A stretch of 64,000 nucleotides of DNA from Iphione sp. A-MEVVRFRX5 (Eukaryota), in NCBI GenBank assembly GCA_976226885.1, contig OZ320318.1:5332001-5396000 (forward strand), written 5' to 3'. Positions 1 to 64,000 of the stretch are shown here, piece after piece (position 1 is the stretch's first letter; each line of letters begins with the position of its first letter). The translations under genes were made by a program, and so were the position numbers. Under the pieces are notes generated by a model. It was not told where the DNA came from. It saw only the letters and a program-made list of their open reading frames with translations, and did no database searches.

Positions 1-287
1 CTGTTTGTGTAATGTAAAGTGTACAGATATAAGCACTATGAAGAAGCATTGTACAATATACTTAAGCAGAATAAATATAGGTTTTTGCAAGTACTTGTGT
101 TTTTGGTAAACAGTGCCTAATGGCACTCGCATTAAGTAAAACATTGTAACAGACTTGTTTCTTGGTATCGCAATACATCCTAACCTTAGGTGAACAAAAC
201 GTTATAATCATTTGCATCTATGTGGTACCCTGGATATGTGGCACTATGACATCATCTGATGTATTGTTTAAATACATGTACTTGTAA

Positions 288-449
288 TTAATGACTGCTT
301 TCTGAATCATGCGATGTTTGTGTGTACAGTGTTTGTCGCACAAAGTGAGTATATAAGAGAAATGTTCCAACACTCTCGTCGGACGTGTCAATGGCTAACA
401 ACTGACGTGCTGTTTGCTGTGAACAAGAATATAGGCTGAAGAATGGAAC
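288..449 (-). CDS. Candidate terminal exon (VPFFSLYSC...SESSH*)
   Basis: ctgatag|GTTCCA, then 53 open codons and TAA in phase 0. The polypyrimidine tract is weak. Confidence 0.45.
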   Translation of the reverse strand, partial: VPFFSLYSCSQQTARQLLAIDTSDESVGTFLLYTHFVRQTLYTQTSHDSESSH

Positions 450-515
450 CTATCAGTGTGGAGTACACTTTGTTGTTACGCTGGAGTACTGAAAGGGATT
501 AGTTCAGTATCTTAC

Positions 516-560
516 CTTAAAAATACTTTTAATCTCCTCAGGTTTCATGGCACTGGATAC
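516..560 (-). CDS. 45-nt exon (VSSAMKPEEIKSIFK) of the same host gene
   Basis: tgtttccag|GTATCC and TTTAAG|gtaaga; phase 0 to phase 0, no stop. Confidence 0.75.
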
Positions 561-1027
561 CTGGAAACATTGATATATAAACACATGTATATAAAACGTG
601 GACAACGTGGCTAAATCAATCCTACATGAAGTGCCACCAGGTTCTGCAGAGCTAGACAGTTCGCCCAGTGGTATATATTGTTACGGCCAGACCTTAACAT
701 ACTGGAGGTAAACTCCCCCGTAACGTTTAGATGTTTATTCCTGAGAGGTAAGAACACAACTGCGAATAACTCCACATGCACTTGCTTATATACACACAAC
801 CATAACGTGCAGAGCTAACGTGAGGAATAAACACATGCTCAGCATGCTGAGTAACTAGGTGAGGAGTACATCACTGCTCTGCACAACAATATGTATATAC
901 GTTGGTATACATACTAAATTGTCACTTTCACCAAAAAAAAAATAAAAATACAAAAAATACAAAAAATATATATATGTACATTCCTACATGGATTACATAA
1001 TTATCTTGAATCTATGTTCATACGTAC

Positions 1028-1802
1028 CTGAGACTCTGTCTCCTGATTGGTTGACTGATGTGCCATGAGCTGCTCAGGCTCCGGCTCAACATGAGTAACT
1101 GAGACCTGCTCCGAGCGCTTCTTCATCCGCGACGTTTGCCAAGGCGGGATTTCCCTGGTCATGCCTGTACTGGTCACAGAGCTGGAGGCGGGGATGATGG
1201 AGGGGCCTGAGGAGCAGGAGGAGGTGGAGGTGTTGGAGATGGTAGGAGGAGCAGTCCTGGTGCTGGTGGTGGTGGTATTTGTCACTTGCTGTAACTGTGG
1301 TGTGGGGAGTGTGTGTGATGGGGATTGGTAGGAGGCAGTTGTTACTTGCTGGTGCTGGTGCTGTTGTTGATGCTGATGCTGGTGCTGCTGCAGAGGTTGG
1401 TGGACTGTGGATGTGGGAGAGAAAGGTCTGGCACCCATCTCAGAGAAAGGGACCATCATCTCAGGAGGGCTCAGCAAGACTGGTGGACCGGGGCGAAAGG
1501 GAGAAAAAGGAGACATAATAACACCGCGGTACACCTGGGGGGGAGGTGGAGGAAGAGGCATGATTCCGTTCACCACGGGGTGCCGCCTGTGGATGACAGG
1601 GTGCAGTGGCCTCAGTGTGGCAGCAGTCGCAGGTGGGTTCAGAGCTCTTTCCTGACCAATGGTTGCCGTAGTTGTGCTTGCATGTGTGGAAAAGGCCACG
1701 GTATGTGCAGTAGTCTGTCTGGTGAATGAAGGCTTCGGATGGTCAGGTCTGCTTGCCTTCGTAGCTGCCTTACTTCTCACTGGCTCCTTCCCATTTGAAT
1801 CT
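1028..1802 (-). CDS. Internal Pro/Gln/Thr/Ser-rich exon of the same host gene
   Basis: ttattttatttgtag|AGATTC and TCTCAG|gtacgt. The 775-nt exon runs phase 2 to phase 0, in the frame of ORF 1001..1903. Confidence 0.85.
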
Positions 1803-1900
1803 CTACAAATAAAATAAGGAATAATGAGGAAAATAAACAAGGAAACAGTATAAAGCATGACTGACAATAAAGAGCTCACCATAACTGAACTATACACCTG

Positions 1901-2216
1901 CAAGGTGCTGTTTTACAAGGTCAGGGGAATTAAGGCCAGGTCTTACTAGGAATATATATGTCCTGAAGATGCTGATTTACAAGGTCAGATAACTAATGTC
2001 AGGGCTTACTGAAACTTTGCGCCCTCAAGGTGCTATTTTCAATGTCACAGGAACTAAAGTAAGGACTTACTGAAAAAAACTATACGCCTTCAAGGTGCTG
2101 TTGTACAAGGTCACGGGAACTACGGTAAGGACTTAATGAAACCATAACCTTGTCAGGTGCTGCTTTACAAGGTCTAGGAACTAAGGTTAGGACTTACTGA
2201 AACCATAAACTTGTCA
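1901..2216. repeat. Degenerate intronic minisatellite, about 60-65 bp x5
   Basis: Recurring caaggtgctg..ttacaaggtca..ggaactaaggt.aggacttactgaaa units. Confidence 0.85.
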
Positions 2217-3148
2217 TGTTGTCCTTCTTGCTGTATTAACTTAACAGTCTTAACTACAAGTCGTTTTGGTTACACTAGCACGACACTGTTCGTCTAGACA
2301 AACACTGTATTAGGTGGACAAGAATAGCACCGTTCTAGGAAATGTCCTTTTGTCAAAATGTGAAATTTGATTTTTTAAAAAAAAGTTATGAAAGGTATTA
2401 GTCATCATACAGAAACTAGTCACCAGACCTGAAAAGCCAATGGAAAAACTATTGGCACCGTGAAAAATAAATTTAGATGTGATTCCTGATGAAACCTAAA
2501 AACCATTTTGCCAAATAAGGCTGTAAACAGACGCTGCCTATCTGCTGTCGCATGATAACCCTTAACTGTGACGTCACGAAGACAATACACAGTGCATGTC
2601 TCTATGACAACTCATATGTCATTGGAAGGTTTTGGATACGAAATCTCCACTGCTTACGGTTGCATCACATAGGTAGTCTGTCTTGCCACTTTCAGGAGAC
2701 ATCGGTCAACTCAATTATGTTGGAAATACGGGTTTTGTCAGTTGGAGAACTCTTGGTAAGCGTGGGAGGACAGAAAATTTTCATGACAATCTTTGTCACC
2801 CAGTCAAACAGGTGAGAGGCTGTCCAAGGGATAGTGGATAACTCACTATAAGCAGTGCTGGGCGACTGTTGCTTTGTGGCAAAAGAAACCGTGCCACACA
2901 GACATTCAAAAATATGACAACTTTCTTTGACTGCCTATCAATTTAAAGGTAGAGCCCTCAATATGTGTTTCACAGGATGAATATAATGCCACAACTTTCT
3001 TTGGCTTGCCCGGCCATGAAGAAGCCCTAAAGGAATCAGTCCATAGACTGATCGCATAGCACTTGGCGACAAAGGAATAGATGGGCTGCAATGACGCAAC
3101 TTTTGCTCTTTTCGGGTCACAGATGATTGAGCTGTCAGAGGAAGTTAA

Positions 3149-3295
3149 ACAAAACGTCAACAGGTCGATGGTACGAGTGTGTTTACGCGTTGAGGTCGAT
3201 TGATTTTATTACACGAGGCCGCAGGCCGAGTGTAATAAAATCAATCGACCTCAACAAGTAAAAACACGAGTACCATCAACCTGTTGACGTTTTGT
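3149..3295. repeat. Near-perfect ~147-bp palindrome (foldback/MITE-like)
   Basis: Arms acaaaacgtcaacagg..ttgaggtcgattgattttattacac and its reverse complement surround a central gaggccgcaggccgag. Confidence 0.9.
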
Positions 3296-3733
3296 ATTTA
3301 TTCCATGCCTAAATTATTAAAGAAAAATCACAATTTACATCCCAAGAGCTATCATATGCTGCTGCCAGTGCTGGTAAAAGAGGCAGACAGAAGGTCTCTT
3401 CCCAAGTAAAAAACCACCCACTTCTATTTGTCTGATTTTGGCAAACTTAATATCAAATTAAAACCAATAATTTAAGGAGGAAGTTGAAATACAGATTATA
3501 CTATTAAAAACGTTTTTAAAAAATCGAACCATGTACCACACAGGCATGTGGTACACATCAATTTACTGCACAGCCAGCAGCGGGTGGTATGCACCCCTTG
3601 TACGCGCACAGGCATGGAATAATTGTCAATAGTGCGTCATTATGACGCTGGAAGATGGAACGTTTCTAAGATACGTGCGATCAGTCAATTTTGCTTGAAG
3701 TTGCCACAGGGGTTACCAGTGCGGGCGACGTAC

Positions 3734-3911
3734 CTGATTTGTTCCAGGTGGTCTATCTCATCATAGGAAGACTGTAAGAAAGAGGCGTGAGACGGGGCCA
3801 AGATGGACACCACATCATCCTCAGGGTAAAGCATGCCCCCCGCCATAGTCTGACTGTCCACTAGGTGTCGCTGTAGTAGCTCCTTGTCACATGAGGCAGC
3901 TGGAGGGACAC
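3734..3911 (-). CDS. Internal exon of the same host gene (GVPPAASCDKELLQRHLVD...DHLEQI)
   Basis: ttctggtag|GTGTCC and ATCAG|gtacgt. The 178-nt exon runs phase 1 to phase 2, matching both neighbours. Confidence 0.85.
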
Positions 3912-4025
3912 CTACCAGAACAAAGAAATACAGGTATAAGCTTACCATACCTCGGTGGTTCTCTCTCCCCCCCCCCTTTTTTAACACCTTTTATGGTCTA
4001 CCTGAAAACTTCCAAAACAAAAAGG

Positions 4026-4185
4026 NNNNNNNNNNNNNNNNNNNNNNNNNNNNNNNNNNNNNNNNNNNNNNNNNNNNNNNNNNNNNNNNNNNNNNNNNNN
4101 NNNNNNNNNNNNNNNNNNNNNNNNNNNNNNNNNNNNNNNNNNNNNNNNNNNNNNNNNNNNNNNNNNNNNNNNNNNNNNNNNNNNA
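4026..4185. other. Assembly gap (160 N) inside an intron of the host gene
   Basis: Run of N. Confidence 1.
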
Positions 4186-4628
4186 ACCTAGGAAAGGAAG
4201 CAGTAGTTAGATGGAACGGAAAAGGACGGAAGAACATGAGAGAAAGAAAGACGGTGAAAGAAAGAGAGGAGACAGAGAGGGGCACACAGTAAGGCAAGAT
4301 TGTTGAATGGCAGGGTGTGAATGGACAAGGTTGCTACTAGAGAAATTCAGAGGGAGCCATCCATGGTACAACACGGTTGATTTAGTCATCTGAAAGATTG
4401 TCAGACTATTATACGGTACATGTATATGTGGTATGCCTATGTTAGGTGTGACATGGACTCTTTCGAGTCAAGTATGACCCATTTTCTGTAAGGTTATGAA
4501 TACTTTCAACTTTAAGTGGCCATTGCTAAGTGATGCCCAGTCAGTTCAGTTAAACACAAGGTCGTCTTCTGTGGACTTTCAACGACTATAGTCTAGTACA
4601 GACATATTAATGAATGGTATTTCCTTAC

Positions 4629-7600
4629 CTGCACTCTCTCCTTGCGCCGCCTTGGTACTGTCGTCCGCCGCCATATCCTCATCTCCCTTGCCTGTCTCCG
4701 TCTCTGCAGCCTGTTTCTGTGTGGACTTCTTGATGGGGTAGAAGTTACGCCCGATGACGAAGCCCTTGATGGGCTCGAGGGGTTCCTTGACGGAGCTCGT
4801 CGCTGGCTGTTTGTTTCTGTCGGGAGAGGGTGTTCTGGACCTCCTGCTCCTCTTGTGGGGCTTCTCCTCCTCCTCGTCGCTGCTGCTGTCCGAGGTGTCG
4901 CTGGTGTAGTAGCGGCCCCGCCTTCTCGACCTCTTGCTCCTATGCCTCCTGTGTTTGTACCTCTTCCTCTCCGCCTTCAGCCTCTTATGGAGCGGTGTGA
5001 ACGCCTCCACCCGGGGCTCGCGCACGTCGACGTCGTCCTCCCCGGAGTGGATGTAGATGGGTTCCTCACTGCCAACACGGTTGTTGTCCGACGCAAGGCT
5101 CTCCTGTCGGGGGTGGTTGTTGTTGCTGCTGCTCGCGTACATGTTATTGATGTTTCTATAGGCGGCAGGCAGGTCCTTGCCATCCTCCTCCTCCTCCTCC
5201 ATTATCAAGTCCGGCTCCGGGTCCTCTTCGGAGATCTCCCCCTCCTCCATCTCCCTGGGTGGCTCCTGTTTCACCTCCGCTGTATCCGTCTCTTCACTGC
5301 TACTGAATTGCTGCTTCCTACCACCTCCTTCATCTTCATCCTCCTCCTCCTCCTCCTCCTCCTCCTCCTCCTCCTCCTCCTCCTCCTCCTCCTCCTCCTC
5401 CTCCTCCTCCTCCTCCTCCCCGGGTTCCCTCAACCCTGGCTCTGCTTCACCCTCAGAGGAGGATGACCCCATCGCAGGGTCCCCCTCTGGTCCGATCTCA
5501 CTGGAACCTTTCTCCTCCGTCCCGCTCTCCACGAGGCAGTCCTCCACTGGCGCACTCCCCCCAGGGATGCAGTCCTCACTGGTGGGTTCCCTGATAGAAA
5601 TACCACACTCCTCCTCCTCCTCCTCCTCCTCCACCTCCTCCTCCTCGTCCTCTAGACTACCCCCTGTCTGGCTTGAATCCGCAGCAGGTGGGCTGTCTTG
5701 CCTTCCTTCAGGTGAGGAAACTGCTACTGTCGACCCCTCCTCCTCCTCCTTCTCGGCTGGCGCCTCCACATAGTCGGGCTGGAAGGCGTCCTCCGTGTCC
5801 GTCCAATGACTGGGGGGCATCTTATTGGGTGAACTGAACTCTGACCTGGACGGTGTCCCTTGCATGACCTCATGACCTCGAGCAGCACTGACCCGCACCG
5901 GGGAGTTGAACTTGGCCGTGGACTCGGTGGTCACCTCCTGCAGGATGAGCTGCTGTTCGAGGCTATGCTGGCTAAAGGTCACCATCCTTTCAAACGTTCC
6001 GGGGCTGTTCTCTACAGGATGACAGTCAACGGTCGCGCAAGATATTGGCCCTGCCTCTCCATTCTCTGTTGCCGCCGCCCCCTCCTCCTCTTTCTTCTCA
6101 TGACCCATGTCTGCACTGTTGCTTCTTACCATGGCTTTCTGCGTCGCCTCACTCCGTCCCGTACCACTGCCACGGGACGTGGGTTTTCCTTGCTTGAATT
6201 TCCCCTCGGATGCCTTTTCCTTGGGATTATTTCTCCTAATGTTCACCTTCCCATCCGTGTCTTTGTCTGCTTCTTCTTGGTGTTCCTTTTCCTTGGAATG
6301 GCTTCTACTGCTAGTTATATTCTTCCCGTCAGACCCCTTCTTCTTGGGAATCTTTGGCAATCTGACCTCTGCTGGCACACCATGGCTCTCGCTGAAGATG
6401 TAGGCGCTAATGTCAAATTCCAACTTCTTGCCACCCTCTGCCTCCGCAGAACTCCTCCTCCTACTCGCCACTGCCTTGGCAGTCGGGTTACCAGATGGGC
6501 AGTTCGGGTCTTTTGATCTACTCCCCGTGGAGACCCTACGATGCCTTTCCCGTGTACCCTCTTCATCTTCTTTCGACCTCTTCTCCCCTCTGGCTCCTTC
6601 GGCCTTAGGCATGTCATCGCTCTCATCATCTGACTCCAACACCTGATGTTTTTTCTTTCTTTTCACTTGAATACAATCAGAAGCCTGCTCCTCCTTCTCC
6701 TCCTCCTCGCCTCCCAGAGATGCTTCCACCGGGGTGTTTGAGGTTTTGGTGTCCTTTGACACGGGCTCGCTTTCTTCGCTCCTTATTTCACTACCCTCAG
6801 ACATGGTCGGTGTTTCTTGTGCTCTCTCTGAAGCAGTTTTATTCCTCCCCTTGTGACCTTCCTCCACATTCTCTCCCTCTTCAGGCGGACCTGGTTTAGA
6901 ATGTCTCCTCTTCTTCTTCTGCTTCCTCCCAGAGGTAGGTTCTCTCAGAGAAGCCTCGTCTTTGTGATCCTCTTTCCCCTTACGACCACTACTGTCTGAG
7001 GCCTTTTCCTCGCTACTTTTCTTCCTCTTCTTGGCTCTGCCTGATTCACTGCCAGCTTGATAGTCTGAAGACCCGGTCCCTCTCTTCTCCCCTTCCTTCT
7101 CTTCAGTTCCTTTCTCGGCTTTCCTTGGCTTCAACCTGTCTACGTGAGGGTCAGGGTGAGAGGCTGCGTCCTCCTTGACTGGTTGTTCGTCTGTAGTGGA
7201 TCCTGGAAGGGCTTCATTGCTCACTTTCGTGCTCTCCTTTGATGTTATCACCCTTTCAGACAATGGCTGGTTGTCTCTGAAGTCATCATCTGCCTCAGAA
7301 GCCACTACGCTGTGCCTATCAACCTCCTCAACTAAACCCTTCCTCTCAGCCTTCTCACCTAAACTCTGCATCTGTGCCGACATCTTTTTAAGAACTCTAA
7401 CGTTACAACTACCAGTTTTCAGAAGGCGTTTCCATTTCTTCGGACGATGCAGAAAGAAGTCTTTCTCCAGTGGTACGATCTTGACTGCCAGTTCCTTCAT
7501 TCTCACATCAGACTGACTGATATTTTCTTTTTGCTTCTTCTTTCTCTTAGCTGGGTCAGTTTTTCTGTTCTTGTTGGGCACATCAGTCTTATTATCCTGA

Positions 7601-9918
7601 CTGATGTTTTTCTGCTGCTTCTCTGTCTTAGCTGGGTCATCTTTCCTGTCCGCGTTGGACACATCAGTCTTATCCTGCTTGTTATTTTCTTTCTGCTTTG
7701 TCTCTGTCTTAGCTGGGTCCATGTTGGACACATCGGTCTTATCCTGCTTCGTCTGTGTCTTAGCCAGGTCTTTGTTGCGCACATTAGTCTTATCCTGATG
7801 GATCTTTTCTGTCCGCTTCTTCTCTGTCTTAGCTGGGTCATCTTTTCTGTCCTTGTTGGGCACATTAGTCTTATCCTGATTGATATTTTCAGTCTGCTTC
7901 TTCCCTGTCTTCATTGGGTTGTCTTTCGTGTCCTTGTTGGGAACATCAGTCTTATCCTGCTGGGTATCATGTTCCACCTCACCTTCACTCTGACTGGTCT
8001 TGCCTCTTTTTCTCTTCATCACAGCTTTGGTGATCCTAGCTTGCCGCACCTGTGCTAGGAGTACATTTCCTTCATCATCACAATGGCAGCAGTCAGAGCT
8101 GGTGTCCAAAGCTACGGATCCCTCTCCCTGCCGCCCCTTCTCGGTTCCCTCTGTGTCCGGCTCCACCACCACGCTTGACTCCGGTGTCGTTGACAGCTGC
8201 GATTCCGCTTCAGGCCCCTCCTCGGTGGACGCGTCCACTGAACTGGTGCAAGGCTCGCTCTGTACAGCTGAGCCATGAGGAGCCTGAGAATGAGGAGGAG
8301 CAGGAGGAGCCTGCTGGGAGTGAACATCCTTCTTTGCACCCTTCTTGAATGTAAACTGGCAGTTTTCGAATGGAAACACAAAGCTAGCACTCTGTAAATG
8401 CGCAACAGTCCCCAGAAACTCCTTCAGCCTCTCGGAGTGCTCTCTAGGCAGCCTGCTGCTGCTGCCCCCACCACCCGACCTCTCAGTGCCTTCCTCCTTG
8501 ACCAGCTTGACCCACACCGAACCGAAGGTCAACTCCAGGTTATAGGCCGCGAGGGAGTCGAGCTGGTCAACTATGACCCACAGGTCGGGCTTAGTAAGAG
8601 ACTCCAGGTTGGAGTCCTCCCTGGAGATGACCAGACCCTTGGTCTTCAACGACACGCTGCTGCAGGCCTCGAAGACAGACAAGACCCGGGCCAGCTCGGC
8701 CTGTGTGCAGGACTCCTTCTCTGTGAACCACTCGGGAAACGTCTCCACGTGCAGCTGTGAGAAGGACAGCTTGCTTTCTCCTCGTGGCATAGCAAAGAGA
8801 ATACTGGCTATCTGCTTGGCCTCATTCGAAACAGGTACTGCCACCACCTCCGCTGCTGCTGCTGCTGCTGATGATGATGATGATGGGGCCTTCTCTTCCT
8901 TGAGAGCTTCTCCACTAGGAGTGCTGTTTCCCAGGGGCGGGCTCTGTCCAGGGGCCAGAGGTGGGACCTCTTCCAATGTGGACCCTTCCCTGGTGGAGAC
9001 TGTCACCTTTGGGGCTCTCCTTCGCGAGCCAGCCCCTCCAGCCTTGCGTTTCGGGACCCTCTTGCCATTCTCCTTGGACACCACACCCGGTGTTTTCCTG
9101 CCTGATATCGGTCCCTTCTGAGGTGGTGTGGTTCTCCTCTTCTTGGTGATTCTGCTGGGTGATGATGCCACTAGGCCAGCCTCCCGCCTACCAGAGGCCT
9201 CCTCCTCGTCCTCTGAATTTTCTCCGGAGCTAGACATGACCTCCATTCCCTTGCTCCTTTCATTCTCCTCCGGTGGTGTCAGGGACCTGCCTTTCCGTTT
9301 CTGTGACATTGAAGCCATCCTCTTCCTCTTCTTGACCTTCTCGCTATTCCCCGAGACCGCAGTGGTGGCTTCGGTTGACGGTTGCTCCCTCTGGTGGACA
9401 TCTTGCTCGACAGGTTCCGTATCGAGGCAGTCTGGGTGCCCATCTGAACTGACACTGGCTTTGCTCACACTCTCAGCTGGGGAAGTATCCTGCACTCTCT
9501 TCCTCTCAGCCACACCTTGGATGGGTCTTTTCTTGGCAGATCTGGATTTCCGTGCTTGGCTTTTTTCACACTCTACAACAGGCTTCTCCTCCTTCTCTGA
9601 ACTACTTTCTTGTGAGCCAGATGAGGAGGAGTCTGTCTCGTCTCCGCTCTCCTCAGCCTGCTTCAGAGAGGTGCCCCTACCCCCAGCAGACTTAGCTCCC
9701 TTTCTGCCCTGAGGGCTGTGACCAACATTCTTCTTCCTCACACGTTTGGTCCCTCCTAGTCTCCAGCGGGTAGCCTCCACCCGTTCTGTTCTCGCTGCCT
9801 CTGCTGCAGACGCTTTGACAGCCGGACGTTTTTCCTTAGTGGATTTACCGGCTGCTTTCTTTGCCCTCACCATCTTTGCTCTCCGCAGAGGGTTACCTTT
9901 CAGCCCTTTGGGCCTCAT
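4629..9918 (-). CDS. Giant coding exon (ATG at 9918; exon acceptor at about 10037) of an uncharacterised low-complexity K/E/S-rich host protein
   Basis: 1779-aa open frame. Acceptor ttttctttgtag|ATACC at 10038, donor GCAG|gtaagg at 4628 (phase 1). In-frame stop upstream of the ATG. Poly-Glu, basic tracts and one globular-looking segment (ILFAMPRGESKLSF...FGSVWVKLV). Confidence 0.8.
5341..5418. repeat. (CTC)26 microsatellite encoding poly-Glu on the minus strand
   Basis: Direct reading. Confidence 0.95.
7500..7950 (-). repeat. Coding tandem repeat, about 6-7 imperfect units of QDKTDVxNK(D)RKxDPAKTEKK
   Basis: Repeated acatcagtcttatcctg / cttagctgggtc motifs. Confidence 0.85.
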
Positions 9919-11040
9919 GGCTCTGAGCGGCTCCTCTTCAACGTGGGTTCACTACATCCTTATTTGGGCAATATTATGAATATCCTGAGATTCAGGTTGA
10001 CTTGCAGACCTCCTCTGCCTGGCTTGGACACTGGTATCTACAAAGAAAACCCAAAATTTAATCATTACTGGTTGTAGCTGTTTTTCGACCAGTTTTATCC
10101 CCCTTCATCATCTTGAGAGTACAACACATAAATAAAACGGCATCCACTTTTGAGGGAGCATATCCCGAGATTCAGGCACACTTGATGACACTCTTCTGTG
10201 ACTGACTTAACTTCAGGCATCTAGAGTAAAAACTGATTAGAATGACCATTCCTTGTGTGATGATGTAATGTCTTGAGCGATAGGAAAATCCTTATAAAAT
10301 ACATGCACTGTGAACCCTAGGGATTACTACTTTATTCTTCTTTGCCACGCTTCCAGCAGACTTATTATAACAGTTGCTTAAGCAGAAAGCTACAGGTGTT
10401 CAAAGGTCATCTGTAAATGGGATGATTATAATACCATATAACTGATAGTGGAGAATGATGATGTTACTTAACAATGACTGTAGGGGAAGATAAGGCTGGG
10501 GAAGGTTCATCCATAGACAGTGTGCTGGGTACATCATGTCCTCAGGTATCATTGTGTAATGGGTCACTTCTAGAACTTTCTGGAAGTGCATGTGATGTTG
10601 GGAGACAATGGTAGATGCCACACAATTCTTAAATTCTGAGGTAGCAATGGATGATCCTTGGGCCCCCCCCCCCTTACACTAAGTGTTATACAATTCTGTA
10701 GTTTAAATGTGGTGGAGAATTTGGCAATTAAGTCACGTCTTAAACTGGATCAATGGTGCGAGCATCTTCCTTCTTGGCTCCTGACTCACAAGGAATCAGT
10801 GTCTCTGCCCCCTGGCAACAAGTCCCTTGTACCAGAAATTCACATTGGCAACCACAGCGTGATGTGAGTAACAAAGTAAGTTACTGTATGCCATGAGATT
10901 AAAACTTGTTACCTGGTCCACATATACATTTTTATGTATTAATCATCCCAGGAAAAATAAAAGTTTTCAAAAAAAAAAAAACGTGTCCAATATCCAAGTT
11001 ACACATATTTACATCTACCACATAACAGTATAAGAGAAAA

Positions 11041-11560
11041 ATGGCCGATGTAGAGCAGCAAATGTTTCGAGTTAGAGGCTGGTCATGGCATGAGGCATAG
11101 TCTGGAACAATATGCAAAACATCTTAGTATCTCTGATGGCGCCAACGTGGGAGCCGTAGAGAAGTGGCTCCAAGGGGTGGACCACGCCCAGGAATGGAGG
11201 AAGACACTTGATGCCCTTGTCCTGGAAATGGTGGGGTATCAGACGACAGGTCGCCTTGCCACCTTGATTAGGACATGGAAACACCACCACCATGGGAAAC
11301 CAGACCTGGGCCACCCACAGGAAACCATATCCCAAGCTTTCTTGGACGAGGATGAGGTCCTCTGTGGTAAGGTGGACAAGCTCTGACAGAACCTGTTCGA
11401 GGATGCCTGTGAGTATGGTCAGCAGTATACTGAAGTAGCCTAGAAGACATACGAACCATCTGACTGAACACTCCCACTTGTTGCTGATAGGTTGGTAAAG
11501 CAATTTACCTATGGGCCACTGGATGAAGCTGTACACATACAAGGCTACCAGTGTAACACA
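11041..11560 (+). pseudogene. gag: Degraded Gypsy gag fragment
   Basis: LEQYAKHLSISDGANVGAVEKWLQGVD resembles the gag N-terminus at 25860 (LREYTKRMSPCDGKARDEVRKFIEDL); contains stops. Confidence 0.55.
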
Positions 11561-12342
11561 ATGCCCCTAAAATGAGGAATCAAATGACTTTAATTTGTTT
11601 CAAATAAAGATGCATATGACTGTGGCTGGTGGGCGGGGGGAGGACCTTCCACTGGAATGAATTTATACATTCGTATATTGTGCCCAGTTTATACAGGCAA
11701 CTTGTTCCTTGATGATATTTACACATGAAAAAGACACATGATAATGAAGCAGTTGATGGAATAAGCTGTGAGGGATAACTATGGTCGGTTCGCAGGAGTT
11801 CCGCAATAATACAAGTACCGGGTAAGCCTGATTGCACTTTCAGAAATATTTGTTTGAAAATAAACTAAAATTTGCAATATGATCTATTTTACAGCCTTGC
11901 AAGGGTGTCACCCTGCAGATTGGTGTTCCAAGTCAATAGATTGTTTTACTATTGTGCATAGGTGTTTATTAGCCAGGGTATCACCCTGTGATATTTTCGT
12001 TAATTAAAAATTTGACTACATTGGTGCCTGATAATCTGCCAGCCTATTTCACAGGTCTAATCTATAAACTCATAGTAGGTTCCCTAATCTGTTTAGGGAA
12101 CAAAAAAGTCGCCCTTTATTGCGCAACTTCTCCTGTGTGTCTTAAGCATTCTCATAAACTCTTTTTTAGGGAGGCTAGTTTCCTTTATTGTTAAGCTTGT
12201 TGTTCATGACTTATAAAATTTATTAATTTATAACAAAATGAGTCTCGGAAGTGTTCCTTTTAAGGCCTAATATTAATTGTTAATAACTTTCTTCGTCCTT
12301 CATGTGTACTAGTTCGGTTACATTTGTCTCTTAAGGGAATGA

Positions 12343-13542
12343 ATGGGATGCCAGCTCTCAACACAGATGGCATCCCATTCATTCCCTGGGGCCAAAAATA
12401 AACAGGCAGACTTTCTAAGCCGGTTCCCACGAGGAACAGAAAAGACAGAGGTCAAAGTGATAAACACTGACCGTATAAACATACAACAATGTATGATGAA
12501 TGATGAGGAAGACAGGGAAGAATTAGAAGAGTCTAATCTCTTACCAAGTTTGGGTACAGGTGAGCAGCTTGATATGGCTGCTGAACAAGCCAAAGACAAT
12601 CAGGTAGGCAAGATGAGTACCGATCCCAATTATAGCACTATAAATGGGATACTCTATTATATCAGTGAGATGCCACCCGGCTTGAAGCTAGTTATACCTA
12701 ACCACCTGAAAACGGTTGTTCTTAAAGAGTGCCATGATCACCTAGGTCATATGGGGATGGACAAAACCTATGATAGAATCAGGCAGAAGTACCATTGGAA
12801 AGGGTTGTACAAGGATGTTGTGAAACATGTCTCACACTGTACTGCATGCAACTCATGCAACCTTAGACAACATGCCCAACCAATGCAGCAGATGGACTTG
12901 GTGCAGTTTCCATTCCAAAAGCTGGCCATTGATATCTGTGGCCCATACCCAACATCTCACCATGAAAACAGGTATCTAATTACTTTTGTCAATATATATT
13001 TGGGTTGGCCCGAATTCTTTGCTGTACCAAGACCACCTAGACAGTGGTCAACCTGATTCTGAACGAAATACCGAGACACAGGTGTCCTGGAACTCTATTA
13101 TCTGATAACAGAATTTGTGAACACGATTGTAAGTGGCATCTGTGAAAAGATGAAGATATACAGGATCCGAACAAGTCTATAACATCCTCAATCAAATGGT
13201 AAACTCGAAAGAGTACACCGTGTTTGGAATGACAACGCATCCAGACAAATGAATGTCCCTAGGTCATGGGATCTGATGATACCATCTGCACTCTTGGCCC
13301 TTTGTACCTGTAACCACGAAATGACTCAACACTTCCTGTTCTTCCTCATGACTGGTCGTAATCCTCAACTTCCTTTGGAGCAGGTGTTAGAGCACCACCA
13401 TAAGGCAATGGTTCCAGTGCAGAAACATCATAAGAAAGCACAAGAACAAACAAAGCGGTATCAGGATAGGAAGGCAAAAGAGGCGAACTTGCAAGAAGTT
13501 CTATGTTTTCAGACATGACTGGTCTAGCAAGCTTGATACCAG
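12343..13542 (+). pseudogene. pol: Gypsy integrase, 5' part (frameshifted), interrupted at 13542
   Basis: HHCC zinc-binding motif (ECHDHLGHMG...HCTAC) and core PFQKLAIDICGPYP...RYLITF; ends SKLDTR. Confidence 0.9.
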
Positions 13543-13752
13543 GGGCCGGCTGCTGTTATGCACATCGCCACCGCGGGGTATTCGGGCATGTTAGTGATGA
13601 CCCAATTAATTTACACCGGCGTAACCACTACCCTGCTCCTCCTACCACACTTTGAAAATCATGCGTTGTTTCGTGTTACGTGATTGGTTACGCACTAATT
13701 TCCGCGCAAAAAACCGCATCCGCCGTAAACAGACGCGTACGTGTGGCTAGTA

Positions 13753-13760
13753 GTATATAA
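13753..13760 (+). promoter_or_regulatory. Candidate TATA box for the Myb/SANT-like gene
   Basis: gtatataag about 105 nt upstream of ATG 13863. Confidence 0.35.
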
Positions 13761-13862
13761 GTAAGTGCTCTGAGCCGCTCATCCACTCATCTCTGGGCAA
13801 GCCTGGCAGCTACTCGCAACGCTTTTTATTTCTCTGAGATATGTGATACGCACGTTACCACT

Positions 13863-16800
13863 ATGGGAAAGACAAGGACCAAGCCAACCAAGTCATGCAA
13901 GAAGTCAAAGAAGTCTTCGACTGTCTCAAAACCCAACTCTACGGAAACTGAGAGGGTCTGGGGCACGAACTGGGCCATGGAGGACTCCGTTAAGGCTGTC
14001 CATTTGCTGTTCAAGTACGATTTGAACAATGCAAAAGCCTTCGAAGGGCCTGGGGCCAAAGCCCGGAAGGAAAAGGCATGGAAAGAGATGATCAAGGAGT
14101 TCAATGGGTGAGTACTTTAATGAGTTCCTTAATGTTTATTTTGTTCTGTATTATGTATTACTTATCACGATTGATGGTTTTGTTTGTTATGAGTAATGGC
14201 ATTTTTGACGTGTTTCAAAACGAGTGAAATTTTTTTTTCAATCTTCGTATCACGTATTATGTATTATGTGTCTGGATTAAGGGTTTTGTCTGATATGTGT
14301 TATGTCATTTTGGACGTGTTTCAAAACGAGTAAAATAATTTTTTTCTTCAATCTTCGTATCACGTATTATGTATTATGTGTTATGGTTCACGTATTGCTC
14401 ACGTATTGTTTCTAAGCTGGATAATCTGTAATGGCTTGTTTGTGTGTTATTTCTATATCATACTCGTTGCTGTTAATTAAGAAAATAACGAAAATGGGGT
14501 CTAACTTTCCTATGGGAAGAACCAGGCAGATATACGGGTGGGTGGGTGGTTGTCTCCGCCAGGATTATTAATCTCTTTCGGTATTTGACTGATAGTTATA
14601 GATACGTTAAGTTGAGTTTTCACTGCAGTCTGTTTCCTGCCACGATCAACGGTCAGGGGCAATGTGTCCTGACCCCCCGTGGTTGGAATTAATTTTTCAC
14701 TGTGGTCTGTTTCCTGCCACGATCGACGGTAAGAGGCAATGTGTCGTGACCCCCCATGGTTGAAATTAATTTTTCGCTGTGTTCTGTTTCCTGCCTCAAT
14801 CAACGGTCAGAGGCAATGTGTTGTGACCCCCCGTGGTTGGAATTAATTTTTCACTGTGGTCTGTTTCCTGCCATGATCAACGGTCAGAGGCAACGTGTCG
14901 TGACCCCCCGTGGTCCGAACTCATGACCGAGTATGAGTCTCTAAGGGGTACAGTGAGTTTATACATGTTTGTGTTCCCACCCCCCACCCCCTACCTACAG
15001 CAAATTGAATGTACCGATCTTATCCATGTATTTAATTCTGTAGGATTGCCCTGGAACCCCGCGATAAGTATGGCATCATGGAACGGATGAAGGGAGTCCG
15101 TATCCGAGGTAATAGAAGTTGGCAACATTTCTACTGTGATGAGTAACAAATTGCAATTGATTGATGTAATCCCCCCTGATAATGTCTGTCGTATTCACCA
15201 AAAGGTATTGTCGCTTCACCAAATTTTTCCTCCCTAGATCGCCGCAAAAAACACCATGTTGGCCACTGGCGGGGGGGACCAAGTACGAGTCGGAGAAGAT
15301 GCGGATATCTGGCAGCAGTATAAACCTGTCCATGCCATGCCATTCCAGGGTCCAGGCGCCCCCGAATGCAGTAAGTATTGTGTACCAGTTCTTAAAAAAT
15401 TTGTTTTAATTTTCATCATTGGTGTACCTCTATGACCTCCACTCATCATGTGTACTGTCTGATTTCAGTTGGTGAACACAGCCCACAGTCACAGGCCCTC
15501 GCAGACCGTAATTGCCCCACGCCTCCTGACGCGGATGTGTGGACATCCCTAGACGAGGAAGAGGAAGAAGACGTTGACGAAGGGGATGTGCAATGGACCC
15601 AAGGAGAGGGTTTCGCTACAAGTACACCTACCACAGATGCTTTTCGGAACCCACCAGCCAGGTGCAATGGTACCAACCAGAACAAAAGGGCGAGCTCGTC
15701 CTTACTTGCCGCCCTGAACAGACCCTCTGCTACTGAATCCGCATCTATGTCCTTCGGCGGATCCTCCCAAGACATCCAGGACCTGTCTGTCATTGGAACG
15801 TCACCTCAGGTAGCAGTGTCTGTAATGGTGTATCAACCCCCCCCCCCCCCAGCGGCACGTACACCAACCTGCAGAGTGTCGCCTGCATCGGGCTTCCTAC
15901 GCAAGCTACACAGAACATGAACCTCACTCACACACAAATGCCAAGCCAGGCTTAGTGTCCGAGCCAGACCATGAGTCAGATCAACCCTGAGAGCCATAGC
16001 ATGAGCCAGGGTCAGAGCATGAGTCAAGGCCTGACTCAAAGCATGAGCCAGGGTCCGAGCACAAACCATGGCCAAAGTCAGAGCATGAGCCAGAGCCAAA
16101 GCCAGAGCATCCTGGGTTCCTCCAATGCTGCCATCCAAGGCACCTCTTCCCGAAGCCAGCCGAAGAGCAAGAAAGCCACCAGCAGCAGGACAACTGTCGC
16201 CAGTACACTTGCGTCCAGCAGCTCCCAGCCACCTTCAAAGAAACCGCGTCTGAGTAAGTACGATTATGTCATATGCTGCAAAAAAAAATCACCTAACTAC
16301 GAGCAGTTTTGTTTGTTGGAAAGAAAAAATAGTCTATATGTAGTATTTTCAATAACCTGGGTGAAACGAGGCTAAGTCTCTTTTCCCATTGAAGTGCAAC
16401 CAGGTTCTGTGAAGCCTACCTTCTTGCCCAGCCTTATGTATATGTTTTGTTTTCTTGTTGCTATGCAACAGTAGATCTGCACCAAATGGGCCTCTGGCTC
16501 TCATTGGTGGAGATCCACTATTTTCAATAACCTATATAAGTAACCACTAGCAAATGTGCTTTATTCTGCAGAGCGAGCGAAGAAGGGGGTGCGGACGAGA
16601 GAGGAATTACTGGCACGAGAAATAGATAGCGCCACGGCTAAAATGGATGCTATGGACAAGAACGACGAGCGACGAGAGAAGATAGCGGACAAGCGTCTCC
16701 ATCTAGCAGAAAAGGAAAGTATATTGAAGGACGCTGCGCTCACATCTGCAGACAAGCGGGAGAAGTTGGCAGATTACCAGCTGGAGAGAGAACGGGCCAG

Positions 16801-16981
16801 AGAGGCGAGAGAAATCATGGAGTGTGGCCTGCGCTGTCAGTTGCTGAGAAGACAGCTAGAGGCCGCAGAGCATGAGATAAAGACCTGGAAGGTGCGAGGA
16901 CTGGCCGTGCAAGCAGAGGCCATAACCCACGAAATTCGGGCTGTATCCGCAAGCTGCCCATGCCGCCACACACAAAGATAA
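13863..16981 (+). CDS. Spliced Myb/SANT-like (Harbinger ORF2-type) gene with C-terminal coiled coil; possibly disrupted
   Basis: Exon 13863-14107 (WAMEDSVK..KEKAWKEMIKEFNG), 15044-15108 (IALEPRDKYGIMERMK), 15238-15370 (ATGGG motif), further exons from about 15469 and 16572 (charged coiled coil). The exon 2/exon 3 phases do not match by one base. Confidence 0.7.
14620..14914. repeat. 77-bp tandem repeat, about 3.7 copies (intronic)
   Basis: tctgtttcctgcc starts at 14629, 14706, 14783 and 14860. Confidence 0.95.
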
Positions 16982-18097
16982 ACAGGTGCGCATGAGTTCT
17001 ATATGCATGTATAATCTCTTCACATAACAGTTACGTGATACGGAATGTTTATGTATAAATTATGTATCACGTAATGATAAGTACCAGGTCATTTCGGGTT
17101 TTTTATACATGTCTATGTCTTTGAATTGCAGACTATTGCTACATAAACAGTAGAGGACGGTGTCAGGTTCGATAAGCGCATGAAACGGCTGAAGAAACTC
17201 CCCCGGTGCATGACAGAGGACGGCCAACGATTCAGCAGCGACAACGAAGGCGAAAGCGAATCTGGAAGCTCTTAAAAGCCGTTTTCAAATATGTCCTAGG
17301 TGCGGAAACGTCTCAGTGCAACAAACAGATTTCTCTATATATAAATACCGTCTGCCATTACTGCTGTATGACGTGTTTTCTCAATAAAGTCTTCATCCTA
17401 CAGGCTACTCTTTCTCAGCGCGACAATATAGATAAGAGGGAGAGGGCCGGTGGGGTTTTGCGGTTTGAATAGGGGGGTTTGCGGTTTAAGGAGGGGTTTA
17501 TGCGTCTTGAATATGTGGGTTTGTGGTTTCAAAGGACACTTCTTGGGACACCGCAGACAGGCACCTAACTGCATCGACCTCGCCATGATTGGGTAGTTAA
17601 GGTTGCTAGGCAACGGTGCGCTATGGATTGCCATGCGGTGGGGTGATTGACGCGCATGATTGGTTGCCACCCCCTTACAATAGTAAAGTTCGCCGCCAGC
17701 TCACACACCTGTTATCCAGCGGGGAGTCAGCACACAAAATGTTGTAGAGGAACATCTTCCACGCCATGGGGTTGGTGTTTTGAAACTTTATATACGTCAA
17801 TTTCCCCCTCTTGCATTACGATGAATGCCTTTTACACTCGCAAGATGATTCAAGGATAGACTGTAATCTTATCTTTGCTAATTTCAGATGCAAGAATCTA
17901 GGCCCAAGAGCTCTGCGAACTGCAGGAGCCATGGCTACTTATAAATACCGAGAGCGGGAGAAGGCCAAGGGACCGGAATTCTTGGCAAGCGAGCGTTGGC
18001 GGGTAGCTGCTATCCGTAAGTGTGCAATTATAATACAGTGTATGTCCAGTGATGATTTCGAAGGAACTGATGTGTGCTGTATGTGTCTCGCCCACAG

Positions 18098-18255
18098 GAG
18101 GTGGCCTGTACAGGCCAGGTGTGTGTTTCTTCTTATGTTAGGTGGCCAGTACAGGCTGGGTGTGTGTTTCTCCTTATGTTAGGTGGCCAGTACAGGCCAG
18201 GTGTGTGTTTCTCCTTATGTTAGGTGGCCAGTACAGGCCAGGTGTGTATTTCTCC
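18098..18255. repeat. About 41-bp tandem repeat x4
   Basis: ggtggccagtacaggccaggtgtgtgtttctccttatgtta units. Confidence 0.9.
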
Positions 18256-18264
18256 TCGTCTTAC

Positions 18265-20330
18265 ATGGCAATATGCCACGGTAATCGTTGTAGGGCGCCG
18301 ACAAGTGGTCCCATCTGGAGCTGTATTCGAGGTTGGAACAAGGCTTGCCATTTCAAGAAGCCCCCCCCCCCAGACCAAGTGGCCCGTCCTGATGACCAGC
18401 ATGACGAGGAGGACGATGAAGGCCAACTGCCCCATTCTGATGACCAGCATGACGAGGAGGACGACGAAGGCCAACTCCCCAATTCTGATGACCAACATGA
18501 AGAGGAGGACGACGAAGGCCAAATGCCCTATCATGAGGACCAGCCAGAGGATGAGGCCCAGGCACCACCGGCCGATCGGGCTGACCAGCCGGGCGGTGAG
18601 GACGCCGACCATCTCCAACCCCTGGCAATGTTGCGCCTTCCCTTGCGCCAGCCCCCTGCGCCTCCGGCGGCTGAGGGGGACCCCGGAGAGGACAGAAATG
18701 GGGACAGGGATGCTGCCAGGCAGGCTGAGGAGGCGGCGCCTCCAGAACCCGAGGTCGTCATAGACGTTGCTGAGGGCCCAGCCCTCTTCTGGGCAGAACA
18801 TATAGAGCCATTGCATGCCGGTGTGAAGGTGGCTTTCAAGAGTAAGGACATCTACTTTTATACCCTCTTAAAATTTCACGATAGTCTCTTGGCTAGTTTT
18901 AAACCTTCCAATATTTAGATTATTTCCTCTTTTGGTAATGGTGTGTACTGCCAAGTGTAACACGTAATCACGTATGTTGTACCACGTATGTTATAATATT
19001 TCGTATCACGTAACATGTTTGGGTATCCTATTTTTAAATTCCTAATGCATATTTCTAGCGAACGTCGGCGTCTGGTACGGGAGCGCGTTGGTGGCCCTCA
19101 AACGACGAGGCGAGACCAGTGGCCAAGGATGAGGAGCGACTCATCACTTCCATCCAAATCCTCGACGGTTGGAGTACACCGCTAACAGAGGCTGTGCAGC
19201 TGTGGTCACTGCAGAGCGATGAGGAGGAGGCGCGATACCACGCTAGGGCGACCTCTCCCACAGGTGATAATCTGACAATCTGAGACACCCACATGTGCAC
19301 AGAACACCTGGCCCCGTATTGTAACGACCCCACAGACGACCAGACACAGCAGGCACCACATACAGACACAGACAACCAGACGCAGCAGGCACCACATACA
19401 GACACAGACAACCAGACACAGCAGACACCACATACAGACACAGACAACCAGACACAGCAGGCACCACATACAGACACAGACAACCAGACACATCAGACAC
19501 CAGAAGCAGACACAGACAACCAGACACAGCAGACACCAGAAGCAGACACAGACAACCAGACACAGCAGGCACCACACACAGACACAGACAACCAGACACA
19601 GCAGGCACCACATACAGACACACCAGACCACCAGACACAGCAGACATCACAGGCAGAAGCACCAGGGGACCAGCCAGACTTCTGCTTCATGCAGGCGCTG
19701 AACACACCTGAGACCCCTGGCTGGAGACCAAGGGGCTCCGAACAGCTGGCACCATCCTGACGCGGAGGCAAGAAGAAGGGGAAGGGCATCACCACACCGT
19801 CGCCCCGTGCCCCCAGCAGGACAGCAAGGGAGCGGTCGGCGCCCAGACAAAAGAAGCCATCCAAAAGGCAGCGGCTGCTGGCAGCAAGTGAGCAGGCAGT
19901 GGCAGGATGTGGAGAGAACCCAGCCACCAGAGTGCAGGAGGTGGGGTGGGAGGACATTGCCCCACCAGCTTCCACATCTCCTGTGCCCATGGCTGTTCTA
20001 ACCCAGCAGCAGATCCCTCGGGCCCCTTCACCTGCCCTTGCCGTGCCCACTTCACCTGTCCCTCCCCCGACTACACCACCGCAGAACCCAAGGCCCCCAC
20101 CTCCCTCTACTAGGATCAGCCAGGAAGGCCCCCGATCCAGATTCCAGGCAGTGGACCCTGCCTCGTCTGCTGCTGAGAGGGACATCAAGCTAGAGGTGGA
20201 GAGAAATTATGGCCCGAGGAGGTCGGGTGACCGATGATGATTTTGTGCGCCTCATGGCAACGATGATTTTGTGCGCCTCATGGCAACGGTGGAGCAAGTG
20301 CGACCAACAGGACAGCACACGCATGTGCCC
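18265..20330 (+). pseudogene. Second Harbinger ORF2-like gene (Cys-rich N-terminus, acidic and Thr/Gln repeats), disrupted
   Basis: MAICHGNRC...WSCIRGWNKACHF; donor at 18842, acceptor at 19058; WYGS..LKRRGETSGQG; in-frame stops and a 26-bp duplication near 20237-20288. Confidence 0.5.
19341..19650 (+). repeat. 33-bp coding tandem repeat (TDTDNQTQQAPH) about x9
   Basis: acagacacagacaaccagacacagcaggcacca units. Confidence 0.95.
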
Positions 20331-20786
20331 TGAATAACTGCTTTTTATTTTCAGTCAACTGTCAATTTCCTTATTTCAGGCGCCATTATTTCACCTTATT
20401 TACTTTCATGTCATGTTCAGTGATGCCTCTTTTATGTTATATCTTTCTTTAACAATTAATATGAATAATAATGTAAAGTCATCACGTATCAGTTTTCTTT
20501 TATTTTCACTTACAGAAATCCAGAATAAAAGATACAGGTAATGGTTCACTCGTGAGTTTTTATGTCTACTTGGTTGATAAGAACATGCACACACTTTTAA
20601 AAACCATTTACAGTTGGGGTCCTGCATAAGATGACACAAACAGACAGGACGATGGACCAGGTAGGACACTACGTACCTGAGTCAGGTAGCAGCGATGAGT
20701 GCTCAGGAAGCATCAGTGGCAGCCCAAGGACTATCCAGGAAACACCCCCAATGGAACATGAAGGGTGAGGAAAGGGTGATGTGAGA

Positions 20787-21000
20787 TTAGCTGAAGTACT
20801 GGTTAATGATCTGTTGGTGAAAGACTGCCCCATTAACAGCCACATCGTCGTTGTTCAGCTCTTGGGGGGGGGGGGATTTATTCGGGGTCATGTAGGTAGA
20901 TATCTTCATCCAGAAGGTCACGATCAGCTACAAAATTCATCACCATGATGTTTCTCTCTCGACCTCTCCTGCCAAAGTGGCCAAGTTACCCTGCCTCTGA
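20787..21000 (-). pseudogene. C-terminal remnant of a Harbinger-type transposase
   Basis: RERNIMVMNFVADRDLLDED...ELNNDDVAVNGAVFHQQIINQYFS* resembles the typical G...R..II..YF* end and converges on the ORF2 gene. No catalytic residues are visible. Confidence 0.45.
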
Positions 21001-21191
21001 TAGGGGTGGTAGGAAAAGTAGGACAGAGCTGTCAAAACATGCCGGTACCACGGGGTAAACCCCTTACAGCAAGCGGCACCCCCCTCTGAGCGGGTTAATG
21101 GTGGGGTAAATGCCGTGGTAAATTGTTACAGCAAGCGACACAAATTTTCGCGCGGGGTAGCCGGCCGGGGTAATTTTAATGAGGGTGGTAA

Positions 21192-21480
21192 GTGCGAACC
21201 CTACTACCGGGTAGTGAAGGTAATTACCCCTGTCAACTATGTCATTCAGAATATGTTGACAGGAACTCAAAGTGCATGTTGCACATCTGCGCAAGGCAGA
21301 CCTTGATTGGAAAATCCCCAACCCAGAAAGGCTATTGAGAAAGGCCACATGGACTGCAGACATTGAGACCAGTAAGACAGAGGCTAGTAAAGCAAGTACT
21401 ATTGATGAAGAGAGTGGTGTTGACAATGCCAATGCTCTTGCTGAGGAGTCATCCTCAGACTCACCCCTTGTTGAATACAT
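21192..21480 (+). pseudogene. pol: Gypsy integrase C-terminal (GPY/F) part, continuation of 12343-13542
   Basis: EPYYRVVKVITPVNYVIQN...HVAHLRKADLDW. Confidence 0.85.
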
Positions 21481-21899
21481 ACTGTTAGCAAGGCTTAGGG
21501 AAAGGTCCTATGATCAGGGCTGGACACAAACAGATGGTGCTCCAAAGTTAAATCAAGGACCCTTCCTCCTGAGCCCAGACAACAAGTGATAGGTGAAAGT
21601 GTGACCCATGCACTGGGACAGGCAGAGATGAGGGATATGGATATAAGTGATCCTGTTGTCCCAAGCCTGTCAGGGACTGTTTTGTCAGGGACTGGTTATA
21701 AACGTGCAAGAGACAGCAGCAGCAGCACCGAGATGAGTGCAGCTAAACTGCAATACCAAGCTTATCAGGCTAGAAATACAAGTTTTGATGATAGCAATGC
21801 ATTATGAGCAATGTATTATTATAACATCACAAAATCCCAAGCCCATGAACTTCTGGCCTTATGTAAACTACACAAGAAAAATTGGATGGACTTCCAAGA

Positions 21900-23573
21900 A
21901 ATGGGGGTATAGGGCATAGCGAATTGGAAGAGTCACGACAGGCAAACCATCAAAACGAACAAACCAGGGTATAAGTACCAGCCAGGTCAAAACGTTTTGT
22001 ATCTCTGGCTGCAGGAATCTTTAGTGGTATTGCATACTTTGAAGTCATTGAAACAGGAAGTACGTGACCTCCGCAAAAGACAATAGGTTATCTGACATGT
22101 GCTGTCTAAAAGCTGATCTTTAATTAACATGACAAAAATGGAGGTGCAGGAAAACAGACAAGCTATCAACCAGATTATCAACAAGGTAGGGAAATTAGTT
22201 GAAGCCTGGCAAGATAGCTATCAACACTTGCTTGGGGCTATTCAACCCTTACAGCGCTTCACAATCACGTAGGCCCAGTCACAGATGAACTTAAATGTCA
22301 TTAGGGACTTGATAAATGCCAAGAATGCTCTAATCACTGATCTGCATGCGAAGGTGTCAAAACTGTCCAATAAAAAGCTCTCGCCTAATTTCCTTCCAGC
22401 TCCAGAACTAGTAAGAGTTATCAAATCAATTGCCGCCCCATCTAATGTTACCCCAAGACCCATGCCAAAAACCCTGGTATTACTACACTATCTTAAAAAT
22501 GAATACCATTGCTCTGCATGACCAGCTTATAATAACATTAGAGGTACCATTATTGGATGTTGCAAAACAATTTAGCGTCATAGAGGCAATAAGTCTGCCA
22601 GTGCCATTTGAAACATCTAATCTAACTGCGGAGTATGATTTAGAATTCAAAAACTTTGCTGTATCTGTTGATGGGAAACAGTATATAATTCTTACCCTTG
22701 AAGATCAGATCAATTGTGGGAAACCCAACATAAACTTCTGTGCAATGACCTCAGCGGTTTAAGAAATGAATCATCACAAATTTTGCACCTTAGCATTGTA
22801 CCAAAGGGATTTTAAGTAAAATAAGAGAACTATGTCTTACAAAGGTAACAAATAAACTTAAATTACCAACAGCCAAATATATTGAAACAGGTCAATGGTT
22901 AGTAGCTACAAATAGAGACTTTTACTTAAGGAAAATGTGTTTTAATACTGATATTGAGGAGCGTGTCTTGTTCAAACCCCCATTTGGTGTAATAACCCTA
23001 AATTCTGGCTGTCGCACCATTACTGACAAAATAGAGATACCAATATATTTTGAAGATCGCTCTAAAAATGAAGTGATCCGAGAAACTAGAATCACTACTC
23101 CCATAGTGAGAAATCTTTCAGATTTACCAATTTGGCATCCTGGAAAACATCGAAGATTTGAAATAAAATTAGAACTTGACAAGCTACCTCCTATTGAAAA
23201 TCAAAATATTGATACTCTCATCTCGATGCTTGACAATGCAAGATCCAATGACTATTTTAACTTATCACCTACGCATCTACTTTTTGCAATATTTGCTGGC
23301 ATTGCCATAGTCATGATTTTTATTGTGGTCATCATTTTCTTAAAGAGAAAGTCAATGTATAAAGCTGTAGCAAGATCTGTGTTTTTATTTATGCCTGAGT
23401 ATGATCCCTATGGTCAGTATAAGAGAGTTGCTAGAGTTGAGCCACGCATAGAAGTGGACCAACCAACTGTCCCAGAGACTGCTATTCCCGAACCACCACC
23501 ACCACTGGTGGTTCCTCAAAGTACCACTGCTCTCTTAAGTGATGGTGATGTAATGTCATGTTTGTTGCCCTGA
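21900..23573 (+). pseudogene. env: Degraded F-protein-like env gene
   Basis: LEVPLLDVAKQFSVIEAISLPVP..LTAEYDLE, a Cys pattern, and a C-terminal TM segment (LLFAIFAGIAIVMIFIVVIIFLKRK); lies downstream of integrase; several stops. Confidence 0.75.
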
Positions 23574-24559
23574 ATGCCTACTGCTGCTAATACAGCTTGA
23601 TTTTACCAGCCTACTTATGTACTACTTGCTGAACAATCTTGACTGTCCCTGGACTAGCCGATGAGCCTACTGGTCTAACTCAGAATGTCCGATCTGCCAA
23701 TGAGTTGGACTGTGATGATCAACTGCAGAGCCGCTATCAGACAAGCCAATGTGCCAATGAGGTGGCCTGTGATGATCAACTGCAGAACTGCTACCACACA
23801 AGCTGACGTGCCAGGCAGTGGACTGCTCCGACCTGTGGTGATAACTGTTTCTCATGCCACTGACTAGTGGTCCAGCGAGATGTAAGCAGTGCCAGTATTG
23901 GATGTGCCGGTGTAAGAAGTAAACAACTACAAGAGACTTGTGAAAATGACTTTCATGTGTGCACAATATTAACTCCTATTTTGACATTTTTTATCTTTTA
24001 GGCGTCGTGTTGCCTGAGCATGTGAAAGGCACACCACTACTTGATGAATCATACGATCACGCCACTATACAACAGACCAATCATACGATCACACCATTAT
24101 ACAAAAAGAGGGGCATTCTGACATCAATGACTAAAGGAGATAATGACAAGGTGACCATTGACGTCATAGAGGCCCAATATATAGTAAGCCGCCAGTAGGG
24201 AGATGCGCGCTGAGCACCGGGCAGAGAAAGATAGGACAGAGTTCAGGAGGTGGTTCGAGTCCAGCCAGGGGGAGAGAGAGGAGAGGACCTGTTTTGCTGT
24301 GCTGAAGAAATAAAAGAAGAACCTGGGAAACCTTGTGTTCACGTCAACTATATTACATGTAAAGTATGGGACAAGCAGTAGGGAGTTTAAAGCAAGAACT
24401 TAATCATAGAGTTCAAGGTAGGGTTAATTTATGGAGCCTCTGGCAAACAATGACATATGGCAAGCCATAGACCTTAAGTAAACAGGTGGACTGCAACGTG
24501 AGCAGTTACCCAGAGTAGAGTGTGTTTAGTGGTAGGACCAGAGCTGTGGTCAAGGGAGG

Positions 24560-25390
24560 GTCAACATAGCGAGTCAACATTGGTTAAGTAGAGTATCGAA
24601 CAGGAGGTCCGAAAAGTAGGAACTAGGAGTTCATGGGGAGGCCAAGCTCCTGATGACGCACCTGAGAATGATGTGGCAAGAAATAAAATCTCCAGTGTAA
24701 ACGAGAGTTAATCACATGAGAGTTAAGCTCTTGGTTACGAGCATGAGAAATGATGAAGCAGGGCTGTCCAGTCCCTTATTAAGGTTAGAAGGGAGGAAGT
24801 TAGGCCTGCTTTGTCATCGGATTTCAGGAAGCTGGTTTCAGATGACTGTCCACCTTCGGCCAAGTGGTTGTTTGGCGACACCTTGATGGATAATGCAAAG
24901 GTGGTGGAACAGAACACTAGGTTGCTGTCCAGAATGGAGGCTAAGAAGAAGCAGCCTCAGTCTCAGCCTCACTCCTGCAAGTTTTTTGGCAGAGGCAGGG
25001 GCAGGGGCTGAGGCAGGAACAGGGGCAGACGGTTCAATTTTCAGAGACAGAACTATCAGGGCCAGTATCAGTACCCCGTTCAGCAGCAGTTCTTGCCGAT
25101 CAGTTATCAGCCTCAGCCTCAGGTCCAGCAGCCCAACCAGAAGCAGCAACAGCAGCAGCAGCAGGGCCAGGTGAGGAAGAACCGGCAGCTAACAAGGCCG
25201 CAGAATTATCTCCCTCTGCACCCGTGGCACTCGTAGACGGGGCCTTGCCTACTACCGCAGAAGGGACAGAACGACGCACAGAAGGCGGATCTCTGAGAGA
25301 CACTGGCACACACACTCCATCAGCCCCTACCCGTGGGGTTGATGGAGGAGGAGGCAGTGGTTCAACCAAGGGTCAGTGCAAACAAAGGTA
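24560..25390 (+). pseudogene. DIRS-like gag/ORF1 remnant
   Basis: FRKLVSDDCPPSAKWLFGDTL..NAKVVEQ followed by RG-rich and Q-rich tail. Confidence 0.5.
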
Positions 25391-25392
25391 CT

Positions 25393-27745
25393 AACTTGTA
25401 TGACGCAGAAGGAAGTGGTAAGATCACATTGCCCGGAGGGTATTGAATGTAAATGTATGCAAATAATGTGTTGTTCTGAAATAAAAAGTTATTGGTGGGA
25501 GACTCCCCACCAGTATGTAACATCAGAGAGGAGACAGGTAGGTCCTTCCCCTTCACCTGTAGGTGTGACTTAGCACCCCACAGAGTACCTTTGGTGACGG
25601 TGATGAGTCCTACCCCTGTGAGGCAACAGGATCGAGAAACTGGCTGACCTTACAGATTTGGCGATGAGGATGGGATGATTGAAGCAAGGACAGGAGAGGA
25701 AACTTTCCAGCCCATGCAGTGCAAATAGGAAGAAACACGCCGGTTCACAAGTAAATGTGGTGGAAGAGAAAGAAGTGTACAGTGAGAAGTGTAGACAGAT
25801 AGACAGTAGCTATGGCACAGGCCCAACCTGCAACAGCCAACCAGGTCGGCGCCCAGCAGATACAGCCTAACCTCAGAGAATACACCAAGCGTATGAGTCC
25901 CTGTGATGGAAAAGCGAGGGATGAAGTGAGGAAATTCATCGAAGACTTAGAAGCGATCAGGCAGTGGCTAGCAGCCCTTGATGCTATGCTACTCTCCGTG
26001 TTGGGCTACTTGACAAAGGGAACTCTCGAGATCGAGTGTTCAGACATTTCTATCAGGAAATCAGGCAGCAACATGGCCCCAAGTGAAAGCCCATATGATA
26101 GCCACTTTCTTAGAAGAAGATGAGATGGAGTTCCATCGTAATGAGCTGGAGAAGATGAGACAGAGGCCGTATGAGACAGTCAGAGAATACAGCCAAGGGT
26201 TTCTAGAGGCGATGAACCGGGCGTACGCGCCGGCTCAACTCCAAGACCCCTTGACACGGGCCTGGGTTGTCCGCTTTTACATCCAAGGGATCAGCGACAG
26301 AAATATCAGGGAGAAGGTTCATCTCATACAACCTGATACGATACCAGTTGCAATGGCTAAGGCGAATGATGTGGCCAGGTCAGTGACCCTGGCTAAAGAA
26401 GAGAACAGAGGGCCATGGCCGGGGGAGCAAGAAAAGGGCAGAAAAGAAGAGCCCATGGAGATCAATCTGGTTAGTACAGGAGGACAGGCAGGGGATGGGA
26501 AGTCAACAGAAGTTATTGAAGAATTGAGGTGACAGGTGCGGGGATTGTAGAAACAAGTAACAAAACTGAGCAAGAAAGAGCCAGGACCCACACCACCCCC
26601 GCCACCATTGTCCATACCCTACCAACCCCAAGCTCCCGCCACACAGGCCTGGCCAGACTGTAAGACACTGGGATGAGAACGGGACCCCTACTGTCTGCGG
26701 TGTGGGAAACTAGGACACATTGGTCGAGAGTGTGGAAGCAGAGTACCCAACCAAGTGAACGAAGTCAGCCAGGAAGGCCAGGGAAACTAGGCACATTGTT
26801 GGCCGAGCGGCCTGTCATCCATTTATTCATCCATGGGGTAAATACTGCCGCTCTGGTTGACATGGGGGCTGCCTGTTCCTTGATAAGTGAAGATCACTTT
26901 CGTTTTATCTGTTGCCGCAAGTAGGGGATGACTGTCTCCGGGATGGAGGAGGAGTCATCAACTACAACAGGCAGACCGTTACTCTGGGACTATCCCTTCC
27001 AGATGGCGAGGGGAGTGCTGGTCACATTTGTTGCAGTGAGAACAAGGTGGGCCAACATTTATCCAGAAGCGTTTGCTAACGAGACAGAGCCTCTAGGTTG
27101 CGTGAGTACCACCTGTACCATCAACACAGGCGGACAAGGACCCCTCTGCCAGAGGGCTTCCCGAATGCCCCTATCTAAAAGGAAAGTAATGGAAGAAGAA
27201 CTTGATAAGATGTTGACTGATGGGGTGATTAGATCGTCCAAGTCACTGTGGGTGTCTCCTATCACCTTAGTGCCAAAGAAAGATGGCGGAACAAGGTTCT
27301 GTGTAGACTATCCGAGATTGAATGCAGTCACAGTGAAGGACAGTCACCCTCTCCCGCTGGTGCAAGACATATTTGATCAATTGGGTGGCAGCACAAGGTT
27401 CACAACCCTAGATCTCAAAAGCGGCTATTGGCAAGTACCGATGCATGAAGACTCGATCTAGAAGACAGCGTTCGTGACACACAGAGGTTTGTACGAGTTT
27501 TTAGTTATGCCTTTTGGACTGTGTATTGCCCCTGCAGTCTTCCAGCGATTGATGCAGGAAGTGTTGCATGACTTGATTGGACAGTGTGTTATGGTGTATC
27601 TGGATGATATAGTGATATACTCAAGGACAGAAGAGGAGCATGTGAGAAATACAAAGTAGTGTTGGAACGACTTGTCGAAGCTGGAGTGAAGTTGAAGTTG
27701 AAGGTAGGTCCTGCCCCTTCACCTATAGGTGTGGCTTAGCACCCC
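25393..27745 (+). mobile_element. Truncated Gypsy element: short LTR (about 25393-25580), PBS-like tggtgacgg, gag, PR, RT, then a copy of the LTR 3' end
   Basis: gag with frameshifts and degraded CCHC; GGGAAACTAG at 26781; AALVDMGA protease; RT FCVDY, LDLKSGYWQ, YLDD; 44-bp LTR tail repeated at 25537 and 27702. Confidence 0.85.
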
Positions 27746-27759
27746 ACATACATAGTTAT

Positions 27760-28440
27760 CTTTTGCTTTGTTTCTGTTCAAAATCATTTCATAGTATAAC
27801 TCAATTATCCATGAATTTTTCTTTCGGGGGCATCTCCCCTAGTTTATCAAAGTATATCGACTGTCTAATAACAGACCTTTGATAGTGTACCAAATCAGAT
27901 CTACATCATCTAAGTACAATAAACTGTCCGAGTTATAGGTTCCTATTATCTTATCAATTCCTGATTTGAGCCTTTTCTTCGAACTATAGTTTAAATAAAC
28001 CCGTTCGTTTGGTATTTGTGTATTGATCATCATGGATATCATCTGGTGATACTGAAACCAGGGTCTCTAGTATTTTTCCTCAGTAATGTATGATCAATAC
28101 TACCAAAGACCAAAATCTAATTCGGTAGAGCTATGTGTGCTAATTCTAGTAAAACCTTTCTTATATTGAGAAAGTAAATTTTAAGTCTCACAGTTTCCTA
28201 GTTAAACTACATGATTTGTTATCGCAATTAGTGTTAAAATCACCTAGAAAAATGATATCATAATTTTTATATCTTCCTTTAAGATAATCAAGATCACTTT
28301 GAAGCTCGCTTATCCCATGTGATACATCTCCATGTGGTGGTCGGTATATATTACCAATCAGTAATGTGTAGTGAAGTAATCTCAGCTTGAGCCACTGGCA
28401 TTCAAGGTTATCACCAATATAACTTGTCTGCTCAATATAT
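27760..28440 (-). pseudogene. LINE (CR1/L2-like) apurinic endonuclease fragment
   Basis: Minus strand reads LLIGNIYRPP and IIFLGDFN. Confidence 0.75.
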
Positions 28441-28464
28441 TATATGTTTTTATTCAGCGATTCT

Positions 28465-29130
28465 TGTAATATATAATAAGCCCCCTGCTTGCAGATAGCA
28501 AGGTGGAGGAGCAGAGCATGACTAGACTCCTGCTGACCAGGAGCTTCAGCCTGTATATAAGGAGTGGGATCCATCCACCTCAAACAGACTGGTGAGGGGA
28601 GCAGAGACAACATCACTGGCTGAGCCACCAAGACCACCAGCCTGACTATCCTGAGAGAGGCCCATCACTGCTGCTACCAGGGGAAAAGCTGTCAAAAGCC
28701 AACCGATGTGCGGCTGCTGTGCTGTGCTGCTGTACTGTGCTGTGATGCTGTGCCATACTTTGCTGACGCTGCTATTAGGTTTTCCCCTGGGTAGACAGCG
28801 ATAGTGATAGGGATCCTCTTCTCAAATGTGGCTGGGTGGTAGGGATGTGCTGCCTTCTAACAATATTGTTCTTGCAATTAAACAATTTTTAAATAACTCC
28901 AGTCCCAAAGGCATCAATTGTTGCATTGTGTTACAAGTAACATAACCTTTTGGGTGCCATGACCAGGATAAGAACAAAGCTCTGTTACATTACAGCTTTC
29001 TGAATCCCTGATGGAGAAAGACACAATGAGACGAAGTGCTGCCGCAGTACATTTCTGACCTGCAGAACCATCATCACAACCGTTTGTCTCCATAACCAAC
29101 CATCATCACAACCGTTTGTCTCCATAACCA
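28465..29130 (+). repeat. LTR family A, copy 1
   Basis: Shares gatagcaaggtggaggagcag...ggagcttcagcctgtatataaggagtg...aataactccagtccc with the 32190 and 34335 copies; starts TG; gag follows. The end position is approximate. Confidence 0.8.
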
Positions 29131-29149
29131 GTAAGTCCTTTTATCTAGT

Positions 29150-31330
29150 ACCATGGCAGGACCAGTTAAAGCAGTTATTTGACCTTCTAACCCAGAGCAT
29201 GACCAGGATGTCCATTGCTTTTATAGAGCAGGGGGCAATTCAGAGTATTGAGAAGTTTACTGGCACCCCAGAAAGTATAAGGAGTGGGTGAGTGCTATCG
29301 AATGATGGAAGTTATAAGCTAACTAAGATGAGGTAGCAACCATCAAGGTGGCCTACCAGACAAGTGCAGGACCCAAGGGGGCACTTTATCCATCAGTATC
29401 TCTTAACCCCTTAAGGACCGAGAAAAATTAAGGTTTTCCAACATAAAAGGAGTGTCTAAAGATTGATTTTTGCTAGTGGACATAAGTTTGTTCTGAACAC
29501 TAGCACATCATATATCATTTTAAAAGTGGGGATTTCTACTTTATTCTAGTAGTGTTTCTTTGTTTCCATATGGGTTGCTATGGCAACCAGGTGAGGTTAA
29601 AAAGACCATATCTCACAAGAAAATTCCAACAAATTTACAATATTTTCTAAATTATGCAGTGAAACAGGGTTAAATATTAATCTTATGGGGAAATGTCCAA
29701 TTAGAAAAGTGTTAAGGAAGTGTTTTCCCAAATTTTGGTATCTAATTGGTTCTGATGCATAGGTCATAACAAATTTTACATAGCTTGGAAAGTGATATGT
29801 ATCACCCCCAAATAGTGCATCAGCATCAGCCATGGCATCATTGATGCATATTTGATGCATCATGGGATAGTACTAAAATGGATATATTCATAATTAAGGT
29901 AAAAAGTTCAGTGAGAAATAACTTTTCATGAAGGAAACTGTTATTTTTAGGAATTTTTAATAAGGAAAGGTAGAGATAACAGGACTAAGACCATAGATTT
30001 ATTATATTCTAATTATATGCATTATTATATATTTTTACATAATATTCATATATTGGTCGTGCATATTATTGTAGGGAATCACAGATCATCTTGTCACTAT
30101 TTTCTGAAGTAAATGTCACAAAATCCAAAGGATTTTGTCCCAAGATACATGTTCAAACATACAATTATAAATTTTTATCATATTTCAATAATTAAGCAGT
30201 TTAAGTTTGATAATAAGACTTAGATGTATGGATATTTATGGAAATATTTGCAACTAAGGTAAAATTATGCTATTTTGAGAGGTCATGTGACTGATTCTCC
30301 ATGGTAACTCAGTGTATTTTACAAAAGCTGAAGTGCCAAGGGATGGCTTACAATATGATCTTTCTTTGTGAAAAAAATGGAAGAAATCCTTTCATTTTTT
30401 ATTATCAAACCCCTTCCTTGAATCTTATCAAACATATATGTACGATAAGCCTATGGTTGGTCCTTAAGGGGTTAACTTACCCAAATGCCAAGTGGGAAGA
30501 TCTGAAGGTAGAATTAGCTCAATGATTCTCAGAAGTGACTGTAAGTCAGTACAATTTTTTTCTCCTCAGAAAGGCTAAGCAGAAGGAGGGACAGAATGTA
30601 CAGGTGTTCAGGGAGTTATTGAGCTAGTCACTAAAGCCTTCCCTGGGAAGGAAAATGAGGCAGATATAGATGGTATCAGTCATGTAGGGATGAATATGTC
30701 AGTGCCTAGGGCAGACCCGAAAAACCTGACCGAGTTGATAAAAGTAGCCATGAGAGAGCAAAATCTAAGGAGAAAACTTGATCTGGAGGGGGGCCTAAGT
30801 GGGTAGGCAAATCCTGAGCATAAAGAGGACCCATGTAAGTTGATTACACCAGACCAAGGCGGGTATGCTGTAATTGCAAACGCAGCCATCAGGGCCCATG
30901 CAAAGAGAGTACAAGAGCTGGAGGTAGTGACAACTGAGGAAGAGTGCTGGCATTGCAAACAGCCGGGCCATCAAGTTTGGAAAAGAAAAATACAAACCCC
31001 AATGTCAAAACTATGCAGAGCTCAAATTAGGAGACCCCGTCTATCAAAATCTCCAAAAACAGGGCAAATTAGACAAACATTGGGTTCCCTATGATAGAAT
31101 ATTGAGAAAAAGACCCTAATGACATTTCTCATCAAGAATCAGTTGACAGGTAAGACCCTAAAAGCTCATGCTACTAACCTTTGGAAAGCTGATATCGAAG
31201 ATTGGGAGATACCATCAAGCAAAACTACCCCAAATCAAGTACTGAGACCCTAATGCTATGTTGTACCAGATGACAGTAGTGATGAAAGCGACTCTGACAG
31301 TGAGATAGATGATTCCAAAATGGACAAACC
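29150..31330 (+). pseudogene. gag: Degraded Gypsy gag (with CCHC knuckle) fused to an integrase tail; most of pol deleted
   Basis: IQSIEKFTG, LRKAKQKEG, ECWHCKQPGH; then YRILRK..FLIKNQLTGK. Confidence 0.7.
29407..30471. mobile_element. Non-autonomous piggyBac-type element (1065 bp)
   Basis: TTAA duplication (29403-29406, 30472-30475); perfect 13-bp TIR CCCCTTAAGGACC; AT-rich non-coding interior; excision rejoins gag (HQYL|LTYPNAKWEDLK). Confidence 0.92.
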
Positions 31331-32189
31331 CCTAGCAAGGTTACGGAAATGGTATTGTAAGGAGAGGGAGGATTCCAGAGGAAGAAGATATTCCTCTGAT
31401 GGAACTAGATATTCCTCTGATGGAACTAGCTAAGTGAATGAGAGAGAGGGAAGAAAGAAAAGAACAGATGGAGAGGGAGAGAATTGTGGAACATACAGAG
31501 GGGGACATTAATGAACAAGAAGATTGCATTTCTGACAAGAGACCCACTGACTCAGAAATGCCCATGGACAGTGAGACTGACAATCGAAACATGGAGAATG
31601 ATGACATGGGTGTACAGGTGCAAAATGCATGTAGGCAATCAACTACTAAGCGTAAGGGCCAAAGCTTATGCTGAGCCGTGAAAGGCATTGAAGTCATTTT
31701 TAGGCTGGCCGTTGATTAGTAGTAGTAAGCGTATTGTTTTACCAGGCAGCAATACGGACAGAGAGGATTGATGGTCATTATGTATATATTTTCCAGAAGA
31801 AACCATGATCAGACTGATGGTCATAACCTTCTTTATGACAGCCAGTGCTTTAATCATTAACAATAAGGTAGTTTTTAAAAGAGTAAACATAGTAACCACA
31901 ACCACATTGACATCTACGAATATTTATTGTTTGTAGATAGAGAAAAAGTGTATTTTCAGCTGGCTGCAAATACCTAGTTGTATGAAATTGCCAGGATAAA
32001 TAAACGATTAATAATAATAACATGGCTTGTCTCCCTTATGGTAGACTTGAAACCATTCACTTCATGAAGAAAATAGCCGGGAATGTAGATGGTAGCTAGA
32101 TACTGTAACACAAATGAAGAATTTAAAGACATTAATTAATTTATTTCAAACAAAAGGTGTCTATAACTTTGGTGGAGGGGGGAGGACCT

Positions 32190-32808
32190 TGTGATATCTG
32201 CTTCCAGATAGCAAGGTGGAGGAGCAGCATGTGACCAGACAGATAATGGATGGATGGGAACTATTCCTGCTGACAAGATACCAGGAGCTTCAGCCTGTAT
32301 ATAAGGAGTGAGATCCATCCACCTTAGACAGACTGGAGGGAGGAGCAGAGACGACAACAACCGGCTGAACCATCAAGACCACCAGCCTAACTCTACCCTG
32401 AGGGAAGCCCATCACTACTGCTACCATGGGAAGTGCTGCCACAAGCCGACCGATATACTGCTGCTGTGCTGTGCTGATGCTGCTTTTAGGCCTTCCCCTG
32501 AGTAGATAGTGCTAAGGACCCTCTTCTCTGCTTTGGCTGGGTGGTGGAGCCGTGCTGCCTTCGAACACTACTATTTCATTCAATAAACCATTTTCAAATA
32601 ACTCCAGTCCCAAAGGCGTCACTTGTTACATTGTGTTACAAGTGACTAACCTTTTTGGTGCCATGACCAGGATTCATAAAGCTCTGTTATATTACAGCTT
32701 ACTGGATCCTGACGAAGGTAGGCAAACAAGAGACGAAATACTACCACTGAACACGTGCAAGGAGGATAAACCATCACAACTGACCACTTGTCCCTGTAAT
32801 CATCAACA
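32190..32808 (+). repeat. LTR family A, copy 2, preceded by a polypurine tract
   Basis: ggagggggggagga-cct-TGTGATATC ... catcaaCA. Confidence 0.8.
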
Positions 32809-34334
32809 TGTAAGACCCTGAAAAGCTCACCAGCCATTGGTCAATGGGAAGAAAGAACCGAGTAATGGCCTACTGGTTGTTTTTTCTGGATGCCAGGAAA
32901 CGTGGTTATACAAGGGAAGAAGTTGAACTTGTCTGGCCAAAGGTGCATGAAGCCCATCGTAGTATATAGAAAGCAAAGGTAAGAAAACAGAACCAGGTGA
33001 AAGAAGTGGCACATGCTCCAGGTCGTCTAGGGTTAATGGCCCAAACCCGACTAGTGTATGCACGTAGATCACTGGCTTCGCAGATGCCGCAGATAGGCTA
33101 AGCGGACGACCCGCTGGGAGATGGGAGGTCTGTCTACAGAGAATTACAGCTGAGATCAGAAGATGGAGAGGTAAATATTGAACAATTTGTGTGTGCTGTC
33201 GAAGACGTCAAAGGACCTGCATTCTGGGACACCAGTGGAGAGGTATGGTAGAGACTGGTATGGACTGCTCCAGTTTGGGACAGAAGCACGAAGGAGTTGG
33301 GCGCTGCAGTACCGAGTGACGTGCTCCCTACTCCTAAGTGCTTAAAAAGTGTTGATGTTGAAGTTAAATGTATTGAACAGTGTCAACGTTAAATGTGTTG
33401 AAGGGTATTGAGGTTTAATCTGTCAAACGATGTTGAACAGGTGTTGGTTGAACAGTGTCAATGTTCAATGTGTTGAAGTGAAAAGTGTTGAATAATGTTG
33501 AAGTTGAACAGTGTTGGTCAGGCAGTATTGATGTTAAATGTGTTGAACGATGTTGAAGTCAAGTAATATTGAAGATGAATGGTGCTGACGTAAAATGTGT
33601 TGGATGATGTTGAAGTTGAATGGTGATAAAGTTAATGATGCTGAAATAAAACGTGTGGAATAGTGTGGAAGGTTGGAGGTGATAGTAGGATGGGGGAAGA
33701 ACCTGCCACTCCTGTTTTAATGTGACGCCACATACAAAGTGGTACTGGATGGGGAGATAATTTTTTTGGATGCAACTGAGTGATGGGGGCAGTACTATCG
33801 AAATTTGATGGTTATGAGAAATGGTATGGGATAGGGAGTTAATTGTTGATGCAACTGAATGGAGGAGGGAGGGCCATACTTGGGTCAATAGTGGCAATAG
33901 GACTGGTAAACTCCCTCATACCAATGATCATGCAGATGACGCTGATCGGTTGTGGGATGGGAGGAGGACTATCAGTCCATTGCAGTTGATGAGGTCGTAG
34001 GATTCTCAATGGAGGTAGACGTAGTTAGCATCGCCAGGAAGCCTACTCCTGGCCAACGATGGAAGGAAGGTCATCAGGTGGGCAGCGATCATTGCTCTGG
34101 GGATGAGGGTCTTCAGGACCCTATGACTAGTATGTTGGGAGTACCACTAGCATCCTCACCCAATGATGACTCTTCAAGAAGAGCTGTGACAAACACAGAC
34201 GCAAGGTGGTCATTGTTCACCTGTTTGGGGGTGAGTGTAACACAATTGCCCTTGAGGAGACAAATTTTCAAATGAACAATTTAATTCTATATGTTGTGTG
34301 AAATAAAGATGAATATAGTGGGGGGGGAGGACCT

Positions 34335-34783
34335 TGTGATATCTGCTTCCAGATAGCAAGGTGGAGGAGCAGCGCATGACCGGACAGATGTCTGATGGAT
34401 GGGAACCACTCCTGCTGACAAGATACCAGGAGCTTCAGCCTGTATATAAGGAGTGAGATCCATAAACCTCAGACAGACTGGAGGGAGGAGCAGAGACGAC
34501 AACAACCGCCAAGACCACCAGCCTGACTACCCTGAGGGAAGCCCACCACTGCTGCTACCAGGGAAAGTGCTGCCACAAGCCAATCGATGTGCTGCTGCTG
34601 TGCTGCCGTGCCATGCTACTGTCCTGATGCTGCTGTTAGGCCTTCCCCTGAGTAGACAGTGCAAGGGACCCTCTTCTGTCCGGTGGCAGGGTGGTGGAGC
34701 CATGCTGCCTTCGAACACTACTATTTCATTCAATAAACCATTTTCAAATAACTCCAGTCCCAAGGGCATCACTTGTTACATGT
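34335..34783 (+). repeat. LTR family A, copy 3, interrupted by the young Gypsy element
   Basis: Same PPT and TGTGATATC start; about 10 further nt (atgtgttaca) follow 44222. Confidence 0.85.
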
Positions 34784-35294
34784 TGTACCATTGGCAAACC
34801 ACCGGTTAGTCCTCTAAGGGATCTCCACGCATTCTGAACAATGAGGTCATGTGGTATAGAGAACAGGTTAATATATGCAGGAAGGCCTGGAGTGAGATGG
34901 CGTCCAGCCAAGGAGTGACTGGGAGGAGTATGATGAAAGATCCTGGTACAAGACGTCAAAGGAGGAAAAGACAATAAAACAAAGAACTTAGTAATGACGT
35001 CAAGAAACATCACGAGACGGGATATGTTGCTATTTTGCCGGGAGGCGTGTGTGTGTAATACCGGTTAGAAAGGAAATGGGATGTTGTCATAGCATCGAGG
35101 GGCGAAGGATACACGTAAACATCTACATACCGAGATGAGTATAAACGTAGCTAAGGAAAAGATAATAAACGTCTTCTCTTGTCTGAGCTTCAGACCATGC
35201 GGTTCCGTGTCCTGCTTTGTCCATAATACTAGAGGGAACTCTACAGTAGTAAATGTGAACGTGTGGCCCGGGCCCTGTCCAACCGTACGGCACA
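34784..35294 (+). repeat. 5' LTR of the young element
   Basis: TGTACC...GGCACA; six differences from the 3' LTR found by eye. Confidence 0.97.
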
Positions 35295-35560
35295 TTGTTT
35301 GGGGACCCGGACGAGACTCCGGCGAGGAGAGTGGGATGGTTCCCTAGTCGCCCGTCGGAGGAGAGAGGCAGGACGCAAACCTGTTCATGGTTTGACAGGG
35401 TAAGCTGGGTGACTGCTAGCCGACTGACACCGGTCTGATGTGCAGATGGCGAATAGTGGCTCTGCATTTAAACCATTCTGGCTGTGGGTGTTGGTTTGGA
35501 GGGTGCCGCTACAAGTTTGGAGCATCGTGGTAATGGCGCAGGCCCTCTCGCCCCGACGAC

Positions 35561-36640
35561 ATGCCAGGAAAACGAAGCAAGACGGCCCTGTACTGGCTGT
35601 TCCTCTTGGATGCCCGAGCAGCCGGGTACACTAGGTACCAAGTCGAGCACACCTGGCCGCAGGTAACGGAGGAGGAACGACTAGAGTACCGAGAGGCAGC
35701 GAAAGAGTCCACCAGAGGGCGTAAGTTAGGTATTCCTGTTACTGCACCTAACCTATTGCGGACTTCCATAGTGGCAAAGCTCAATCGTACACCACGGGAA
35801 GGGCCGCCCCGATTCTCCAGGCACGTGGGATTCCTCTCGAGGCACGTGGAGTGGAGGTCTCCACGGGTGACTGAACCGGAGGACGAGCGGTGTGTCGTGG
35901 TAGAAGCCGAAGACGAGCGGCGTGTTGTAGTGCATGATCAGAGGCGGGTTGTGATTGAAGAGGAGGACGCCCAGCTACGACCCCGTGGGTTGCGGTCTGA
36001 CCCACTGACCAGATTTCCAGCACTACCGGCAGTTGAGGATACCCCGCGGATAGTGGAGGTGAGTGACTGGGAGGAAGAAGGTGCCGTTGGAGGGGTCTGC
36101 CTGGACAGGCCAGAGACTCTCCCCTGGTTGCCCCCTCCATTGCCTCCAACTGACCTTGAGGAGAGATTCCCCGCAGATTTTGTCAAGCGACAGGTTGAGA
36201 AACAGTTTCTGCCTTATGGACCGCCGTCTCCCCCTTCTGAGTTCCGGGACATGCCGGGACTGGAGCCCATTCCTGGACTGGTGTGTCGGCCGGAGTTAAC
36301 TGATTCTGACTACGAACTTGACTCTCCTTTTGAGTACCTGAGTTTGTGCGTAGAATCCGCTGAGGCCGCCCGTAGGTCATGTCGGCGGCGGTCGCATGCT
36401 CCAACTCGTCCCAGCACACCCTTGGACGATACTCCCAAGACAGGCGAGAGTTACTTCGCCCAGGTGAGCCGTGCCGTCTGGCAGTCTCTCGAGGACGATT
36501 GGAGCAGTGACAAAGAAGTAAACCTCGAGTGGTACTTTGAGGAGATGAAGGATGTAATGGGACCAAACCTGTGGAGCCGCCGATACGAGCCAGGCCCCGA
36601 GGAGTTTGGACCGGAAGGGTTGGAAAGACGTGACGGTTAG
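35561..36640 (+). CDS. Extra ORF0 (359 aa) between PBS and gag; N-terminal HMG-box-like segment, acidic/Pro-rich remainder
   Basis: Uninterrupted ATG-to-TAG frame. KRSKTALYWLFLLDAR...WPQVTEEERLEYREAAKE resembles HMG helices 1 and 3 with a shortened middle. Confidence 0.7.
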   Translation: MPGKRSKTALYWLFLLDARAAGYTRYQVEHTWPQVTEEERLEYREAAKESTRGRKLGIPVTAPNLLRTSIVAKLNRTPREGPPRFSRHVGFLSRHVEWRSPRVTEPEDERCVVVEAEDERRVVVHDQRRVVIEEEDAQLRPRGLRSDPLTRFPALPAVEDTPRIVEVSDWEEEGAVGGVCLDRPETLPWLPPPLPPTDLEERFPADFVKRQVEKQFLPYGPPSPPSEFRDMPGLEPIPGLVCRPELTDSDYELDSPFEYLSLCVESAEAARRSCRRRSHAPTRPSTPLDDTPKTGESYFAQVSRAVWQSLEDDWSSDKEVNLEWYFEEMKDVMGPNLWSRRYEPGPEEFGPEGLERRDG

Positions 36641-36696
36641 GAGAACATCGTGTTTGATATACAGCTGCCTTCTGACTGCCCAGACGTACCAACACC

Positions 36697-37768
36697 ATGG
36701 CGACCCCAGCACCCGCCCCCACGGAAGAGGATTACCTCCGGCAGATCCAACATCAGGAACAACAACTTCGGCAGTTGGAGGTCCGGATCCAGCAGTTGAC
36801 GACGCAGCAACAACAACAACAGCAACAACCCCAGCAACAGCAGCCGCAGAACAAGTCCGATTGGCAACGACAACTCCTGTTTAGGCACGAGTGCGCAGTC
36901 TTGGACGGGGACCGGGGACGGAGAGGTGTTGAGCTTGGTGGGATGTTTAGTAAAAGGGAAGCTGGACCAGTCGATTCGTCGCTGGATCTCGGAATTTAAG
37001 CAGCAGAACGGGGAGAATGCCGTCTGTACGTGGGGATACCTTAAGAAGTGTATAGAAACCCACTACCTGGACGCTGACGAGCGGGAGTACCTGCGGCGCA
37101 AGGTAGACGAATTGTGCCAGACTCCGCTCCAGGGGGTCCGGGAGTATGCCCAGAGCTTTGAACAGGCGGTGCGACGGGCGTACACGGAAGAGGAACTGGG
37201 CGTAGAGGTCGTGAAAGATCGGCTGATAAAGATGTCTGTGTCTGGGATTAGGAATTCAGGGACTCGTATCCAGGTCTTCATTGACCGGCCGACGACTCTG
37301 GTGGCCACCTACGAACGGGCCGTGGCGATTGATCGAGCTACGGAAATGGCCTGTACGACGCGCAATGAGGAGGCCATGGAGGTGGGGGCTGTTGGGGGAG
37401 GCCCACGTCCACCGCGTGCCGGAACACCACGAGCCACCTGGGCACCGGCCACGCCAGACGACCTCCTAAAGAAGATGGGGGAAATGATGGCGAACGTCGA
37501 TCGCCGTCTGAATGACCTGCGCCTGGAGGTCACTAACACCGTAGCCACCGCGGGACAAGCAACTCCCCAGAGGAAGCGGGCTCGGGGTAAAGGCCCACGG
37601 AAGCTGAGGAATCAGTACGGGAAGGAACCTTGGACCCCGGATGGCCGGCGGGTGTGCTTCAACTGCCCTCAGGAGGGGCACATGTTGAGGGAGTGCCAAG
37701 CCCCTCATGCTCCTCGTGACTCTCGTGACTCGACAGAGACACAACCGAAACAGGGAAACGGGAAATAG
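36697..37768 (+). CDS. gag: gag, broken by a frameshift (probably a deletion) near 36900
   Basis: Q-rich N-terminus, retrotransposon-gag core (QGVREYAQSFE), CCHC knuckle CFNCPQEGHMLREC. Confidence 0.9.
37753..37759 (+). promoter_or_regulatory. -1 ribosomal frameshift heptamer G GGA AAC at the gag-pol junction
   Basis: X XXY YYZ in the gag frame two codons before the stop; pol is in the -1 frame. Confidence 0.8.
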
Positions 37769-37785
37769 CCGCATCTGACGGACGA

Positions 37786-40700
37786 TTGAGGGTGAATGGT
37801 GTAGTGAATGGGTGTCACGCCCATACCCTCATAGATACGGGTGCGGCCCGCTCCATGTTGAACTTGGACTTTTGGCTGAGGTCCTGCTCTGAGTCTAGGA
37901 GACTACCGATGTTAGACCGATGCCACACCGACCTTGTCTCTATAACTGGTGACCCTGTTCCGGTGTTGGGACAATTCACTGCGGATATAAATGGGGAGGA
38001 TATTCCAATGATTGTTAGTGCGGACTTACACCACGACATGCTACTCGGCATCGATGCCCTCAGGGCCATGCATGCAGTCATCGATTTAAATGGACCCTCA
38101 GCGCGTATCCAACTAGCTGGGGAGTGGTTCGATGCCGAGCGGTTGGAGGATGACAACCAGGACGCCATCATGGTTGCCGACCCAGTCGCCCAGTGGCAAG
38201 TGGAGTTTCCAACAGTGGTGAGTGATGAGATTAGATTCAATCAGGGCATAGAAATGACGATCGATACCGGGGATACTCCACCAATACGCCAGAGGCCGTA
38301 TCAAATTCCCCTGACTAAACGAAAGGTCGTGGAGAAGGAGGTAGAGAAGATGCTGGAGAAAGGGATAATTCGGCCTTCCTCTTCCCCATGGGCCTCCCCA
38401 GTGACATTGGTGCCTAAGAAGGATGGGACTATCCGGTTTTGTGTGGACTATAGGCGACTGAATGCCGCGACTCGGAAAGACTCACATCCACTGCCACAAA
38501 TACAGGACATTTTCGATACCTTGGCTGGAGCGTCCTATTTTACAACCTTAGACCTCCGCTCGGGCTATTGGCAGCTACCGATGAGTGAGCAGGCAATTCC
38601 AAAGACTGCCTTCATCACCCACAATGGACTGTACGAGTTTGTGCGCATGCCTTTTGGACTCTGTAATGCCCCAGCTGTATTCCAACGTGAGATGCAGCGG
38701 GTTCTTGGTGATGCCATAGGCAGGCATGCTATGGTGTACCTTGATGACATTGTGATCTTCAGCCCAACCGAAAGAGCATGAGTGGCACGTCCGGGATGTG
38801 CTGAAACGGCTCGAACAAGGGGGATTGGTGATCAAGCTCTCCAAATGTACTTTTAACCAGAGGAGTCTACCCCTCCTGGGCTATATCGTCTCTGGGGAAG
38901 GCATTGCGGCTGACCCTGAGAAGACCAGTGCCATCAATGACCTCCGGGCTCCCGCCAACGTAGCTGAACTACGCCGATTCTTGGGAATGGCTGGCTATTA
39001 CCAACAACTCATCCCTTATTACAGCCACCTAGCAGCACCTCTAACCAATCTACTGAAGAAGAAAGAAGCATGGGTGTGGGGTGAGGCCTGCCAGTCTGCG
39101 TTTCAACAACTGAAGGCTGCCCTTGTCTCCAGCCAGGTAATGATGCACCCTCGTGTGGGTGAGCCATACCTTTTGTACACAGATGCCTCCGACTATGCGG
39201 TGGGGAGCATCCTGTGTCAGAAGGACAGCACCGGTGTTGAGCGGCCCATCCAGTATGTATCCAAGACCCTGAAGGGATCGGAGCTGAAGTGGAGTGTGAT
39301 TGAGAAGGAGGCCTACAGCATTGTGCATGCCCTCAAGAAACTGCGGCTGTATCTGTATGGAGCCGAGTTTACCATCTACACGGACCACAAGCCCCTCAAA
39401 GCGTTATTCTTAGGGGAAGTCAAGAACACCAAGGTCCAGCGGTGGGCATCACTTATCGCTGAATATGGAGCCCCAATTCAACACTGGTCTGGGCGGCATA
39501 GCATACGAGCGGACATGCTGTCCCGAATTGCCCAAGTGAGTGAGATCGCCACCGTAGACACCGCGGACTGGGTGGAAGCGGAGTCGGATCCAGCAGACAC
39601 CGTTCCCTGGAGCTGGGATGGACTGAACCGGGAGGAAGTTGCTCGTAAACAACAGGACATGCCTGAATGGCAACTGGCGGATGATGAGGACAGTACCTAT
39701 CAACGCTACAAGGGCCTGTTGTGGAGCGCCTTACAGCTCCCAGGGCAGACCCAGTATCCCAGGTTAGTACTACCACCCGAGTTCCGAGAGCAAATCACCA
39801 GGAAGGCACATGAGGATGTGGGACATCAGGGCCAGACAAAAACATTACATCGGGTACGTGAGCTGTACTACTGGCCGAAACAGCGTGAGACTCTACAGCA
39901 GTGTATCTATCGGTGCCCACACTGCCGCGTGAATGACGCTAGGGTCGTTCGAGCACCCCCTGATGGGATGCCCACAGCCGTCTACCCAGGAGAGATTGTG
40001 GGAATGGACTTAGTGGGGCCCCTGCCTAGGTCTGCAGAGGGTAACAGCCACATCCTCACACTCCTGGACCATGCTACGGGTTGGGCGAAGGCTTACCCAA
40101 TCCCTGCGAAAACTGGCGAGGCTGTTGTGAAGAGTTTGCAACGAGAGTATGTCCCTCGGCATGGAGTACCCAGCGTGATCATCCATGATAACGGGACAGA
40201 GTTTATGAACGCTACCGTGCAGACATATCTCTCCAGCATCGGGGTTGATGCGAGGCGCACTACTGTATACCACCCTCAAACCAATGGGAAGGTGGAGCGC
40301 TTCCACAGGACTCTAAAGGACATATTGAGGAAACGCGTCAACAACCACTCCAGCCAATGGGAGGAACATTTGGGACCGGCCCTCCTAGCTTATCGCCAGT
40401 CGGTCTCTGAGACAACTGGGTACTCTCCCTTCTATCTCTTGTACGGGCATCATGCTCAATATCCAACTCTGAACGTTCCAGAATCATCTACGGAATTGGG
40501 AGGACGATTGGAACGAATGGCAGTTGCGTTACGACATGCCGCAGAAAGCACGCAGCAGGCTAAGGAGCGGTACAGGGATGAGGCAGAGGGGAGGGCGAAT
40601 GCGGACCATCTCCGGGTGGGGGACCGTGTGCTACCCAGGGCGCATGAGCGAGCGCCACAAGACGCAAAATCGGACTTGCCAAAAGAAGTCACGCGTGTCT

Positions 40701-41140
40701 GGGGCAGCGTGATCTGGTGTCGTTCTCTGAACGGCACCGGTGCGGTAAGGTCCTATCATCGCTCCAAGCTGCAGAAGGTGGATTCGGACATAGACTGGTC
40801 TCCCATTAGGCCCCGAGTAACTCGGTACTTTAGGAACCGGCCGTCACGACCATCCCCAGGGTCCCCTCCCCCAGGGCGGCCAGTGATGATGTCAGAACGA
40901 GACCCGGACTTCACCCCAGCTATCCAGGCACCACCAACCGCTCCCATGGGTGGGTCTACACCCGGCGACCCCGCGCCGCTTATGAGGAGCCGGCCAGAGC
41001 GCCCAAGGCCAGTATCCCCCGTACCAGCCAGGCGTTCAGAGCGACTCCGTCGGAAAGCCGAAGGAGAAACCATTGACCCTTCAGCTCCAAGTTGTAAACA
41101 ACAACGATGTGCCGTTGTGCGAGTGACTTCTTCCTTTTAA
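37786..41140 (+). CDS. pol: pol (PR-RT-RNase H-integrase) with a 1-bp lesion near 38770
   Basis: LIDTGA; FCVDYRRLN, LDLRSGYWQ, YLDD; LYTDAS..EKEAY; HHCC; GMDLVGP, HDNG, NGKVERFH. Confidence 0.97.
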
Positions 41141-42873
41141 TCCTTTTTACTGTCCATGTAAGCCTTGTGTATGGAACAACGCCTCTCCCAACATCAACTC
41201 AACTCAGCCAACCTCCAACTACTCCGGCTCCCAAAGGAGATTATACACGCCGCTCCTTTCCGAATGGGGTTGTTCTCCAACAGGTTGATGATGCTTATTT
41301 GATGAAGACCGAGTGGACTATCCTGATACGTGTCGATGCCCCGCGGGAACCTCCTGTTTTGCAATGGCTAATGGCAATGCACGCAACCGTCTCTGCCGGC
41401 AATTGGTTGTCTGAGGTAGATCGCAACCATACTTTACACCAACTTCAACGGTTAGCAAACCACATCCTGCAGCGCTATAGCCATGCAGACGGCCAAGGCA
41501 TCTGGCTTGAAGATGATACTTACCAACCACGGTCGTACCGAGGCCGTCGACTGCAGGGTCTCATCAATTTTGTGGGCGATGTGTTCCGCGTGTTATTTGG
41601 CACCGCTACTGAAGCCGAGGTGGACGCACTTCGGGTTCAGGTAAATCGGGCGGAGGAGCGCCAAGAGGCACTCTACCACAATGAACAACAACTTTTGAGT
41701 GTCGTCGATCTAACTAGACAGTTTGTGGCCGCCAATCGAAAGGACATCCAAAGCTTGGCCGCACATACCAACATGCTGGTCACAAGACTGGGTAATGCAA
41801 TCAATTGAGTCGTTGGCACATCGCTTGGGACAGATAGTATTGGCCCGACAGGTTGAGAGGTGGATCTGCCTGTGCCGGGAGGTACTCGAACGGTATAAGG
41901 AAGAATGGCAACACTATCTGCGGATGAGGCAGGATCTGGAGTGGGGGCACCTGTTCGAAGACACCATACCCCCTAGCCAGCTGCGGAACTTTTTGGATCG
42001 TTTGGCCCGATATGGGAAAGTGCTACCGGAGCACTGGTATTATCAGCATACACCCATTAAGTTAGTTACGGCCGAACCGAGGCGCATGGTGTTCAGGGTT
42101 CGCTTATGGGCAGCGGAACCTGAGGAATACCATGTCTGGAGGCTGAAGACATTCCCTGTGCGCGACGGCGACTTTATGTCCCGCCTCCTCCTTCGGGAGG
42201 TGGTGGCGGTGGATAAGCGGAGGGCTCGACTGTTCATCCCTGAAAGGTGCCGAGGAGGACGACTACGCATCTGCGATGCCGGGACCATCGAGACTCGCGC
42301 CTGTGAATTGGACGTTGTCGGTGAAGCCGCTCCCTCGTGCAACGTTGAGGTGGTTAGGCCAACCGCGGGGCTAGTAATCACTCATTGGACTGGGAATCAG
42401 TGGGTCCTATCATCAGGACACTCAGCCAAAGTACTGTTACACTGTGTGGAGAAACACCCCCAAGACAGTTCACGATATCCGGTTCTGAGATGTGGACTCT
42501 GAGCAATGGATGCACCCTGGAGACGGACAACATGACGACCTATCAGAGCCGTGGGTTCATAACACAAGTTAAACATGTATATGCCCCTCTTGTAATGCCT
42601 AACATTTCTTTGTACCTGCCCCCAGAGGTGCGCATGGCGCTACCTCATAAGCTTCACCTAGCTAGTCGTGTGGTCATTCCCGACGTAGCTATGAAGCTGG
42701 AGGCTCTGCCCCCAATAGCCCCGGCCTGGTATGGTCGTCCTGAGGTCATCTCTCCTATGGGTATTGGACTCTTTGTTCTTATTATATTCTTTTGTGTTTG
42801 TGGTTATTGTTATGTTACTCGCCGATGTTGTTGCGGTTGTGGTAAATGTTTTCTAGGTAAGCGGTCGGGTTAA
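41107..42873 (+). CDS. env: F-protein-like env in three overlapping frames (two frameshifts)
   Basis: Signal peptide; basic cleavage site followed by a fusion-peptide motif (RGRRLQ-GLINFVGDVFRVLFGTAT); heptad region; Cys-rich region; C-terminal TM (IGLFVLIIFFCVCGY). Confidence 0.88.
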
Positions 42874-42975
42874 CCAGGAGCCTCCCCAGGCGTGACGGTA
42901 TCCCAGGCAGTCCAGACCCACAAGACTGCTACGGTACTGTCCCGGAGTTCGCCGAGGGCAACGAGCAGCCGGGCA

Positions 42976-43400
42976 TCATCTCTTGAACGGCCGTTGCCGC
43001 GACCTCCACCGCTCCCGAACAAAAAAGGGACTGGCTCTGGTACACCGCCGGAGAACATCTTTGAAATGATCAACATGCAAGATATTAGTCGCTAGTATAA
43101 CGCTATTTTGGTGGATGGTCTGCATGCGGCGCTTTCGTTTAAGTGTAAAATACAAGTTTGTATTTGTTTCTCTTGGTCGCGCAGCGAGTCTGATCTCGTA
43201 AATGGCCTGTACACTCAACTTCTTCTTGGGAGAAATCACCCTCCCATGGTCAGCAAGCGAGTCTGATCTCGTAAATAGGCCTGCCAATCCTCTGATCTCT
43301 TTTTCCTTGACCATCAATTCTTCCATTTGCCTTAGTTCCTTATTTTGAGGTTCAGGGTAGATCCGGACCCCAAAATATTGGCTAGTTGGAGTCGAGGGCT
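42976..43400 (-). CDS. Short antisense ORF between env and the PPT (116 aa from ATG 43326; frame open from about 43400)
   Basis: ORF track plus manual extension; basic; no recognisable motif. Confidence 0.3.
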
Positions 43401-43711
43401 CCTGGACTAATTTTCTGAAGCTTTAGGGGTAGAATACATAACCTTGCTGAAAATGTGTTGTTCATAATCAAGAGTGCTCTTAAGTGCTGTGATTTATGGT
43501 GTTCCTATTAATTCTCCTTGTACGCTGGTGGAGGAATTTTGAATGTCCAAACAGTGAGAGAATCTTCCATATAATCTAAGAAGGATTGCATGAATTAATG
43601 TAAGACATATAGGCATGCCAACTTATGCGATTTAGGGACTATTACTCAGCTTAAGAGGAACAGCGAAAATATCTAAAGCTTTGCAGACAAAGCTCATAAG
43701 GGGGGGAGGAG

Positions 43712-44222
43712 TGTACCGTTGGCAAACCACCGGTTAGTCCTCTAAGGGATCTCCACGCATTCTGAACAATGAGGTCATGTGGTATAGAGAACAGGTTAAT
43801 ATATGCAGGAAGGCCTGGAGTGAGATGGCGTCCAGCCAAGGAGTGACTGGGAGGAGTATGATGAAAGATCCTGGTACAAGACGTCAAAGGAGGAAAAGAC
43901 AATAAAACAAAGAACTTAGTAATGACGTCAAGAAACATCACGAGACGGGATATGTTGCTATTTTGCCGGGAGGCGTGTGTGTGTAATACCGGTTAGAAAG
44001 GAAATGGGATGTTGTCATAGCATCGAGGGGTGAAGGATACACGTAAGCATCTACATACCGAGATGAGTATAAATGTAGCTAAGGAAAAGATAATAAACGT
44101 CTTCTCTTGTCTGAGCTTCAGACCATGCGGTTCCGTGTCCTGCTTTGTCCATAATACTAGAGGGAACTCTACAGCAGTAAATGTGAACGTGCGGCCCGGG
44201 CCCTGTCCAACCGTACGGCACA
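43712..44222 (+). repeat. 3' LTR of the young element
   Basis: 511 bp; follows the PPT. Confidence 0.97.
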
Positions 44223-44230
44223 ATGTGTTA

Positions 44231-46390
44231 CATGTTGCGCTACATTGTAAGCAGAAACAGTATCCACACGGACCCCGATAAGGTAGAAGCTATAAGGAAC
44301 ATGGCCCCTACCCATGATGTGAAGGTTTTGCACTCTTACCTTGACACTATGGGATATTACTGCCAGTGTATCCCCAATTATGCCAAGGAAGCCCATGCTC
44401 TAGTTCAACTCACCAAGAAGCATGCCAGCTTCTATTGGGGGGCAAGAGGAGCAACGATCTTGGGAGAAGCTGCAGGACCTACTTGTGTCAGACCAAGTCA
44501 TGGCATATCCCCAGACCGACAAGCCCTACAAGCTGTACACTGATGCCTGTGACTATGCAGTTGGGGCTATACTGGTCCAAGAGCATGGTGAGGGCATTGA
44601 ACGGCCAGTCCAGTATATGTCCAAGCAGATCTCTGGTGCCAAACTGTGCTAGGCAACGATTGAAAAAGAAGCATGCGCCGTTGTCCATGTGTTTAAAAAA
44701 CTACGCCGATACCTCTAATCCGCTGACTTTACCATCTACATTGACCACAAGCTACTACAATCCCCATTCCAGTTGGAGATAAAAAAAACACCAAGATACA
44801 AAGGTGGGCTGTACTGATAGCGGAATATGGTGCCCCTATTCAGTACTGCAAGGGCCCCAACATCAGAGCTGATATGCTCACCCGGATCCGAACCAAGGGT
44901 GTGGTTTATGGCACCACAACGAGAGTGATCTGTGCGGTAGAGGAAGAGGATGGAGTACCCTGGGAGTTCGACAAGCTGGAAAAAGCAGAAATCCATAAAG
45001 CATTAAGCGAAATGGAGCAATATGCCTGGGGATGAGAGGAAGAAAACATGTCCTCCACGACGGGTTGCTGTACATACTGGAACCTCCACAAGGGCAAGGC
45101 ACCTACCCTCGCCTGGTCCTGCCTCAAAGTGCCCGCTAACGCATCATCCGGCGTGCGCACATGGACATTGGGCACCAAAGAATGAGGAAAACCATGGATC
45201 AAATCCAGGAGGCATATAAATGGCAATGCCAACAAATGGAGGTCTACGAGGTGGTTTCCAAGCATGTGAGGTGGACTGTCAATAAGACCAGACAGGACAA
45301 GCCAATACCGACAGACATGCTTATGGCACAATACCCTTGCCAGCTGGTAGGCATGGACGTGTGAGGGGCTTTCCCTGCCTTACGTTATGGAAACCACTAC
45401 CTCCTGAATTTGCAAGTGATGGGTGGAAGCTTGGCCCTTACTACAAAAGATCACTGCTAATGTCCTGCACAATCTGGAGCCGGAGTACGTTCCCTGGACC
45501 TCCAGAGACAGTCATAATGGACTGTGGGCTCGAGTTAAAGAACCAGCTTGTGTGCGGCTATCTGCAACAGCTTGGGGTTCCACCGAACCTTGAAGGACAT
45601 TATCAGAAAGTTGGTAAATGCACAAGGGAACGAGTGGGAGGACTGCTTTGGCCCTGTCCTGTGGGCACATCGGGTCAACACACCAGTGGTGACAGGATAT
45701 ACACCATACTTCCTCACCTATGGCCGCAAGCCCCTAGTGCCCTTCAACCGACTTCTGACCCCAGTGGAGGGGTCTGAGTCCGAGATCCTGGCAACCCGCC
45801 TGGATGACCTCAGCCTCGCCTTCAAGGAAGCAGCTCGGAGAACAGAAGAGTCGTCACTACAACAGAGACCGTCTAGAAAAGCATGCCAACGCCAACACTG
45901 TTGAGATGGGTGACCATGTTGTAGTGATAGCTCAGGAGAGCTCCCCCCTTGACCCTAAATGGGACCGCGGTTTTGTTGTTATCTGGATCCAAGGTCCAGT
46001 TATCACAGTCCTGGGCTGTGGAAATCAGCGAAAGACCCTTAATAGTGATAAGGTCAAGCTGGTTCCAGCTGACATTTAGCAAGACGACGTCTGCCCATGC
46101 CTGACCAGAGCTCAAAGGGCACCATGGCTGTGCAAATCACCCAACTGGCCACAGCCAATCAGACACAAGAAATGAAGAAGACAGGATGCTGATAATCCAC
46201 CTACACAGGCTACAAAAAGACTATGAGTCACCAGCCAAGATCAAGAGGAGGCTTGAACCCACATTGCGGTCAAAAAGGAGACTAGAAGAACAGGCTTTGT
46301 TCTCAAAGGGCGAACGGAGACTCGGGCCAACACTGAGATCAAAACGAGGTCCCTACGACGGAAGAACAAGAAGCTGCCAAGCAACTATGC
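44231..46390 (+). pseudogene. pol: Degraded Gypsy RT thumb-RNase H-integrase, same clade as the young element
   Basis: YIVS..TDPDKVEAI, LYTDACDYAVGAIL, GMDV, FHRTLKDIIRK, PLDPKWD; many stops and frameshifts. Confidence 0.9.
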
Positions 46391-48460
46391 ATCGCTACAG
46401 TATGTTTGTTTTGTGTGTAACACTGTTCATTGCCTCCACCAAAGCAGATTTATTTTCAGATGATGGAGTACTGATTGAGGAGAAGGAACCAGTGAGGACT
46501 AACACAGAACTGTTAATAATGAATTGTACACATGAAACGGTGTACCGTGTATGTAAAGTGTACAGATATACAATTATAAGGATGGCCTTTGAACAAGACA
46601 TAGTTGAAAGTTTTTCGTTGGCGTACATGACGTCCATAGTTGTGAACATGTTGTTCCTTAGCTTATTAATGAGGTGACGATTAGAATTAACTCTTAGAAG
46701 TCATTAATGAACATTTGATCCTATCCCTGGATGGAACTAACACAATGGGTAGTTAATCATGTAATTTCTGAATGACATCCGTTGAAGGTAACACAACGAG
46801 TTTCGCATACTTTTGATAGCGTGTTTACGTCACCAAGGTGTATACAAGTGAGGAGTTGCGCGTTCCCAGTGGGACTCATTTGTAATCGACTGTGTAACCA
46901 GTGCTGCTCTATGCAATAAAGGCCTGACGAGAAGAACCTACATGTGGTGTTTTTATTGTTACAGGACTGTAGCTGGCTTATGGACTGTCATAGTTCTGAT
47001 TCATTCCCCTAGGAGACCAGATACACGAAGCTGGGCTGCCAAACTGAAGGAAGGAGTAATCCATGCAGGAGATCAAGTGGCTGATAAAAAGTTGTAGTTC
47101 CATCAAGTTGATGTCCTGGACGAGCAACGGGAAGTGCTGCCTCAGTCAGATGTCCACCTATATAACCCTGCCAACCACACAAGGATGGCTACCCCCAATG
47201 GTCACCCCCACCATGCGAAGTGGGGCTTGCTTGACTTTGTGGGGAAGTTGAGTAAGACTTTGTTTAGGACTGCCACTGACGAGGACGTACAGACCCTCCG
47301 CCTTGCTGTCGACCAAACCAGACAAAAAATGACAGCCAGCTATCATGAAAGACAATGGATGCTAACCATCATGAACCAGACCAGAAGGTTCATAGAAGAA
47401 AACAGAATGAACTTGCAAAAGGTTCAACGGGACATGATCCAGTTGCGTAAGGATGCAGAGAAAAATACCAGACAGACCTAGATACTGAGTCAACACTTAA
47501 GGCAGATGGCAATACAGCATGTGGTATATATGAGTATCCACCAAATGGGGATGGCTGTTTGCGACTACCATTTCAAAACTCAGATCTACAATCAACAGAG
47601 ATTACAGCTGCAGGGGGATGGTTGATGGAGGACATACTACCCCCTCCCTATCTCCACCAAGTCCTGACCCAGATCCTTCAGGAGGGACATCACTCCCTTC
47701 TCCATGAGTGGTACTATGAGAATGTACAGGTGACTGTCTTGTGGGAATCCCAAGGGGAGCTCGCCTTTCAGACAGTGATACTGGCACTGACAAAGGACAG
47801 GTACCTGCATTTCACGTTAAAATATTTCGATGTACCTAACAGAACAAACCATCTTCGATGTTTGGTAGGACTAAAGGAAGTGGCCATCGATACCATTTCC
47901 AGAGCGACCTTGGAGCCCGACCATTGTGCTAGGACGAATCCAGCTGTGTGGGCCGACTCAAGTAAGGATTGGGCATTCCTGTGAGTCCTCACTAATTACC
48001 GAGTGCATTATGACAGCCTGCAATGTGGCCATCTCCAATAGACAGAATGAAACAGTGAAACTGTACCCCCATTTAGATAGGGACGATATTGTGATTGTTG
48101 TGGCTTATGTGTCCACTGGAGTGATGCTGCAATGCCCAGAGCAAACTGCACGTCATTGGACTGTAATTGGGCCACAATGACTACAGGTACCAAAAAGTTG
48201 TTTCTTTGAGGCAGGATCATGGAGGATCCATGGTATCAACCGGGGACAAAGTACATTCCATCTACTCATTTGAAGGTAGGCAAAATGGTTCTTATTAGCA
48301 GTAATGACCATTGGTGCCACCACTGGTTTCATAATGAACTATTGGCACAATTTGCCCTAGAATTGAAACTAGATGTAATGAAGCAGGAATTTCAAAGAGT
48401 GAATAAGATGGAAACAACACAGAAGAGAGAATATGAAAATGGCATGAGGTTTTAGGATAT
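46387..48460 (+). pseudogene. env: Degraded F-like env of the older sister element, split by an insertion
   Basis: Signal peptide MHRYSMFVLCVTLF; GLLDFVGKLSKTLFRTATDEDV; WYYENV; follows the env at 41107 closely. Confidence 0.85.
46501..46963. mobile_element. 463-bp insertion (solo-LTR-like) in env
   Basis: Flanked by a GGACT direct repeat; removal restores EKEPVRT|VAGLWTVIVLI; has aataaa and ends tgttaca, but the 5' end is not TG. Confidence 0.7.
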
Positions 48461-49019
48461 GGCAATCATCTGTGCCGAGAAGGAGTGACTACATCAGTGG
48501 CCACAACGTCGTGGGCTGTTAGGGGACTTTTCAGGCACCTGTGATTAGTGTGGAAAAAGGAAAGATGAATTTGATCAAAGACAAAATGGATCATGAAGTT
48601 TACGTACTACTGGGTCCACAAAGCACCACAATCTTGTGTATATTACAAGCTATGTATTGGAAGTCCTAACACACTCATTGATTGGCATAATTTTTGCCGC
48701 GAAGCTTATTCTTAGATCAGTGAGGCAAAAATATGAATACAGATTGGGGCAGAGGGCAAGGAAGTGGAAATCAATGGGTCCAAGTGTGGAAAGGGGAAAT
48801 TTAATAGAGGATGACAAGTGGATGCTGGGTCTTTGGTGGGATCAAGCATGGATCTGATCAAATGTTTCTCAATATAATGGAAGATCACAAGGCTGAAATG
48901 CTGATGCAGATCATTCAGGACTAAATTCACAACACCTGTTGGAAGGAAGACTCTCAACTCAGTGAGTTGGGATATGGGCACATAACTGTGAACCACTCCA
49001 AGGAATTTGTCAACCAAGA

Positions 49020-49420
49020 GAACGGAGCATGTACAAACACCATCAAATCAACTTGATGGGCTGTGAAATTATCACTGCCACACTTGCTAGTTTGTGGAGT
49101 ACATAGTGTGGAGGAAAATGTTGAGCAAAAGTGGTGACTAGTATCTGAAATTCCTGGAGTTTCTCTATTTTGTAAAAGAAACTACCCACATCATTAAGCT
49201 AACATGTATAGCTTTCTTTATTACTTTATATAATATATTTAAAACAGATATGGGTCGATAATTAGTACAACAAGCACGATCTCCACCTTTATGAGATGGG
49301 GTAACAGCTCTTTTCCAATCAATTGGTATTTTATCTCTGTCAAGGATTTTGATAGGAGAACACAATCTTTATGTCCTTGAACATAAACATAGTAACCAAT
49401 TTCAATCCTGTTGGTTTAGA
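49020..49420 (-). pseudogene. LINE RT fragment (CR1/L2-like)
   Basis: IPIDWKRAVTP.HKGGDR...NYRPISVL, followed by a PLLxNIF-like segment. Confidence 0.8.
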
Positions 49421-50183
49421 ATTTGGAGTGTCTGCTATATTTTCAAAATTTTGTCACCAAGTCGGCGTTTGTGACCCAAATATGTCAAAAATTGTTGAAA
49501 ACTGACCTATATACGTCATTATTGTCTAAACTTGTCTAAAACTGACCCATTTATGTCAAAATTTTGGTTTAATATTTTGAAAAACTGGCTTACATACATC
49601 ATTCTTGTCTGAATCTTGTCTTACGAATAATGACTGATGATCACCCACTATCACACAAGCTACCTTTTGGAGACAATATGGAAGTGTCTTTGAAAACACT
49701 TGAAACAGTCAGCAAACTGACAAAGGTGGTCGACCACCTGAAGCCAGGCAGAAAAAGCGCTGTTAAAACCACCATTGTGAAGGACACAGTTGTGGCCATG
49801 GACATTTCCAACCTGAAAACCCACCATAAAACTGACCATAAGGTAAGTTCTGTACACTATTTCTTGACTGTATCTGTAATGCATGTAAATAATAAGTTGT
49901 CTTTCATCTACATGTTCACTTGGAAATCTCTGTACACCTATGGAGACTTTGAATAAAACATTGAAACATGGAAATGCCAGCCTCCAGTCAGAAGATTCCT
50001 CAAGCTGTTAAAGCTAGTTGGTGTTGAGTTCATTAAGGGTGTCATCACCGATTTGGTGACAAGGATGGGATCATGCCATGATGTGACCTGGTAAGGAGTA
50101 CAAAACTTTATGTATCCTTTAATGCTCCAGCTGTCTTCCAGAGACTGTTGCAAGAAGTGCTCCATGAACTCATCTGGTGATGT

Positions 50184-50700
50184 GTGATGGTGTACCTGGA
50201 CGATATAGTGATCTACTCCAAGTCTGACAAAGAGCATGAACAGAACACCCGAGCCATATTAGAACTGTTGGTCAAACCTGGCATCAAGCTGAAACTGATC
50301 AAGTGTATGTTTGACGCCAGAGAAGTGAAGCTGTTAGGGTTATGTAGTGTCACAACACAGGATTCGATCTGACCCAGACAAGGCGACTGCCATCAGCAAC
50401 CTGGACAAGCCTGTCAGTGTGAAGGAGGTACAGAGCTTTTGGCAGAACTTTCCAGCAATTGCCGCGCCTCTCACTGAACTGATGAATAATAAGAAGTGGG
50501 AATCGACTGACAGACAACAATGGTCATTTGATCAGTTGAAGACTGTCTTGACTAGCTCCCATGTCATGACTATCCCTGGCCCCAGTAAGCCTTAAAAATT
50601 ATACGCCAATGGTTGCAACTATGCAATTGGGAGCATTCTAGTACAAGAAGTGGATGGAGTGGAACGAGTAGTACAGTATGTGTCCAACAAGTTGGATGAT
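50184..50700 (+). pseudogene. pol: Gypsy RT/RNase H fragment
   Basis: [27 protein letters not shown]. Confidence 0.85.
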
Positions 50701-51199
50701 TGACAGTAGAAGTGTACCTGCTAGTCATTGGTGCAAGCAACTCCAATGTGGTGAGCAATCCAAGGCCCATAACCAGACATCATGCCTTTGTGCAAGGCCT
50801 CGTGAGCTCATGTGCCTATACCGTCATAATGCTGTCTCAGCCCTTGACATCAGGTATGACTCTGCCCAAGACATCCTGGAGAGGGGAGGCTACATAAGGA
50901 ACATCCCCTCCGATAAGACAGACACTCTCCATTTTCCACCAGAGATAGAGCAGAGCAAGTTACATTGGCTTGGACTTGAATTACCAACGAGGAACTGTCT
51001 CCATAAACGGTCTCCATAAACTGCCACCAGCCAGTGGGTTGTCAGTGTATACCTAAAGGAGTGCTCTGGGAGTTAGTGTACTACCTGTAACTCCCTTGGA
51101 AATAAAGGTTGTAGACTTCACTACATCTCACTTTTATATCACACTACTACTTCAGTTGTGATAGATTGGTGAAGAACCCAGTTTGCAACATGTATATGC

Positions 51200-51650
51200 C
51201 GCCATCTAAGCCAATAGTACAGGAGGATAGCCACCCTATTCTAAGGAGGCACTGCCACAACTACACCAGCCAATAAACCCAAGTACCGAGGAGGATCCAG
51301 AGCCTGACCAGGAGCAGCTGCAACCCCCTTCCCTGCATCGGGAGCTGCAACTCCCTTCCCCTCAGCAGGAGCGGCAACCCTCTTCTCCTCCAGCCCAATG
51401 CATATCTACGGACTGTCATATGGAAGGATTGAACCCGGGACATCTTGCCGGTAAGGGGGAGGACCCCATTCAATTTTTTGATAAATTTAAGGCTTTTATG
51501 GGCTTGAAGCCTGGGGCTAATTCAGCCCAAGTTTTTCCTCTGACTGTCAAGGATAATGCATACAAGTGGTATCAATCACTGCCACCATCCATCAAGGAAG
51601 ACTTGGGGAAAATTGCAGGAGGCTTTCCTTGGAATGTATAGGCTCAGAGA
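51200..51650 (+). pseudogene. gag: Retrotransposon gag N-terminal fragment
   Basis: GEDPIQFFDKFKAF..FPLTVKDNAYKWYQSLP. Confidence 0.6.
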
Positions 51651-52259
51651 ATCCCTCCACTATGCAAAAATGGGGGATTATATCACACTACTACTCCAGT
51701 TGTGATAACATCATGGGCCAGCTTACAACAAGAGATAGAGGATGATGCACCAGTACCTTGGGACATGGATGGCCTAGACATGGACTAAGTATGGGAACAA
51801 TGGATGAATATAGGAAGGCACGGGCTGGAGAGGATGAATGGTACATCTTGACATGGGGACTCTCATATGATGTCACGGAAGATGCCCCACCCTACCCAGG
51901 GCTAGTCCTTCCCCCCATTCCTGCATTAACATCCCGAATAAAAATATTTCAACTTACTCATGTTTCTTAAGAGTATGAACAGGAATGGTGGTGTGATCAC
52001 TCAGTTTTCTGAATGACATATGTCTATTGACAGATGCAATAAACTGAATGGTTATGTAACAGGAAATTACCATTGATTAAGACATCATCCAGGGTAGTGC
52101 CATTGTATGTTCTGGTAAATGTGACAATGTCTGGCCTGAACTAGCACCTGCTAATGCAGTGTATTCATTCATTGTAGTGTTACAATAAACACCGGATAAA
52201 CAGGGCAGTGTATGAGGGATGATGGGGAAGAAGCGGGGGGAATCAGAAAAGCCTGATCT

Positions 52260-53900
52260 CTTGCTGAGTTTGGATACCAGTGAACACCTTGATATGGTTG
52301 CTCAGCAAGCTAAAGACAACCGGGCAGACATGATTAAAACAGATCCCAACTGTAGCACAATAAACAGGATCCTTTATCATATTAGTGGTTAGCCATCTCA
52401 CTTGAAGCTAGTAATACATATTCATCTGAACAGTGTTGTGCTTCAGGAACCCTATGACCTCTTAGGTCACATGAGAATGGATCAAACTTGCGATACAATT
52501 AGGTAAAAGTATCATCAATGTATTGCATGTAACCAATGAAACCTGAGACAACAAACCCCACGAATGCAGCAGATGGACCTAGTACAAGCCCTATTCCAGA
52601 AGCTGGCCATAGATACATATGGCTCCCATCCCACATCGCACCAAGGGAACAGGTATTTAATTACTTTCATCAACATGTATTGAATTCTTTGCTGTTTCTG
52701 ATACAACAGCTGGGAATGTGGCCAACCAAAGTGTGGGTGAAATTGTACTAAGACAGGGATGCCCTGACACTATCTGATAATTGGGCTTGCGGTTGAGCAA
52801 ACATGCAAGAAACAGCAGCAACAATGCTGAGATGAGTACAGCTGAACCAACTAAATCCCAGGCTGAATCAAAACCAAACAAAGTATAAGTCTTGTTGGAA
52901 GAAATCACTTCCATGTTGTGAATGAACCTTTCTGTAGGATAACTGCAAATAACTACTTACATGGGTCTGATAACCTTCCGTTTGGTCTACTTGCAGGTTG
53001 TTTGCAGTTTTTCTTCTACCTGTGGCCCAAGCCAATGTCTAGCACAAAGGCATGAAACATGTTCTTTACATCGAAGGCAGAGATTCACAACACAACATCC
53101 TGCTGGTTTGTAGAGATTAGTGTTCGATTTCCAGGCCTACAAAAAGTATTCCCTGTATTAACACGAACCACAGATGAGGCAAGACAAGCTTTTGCAACAG
53201 CATTTCATTCAAAGCAATATTGTATTACAGTATTACTGACTCCATAGCTCATGGAACTTCTAGCCTTGCATAAACTCTATGAGAAACTTTTTTCATTTTC
53301 AAGAGATTATGGGCATTGGAAATGACGAACTAGAAGAATCCCAACAAAACCAGAGACAAAGAAGAGAATAGATGACAATGTTTTGCATGTCTAGCAACTG
53401 GGAAATTTAGTGGTATCGCATATTTTGTAGTTCAGGCATTACAGAGGGAAGCAAGTGACCTCTAAGCTAGAGAAGTTATTCAACGTGTTTCTATTTGTTT
53501 GTTGCTAATGTCCAAATGGCAGTCGAGGAAAACAAACAGGCTATTAATCATATAATCAATATAGTAGCAAAATTACCATAGAAATTGAGTTCCCCCTCAA
53601 TTGATGTTACCAAGAGGCCCAAGAGAATAGCCATGGTACTACTGTACCATTCTAAAAACTAACATAATAGCCCTGCGTGAACAACAAATCATTACCCTAG
53701 AGGCACCCCTACTTGACATGAAACAATTTTGGATTAAGAGGCAATAAGTCTCCCAGTACCTCTAATCTGACTGCAGAGTATGAGTTGGAATTACTTTGCT
53801 GGATCCCTTGAAGATAAAATAAATTGTGGGAAGCCAGACACCAACATCTGTACAATGACCTCATCTGTTTATGAAATGAACCATAGACTGTGAAGAATAT
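52260..53900 (+). pseudogene. Second, more deleted copy of the integrase+env family at 12.3-23.6 kb
   Basis: DNA similarity by eye: 52270-52680 to 12549-13000 (integrase) and 53700-53870 to 22530-22770 (env). Confidence 0.75.
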
Positions 53901-53986
53901 TATAAATTAATGTGTGCTGCCTTTATGACAATTTTTGTGAGTGGGTGTTGGCCTGATGAGGATTTGAGTGTTTCACGACAGACCTG

Positions 53987-55094
53987 GTGAAAACCATAGG
54001 GGTGGCCATATTGATTTACATGTATATTGCAGTCATCATGGAGAGCAGTCCCAGTGAATTATTCCATAGTGTTGGAAATGATATCAAGGAAGCTGAAGAA
54101 AAGCACAGGAATATGCTAGATTTGAAGGAAGCGAGGGATATTGTCAACTTGGGAGCTTATACTTCAACACAGTACCATGGAGGAAGTGCCTGCAACAACT
54201 GTGATGTTTCTGAGCCTGAACCAGCAAGTCCAGAATCAGTGGATTCAAGCAGTCTTGTTGCACTATCCTGTAGTAAGCACATGGGGCATCAATCTGATGC
54301 ATCAGTCATTGAGAGGCAGATGGAATGTGCAATAGACAAGGTTATGGGAAGCATCAGTTTCAAGTCTAATCTCACCAACACCATCAATGAAGCTGTGAAT
54401 ACTGCAATTGACAATGCTATGGATAACGCTATTGGCAACCTTTGTGATTTGAAACAAGCAAATCTGAAAACCCTGGTGGATATCAATAACACTAGGAAGA
54501 GGGAAGCAGCAGTGGAACAGCAGTTAAAGGTGCAGGCCCTACCAATTTGTGGAGTACCAGAGCATGATTCAAATGATGGCCTTGAGCTACCTCGTGTTTC
54601 GTGACATGAAAATAACATCTGAGATAACAGTAGATGATACTGCAGCCTCCCCCCATGCCCTAACCAACTATGCCCATACTGAGTTGAGCCTCGATGCTCT
54701 AGCCAGCTCCTTCCACTCCCCAACCTTCACCCCCTGGTACCACACCTCCCCAGCGATGACAAGGCCGAAATCGTTAAGGGGCAGGCAGGTTATTGCTGAC
54801 CTCTTCTTCCCACCAGAAGGGAATATTAACTGTATCCAGCAGGACTTCTGCCTAAGTGGCCAGGCTACCCATTCCCTCCCCACAGTGGCAGACCTGGTGC
54901 AGCACCTGAATATCCTTGACACCGGGCTCTCCCCGCCATGGTTGACCTCTGAGGGGCCTACCGTCACTTCCCAGTCCACCCCTTGGAGGACACATATGTT
55001 GACCTACCCTTCCCGTTCGGTGCCAGGAAGAGCACCTTCTACATGCAGAGGGTGGCCGAGTTCATCATCTGCCACCTACGTCAGGACATTGTAA
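53987..55094 (+). pseudogene. DIRS/Ngaro-like (YR) retrotransposon remnant: coiled-coil ORF1 and RT fragment
   Basis: L1-ORF1-like ..LPICGVPE; RT-like IADLFFPP.GNIN and YVDL..PFGAR...MQRVA. Confidence 0.55.
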
Positions 55095-55239
55095 AAACTT
55101 AAAGGAGTATCATATTGAAGGCCACAGAAAATCTTGAAAAAACATGTCAAGATGAAAGAACGACCTCTCCCCAACAAGAATACTTGTCATACTGAAAAAT
55201 AATAAATTTGCTAACACAAAGAACCTGTATTGTGTCTAC

Positions 55240-55620
55240 TGTGTCACAATGGGAAATAGGTAATTGGGGACATGCTTGATGATTTAATCATGGTGTACAT
55301 CAATGACATTGTAGTACACTCGAAAGACCATGAAGAACAACACCATTTGGTTGAAGGTTTTTATACCCTTAAACAGTATGGTTTGAAGCTCAGGCCAAAC
55401 AATTCCTTCTGTACACCTATTGGGCAACATCATCAGTAAAGAGGGAATTCCATATGACATAGCGAAGATGAGCAATCACAGAGCTGGGATCTCCTAAAGA
55501 TATCACTGAGGTAAGGTCATTTCTTGACATGGCAGGATACTACAGACAATGTGTCCCTCACAACCCAACAATTGTAGTACCACTAGTCAAGTTAACAAAG
55601 GCACATGTATTTTCAGAGAC
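55240..55620 (+). pseudogene. pol: Gypsy RT fragment
   Basis: VYINDIVVHSK and VRSFLDMAGYYRQCVP. Confidence 0.7.
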
Positions 55621-55849
55621 CACCTGTGGTAAAGGCTACTTGGCAGACTACTGCTAGACAGACTGTTGGAAGGCTCCATGAGATTAAGTAAGCTGCTCTA
55701 GCCCCATGGTCACATGTAAAAGAGAGAATAGCTCAATGAAAACTGTTAGTATTCTCAATGTATTATACTTAATGTCTGTAGTTACAAGATCTCAACCCAG
55801 ATGAAAGCCTAGCGCATGTCCTATTTATAAGTATGAACAACCCTGATAA

Positions 55850-57330
55850 GGTGAGCCACGTAAAACCAGATAACCATAAATCAATGGCTTTGGGAGCATA
55901 TGGGATTTTGCAATCATGCTATGTAAGCCTCTGACAACGAGTATGACTGTCCAATGTTGATGTTAACATTAAACAAAAGCAGAGTAAACAGAAAGAGAGC
56001 CAGAGCACATTATTTGAATTTTCTGTGGCTACCATCAAACACTCCTTACACCACTGAATCGCTGTCTCATAAACTGCCATGAGAGTCGATAGGGTAATGT
56101 TTAGTCCCATCTTATCACTTTCTGTTATGCCATCTCAACTGACCAATTGTTTTTGGCAAAATAACTCTGCCCACCAGGAAACGTCACAGCCACATGCTTC
56201 CGGCATAGACAAACAAACCCATTCAACATGGCATCACATACACTTTACAATCAACTCATCAGTGATCTTCCTGGGCATCTCAACTAAAAGTAAGATGCCT
56301 TCTAAGCTATCTAATCATTGGTTATTGGGAGCAAGAAGTTTTGTCAAAGGCGGTTTCGTACATGATCTGTCTCTGACATTTTTGGAACCTGGAATAACTG
56401 TTTTTGTATGCTGCTACCACAGCCAGCGGTTATGCTAGAAGCCCCACAAGATGCATGTGGATGGTGGTATCATTGATATCTCTACCTATTAGATCCCAGC
56501 TGATTAATCAAAGTATGCTGTTGATGAGGCATATCTGTTGTGTCCCCTCTGCCCCTCACCCTTCTACTCTCCAAGTTCCAGAAAACTGCCTGGTCAAGAA
56601 CAATCCCATTCGTGGATCTGCACTGGCAAGCCATCAGATATGACAAATTTGGGAAAGAGCAAATGATCCAGGTGGAAACTTTGAGGCCAATATCACTACC
56701 ATCCTTCTCCATCAAACCTGGGTTGATTTGTGCATCCTATGGAACCAGACATACACTTGTGTGGAATCTAATCCTAACATCGATTTAAGTGTGTTAATCT
56801 AATTTCCAGATATTGGATTGCTTCCCGATGTAAAATAACTCATTCCAGACACCAAAGCATAATCATCCCCTACCATCAATGGGATGTCCTAAAGTGCTCC
56901 AAGCACTTGACAAAGGTGGTGCTGTGTAAGTCACATGCACTGGGTGTAACTCATGGACTATAGGTTGACGATCTACATTTCACTTCGCATTTATCATCAT
57001 ACTTATACATCCAACTTGTGAGAATTCTGGGAGAAAATTAGGTTCCAACTTATGAGAGCTTTAACACCAATAGTGAAACAGATGCCATCCTTATACAAGG
57101 ACACTGATACAGCACTTCAAGAACGGAGGGTACAACTAATAGTTACACCAACCCAAAGCAACAGTGTCTCCAACACATACAATTATTCCATATCACTAGA
57201 AACTGCTAAGTATCACAGATTTCCAATGCCAAACAACATACGTTCAAACTTCATTGAGATTTTTCAGATGAAACAAGAACAGTCACTATTGCAAGGAGAG
57301 GGACTGACCAATAGGGGCACTTGAAGTTTC
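55850..57330 (-). pseudogene. Heavily decayed LINE ORF2 C-terminal region (L1/Tx1-like)
   Basis: IQYLEI (KYLG-like) and SYSLSEAY (zf-RVT-like); many stops. Confidence 0.35.
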
Positions 57331-57750
57331 GGGCCTCCCTTGTATTTTGCAGCAATGGGTTCGAACCCATGTAGCTGCAATCATGAGTCCCAAGTCTCTA
57401 CTGATTGCTCCACGAGGGCTCAGACACTTAACCTAGTTAAAATGTTAGTCACATTTCTCTGGAGATCCCATCTGCCGCTGCCACCACCACCACTAGACTT
57501 GCTACGAATCGGTGACCAACTTGGTCCCACTCACTACTGACTGCTCCACAGGGGCAGACACAATAAACCTACTTGAAATGTTAGTCACGTTCCTGGGTTA
57601 CTGGGTGACTCTTAATAGGGACTTTTAATAGCCTAGACGAGCAGTTTACAGCTTAGGAGGGAACATTCAAACCAATAGCAATGAATTCTAGAGAGGGATT
57701 AAAGCACTGAAAGCAGCTCTGAGTAGATCTGGGTAACGTTCAGTCATTTA

Positions 57751-58200
57751 GTGACCATGGCACAACCTGTCAAGTCCAAGGTGAAGTATGACGATATTTA
57801 CAGGTTGTGTGAGGACAGAGAAGAGCTCTGGCAGTGGCTGAGAAATGATAATTTGGTAGGATATTTTGAAGGATTATGTGGCCACCGCAATGAAGGATAT
57901 GTGAAGCTCGCGGGAAAGGAAAAGCAGCAAGTGACCCTGAGGATTTTCAGTGGAGATGTGGAGCCAAGAAATATAGGAGGAAGATATCAGTGCCTTTTGG
58001 CTCCTGGTTTGAAGGGGCCTATTTGACAGTGGAAGAGATTGTGAAAATTACATATTACTGGATAAGGAAATACAGGGTATTGGATGTTGCCTTTGAACTG
58101 GATGTATCAGAGCACAACTATTTTTTGGTCACTAAGGTCAATCAACAGATATGGCTGACATTGTGGAAACTCTTCAAGTCAATCAAATAATGGAAGCAGG
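57751..58200 (+). pseudogene. Merlin/ISXO2-like DNA transposase N-terminal fragment
   Basis: Across frames: LWQWLRNDNLV...FQWRCGAKKYRRKISVPFGSWFEGAYLTVEEIVKITYYW. Confidence 0.65.
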
Positions 58201-60897
58201 CATCCTGAGATTTGTACAAGTCACAAGCAAATGATTAGAATACTTCCTCAGATATCTAAGTCTTGGTATTGTTGTCCAAAAGAGTTTTTACCACATTGTT
58301 GATGATGTTTCTTTCATTTTGAAAGTGGTTTGGAAAAAGTTTGTATAATAAAACTGTTGTCATCCTACCTGGGCCTCTTATGACAAGTATGAATGTCCCA
58401 AACTGACACACATCCTGGAAAAGAGTCTTTCTGAGGAGCTGCTCCTGTCATATACTCATTTCCATCAGAGACAGAGCAGAGCAAGTTACTTTGGCTGGGA
58501 TTTCCAGCAGCTACAAGTTCCTCATATTGAATAACAGATTGTCTGCACTAATGAACTCGTAACTGCCACCAACCAGTAGGCTACTGGTAGAGCTTGAATT
58601 GTCTAGCTAAAGGCTGTGGTAGAGGTTGTGATCCACACATTCCACCTCTCATTTTTCTTATCACACTAACACAGCCAAGTTCTGAAGGTGAGCAGCATCT
58701 TCCCCTATACAGTACTGACCAGGCTATTTATAGAAAGGAAAGCATGCAAAGGTTCTGTTTATAAAGCCTATAACCGATTTTATCGTGTTGGCCAAGCTGC
58801 ATGCTGCGTTGTTGGCCCAGTTTGCCATGGTGTTGAAGCCACAACACACAAACAACAGCAATTTATATGGCAGCAGCAGCAGATGTTGGCTGCAGTAGGA
58901 GAAGAGGAGGCTCATGTGATAGAACAAAGTTCCTTGACAGCTCTGGTGCAGCAAATGGATGCTGACACAGAACATGGTCCAGGGTTGCAGGCAACGGTGT
59001 TGCCTTGCTCTGCCAAGGATCTTCAGCCTTTGAAGGTGGAGTATGTGGCAGAAAACCATTAGCGACAATCCAGATCTGTTCTGTTTTCAAACCTGAGCAA
59101 GGACGCTCAGGCTTTGGAAAGGATGCTGCAGAAGCTATGTATAAGTAACCACACAAAGATTTAAAGAGCCTGCTATTTATATCACTTTTAGATGTAGAGA
59201 GTTTCTAGAGACCACAGATGTGTTGGATTAAGGGACCTCAGGGCACCCTATGTAAATAAGAGTTGTCATTATCCAGCACTGCTTAGCCTTGGTTAACCCA
59301 ATACAGAGTTTATAACCATGCGAAGAGGTAAATCTTGCACCTTCTTACTCAGTTCACTCTATGAGCACACTGCAATACCATCATCATGCCAAATCAGGTG
59401 TACTTCAAGTTAAAACATGAATATCCTGGGTAGGAATGCTTTAAAAACGTGGCAACACCTCAAAGATGACACACTACTGTTCTTTCCAGAGCGACTGAGG
59501 ATGAACACAAAAGACCGAGCAGCTCACACCAAGAACAAAATCTGAACACCACTGAGGAGAACTGTCACATTAACTGCTCATTCAGTTAGGTTGCTGTTCT
59601 AGTGCTCAAGATATGTGGCTAAAGGAGTTCCTTGAGAGTTATAACTTCTCATTCTATGATCACTCATACAACAAAGTCGCATGTGGTTTGCCTGCTGGTC
59701 ACATATTCAAACATTTACAGGGAAAATGATGTAACACAGTACATAACATTGAACATATGATAATTCCAGGTTGTACCTTTTATGGAGCTGACGGTTCAGT
59801 AAAATATAGGAATGTGTAGTCACAGAGGTTTCATAAAGACAAGGTGCTTGATTGTATAGTGTACAGATATATGAATGAAGATTACGATGTATAAAGGACT
59901 CAAGGCATCAACTGCAATCTGAAACCTTGTAATTGCACTCTCCAATAGCCAAGGAACAAGACTACAGCAGAAATAAAAATTCCAACAGGCATCCTTGAAC
60001 TGTACGACTCAGTACTTGCCTCGGCAGTTATTTATGATGGTGTGCCTGTGCTTGTGTTTAGACACTAACAGCACCACTTGTACTATTATATAACATCTAA
60101 TGATACATATATGCAAACACCAGAAACACTGTCTCAACTGATCTATTCAGCATATCTTATTAGATATATGATTAGATACATCTCTTACCAATCTATCTTG
60201 TACTTTGTGACATTGGACACACACTAATATCAATCTCTTCTCTCCATTGTAACATTTGATATCAAACTGACAGATAACAGAATGAGAATACTACAGAGCA
60301 TAAAAACTTTGAGAACCTTTCCTAATATGAATCTGAAATCTTGTAATTGCACTCTCCACTTTTCATAGAAAAATGACTACCAGGTCACTTGTAAGGTCCT
60401 GGAGGACATTGCTTCCAATGCCAGGTAGACTAAGTAGGTCAAGACCACACAGGTGCGTTTTGTAGATGCCCTGTGTCTGTCTGGATCTTCTTACCATGCA
60501 TTTATAAGGTACGTGCATGAGGAGGTTAAGTCCCATCTTCCCTCCTCATTTAAGCATTTGGTCTTGGCGTCCCCAAGATTTTTATTTTGGGATGACTTGC
60601 TTGCAAGTCAAGGAGTGTTATCTCTATATATCACGCAGAATGAGGCTGCCTGGAGTCAGCCCTCATTCTCCTTGAGTATATATGTGTATTGAATGACTAA
60701 ATACTAATTGTTTATAGTAAATTGCTTTTTCTTTAATTTGTTTGCAAACAACATTTACACAATAACAAGACATATCACCACACTGCAAGGTTTGTCTATT
60801 GCTTTTGTTTATTATTGTGCAAGTAATTTCACCATGATATAAACTCAAAACTACAAGCTCTGTCACTCAAGGAATGAGGAAAACTTTTCTGCCTTGT

Positions 60898-61255
60898 AGG
60901 TTGCAATCTGAAATCTTGTAATTGCACTCTCCAGTTGCCATTGAACCTTGTATACACAGTGTATTGCAAGAGACTGCAAAAAGAGAGTCTTTTGCTTAGC
61001 AGGTTGCAATCTGAAATCTTGTAATTGCACTCTCCAATTGCCATGGAAACTTGTATACATAGCGTATTGCAAGAGACTGGGGGGAAAAAGATGGTCTTTT
61101 GCTTAGCAGGTTGCAATCTGAAATCTTGTAATTGCACTCTCCAATTGCCATGGAACGTTTTATGCTCAGAGCAATGAAAAAACAAGAAAAGAGAAAGAGA
61201 CATTCTTTGGGTAAACAGGTTGCAATCTGAAATCTTGCAATTGCACTCTCCAGAA
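60898..61255. repeat. Array of four conserved ~36-45-bp hairpin cores with 103-109-bp period, plus solitary copies at about 59910 and 60330
   Basis: aggttgcaatctgaaatcttgtaattgcactctcca at 60898, 61001, 61108 and 61217. Confidence 0.9.
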
Positions 61256-62179
61256 GCATTGGAACAAATATGATTAAACCAATCATCCATAAGGGTTTGA
61301 AGGGTTAACCTCCTACTAAAAATATGTTCTTTTCTGCAAAAAGACAGCTTTATAGCACCACTCTGAAGTTCTGAAACCACACTGCTATGAATTTCTGCCC
61401 AACAAGTCGTCATTATGAAGGATCTCCCATCAGACCTCCCATAGATGGAGGTAATATTTATCTCTTCCAGCCTATCAACTGCCTACGGTTACGCAACAGC
61501 TGGAACAGCTGATAAGAAATCAGCTGAGTATACATTAGAAACGTTTTGTTCCTCACACTTAGTCTGATGGGAGAATGTTGAAGTCCCTTCTACTGCATTC
61601 TGTTGGGTTGCCATAGTTCAAGCGACTACAAGCCCTTTTGGCTTCGTGGCCAAGCGCTGTCCTCATGTCCACTACCCCTCCCTGCCCCCCCTCCTGAATG
61701 TAGAAACAGTCAGTTAAAGGTATCCTCTATCCTCTTCCTCCATATACTTGTAATAGTGGTTGTTATATCATATATTCATGTAAACAAAATATACCCATAA
61801 GTCTGTGTGTGTTTCTTTATATTCATGGCACTAAAAGATGAATACAGACGCTTGGGCTTGGAGGAACACCCCCGTCTCACAAATGGCATTTAGGGCACCT
61901 TGAGGGCATCCTTAAAACTCTGGAAACTATTAATAAAATGACCAAATGTAGTATTAAGAGGGTACTCAATGACTTAGTTCCTGGAACCCAATCAAGGCAT
62001 AGAACCCCAGAGCACCTCCTAGTCATCGGTATGAGCATCCATGGTATAGTGAGCAATCCAAAAATCCATCACCATTCATCATGCCTTTTTGCAAGGCCTC
62101 ATGAGCTCATGTACTTAAGCCATCATCAAACTGTCTAAGCCCCAGATGTCAACTATAACAGACCAGGACTGATATCAAC

Positions 62180-62920
62180 ATCATGGAAAGGGGGAGGCTA
62201 CATTGGCAAATGATCAAACAGGCAACTATAATACCTTATCACACAAAGATCTTATCAGTTGTGAAATGGATCACTTTATCCTTTGCCCTTTTCCACTCCC
62301 TGTTGGGGAACCTACCACCCCTACTTGTATTATGGACATTTTTCTGGATAAAACCATTTCATCTGCCCAATGCAATCCTTCAACCATAACTACACTCTCA
62401 CTTGCAATGACTCAGTCACTACCCATACAGCAAATGGTTTAGCTGTTGCGAAGGTGGGTTATGACTGCATCCTACAGATAGGAGGACAGATGGTCACTGG
62501 AGGCTGTTTCTCCTGTGACAGATGACTGTAGATAGAACTACAACATGCACTTAACCTTCTGGTCTTGCAAGCTTTTAATATTCCTCTGCCAAATGCCACT
62601 CCATCTTTTACCTCAAACATCTATAGTCTGAAACTCCGAAATATTTCCATCTTTTTACATGAAGACAAAAATATGAAGATTCCATTACAGATGACCTGGA
62701 CAAAATGTCAACACAAACACAAAATTAAGGTCCCGAAACCACCTGTTCTCATGCCATGGCAGGCAGACTCCCTTTCAGATTAGCTAAAATCACCATTTGC
62801 TTTCTCTCTCATCAGTGGTTGGGGAGCATACCAGCTCCTTGTTTCTCTTATTTCCTTAGGCTTAGCTATCTGGACCTTCATTAAAATAAGGCAGTTAAGG
62901 CAGCTTTACTTTAAGTTACT
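62180..62920 (+). pseudogene. Decayed env-like C-terminus with TM segment
   Basis: Cys-containing fragments (CPFP..CIMDIF..QC) and a hydrophobic end (LISL..GLAIWTFIKIRQL). Confidence 0.4.
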
Positions 62921-62932
62921 GCTAGTAGAACT

Positions 62933-63412
62933 ATGTACACCTTGGCTGCCCCTCTTCCTCAGGTAAACTACAAGGACCTTTATCCAGTTGCATCCACTAT
63001 GTCCACTGATGTAGAGACTATTGAAGAAAATGACCTTACCCGAGTTCTGGCAAACATGACCTACTTAGACCAGACTGTTTCAATAATTTTTGTCATTTTT
63101 CTATTTTGGATGATGGCTAATTTATTCAAATCCTGTGCTAAACTGTGTTGTGGAGGCACAGAGCAATGCCTCAATCGTTTATCTCCATTAGGTAAACTAA
63201 ACCACCTTCCTTGGAATCGTTCCACTTTCACGTCAAGTGGCATTCAGTTTTGGCTTAAATTTGGTTTAGCCCACAAATACGAGTCCATATATCTTACTAC
63301 CATTTTCGAATGCCTTGAGGCTACACATCTGTACTGTATGCCTGAGGTTAAGGTGTGTGAAATTATCTGTGGATGCACTACTTGTGATGTCATTCTGAAC
63401 TATGATGGCTGA
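62933..63412 (+). CDS. 159-aa ORF with a single TM segment, directly after the env-like remnant
   Basis: VSIIFVIFLFWMMANLF followed by a Cys-rich segment; similar-looking sequence continues past the TGA. Confidence 0.4.
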   Translation: MYTLAAPLPQVNYKDLYPVASTMSTDVETIEENDLTRVLANMTYLDQTVSIIFVIFLFWMMANLFKSCAKLCCGGTEQCLNRLSPLGKLNHLPWNRSTFTSSGIQFWLKFGLAHKYESIYLTTIFECLEATHLYCMPEVKVCEIICGCTTCDVILNYDG

Positions 63413-64000
63413 CTCCAGTTGTCACACCCACATAAGATGACCATAAATTTGCCTGCAACAGTGCATATTCTAGCTTGCAGAGGCAGGGCAATCAAACGAC
63501 TTGGCCTAGACACTGTTGAGGCTTGCCTTTTATGTCAGGGTGATCTCTGCATGTGTTAGATTATGAACTCCCCAAGAAATAACTGCAAACGTGTATTGGA
63601 AACTGAATGCAACAATCTTTTATCTTCAAGAGCCTTACTGTGCTCAAAATATACCTTGTCTACTTTATCATGCATACTTCAATGTATAAGAACCTTACCA
63701 TGCTCAATATATACCTGTGTTTACTTTATCATGCATACTCCAATGTATAAGATTTATATTGTAGGTGTTTGTCTAGTTTACATGTACTATTTTGGTATAA
63801 AAGGTTTATAATCAACCATGTATTACATTATTTAACCACATATGTATGAATCTATAATCAACCATGTATTACAATATTTAACGACATGTCAAGTATGCTA
63901 TCATAGGTAGTACAACTACGGCTGTGTCGCAAAGTTGGAGTGTTAAACATATGATATGTAGAAGAATTAAAATGTGATATGTAGTATTATACTTACTCCT

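Follow-up and report, generated by a model that had tools for sequence, protein, structure and literature searches.

Env-bearing Gypsy elements are now known to be common outside insects. The "ancient errantiviruses" of Chary and Hayashi (eLife 2026, PMC13524379) are described with three ORFs, other ORF arrangements not having been searched, as that paper states, and are counted as intact and multi-copy when their ORFs are continuous and their copies >98% identical; one of them, Annelida_Polychaeta_Apac_errantivirus_1, has 509-bp LTRs and spans ~7.4 kb. Among accessory genes, sORF1 of Drosophila MDG1-group elements is described in the accessible part of PMC11952523 as having low dN/dS, a nuclear location, and a predicted DNA-binding-type fold. 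For VANC of Arabidopsis VANDAL elements, sequence-specific hypomethylation and tandem target motifs have been demonstrated in a plant system (available sections of PMC5735166). The DNA transposon Rehavkus has 9-bp target-site duplications (TSDs), a PHD finger, and a minisatellite, occurs in arthropods and annelids, and is listed with one ORF in the available text of PMC6446971.

The window analyzed here (64,000 nucleotides of Iphione sp. A-MEVVRFRX5; GCA_976226885.1, contig OZ320318.1, positions 5,332,001 to 5,396,000; features below lie on the + strand of the window unless stated) holds a defective copy of an F-env Ty3/gypsy errantivirus, an already known kind of element. Its layout is LTR-PBS-ORF0-gag-pol-env-PPT-LTR, with four genes, not five, and ORF0 is the new part of this otherwise known element type. 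By itself such an element is unremarkable; what stands out is that an errantivirus, a nonautonomous LTR element, and a DNA transposon have a selected accessory gene in common.

Structure and expression of the element

The hallmarks of an errantivirus are present: paired 511-bp LTRs with TG...CA ends (34784..35294 and 43712..44222), a short TSD (ATGT, 34780..34783, matched by the right-hand copy at 44223..44226), a polypurine tract (43700..43711), and a primer-binding site for tRNA-Arg(TCG) (35300..35317), which has one mismatch in the window copy and is an exact 18-nt complement in several sibling copies. Five siblings also have 4-bp TSDs (ATAT in three, CTGG in one, and CCAT/CCGT in one). The LTRs differ by six substitutions and no indel over 511 bp; all six are transitions, four of them at CpG. 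A first-pass annotation had drawn the same boundaries, with the same LTR length and number of differences, TSD, and polypurine tract, and the LTR identity bears out its proposal that the window copy inserted recently. Its "young, active family," understood as a burst, finds no such backing: the family is small, with 11 close RT loci, the aligned copies are ~4 to 13% divergent from the window copy, and the nearest siblings are only ~96% identical to it. With four frameshifts in the window copy and no sibling >98% identical, the family falls outside the intact multi-copy class of PMC13524379. Between copies, CpG transitions occur at ~2 to 5 times the non-CpG rate, which is consistent with host methylation; this signal is weakened by an elevated rate at GpC sites as well in some copy pairs.

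Frameshifts near 36.9, 38.8, 41.8, and 42.5 kb split the window gag (36697..37768, frameshifted near 36.9 kb) into two pieces, pol (37729..41140, frameshifted near 38.8 kb) into two, and the F-type env (41107..42873) into three, while gag, pol, env, and ORF0 are each open in several sibling copies. Pfam searches of the window pieces and open sibling frames identified a capsid and CCHC zinc knuckle in gag and the order protease, RT, RNase H, integrase in pol, with the protease score below its cut-off. The env product has a signal peptide, an RGRR furin site, a hydrophobic fusion peptide, and a transmembrane helix, and matches Baculo_F at E values of 2e-5 to 4e-5, slightly short of the curated cut-off; the hydrophobic peaks recur in the window and all three open sibling frames, and RGRR in the window and two of the three. 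In the eight-copy selection analysis of the errantivirus family, pN/pS was 0.22 for gag, 0.22 for pol, and 0.29 for env. The Pfam domains support the errantivirus-like identity first assigned to the element, and the 34-nt overlap of env (ATG at 41107) with the pol stop was likewise placed correctly. "Full-length" is apt for its structure but not for its coding capacity: ORF0 is open and an antisense frame exists in this copy, but none of gag, pol, and env forms one continuous ORF.

The five-ORF layout does not stand. The antisense ORF (42976..43326, − strand) lies in the 3' untranslated region and is open by chance: one of nine aligned copies keeps it intact, the other eight have stops or length changes that shift the frame, and its pN/pS is 0.89 (95% interval, 0.58 to 1.49). 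Of the accessory genes once proposed, ORF0 is the one that is real, selected, and present in other copies.

Conserved signals make it fairly likely that ORF0 would be expressed without splicing and that gag-pol and env would use spliced leaders. A predicted major splice donor, G/GTAAG (35400..35404), lies upstream of the ORF0 start and retains GT in all eight copies holding the region and GTAAG in seven. The predicted acceptor before gag, ...TACAG/CTG (36652..36664), lies in a noncoding spacer and is kept in nine of nine copies. So is the predicted acceptor before env, TGACCCTTCAG/ (41074..41084), which lies inside pol, so that its conservation may be partly protein driven. Unspliced RNA would serve as both genome and ORF0 message, joining of the leader donor to the gag acceptor would give Gag and Gag-Pol, and joining to the env acceptor would give Env. 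Gag-Pol would arise by a predicted −1 frameshift at G GGA AAC near the gag end (37753..37759), which we take to belong to the slippery heptamer class; it is present in nine of nine copies, and the pol frame is −1 relative to gag in siblings. On the other side of the balance, the leader contains five ATGs ahead of the start of ORF0.

ORF0 and its relatives in other transposons

ORF0 (35561..36640, 359 aa, open) comprises an N-terminal HMG-box-like domain (aa ~3 to 55), a Pro/acidic linker, and a conserved acidic helical C-terminal domain (aa ~296 to 340); its N terminus is basic, and it has no transmembrane segment. Across eight copies, pN/pS was 0.32 (95% codon bootstrap, 0.26 to 0.41) and 0.18 in the C-terminal domain, compared with 1.10 and 1.21 in the two off-frames; one copy, L021, was excluded, the 5' half of its ORF0 not being homologous. 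ORF0 is therefore under purifying selection and almost certainly a real protein-coding gene, and, as the first-pass annotation had required, it is present in other copies. In an RT tree of 30 rows, all from elements of this genome (L070 was too short and was left out), the 15 ORF0-bearing rows form a single clade with 100/100 support, and the ORF0 family profile has no match in the sister and outgroup loci L116 to L127. Because ORF0-bearing rows form one RT clade and sister families lack the gene, ORF0 was likely gained once.

The main point had been missed at first pass: members of the ORF0 family are also carried by another LTR element and by a DNA transposon of Mutator-like type. Compact homologues of 136 to 140 aa occur in the same genome in a high-copy Mutator-like DNA transposon and in a nonautonomous LTR element, and a 50-aa stretch of ORF0 is 42% identical to the 140-aa protein (E = 4e-12), with a second match in the C-terminal part (E = 5e-5). 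The carrier of the 140-aa gene is 14.3 kb long, with imperfect terminal inverted repeats, TSDs of 8 to 10 bp in all five copies with both ends, and weak MULE (E = 2e-4) and PHD (E = 0.01) matches, both below cut-offs. In 28 of its copies, the compact gene has pN/pS of 0.75 versus 0.85 to 1.16 off-frame, and its divergence is close to that of its own 3' flank. The LTR carrier, with a tRNA-His-type PBS in its copy L061, is multi-copy and has the 136-aa gene as the sole gene between its LTRs; its autonomous relatives are plain gag-pol-env. Between the two carriers, dN is 0.37 to 0.40 and dS is saturated. The errantivirus itself is inserted in a nonautonomous LTR element of the L061 type (32110..34783), 6 bp inside the end of a 3' LTR whose last bases are at 44227 to 44232, and that insertion host holds a compact homologue (32844..33248) with two in-frame stops and 85% identity to the L061 protein.

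Five unnamed homologues of 113 to 131 aa were found in other datasets (P0001, P0005 to P0007, and P0010); P0004 and P0008 were dropped as repeat-driven matches (two of six rows). Full-length ORF0 matched nothing in Pfam, the ESM Atlas, or a word-indexed search of 197- to 629-aa proteins, and EF-hand matches to its C-terminal domain reached only E values of 0.1 to 0.5. The compact protein had no usable match in the ESM Atlas, and with the family profile, searches of viral and metagenome contigs gave no genomic context, and no viral fold matched significantly. In the noncoding parts of the three carriers, sharing of 8- to 11-mers was no higher than in shuffles. Family-specific target motifs are compatible with that count.

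The N terminus of ORF0 probably adopts an HMG-like fold, as judged from a structure model of the compact homologue (mean pLDDT, 67; pTM, 0.46; nine alignment rows) rather than of ORF0 itself. HMG-box proteins made up 17 of the best 20 VIA rows for residues ~4 to 58 of this model, with a best Z of only 6.5 (rmsd, 2.8 over 55 residues), which falls within the tool's usual range for common helical arrangements. SSRP1, HMGB1, and Sox11 ranked above Maelstrom; ARID, RbcX, and RyR repeats also appeared at Z of 4 to 5; and the top Foldseek row was TFAM, not significant. Sequence matches to HMG boxes were weak: PMS1 at E = 0.18; Maelstrom, the best PDB match of the family profile, at E = 0.28; Pfam HMG_box_2 at E = 0.14 and 13.2 bits, below the cut-off of 22.4; one of ten family members at E = 0.066 in a Pfam HMG search in which none reached a cut-off; and a host HMG profile at E = 0.0035 over 26 columns, with an hhalign probability of only 9%. 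The aromatic core of HMG boxes (Trp/Phe/Tyr) is retained, as is a W-x-x-[LV]-x-x-x-x-[RK]-x-x-Y pattern. By eye, the ORF0-family box lacks ~10 of the residues that separate helix 1 from the conserved Trp in the HMG boxes of the host, and because of this shortening its DNA binding may have been lost.

Possible roles of ORF0

Taken as a whole, the locus is tentatively read as a defective F-env errantivirus copy whose ORF0 would be a nuclear, HMG-box-like regulator promoting its own element. The HMG-like box would contact DNA or chromatin, and the acidic C-terminal domain would raise transcription or resist silencing. Such a chromatin-level, transposon-promoting role, suggested by the modeled fold, is credible at a little under an even chance; a function of use to retroelements and DNA transposons alike would account for the gene's presence in both. 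On this reading, the ORF0 family would be a nuclear regulator swapped between transposon classes. A role on RNA is rather unlikely, whether as a Rev-like factor setting the unspliced/spliced balance or as a decoy that mimics an HMG-box protein of the piRNA pathway, e.g., Maelstrom. Some HMG boxes bind RNA, ORF0 lies within a predicted intron, its N terminus is basic, its box is shortened, and no PDB sequence matches the family profile better than Maelstrom; however, that nonsignificant match is confined to helix 3, a generic part of HMG boxes, the structural ranking puts three other HMG proteins higher, and retro-specific export fails to explain the DNA-transposon copy, although a piRNA decoy would explain it. 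The N terminus might instead be merely HMG-like, three helices of an accessory protein with another fold that makes protein-protein contacts, e.g., against a host restriction factor. The low Z, hhalign, and Pfam values and the ARID, RbcX, and RyR matches fit such a protein, but HMG boxes rank first in several sequence comparisons and in the structural search, and the retained aromatic core and Trp-Tyr pattern make this alternative improbable.

Selection among carriers bears on whether the family is passive DNA-transposon cargo, acquired twice by LTR elements and useful at most in the errantivirus. Mutator-like elements capture extra sequence, according to the available text of PMC6446971, and the near-neutral ratio among DNA-transposon copies would suit cargo. 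Yet the protein is conserved despite saturated dS between carriers, has distant full-length homologues in other datasets, is kept as the lone gene of a multi-copy LTR element, and is under selection in the errantivirus. Near-neutral ratios among DNA-transposon copies are, moreover, expected of trans-acting genes, and we give the cargo explanation little credence. ORF0 immediately precedes gag in the same orientation, as would a matrix-like or other structural portion split off from Gag, but its stop is 57 nt ahead of the gag ATG with the gag frame closed between them, sister families have no such region, and homologues occur in a DNA transposon without a capsid; this explanation is very unlikely, and we rejected it. 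Beyond the preferred reading of a nuclear regulator, ORF0 could, by analogy with VANC, be the first seen of an animal HMG-box-derived anti-silencing family, traded between DNA transposons and enveloped retroelements and possibly mimicking a piRNA-pathway or chromatin factor, with the gene-only LTR element as its dedicated vehicle. We consider this extension doubtful.

Comparison with known systems

Among the papers listed by our literature searches, none dealt with an LTR retrotransposon that has an HMG-box ORF or with an HMG-box gene common to an LTR retrotransposon and a Mutator element; Repbase, GyDB, and Dfam lay outside this search and may hold a prior entry. Counter-silencing by animal transposons is largely open, and the anti-silencing proteins returned by the literature search were from plants. 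The ORF0 family makes the question directly testable: the protein is small, it has three natural carriers, and sister families lacking ORF0 can serve as controls. It also illustrates how errantivirus surveys built on three ORFs can overlook a gene that lies ahead of gag.

The element resembles the errantiviruses of PMC13524379, such as Apac_errantivirus_1, in its gag-pol-env order and its F-type env with a furin site and fusion peptide, and the 12-nt PBS of the siblings is that listed for Apac_errantivirus_1. At ~7.4 kb, and compared by description rather than sequence, the latter has no room for ORF0. Among 10 Arg-PBS rows from the 1,512 elements of PMC13524379, 3 have spans of at least 9.3 kb. 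The 14.3-kb carrier shows features similar to those of Rehavkus and other Mutator-like transposons in the available text of PMC6446971, the main text of which, as available, does not contain the term "HMG." Like ORF0, sORF1 of 412, Mdg1, and Stalker is an accessory ORF upstream of gag in Ty3/gypsy elements, a likeness drawn from description only. As described in the accessible part of PMC11952523, sORF1 differs in its length (~110 aa), predicted helix-turn-helix, env-less elements, and unspliced transcripts, and sharing with DNA transposons is not described there. VANC, likewise an accessory gene of a large Mutator-like element whose expression it promotes (available sections of PMC5735166), may offer a functional model for the compact homologue; no VANC-related family was matched in Pfam, and in contrast to VANC, the carriers here lack a shared target motif at 8 to 11 nt and the role is a predicted one. 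The ORF3 types of bdelloid rotifers are likewise accessory ORFs common to unrelated transposon lineages in one genome, and are enzymes (GDSL esterase and DEDDy exonuclease) shared among retroelements only, as far as the available text of PMC5408684 describes them. In Iphione, by comparison, the sharing reaches a DNA transposon, and what is shared is predicted to be a regulator that binds nucleic acid.

Structure and state of the errantivirus

The errantivirus occupies window 34784-44222, as bounded by its LTRs, target site duplication (TSD), and polypurine tract. Its 511-bp LTRs with six differences, ATGT TSD, polypurine tract, and 34-nt overlap between the pol stop and the env start, all described in the first-pass annotation, were found as claimed; the six differing LTR sites are all transitions, four of them at CpG. 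The gag-pol-env order also held, but the frames are not uninterrupted: gag and pol are each broken into two pieces and env into three, with frameshifts near 36.9, 38.8, 41.8, and 42.5 kb, and this copy is therefore defective; the frameshifts may be inherited, may postdate insertion, or may be assembly errors. Two 35-nt direct repeats lie in the 3' untranslated region (43169-43276), the length of which differs among copies.

Across the genome (89 contigs; 1.18 Gb total), at least 11 loci had ≥94% RT identity and the LTR had at least 53 matches. The closest siblings were ~96% identical to the window copy, and the best-preserved copies had LTR pairs 98.2 to 99.7% alike. Among nine aligned copies, gag was open in six, env was open in three, and pol exceeded 1,070 codons in three. 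Pfam recovered Retrotrans_gag, CCHC, protease, RT, RNase H, and integrase domains in sibling frames, with Baculo_F near threshold. The sibling primer binding site (PBS) exactly complements the 3' terminus of a host tRNA-Arg(TCG) gene with CCA appended. F-env errantiviruses are reported across invertebrates in PMC13524379, and the ORF0-bearing family, judged from sequence, fits these by its domains and PBS. Several further young three-ORF env-bearing families in this genome (loci L116-L122, L155, and L156) had pol frames that stay open over long stretches; their paired LTRs were 98.7 to 100% alike wherever the two could be compared.

Elsewhere in the window, fragments of gag and RT from an errantivirus that lacks ORF0 lie to the left (26014-27653) and group with L117/L119 on the RT tree, and RT-like residues directly follow the element (44233-44543); the two likely represent a single older element that nested insertions have broken up. 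Further retroelement fragments (22794-23573 and 12343-13056) had weak matches to Baculo_F and integrase zinc-finger. A low-complexity, Glu/Lys/Ser-rich open frame of 1,789 codons with a poly-Glu run (4579-9948, minus strand) had no Pfam match and is likely a very long host exon.

Selection on the extra ORFs and origin of ORF0

ORF0 (35561-36640), the presence of which in other copies was in question, was fully open in three of the nine aligned copies, shortened in frame in one, cut late in one, and broken in four. Its pN/pS, pooled pairwise over eight copies that are related, making intervals optimistic, was 0.32 (0.26 to 0.41), compared with 1.10 and 1.21 in its off-frames and 0.22, 0.22, and 0.29 in gag, pol, and env. 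The antisense ORF (42976-43326, minus strand) had a pN/pS of 0.89 (0.58 to 1.49; eight copies) and was intact in one of nine copies, so the five-ORF layout proposed earlier was not borne out.

All 15 ORF0-bearing rows of a 30-row RT tree formed one clade (100/100). The sister pair L118/L125 has the same PBS type, and L118 is a 7.5-kb element with a short leader. An ORF0 family profile matched none of L116-L127. Because a single RT clade holds all ORF0-bearing rows and the sister loci lack a profile match, the simplest reading is that ORF0 was gained once.

ORF0 relatives in other transposons

Searching the genome with the ORF0 protein yielded 116 matches, mostly to residues 3-53 and in frames of ~140 to 185 codons, belonging to two carriers: a 14.3-kb DNA transposon and a ~3-kb LTR element. 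The former has 8- to 10-bp TSDs and imperfect terminal inverted repeats (ends examined in five copies), with weak PHD and MULE matches. The latter (the His element) has a tRNA-His-type PBS and a motif resembling a splice donor, along with tandem repeats and an ORF of 136 aa; with its protein as query, 999 candidates appeared at first look, and 142 of 150 scored rows were of the DNA transposon class (53 to 58%). All three loci examined, of eight selected for LTRs related to those of the His element, carry gag-pol-env without the compact gene. The window errantivirus itself interrupts, 6 bp from the LTR end, the 3' LTR of a His-type element, whose compact homologue (32844-33248) carries two stops; another His-type LTR lies at 28526-29080.

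Compact proteins align to the two termini of ORF0 and have no counterpart to the ~200 aa between them. Of this middle part, 76 aa are deleted in frame at three loci that may be duplicates of a single insertion. Since the whole compact pattern also occurs in five unnamed 113- to 131-aa proteins from ENA and Logan, the compact form is likely ancestral, as far as sequence comparison indicates. The compact gene's pN/pS of 0.75 among 28 DNA transposon copies, chosen mostly among top-scoring matches, counts against a function in that carrier.

Several side observations concern these elements. L018, L019, and L020 share an LTR variant and an in-frame loss in the ORF0 middle and may be segmental or assembly duplicates. 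The 14.3-kb Mutator-like element (L057-L060, L062, L066, and L076; e.g., G000:C2 ~3.883-3.898 Mb) exceeds the arthropod MULE range of 1.4 to 10 kb stated in PMC13359780; it contains a minisatellite within the PHD-bearing frame and, toward its right end, an extra frame of ~180 codons. Some copies carry nested insertions. In the non-autonomous LTR element, the compact gene is followed downstream by degenerate tandem repeats (window 33355-33684; L061 2500-2950), which are possible binding sites.

Predicted fold, proposed function, and precedents

Pfam and Atlas searches with ORF0 and compact proteins gave no firm match. The 140-aa homologue was modelled with AlphaFold2 (pLDDT 67); aligned against 48,161 chains, the model best matched the HMG boxes of SSRP1 (Z 6.5), HMGB1 (5.8), and Sox11 (5.3). 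HMG-box proteins, among which we count the Sox11, Abf2p, TFAM, and 9mn4_A rows, made up 17 of the top 20 rows, with Z scores modest for helical domains. Sequence matches to HMG boxes pointed in the same direction but were weak, and the HMG-like box is ~10 residues short from helix 1 to the conserved Trp. ORF0 has a basic N terminus and an acidic C terminus, and no membrane segment was found in its sequence.

A donor motif at 35400 has GT in eight of eight copies. The acceptor motifs before gag and before env are each kept in nine of nine, as is a slippery heptamer where gag ends. These conserved motifs suggest that ORF0 would be expressed from unspliced RNA and Gag, Gag-Pol, and Env from spliced leaders. 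Since the gene is kept by a DNA transposon, by an LTR element with no other gene, and by an errantivirus, it should act at a stage that these carriers share, namely transcription in host chromatin. We tentatively propose that ORF0 is a nuclear, transposon-promoting regulator, a reading we place slightly short of an even chance; a target motif common to the carriers was looked for and not found. That ORF0 acts instead at the RNA level or as a piRNA decoy seems rather unlikely to us. CpG transitions are raised between copies, which suggests host methylation of the errantivirus.

The interest of the element rests on ORF0 and its cross-class family, not on youth or a five-ORF layout. Searches of mainly open-access literature, outside the repeat databases, turned up no report of this combination of features. 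Precedent for each single part exists: sORF1, a nuclear protein encoded ahead of gag in MDG1-group elements, for the position of ORF0 (PMC11952523), ORF sharing among rotifer retroelements for a shared gene (PMC5408684), VANC of plant Mutator-like elements for an accessory gene (PMC5735166; 10.64898/2026.08.24.746577), and PHD-bearing Rehavkus elements for the 14.3-kb carrier (PMC6446971; PMC13359780; PMC6431247).
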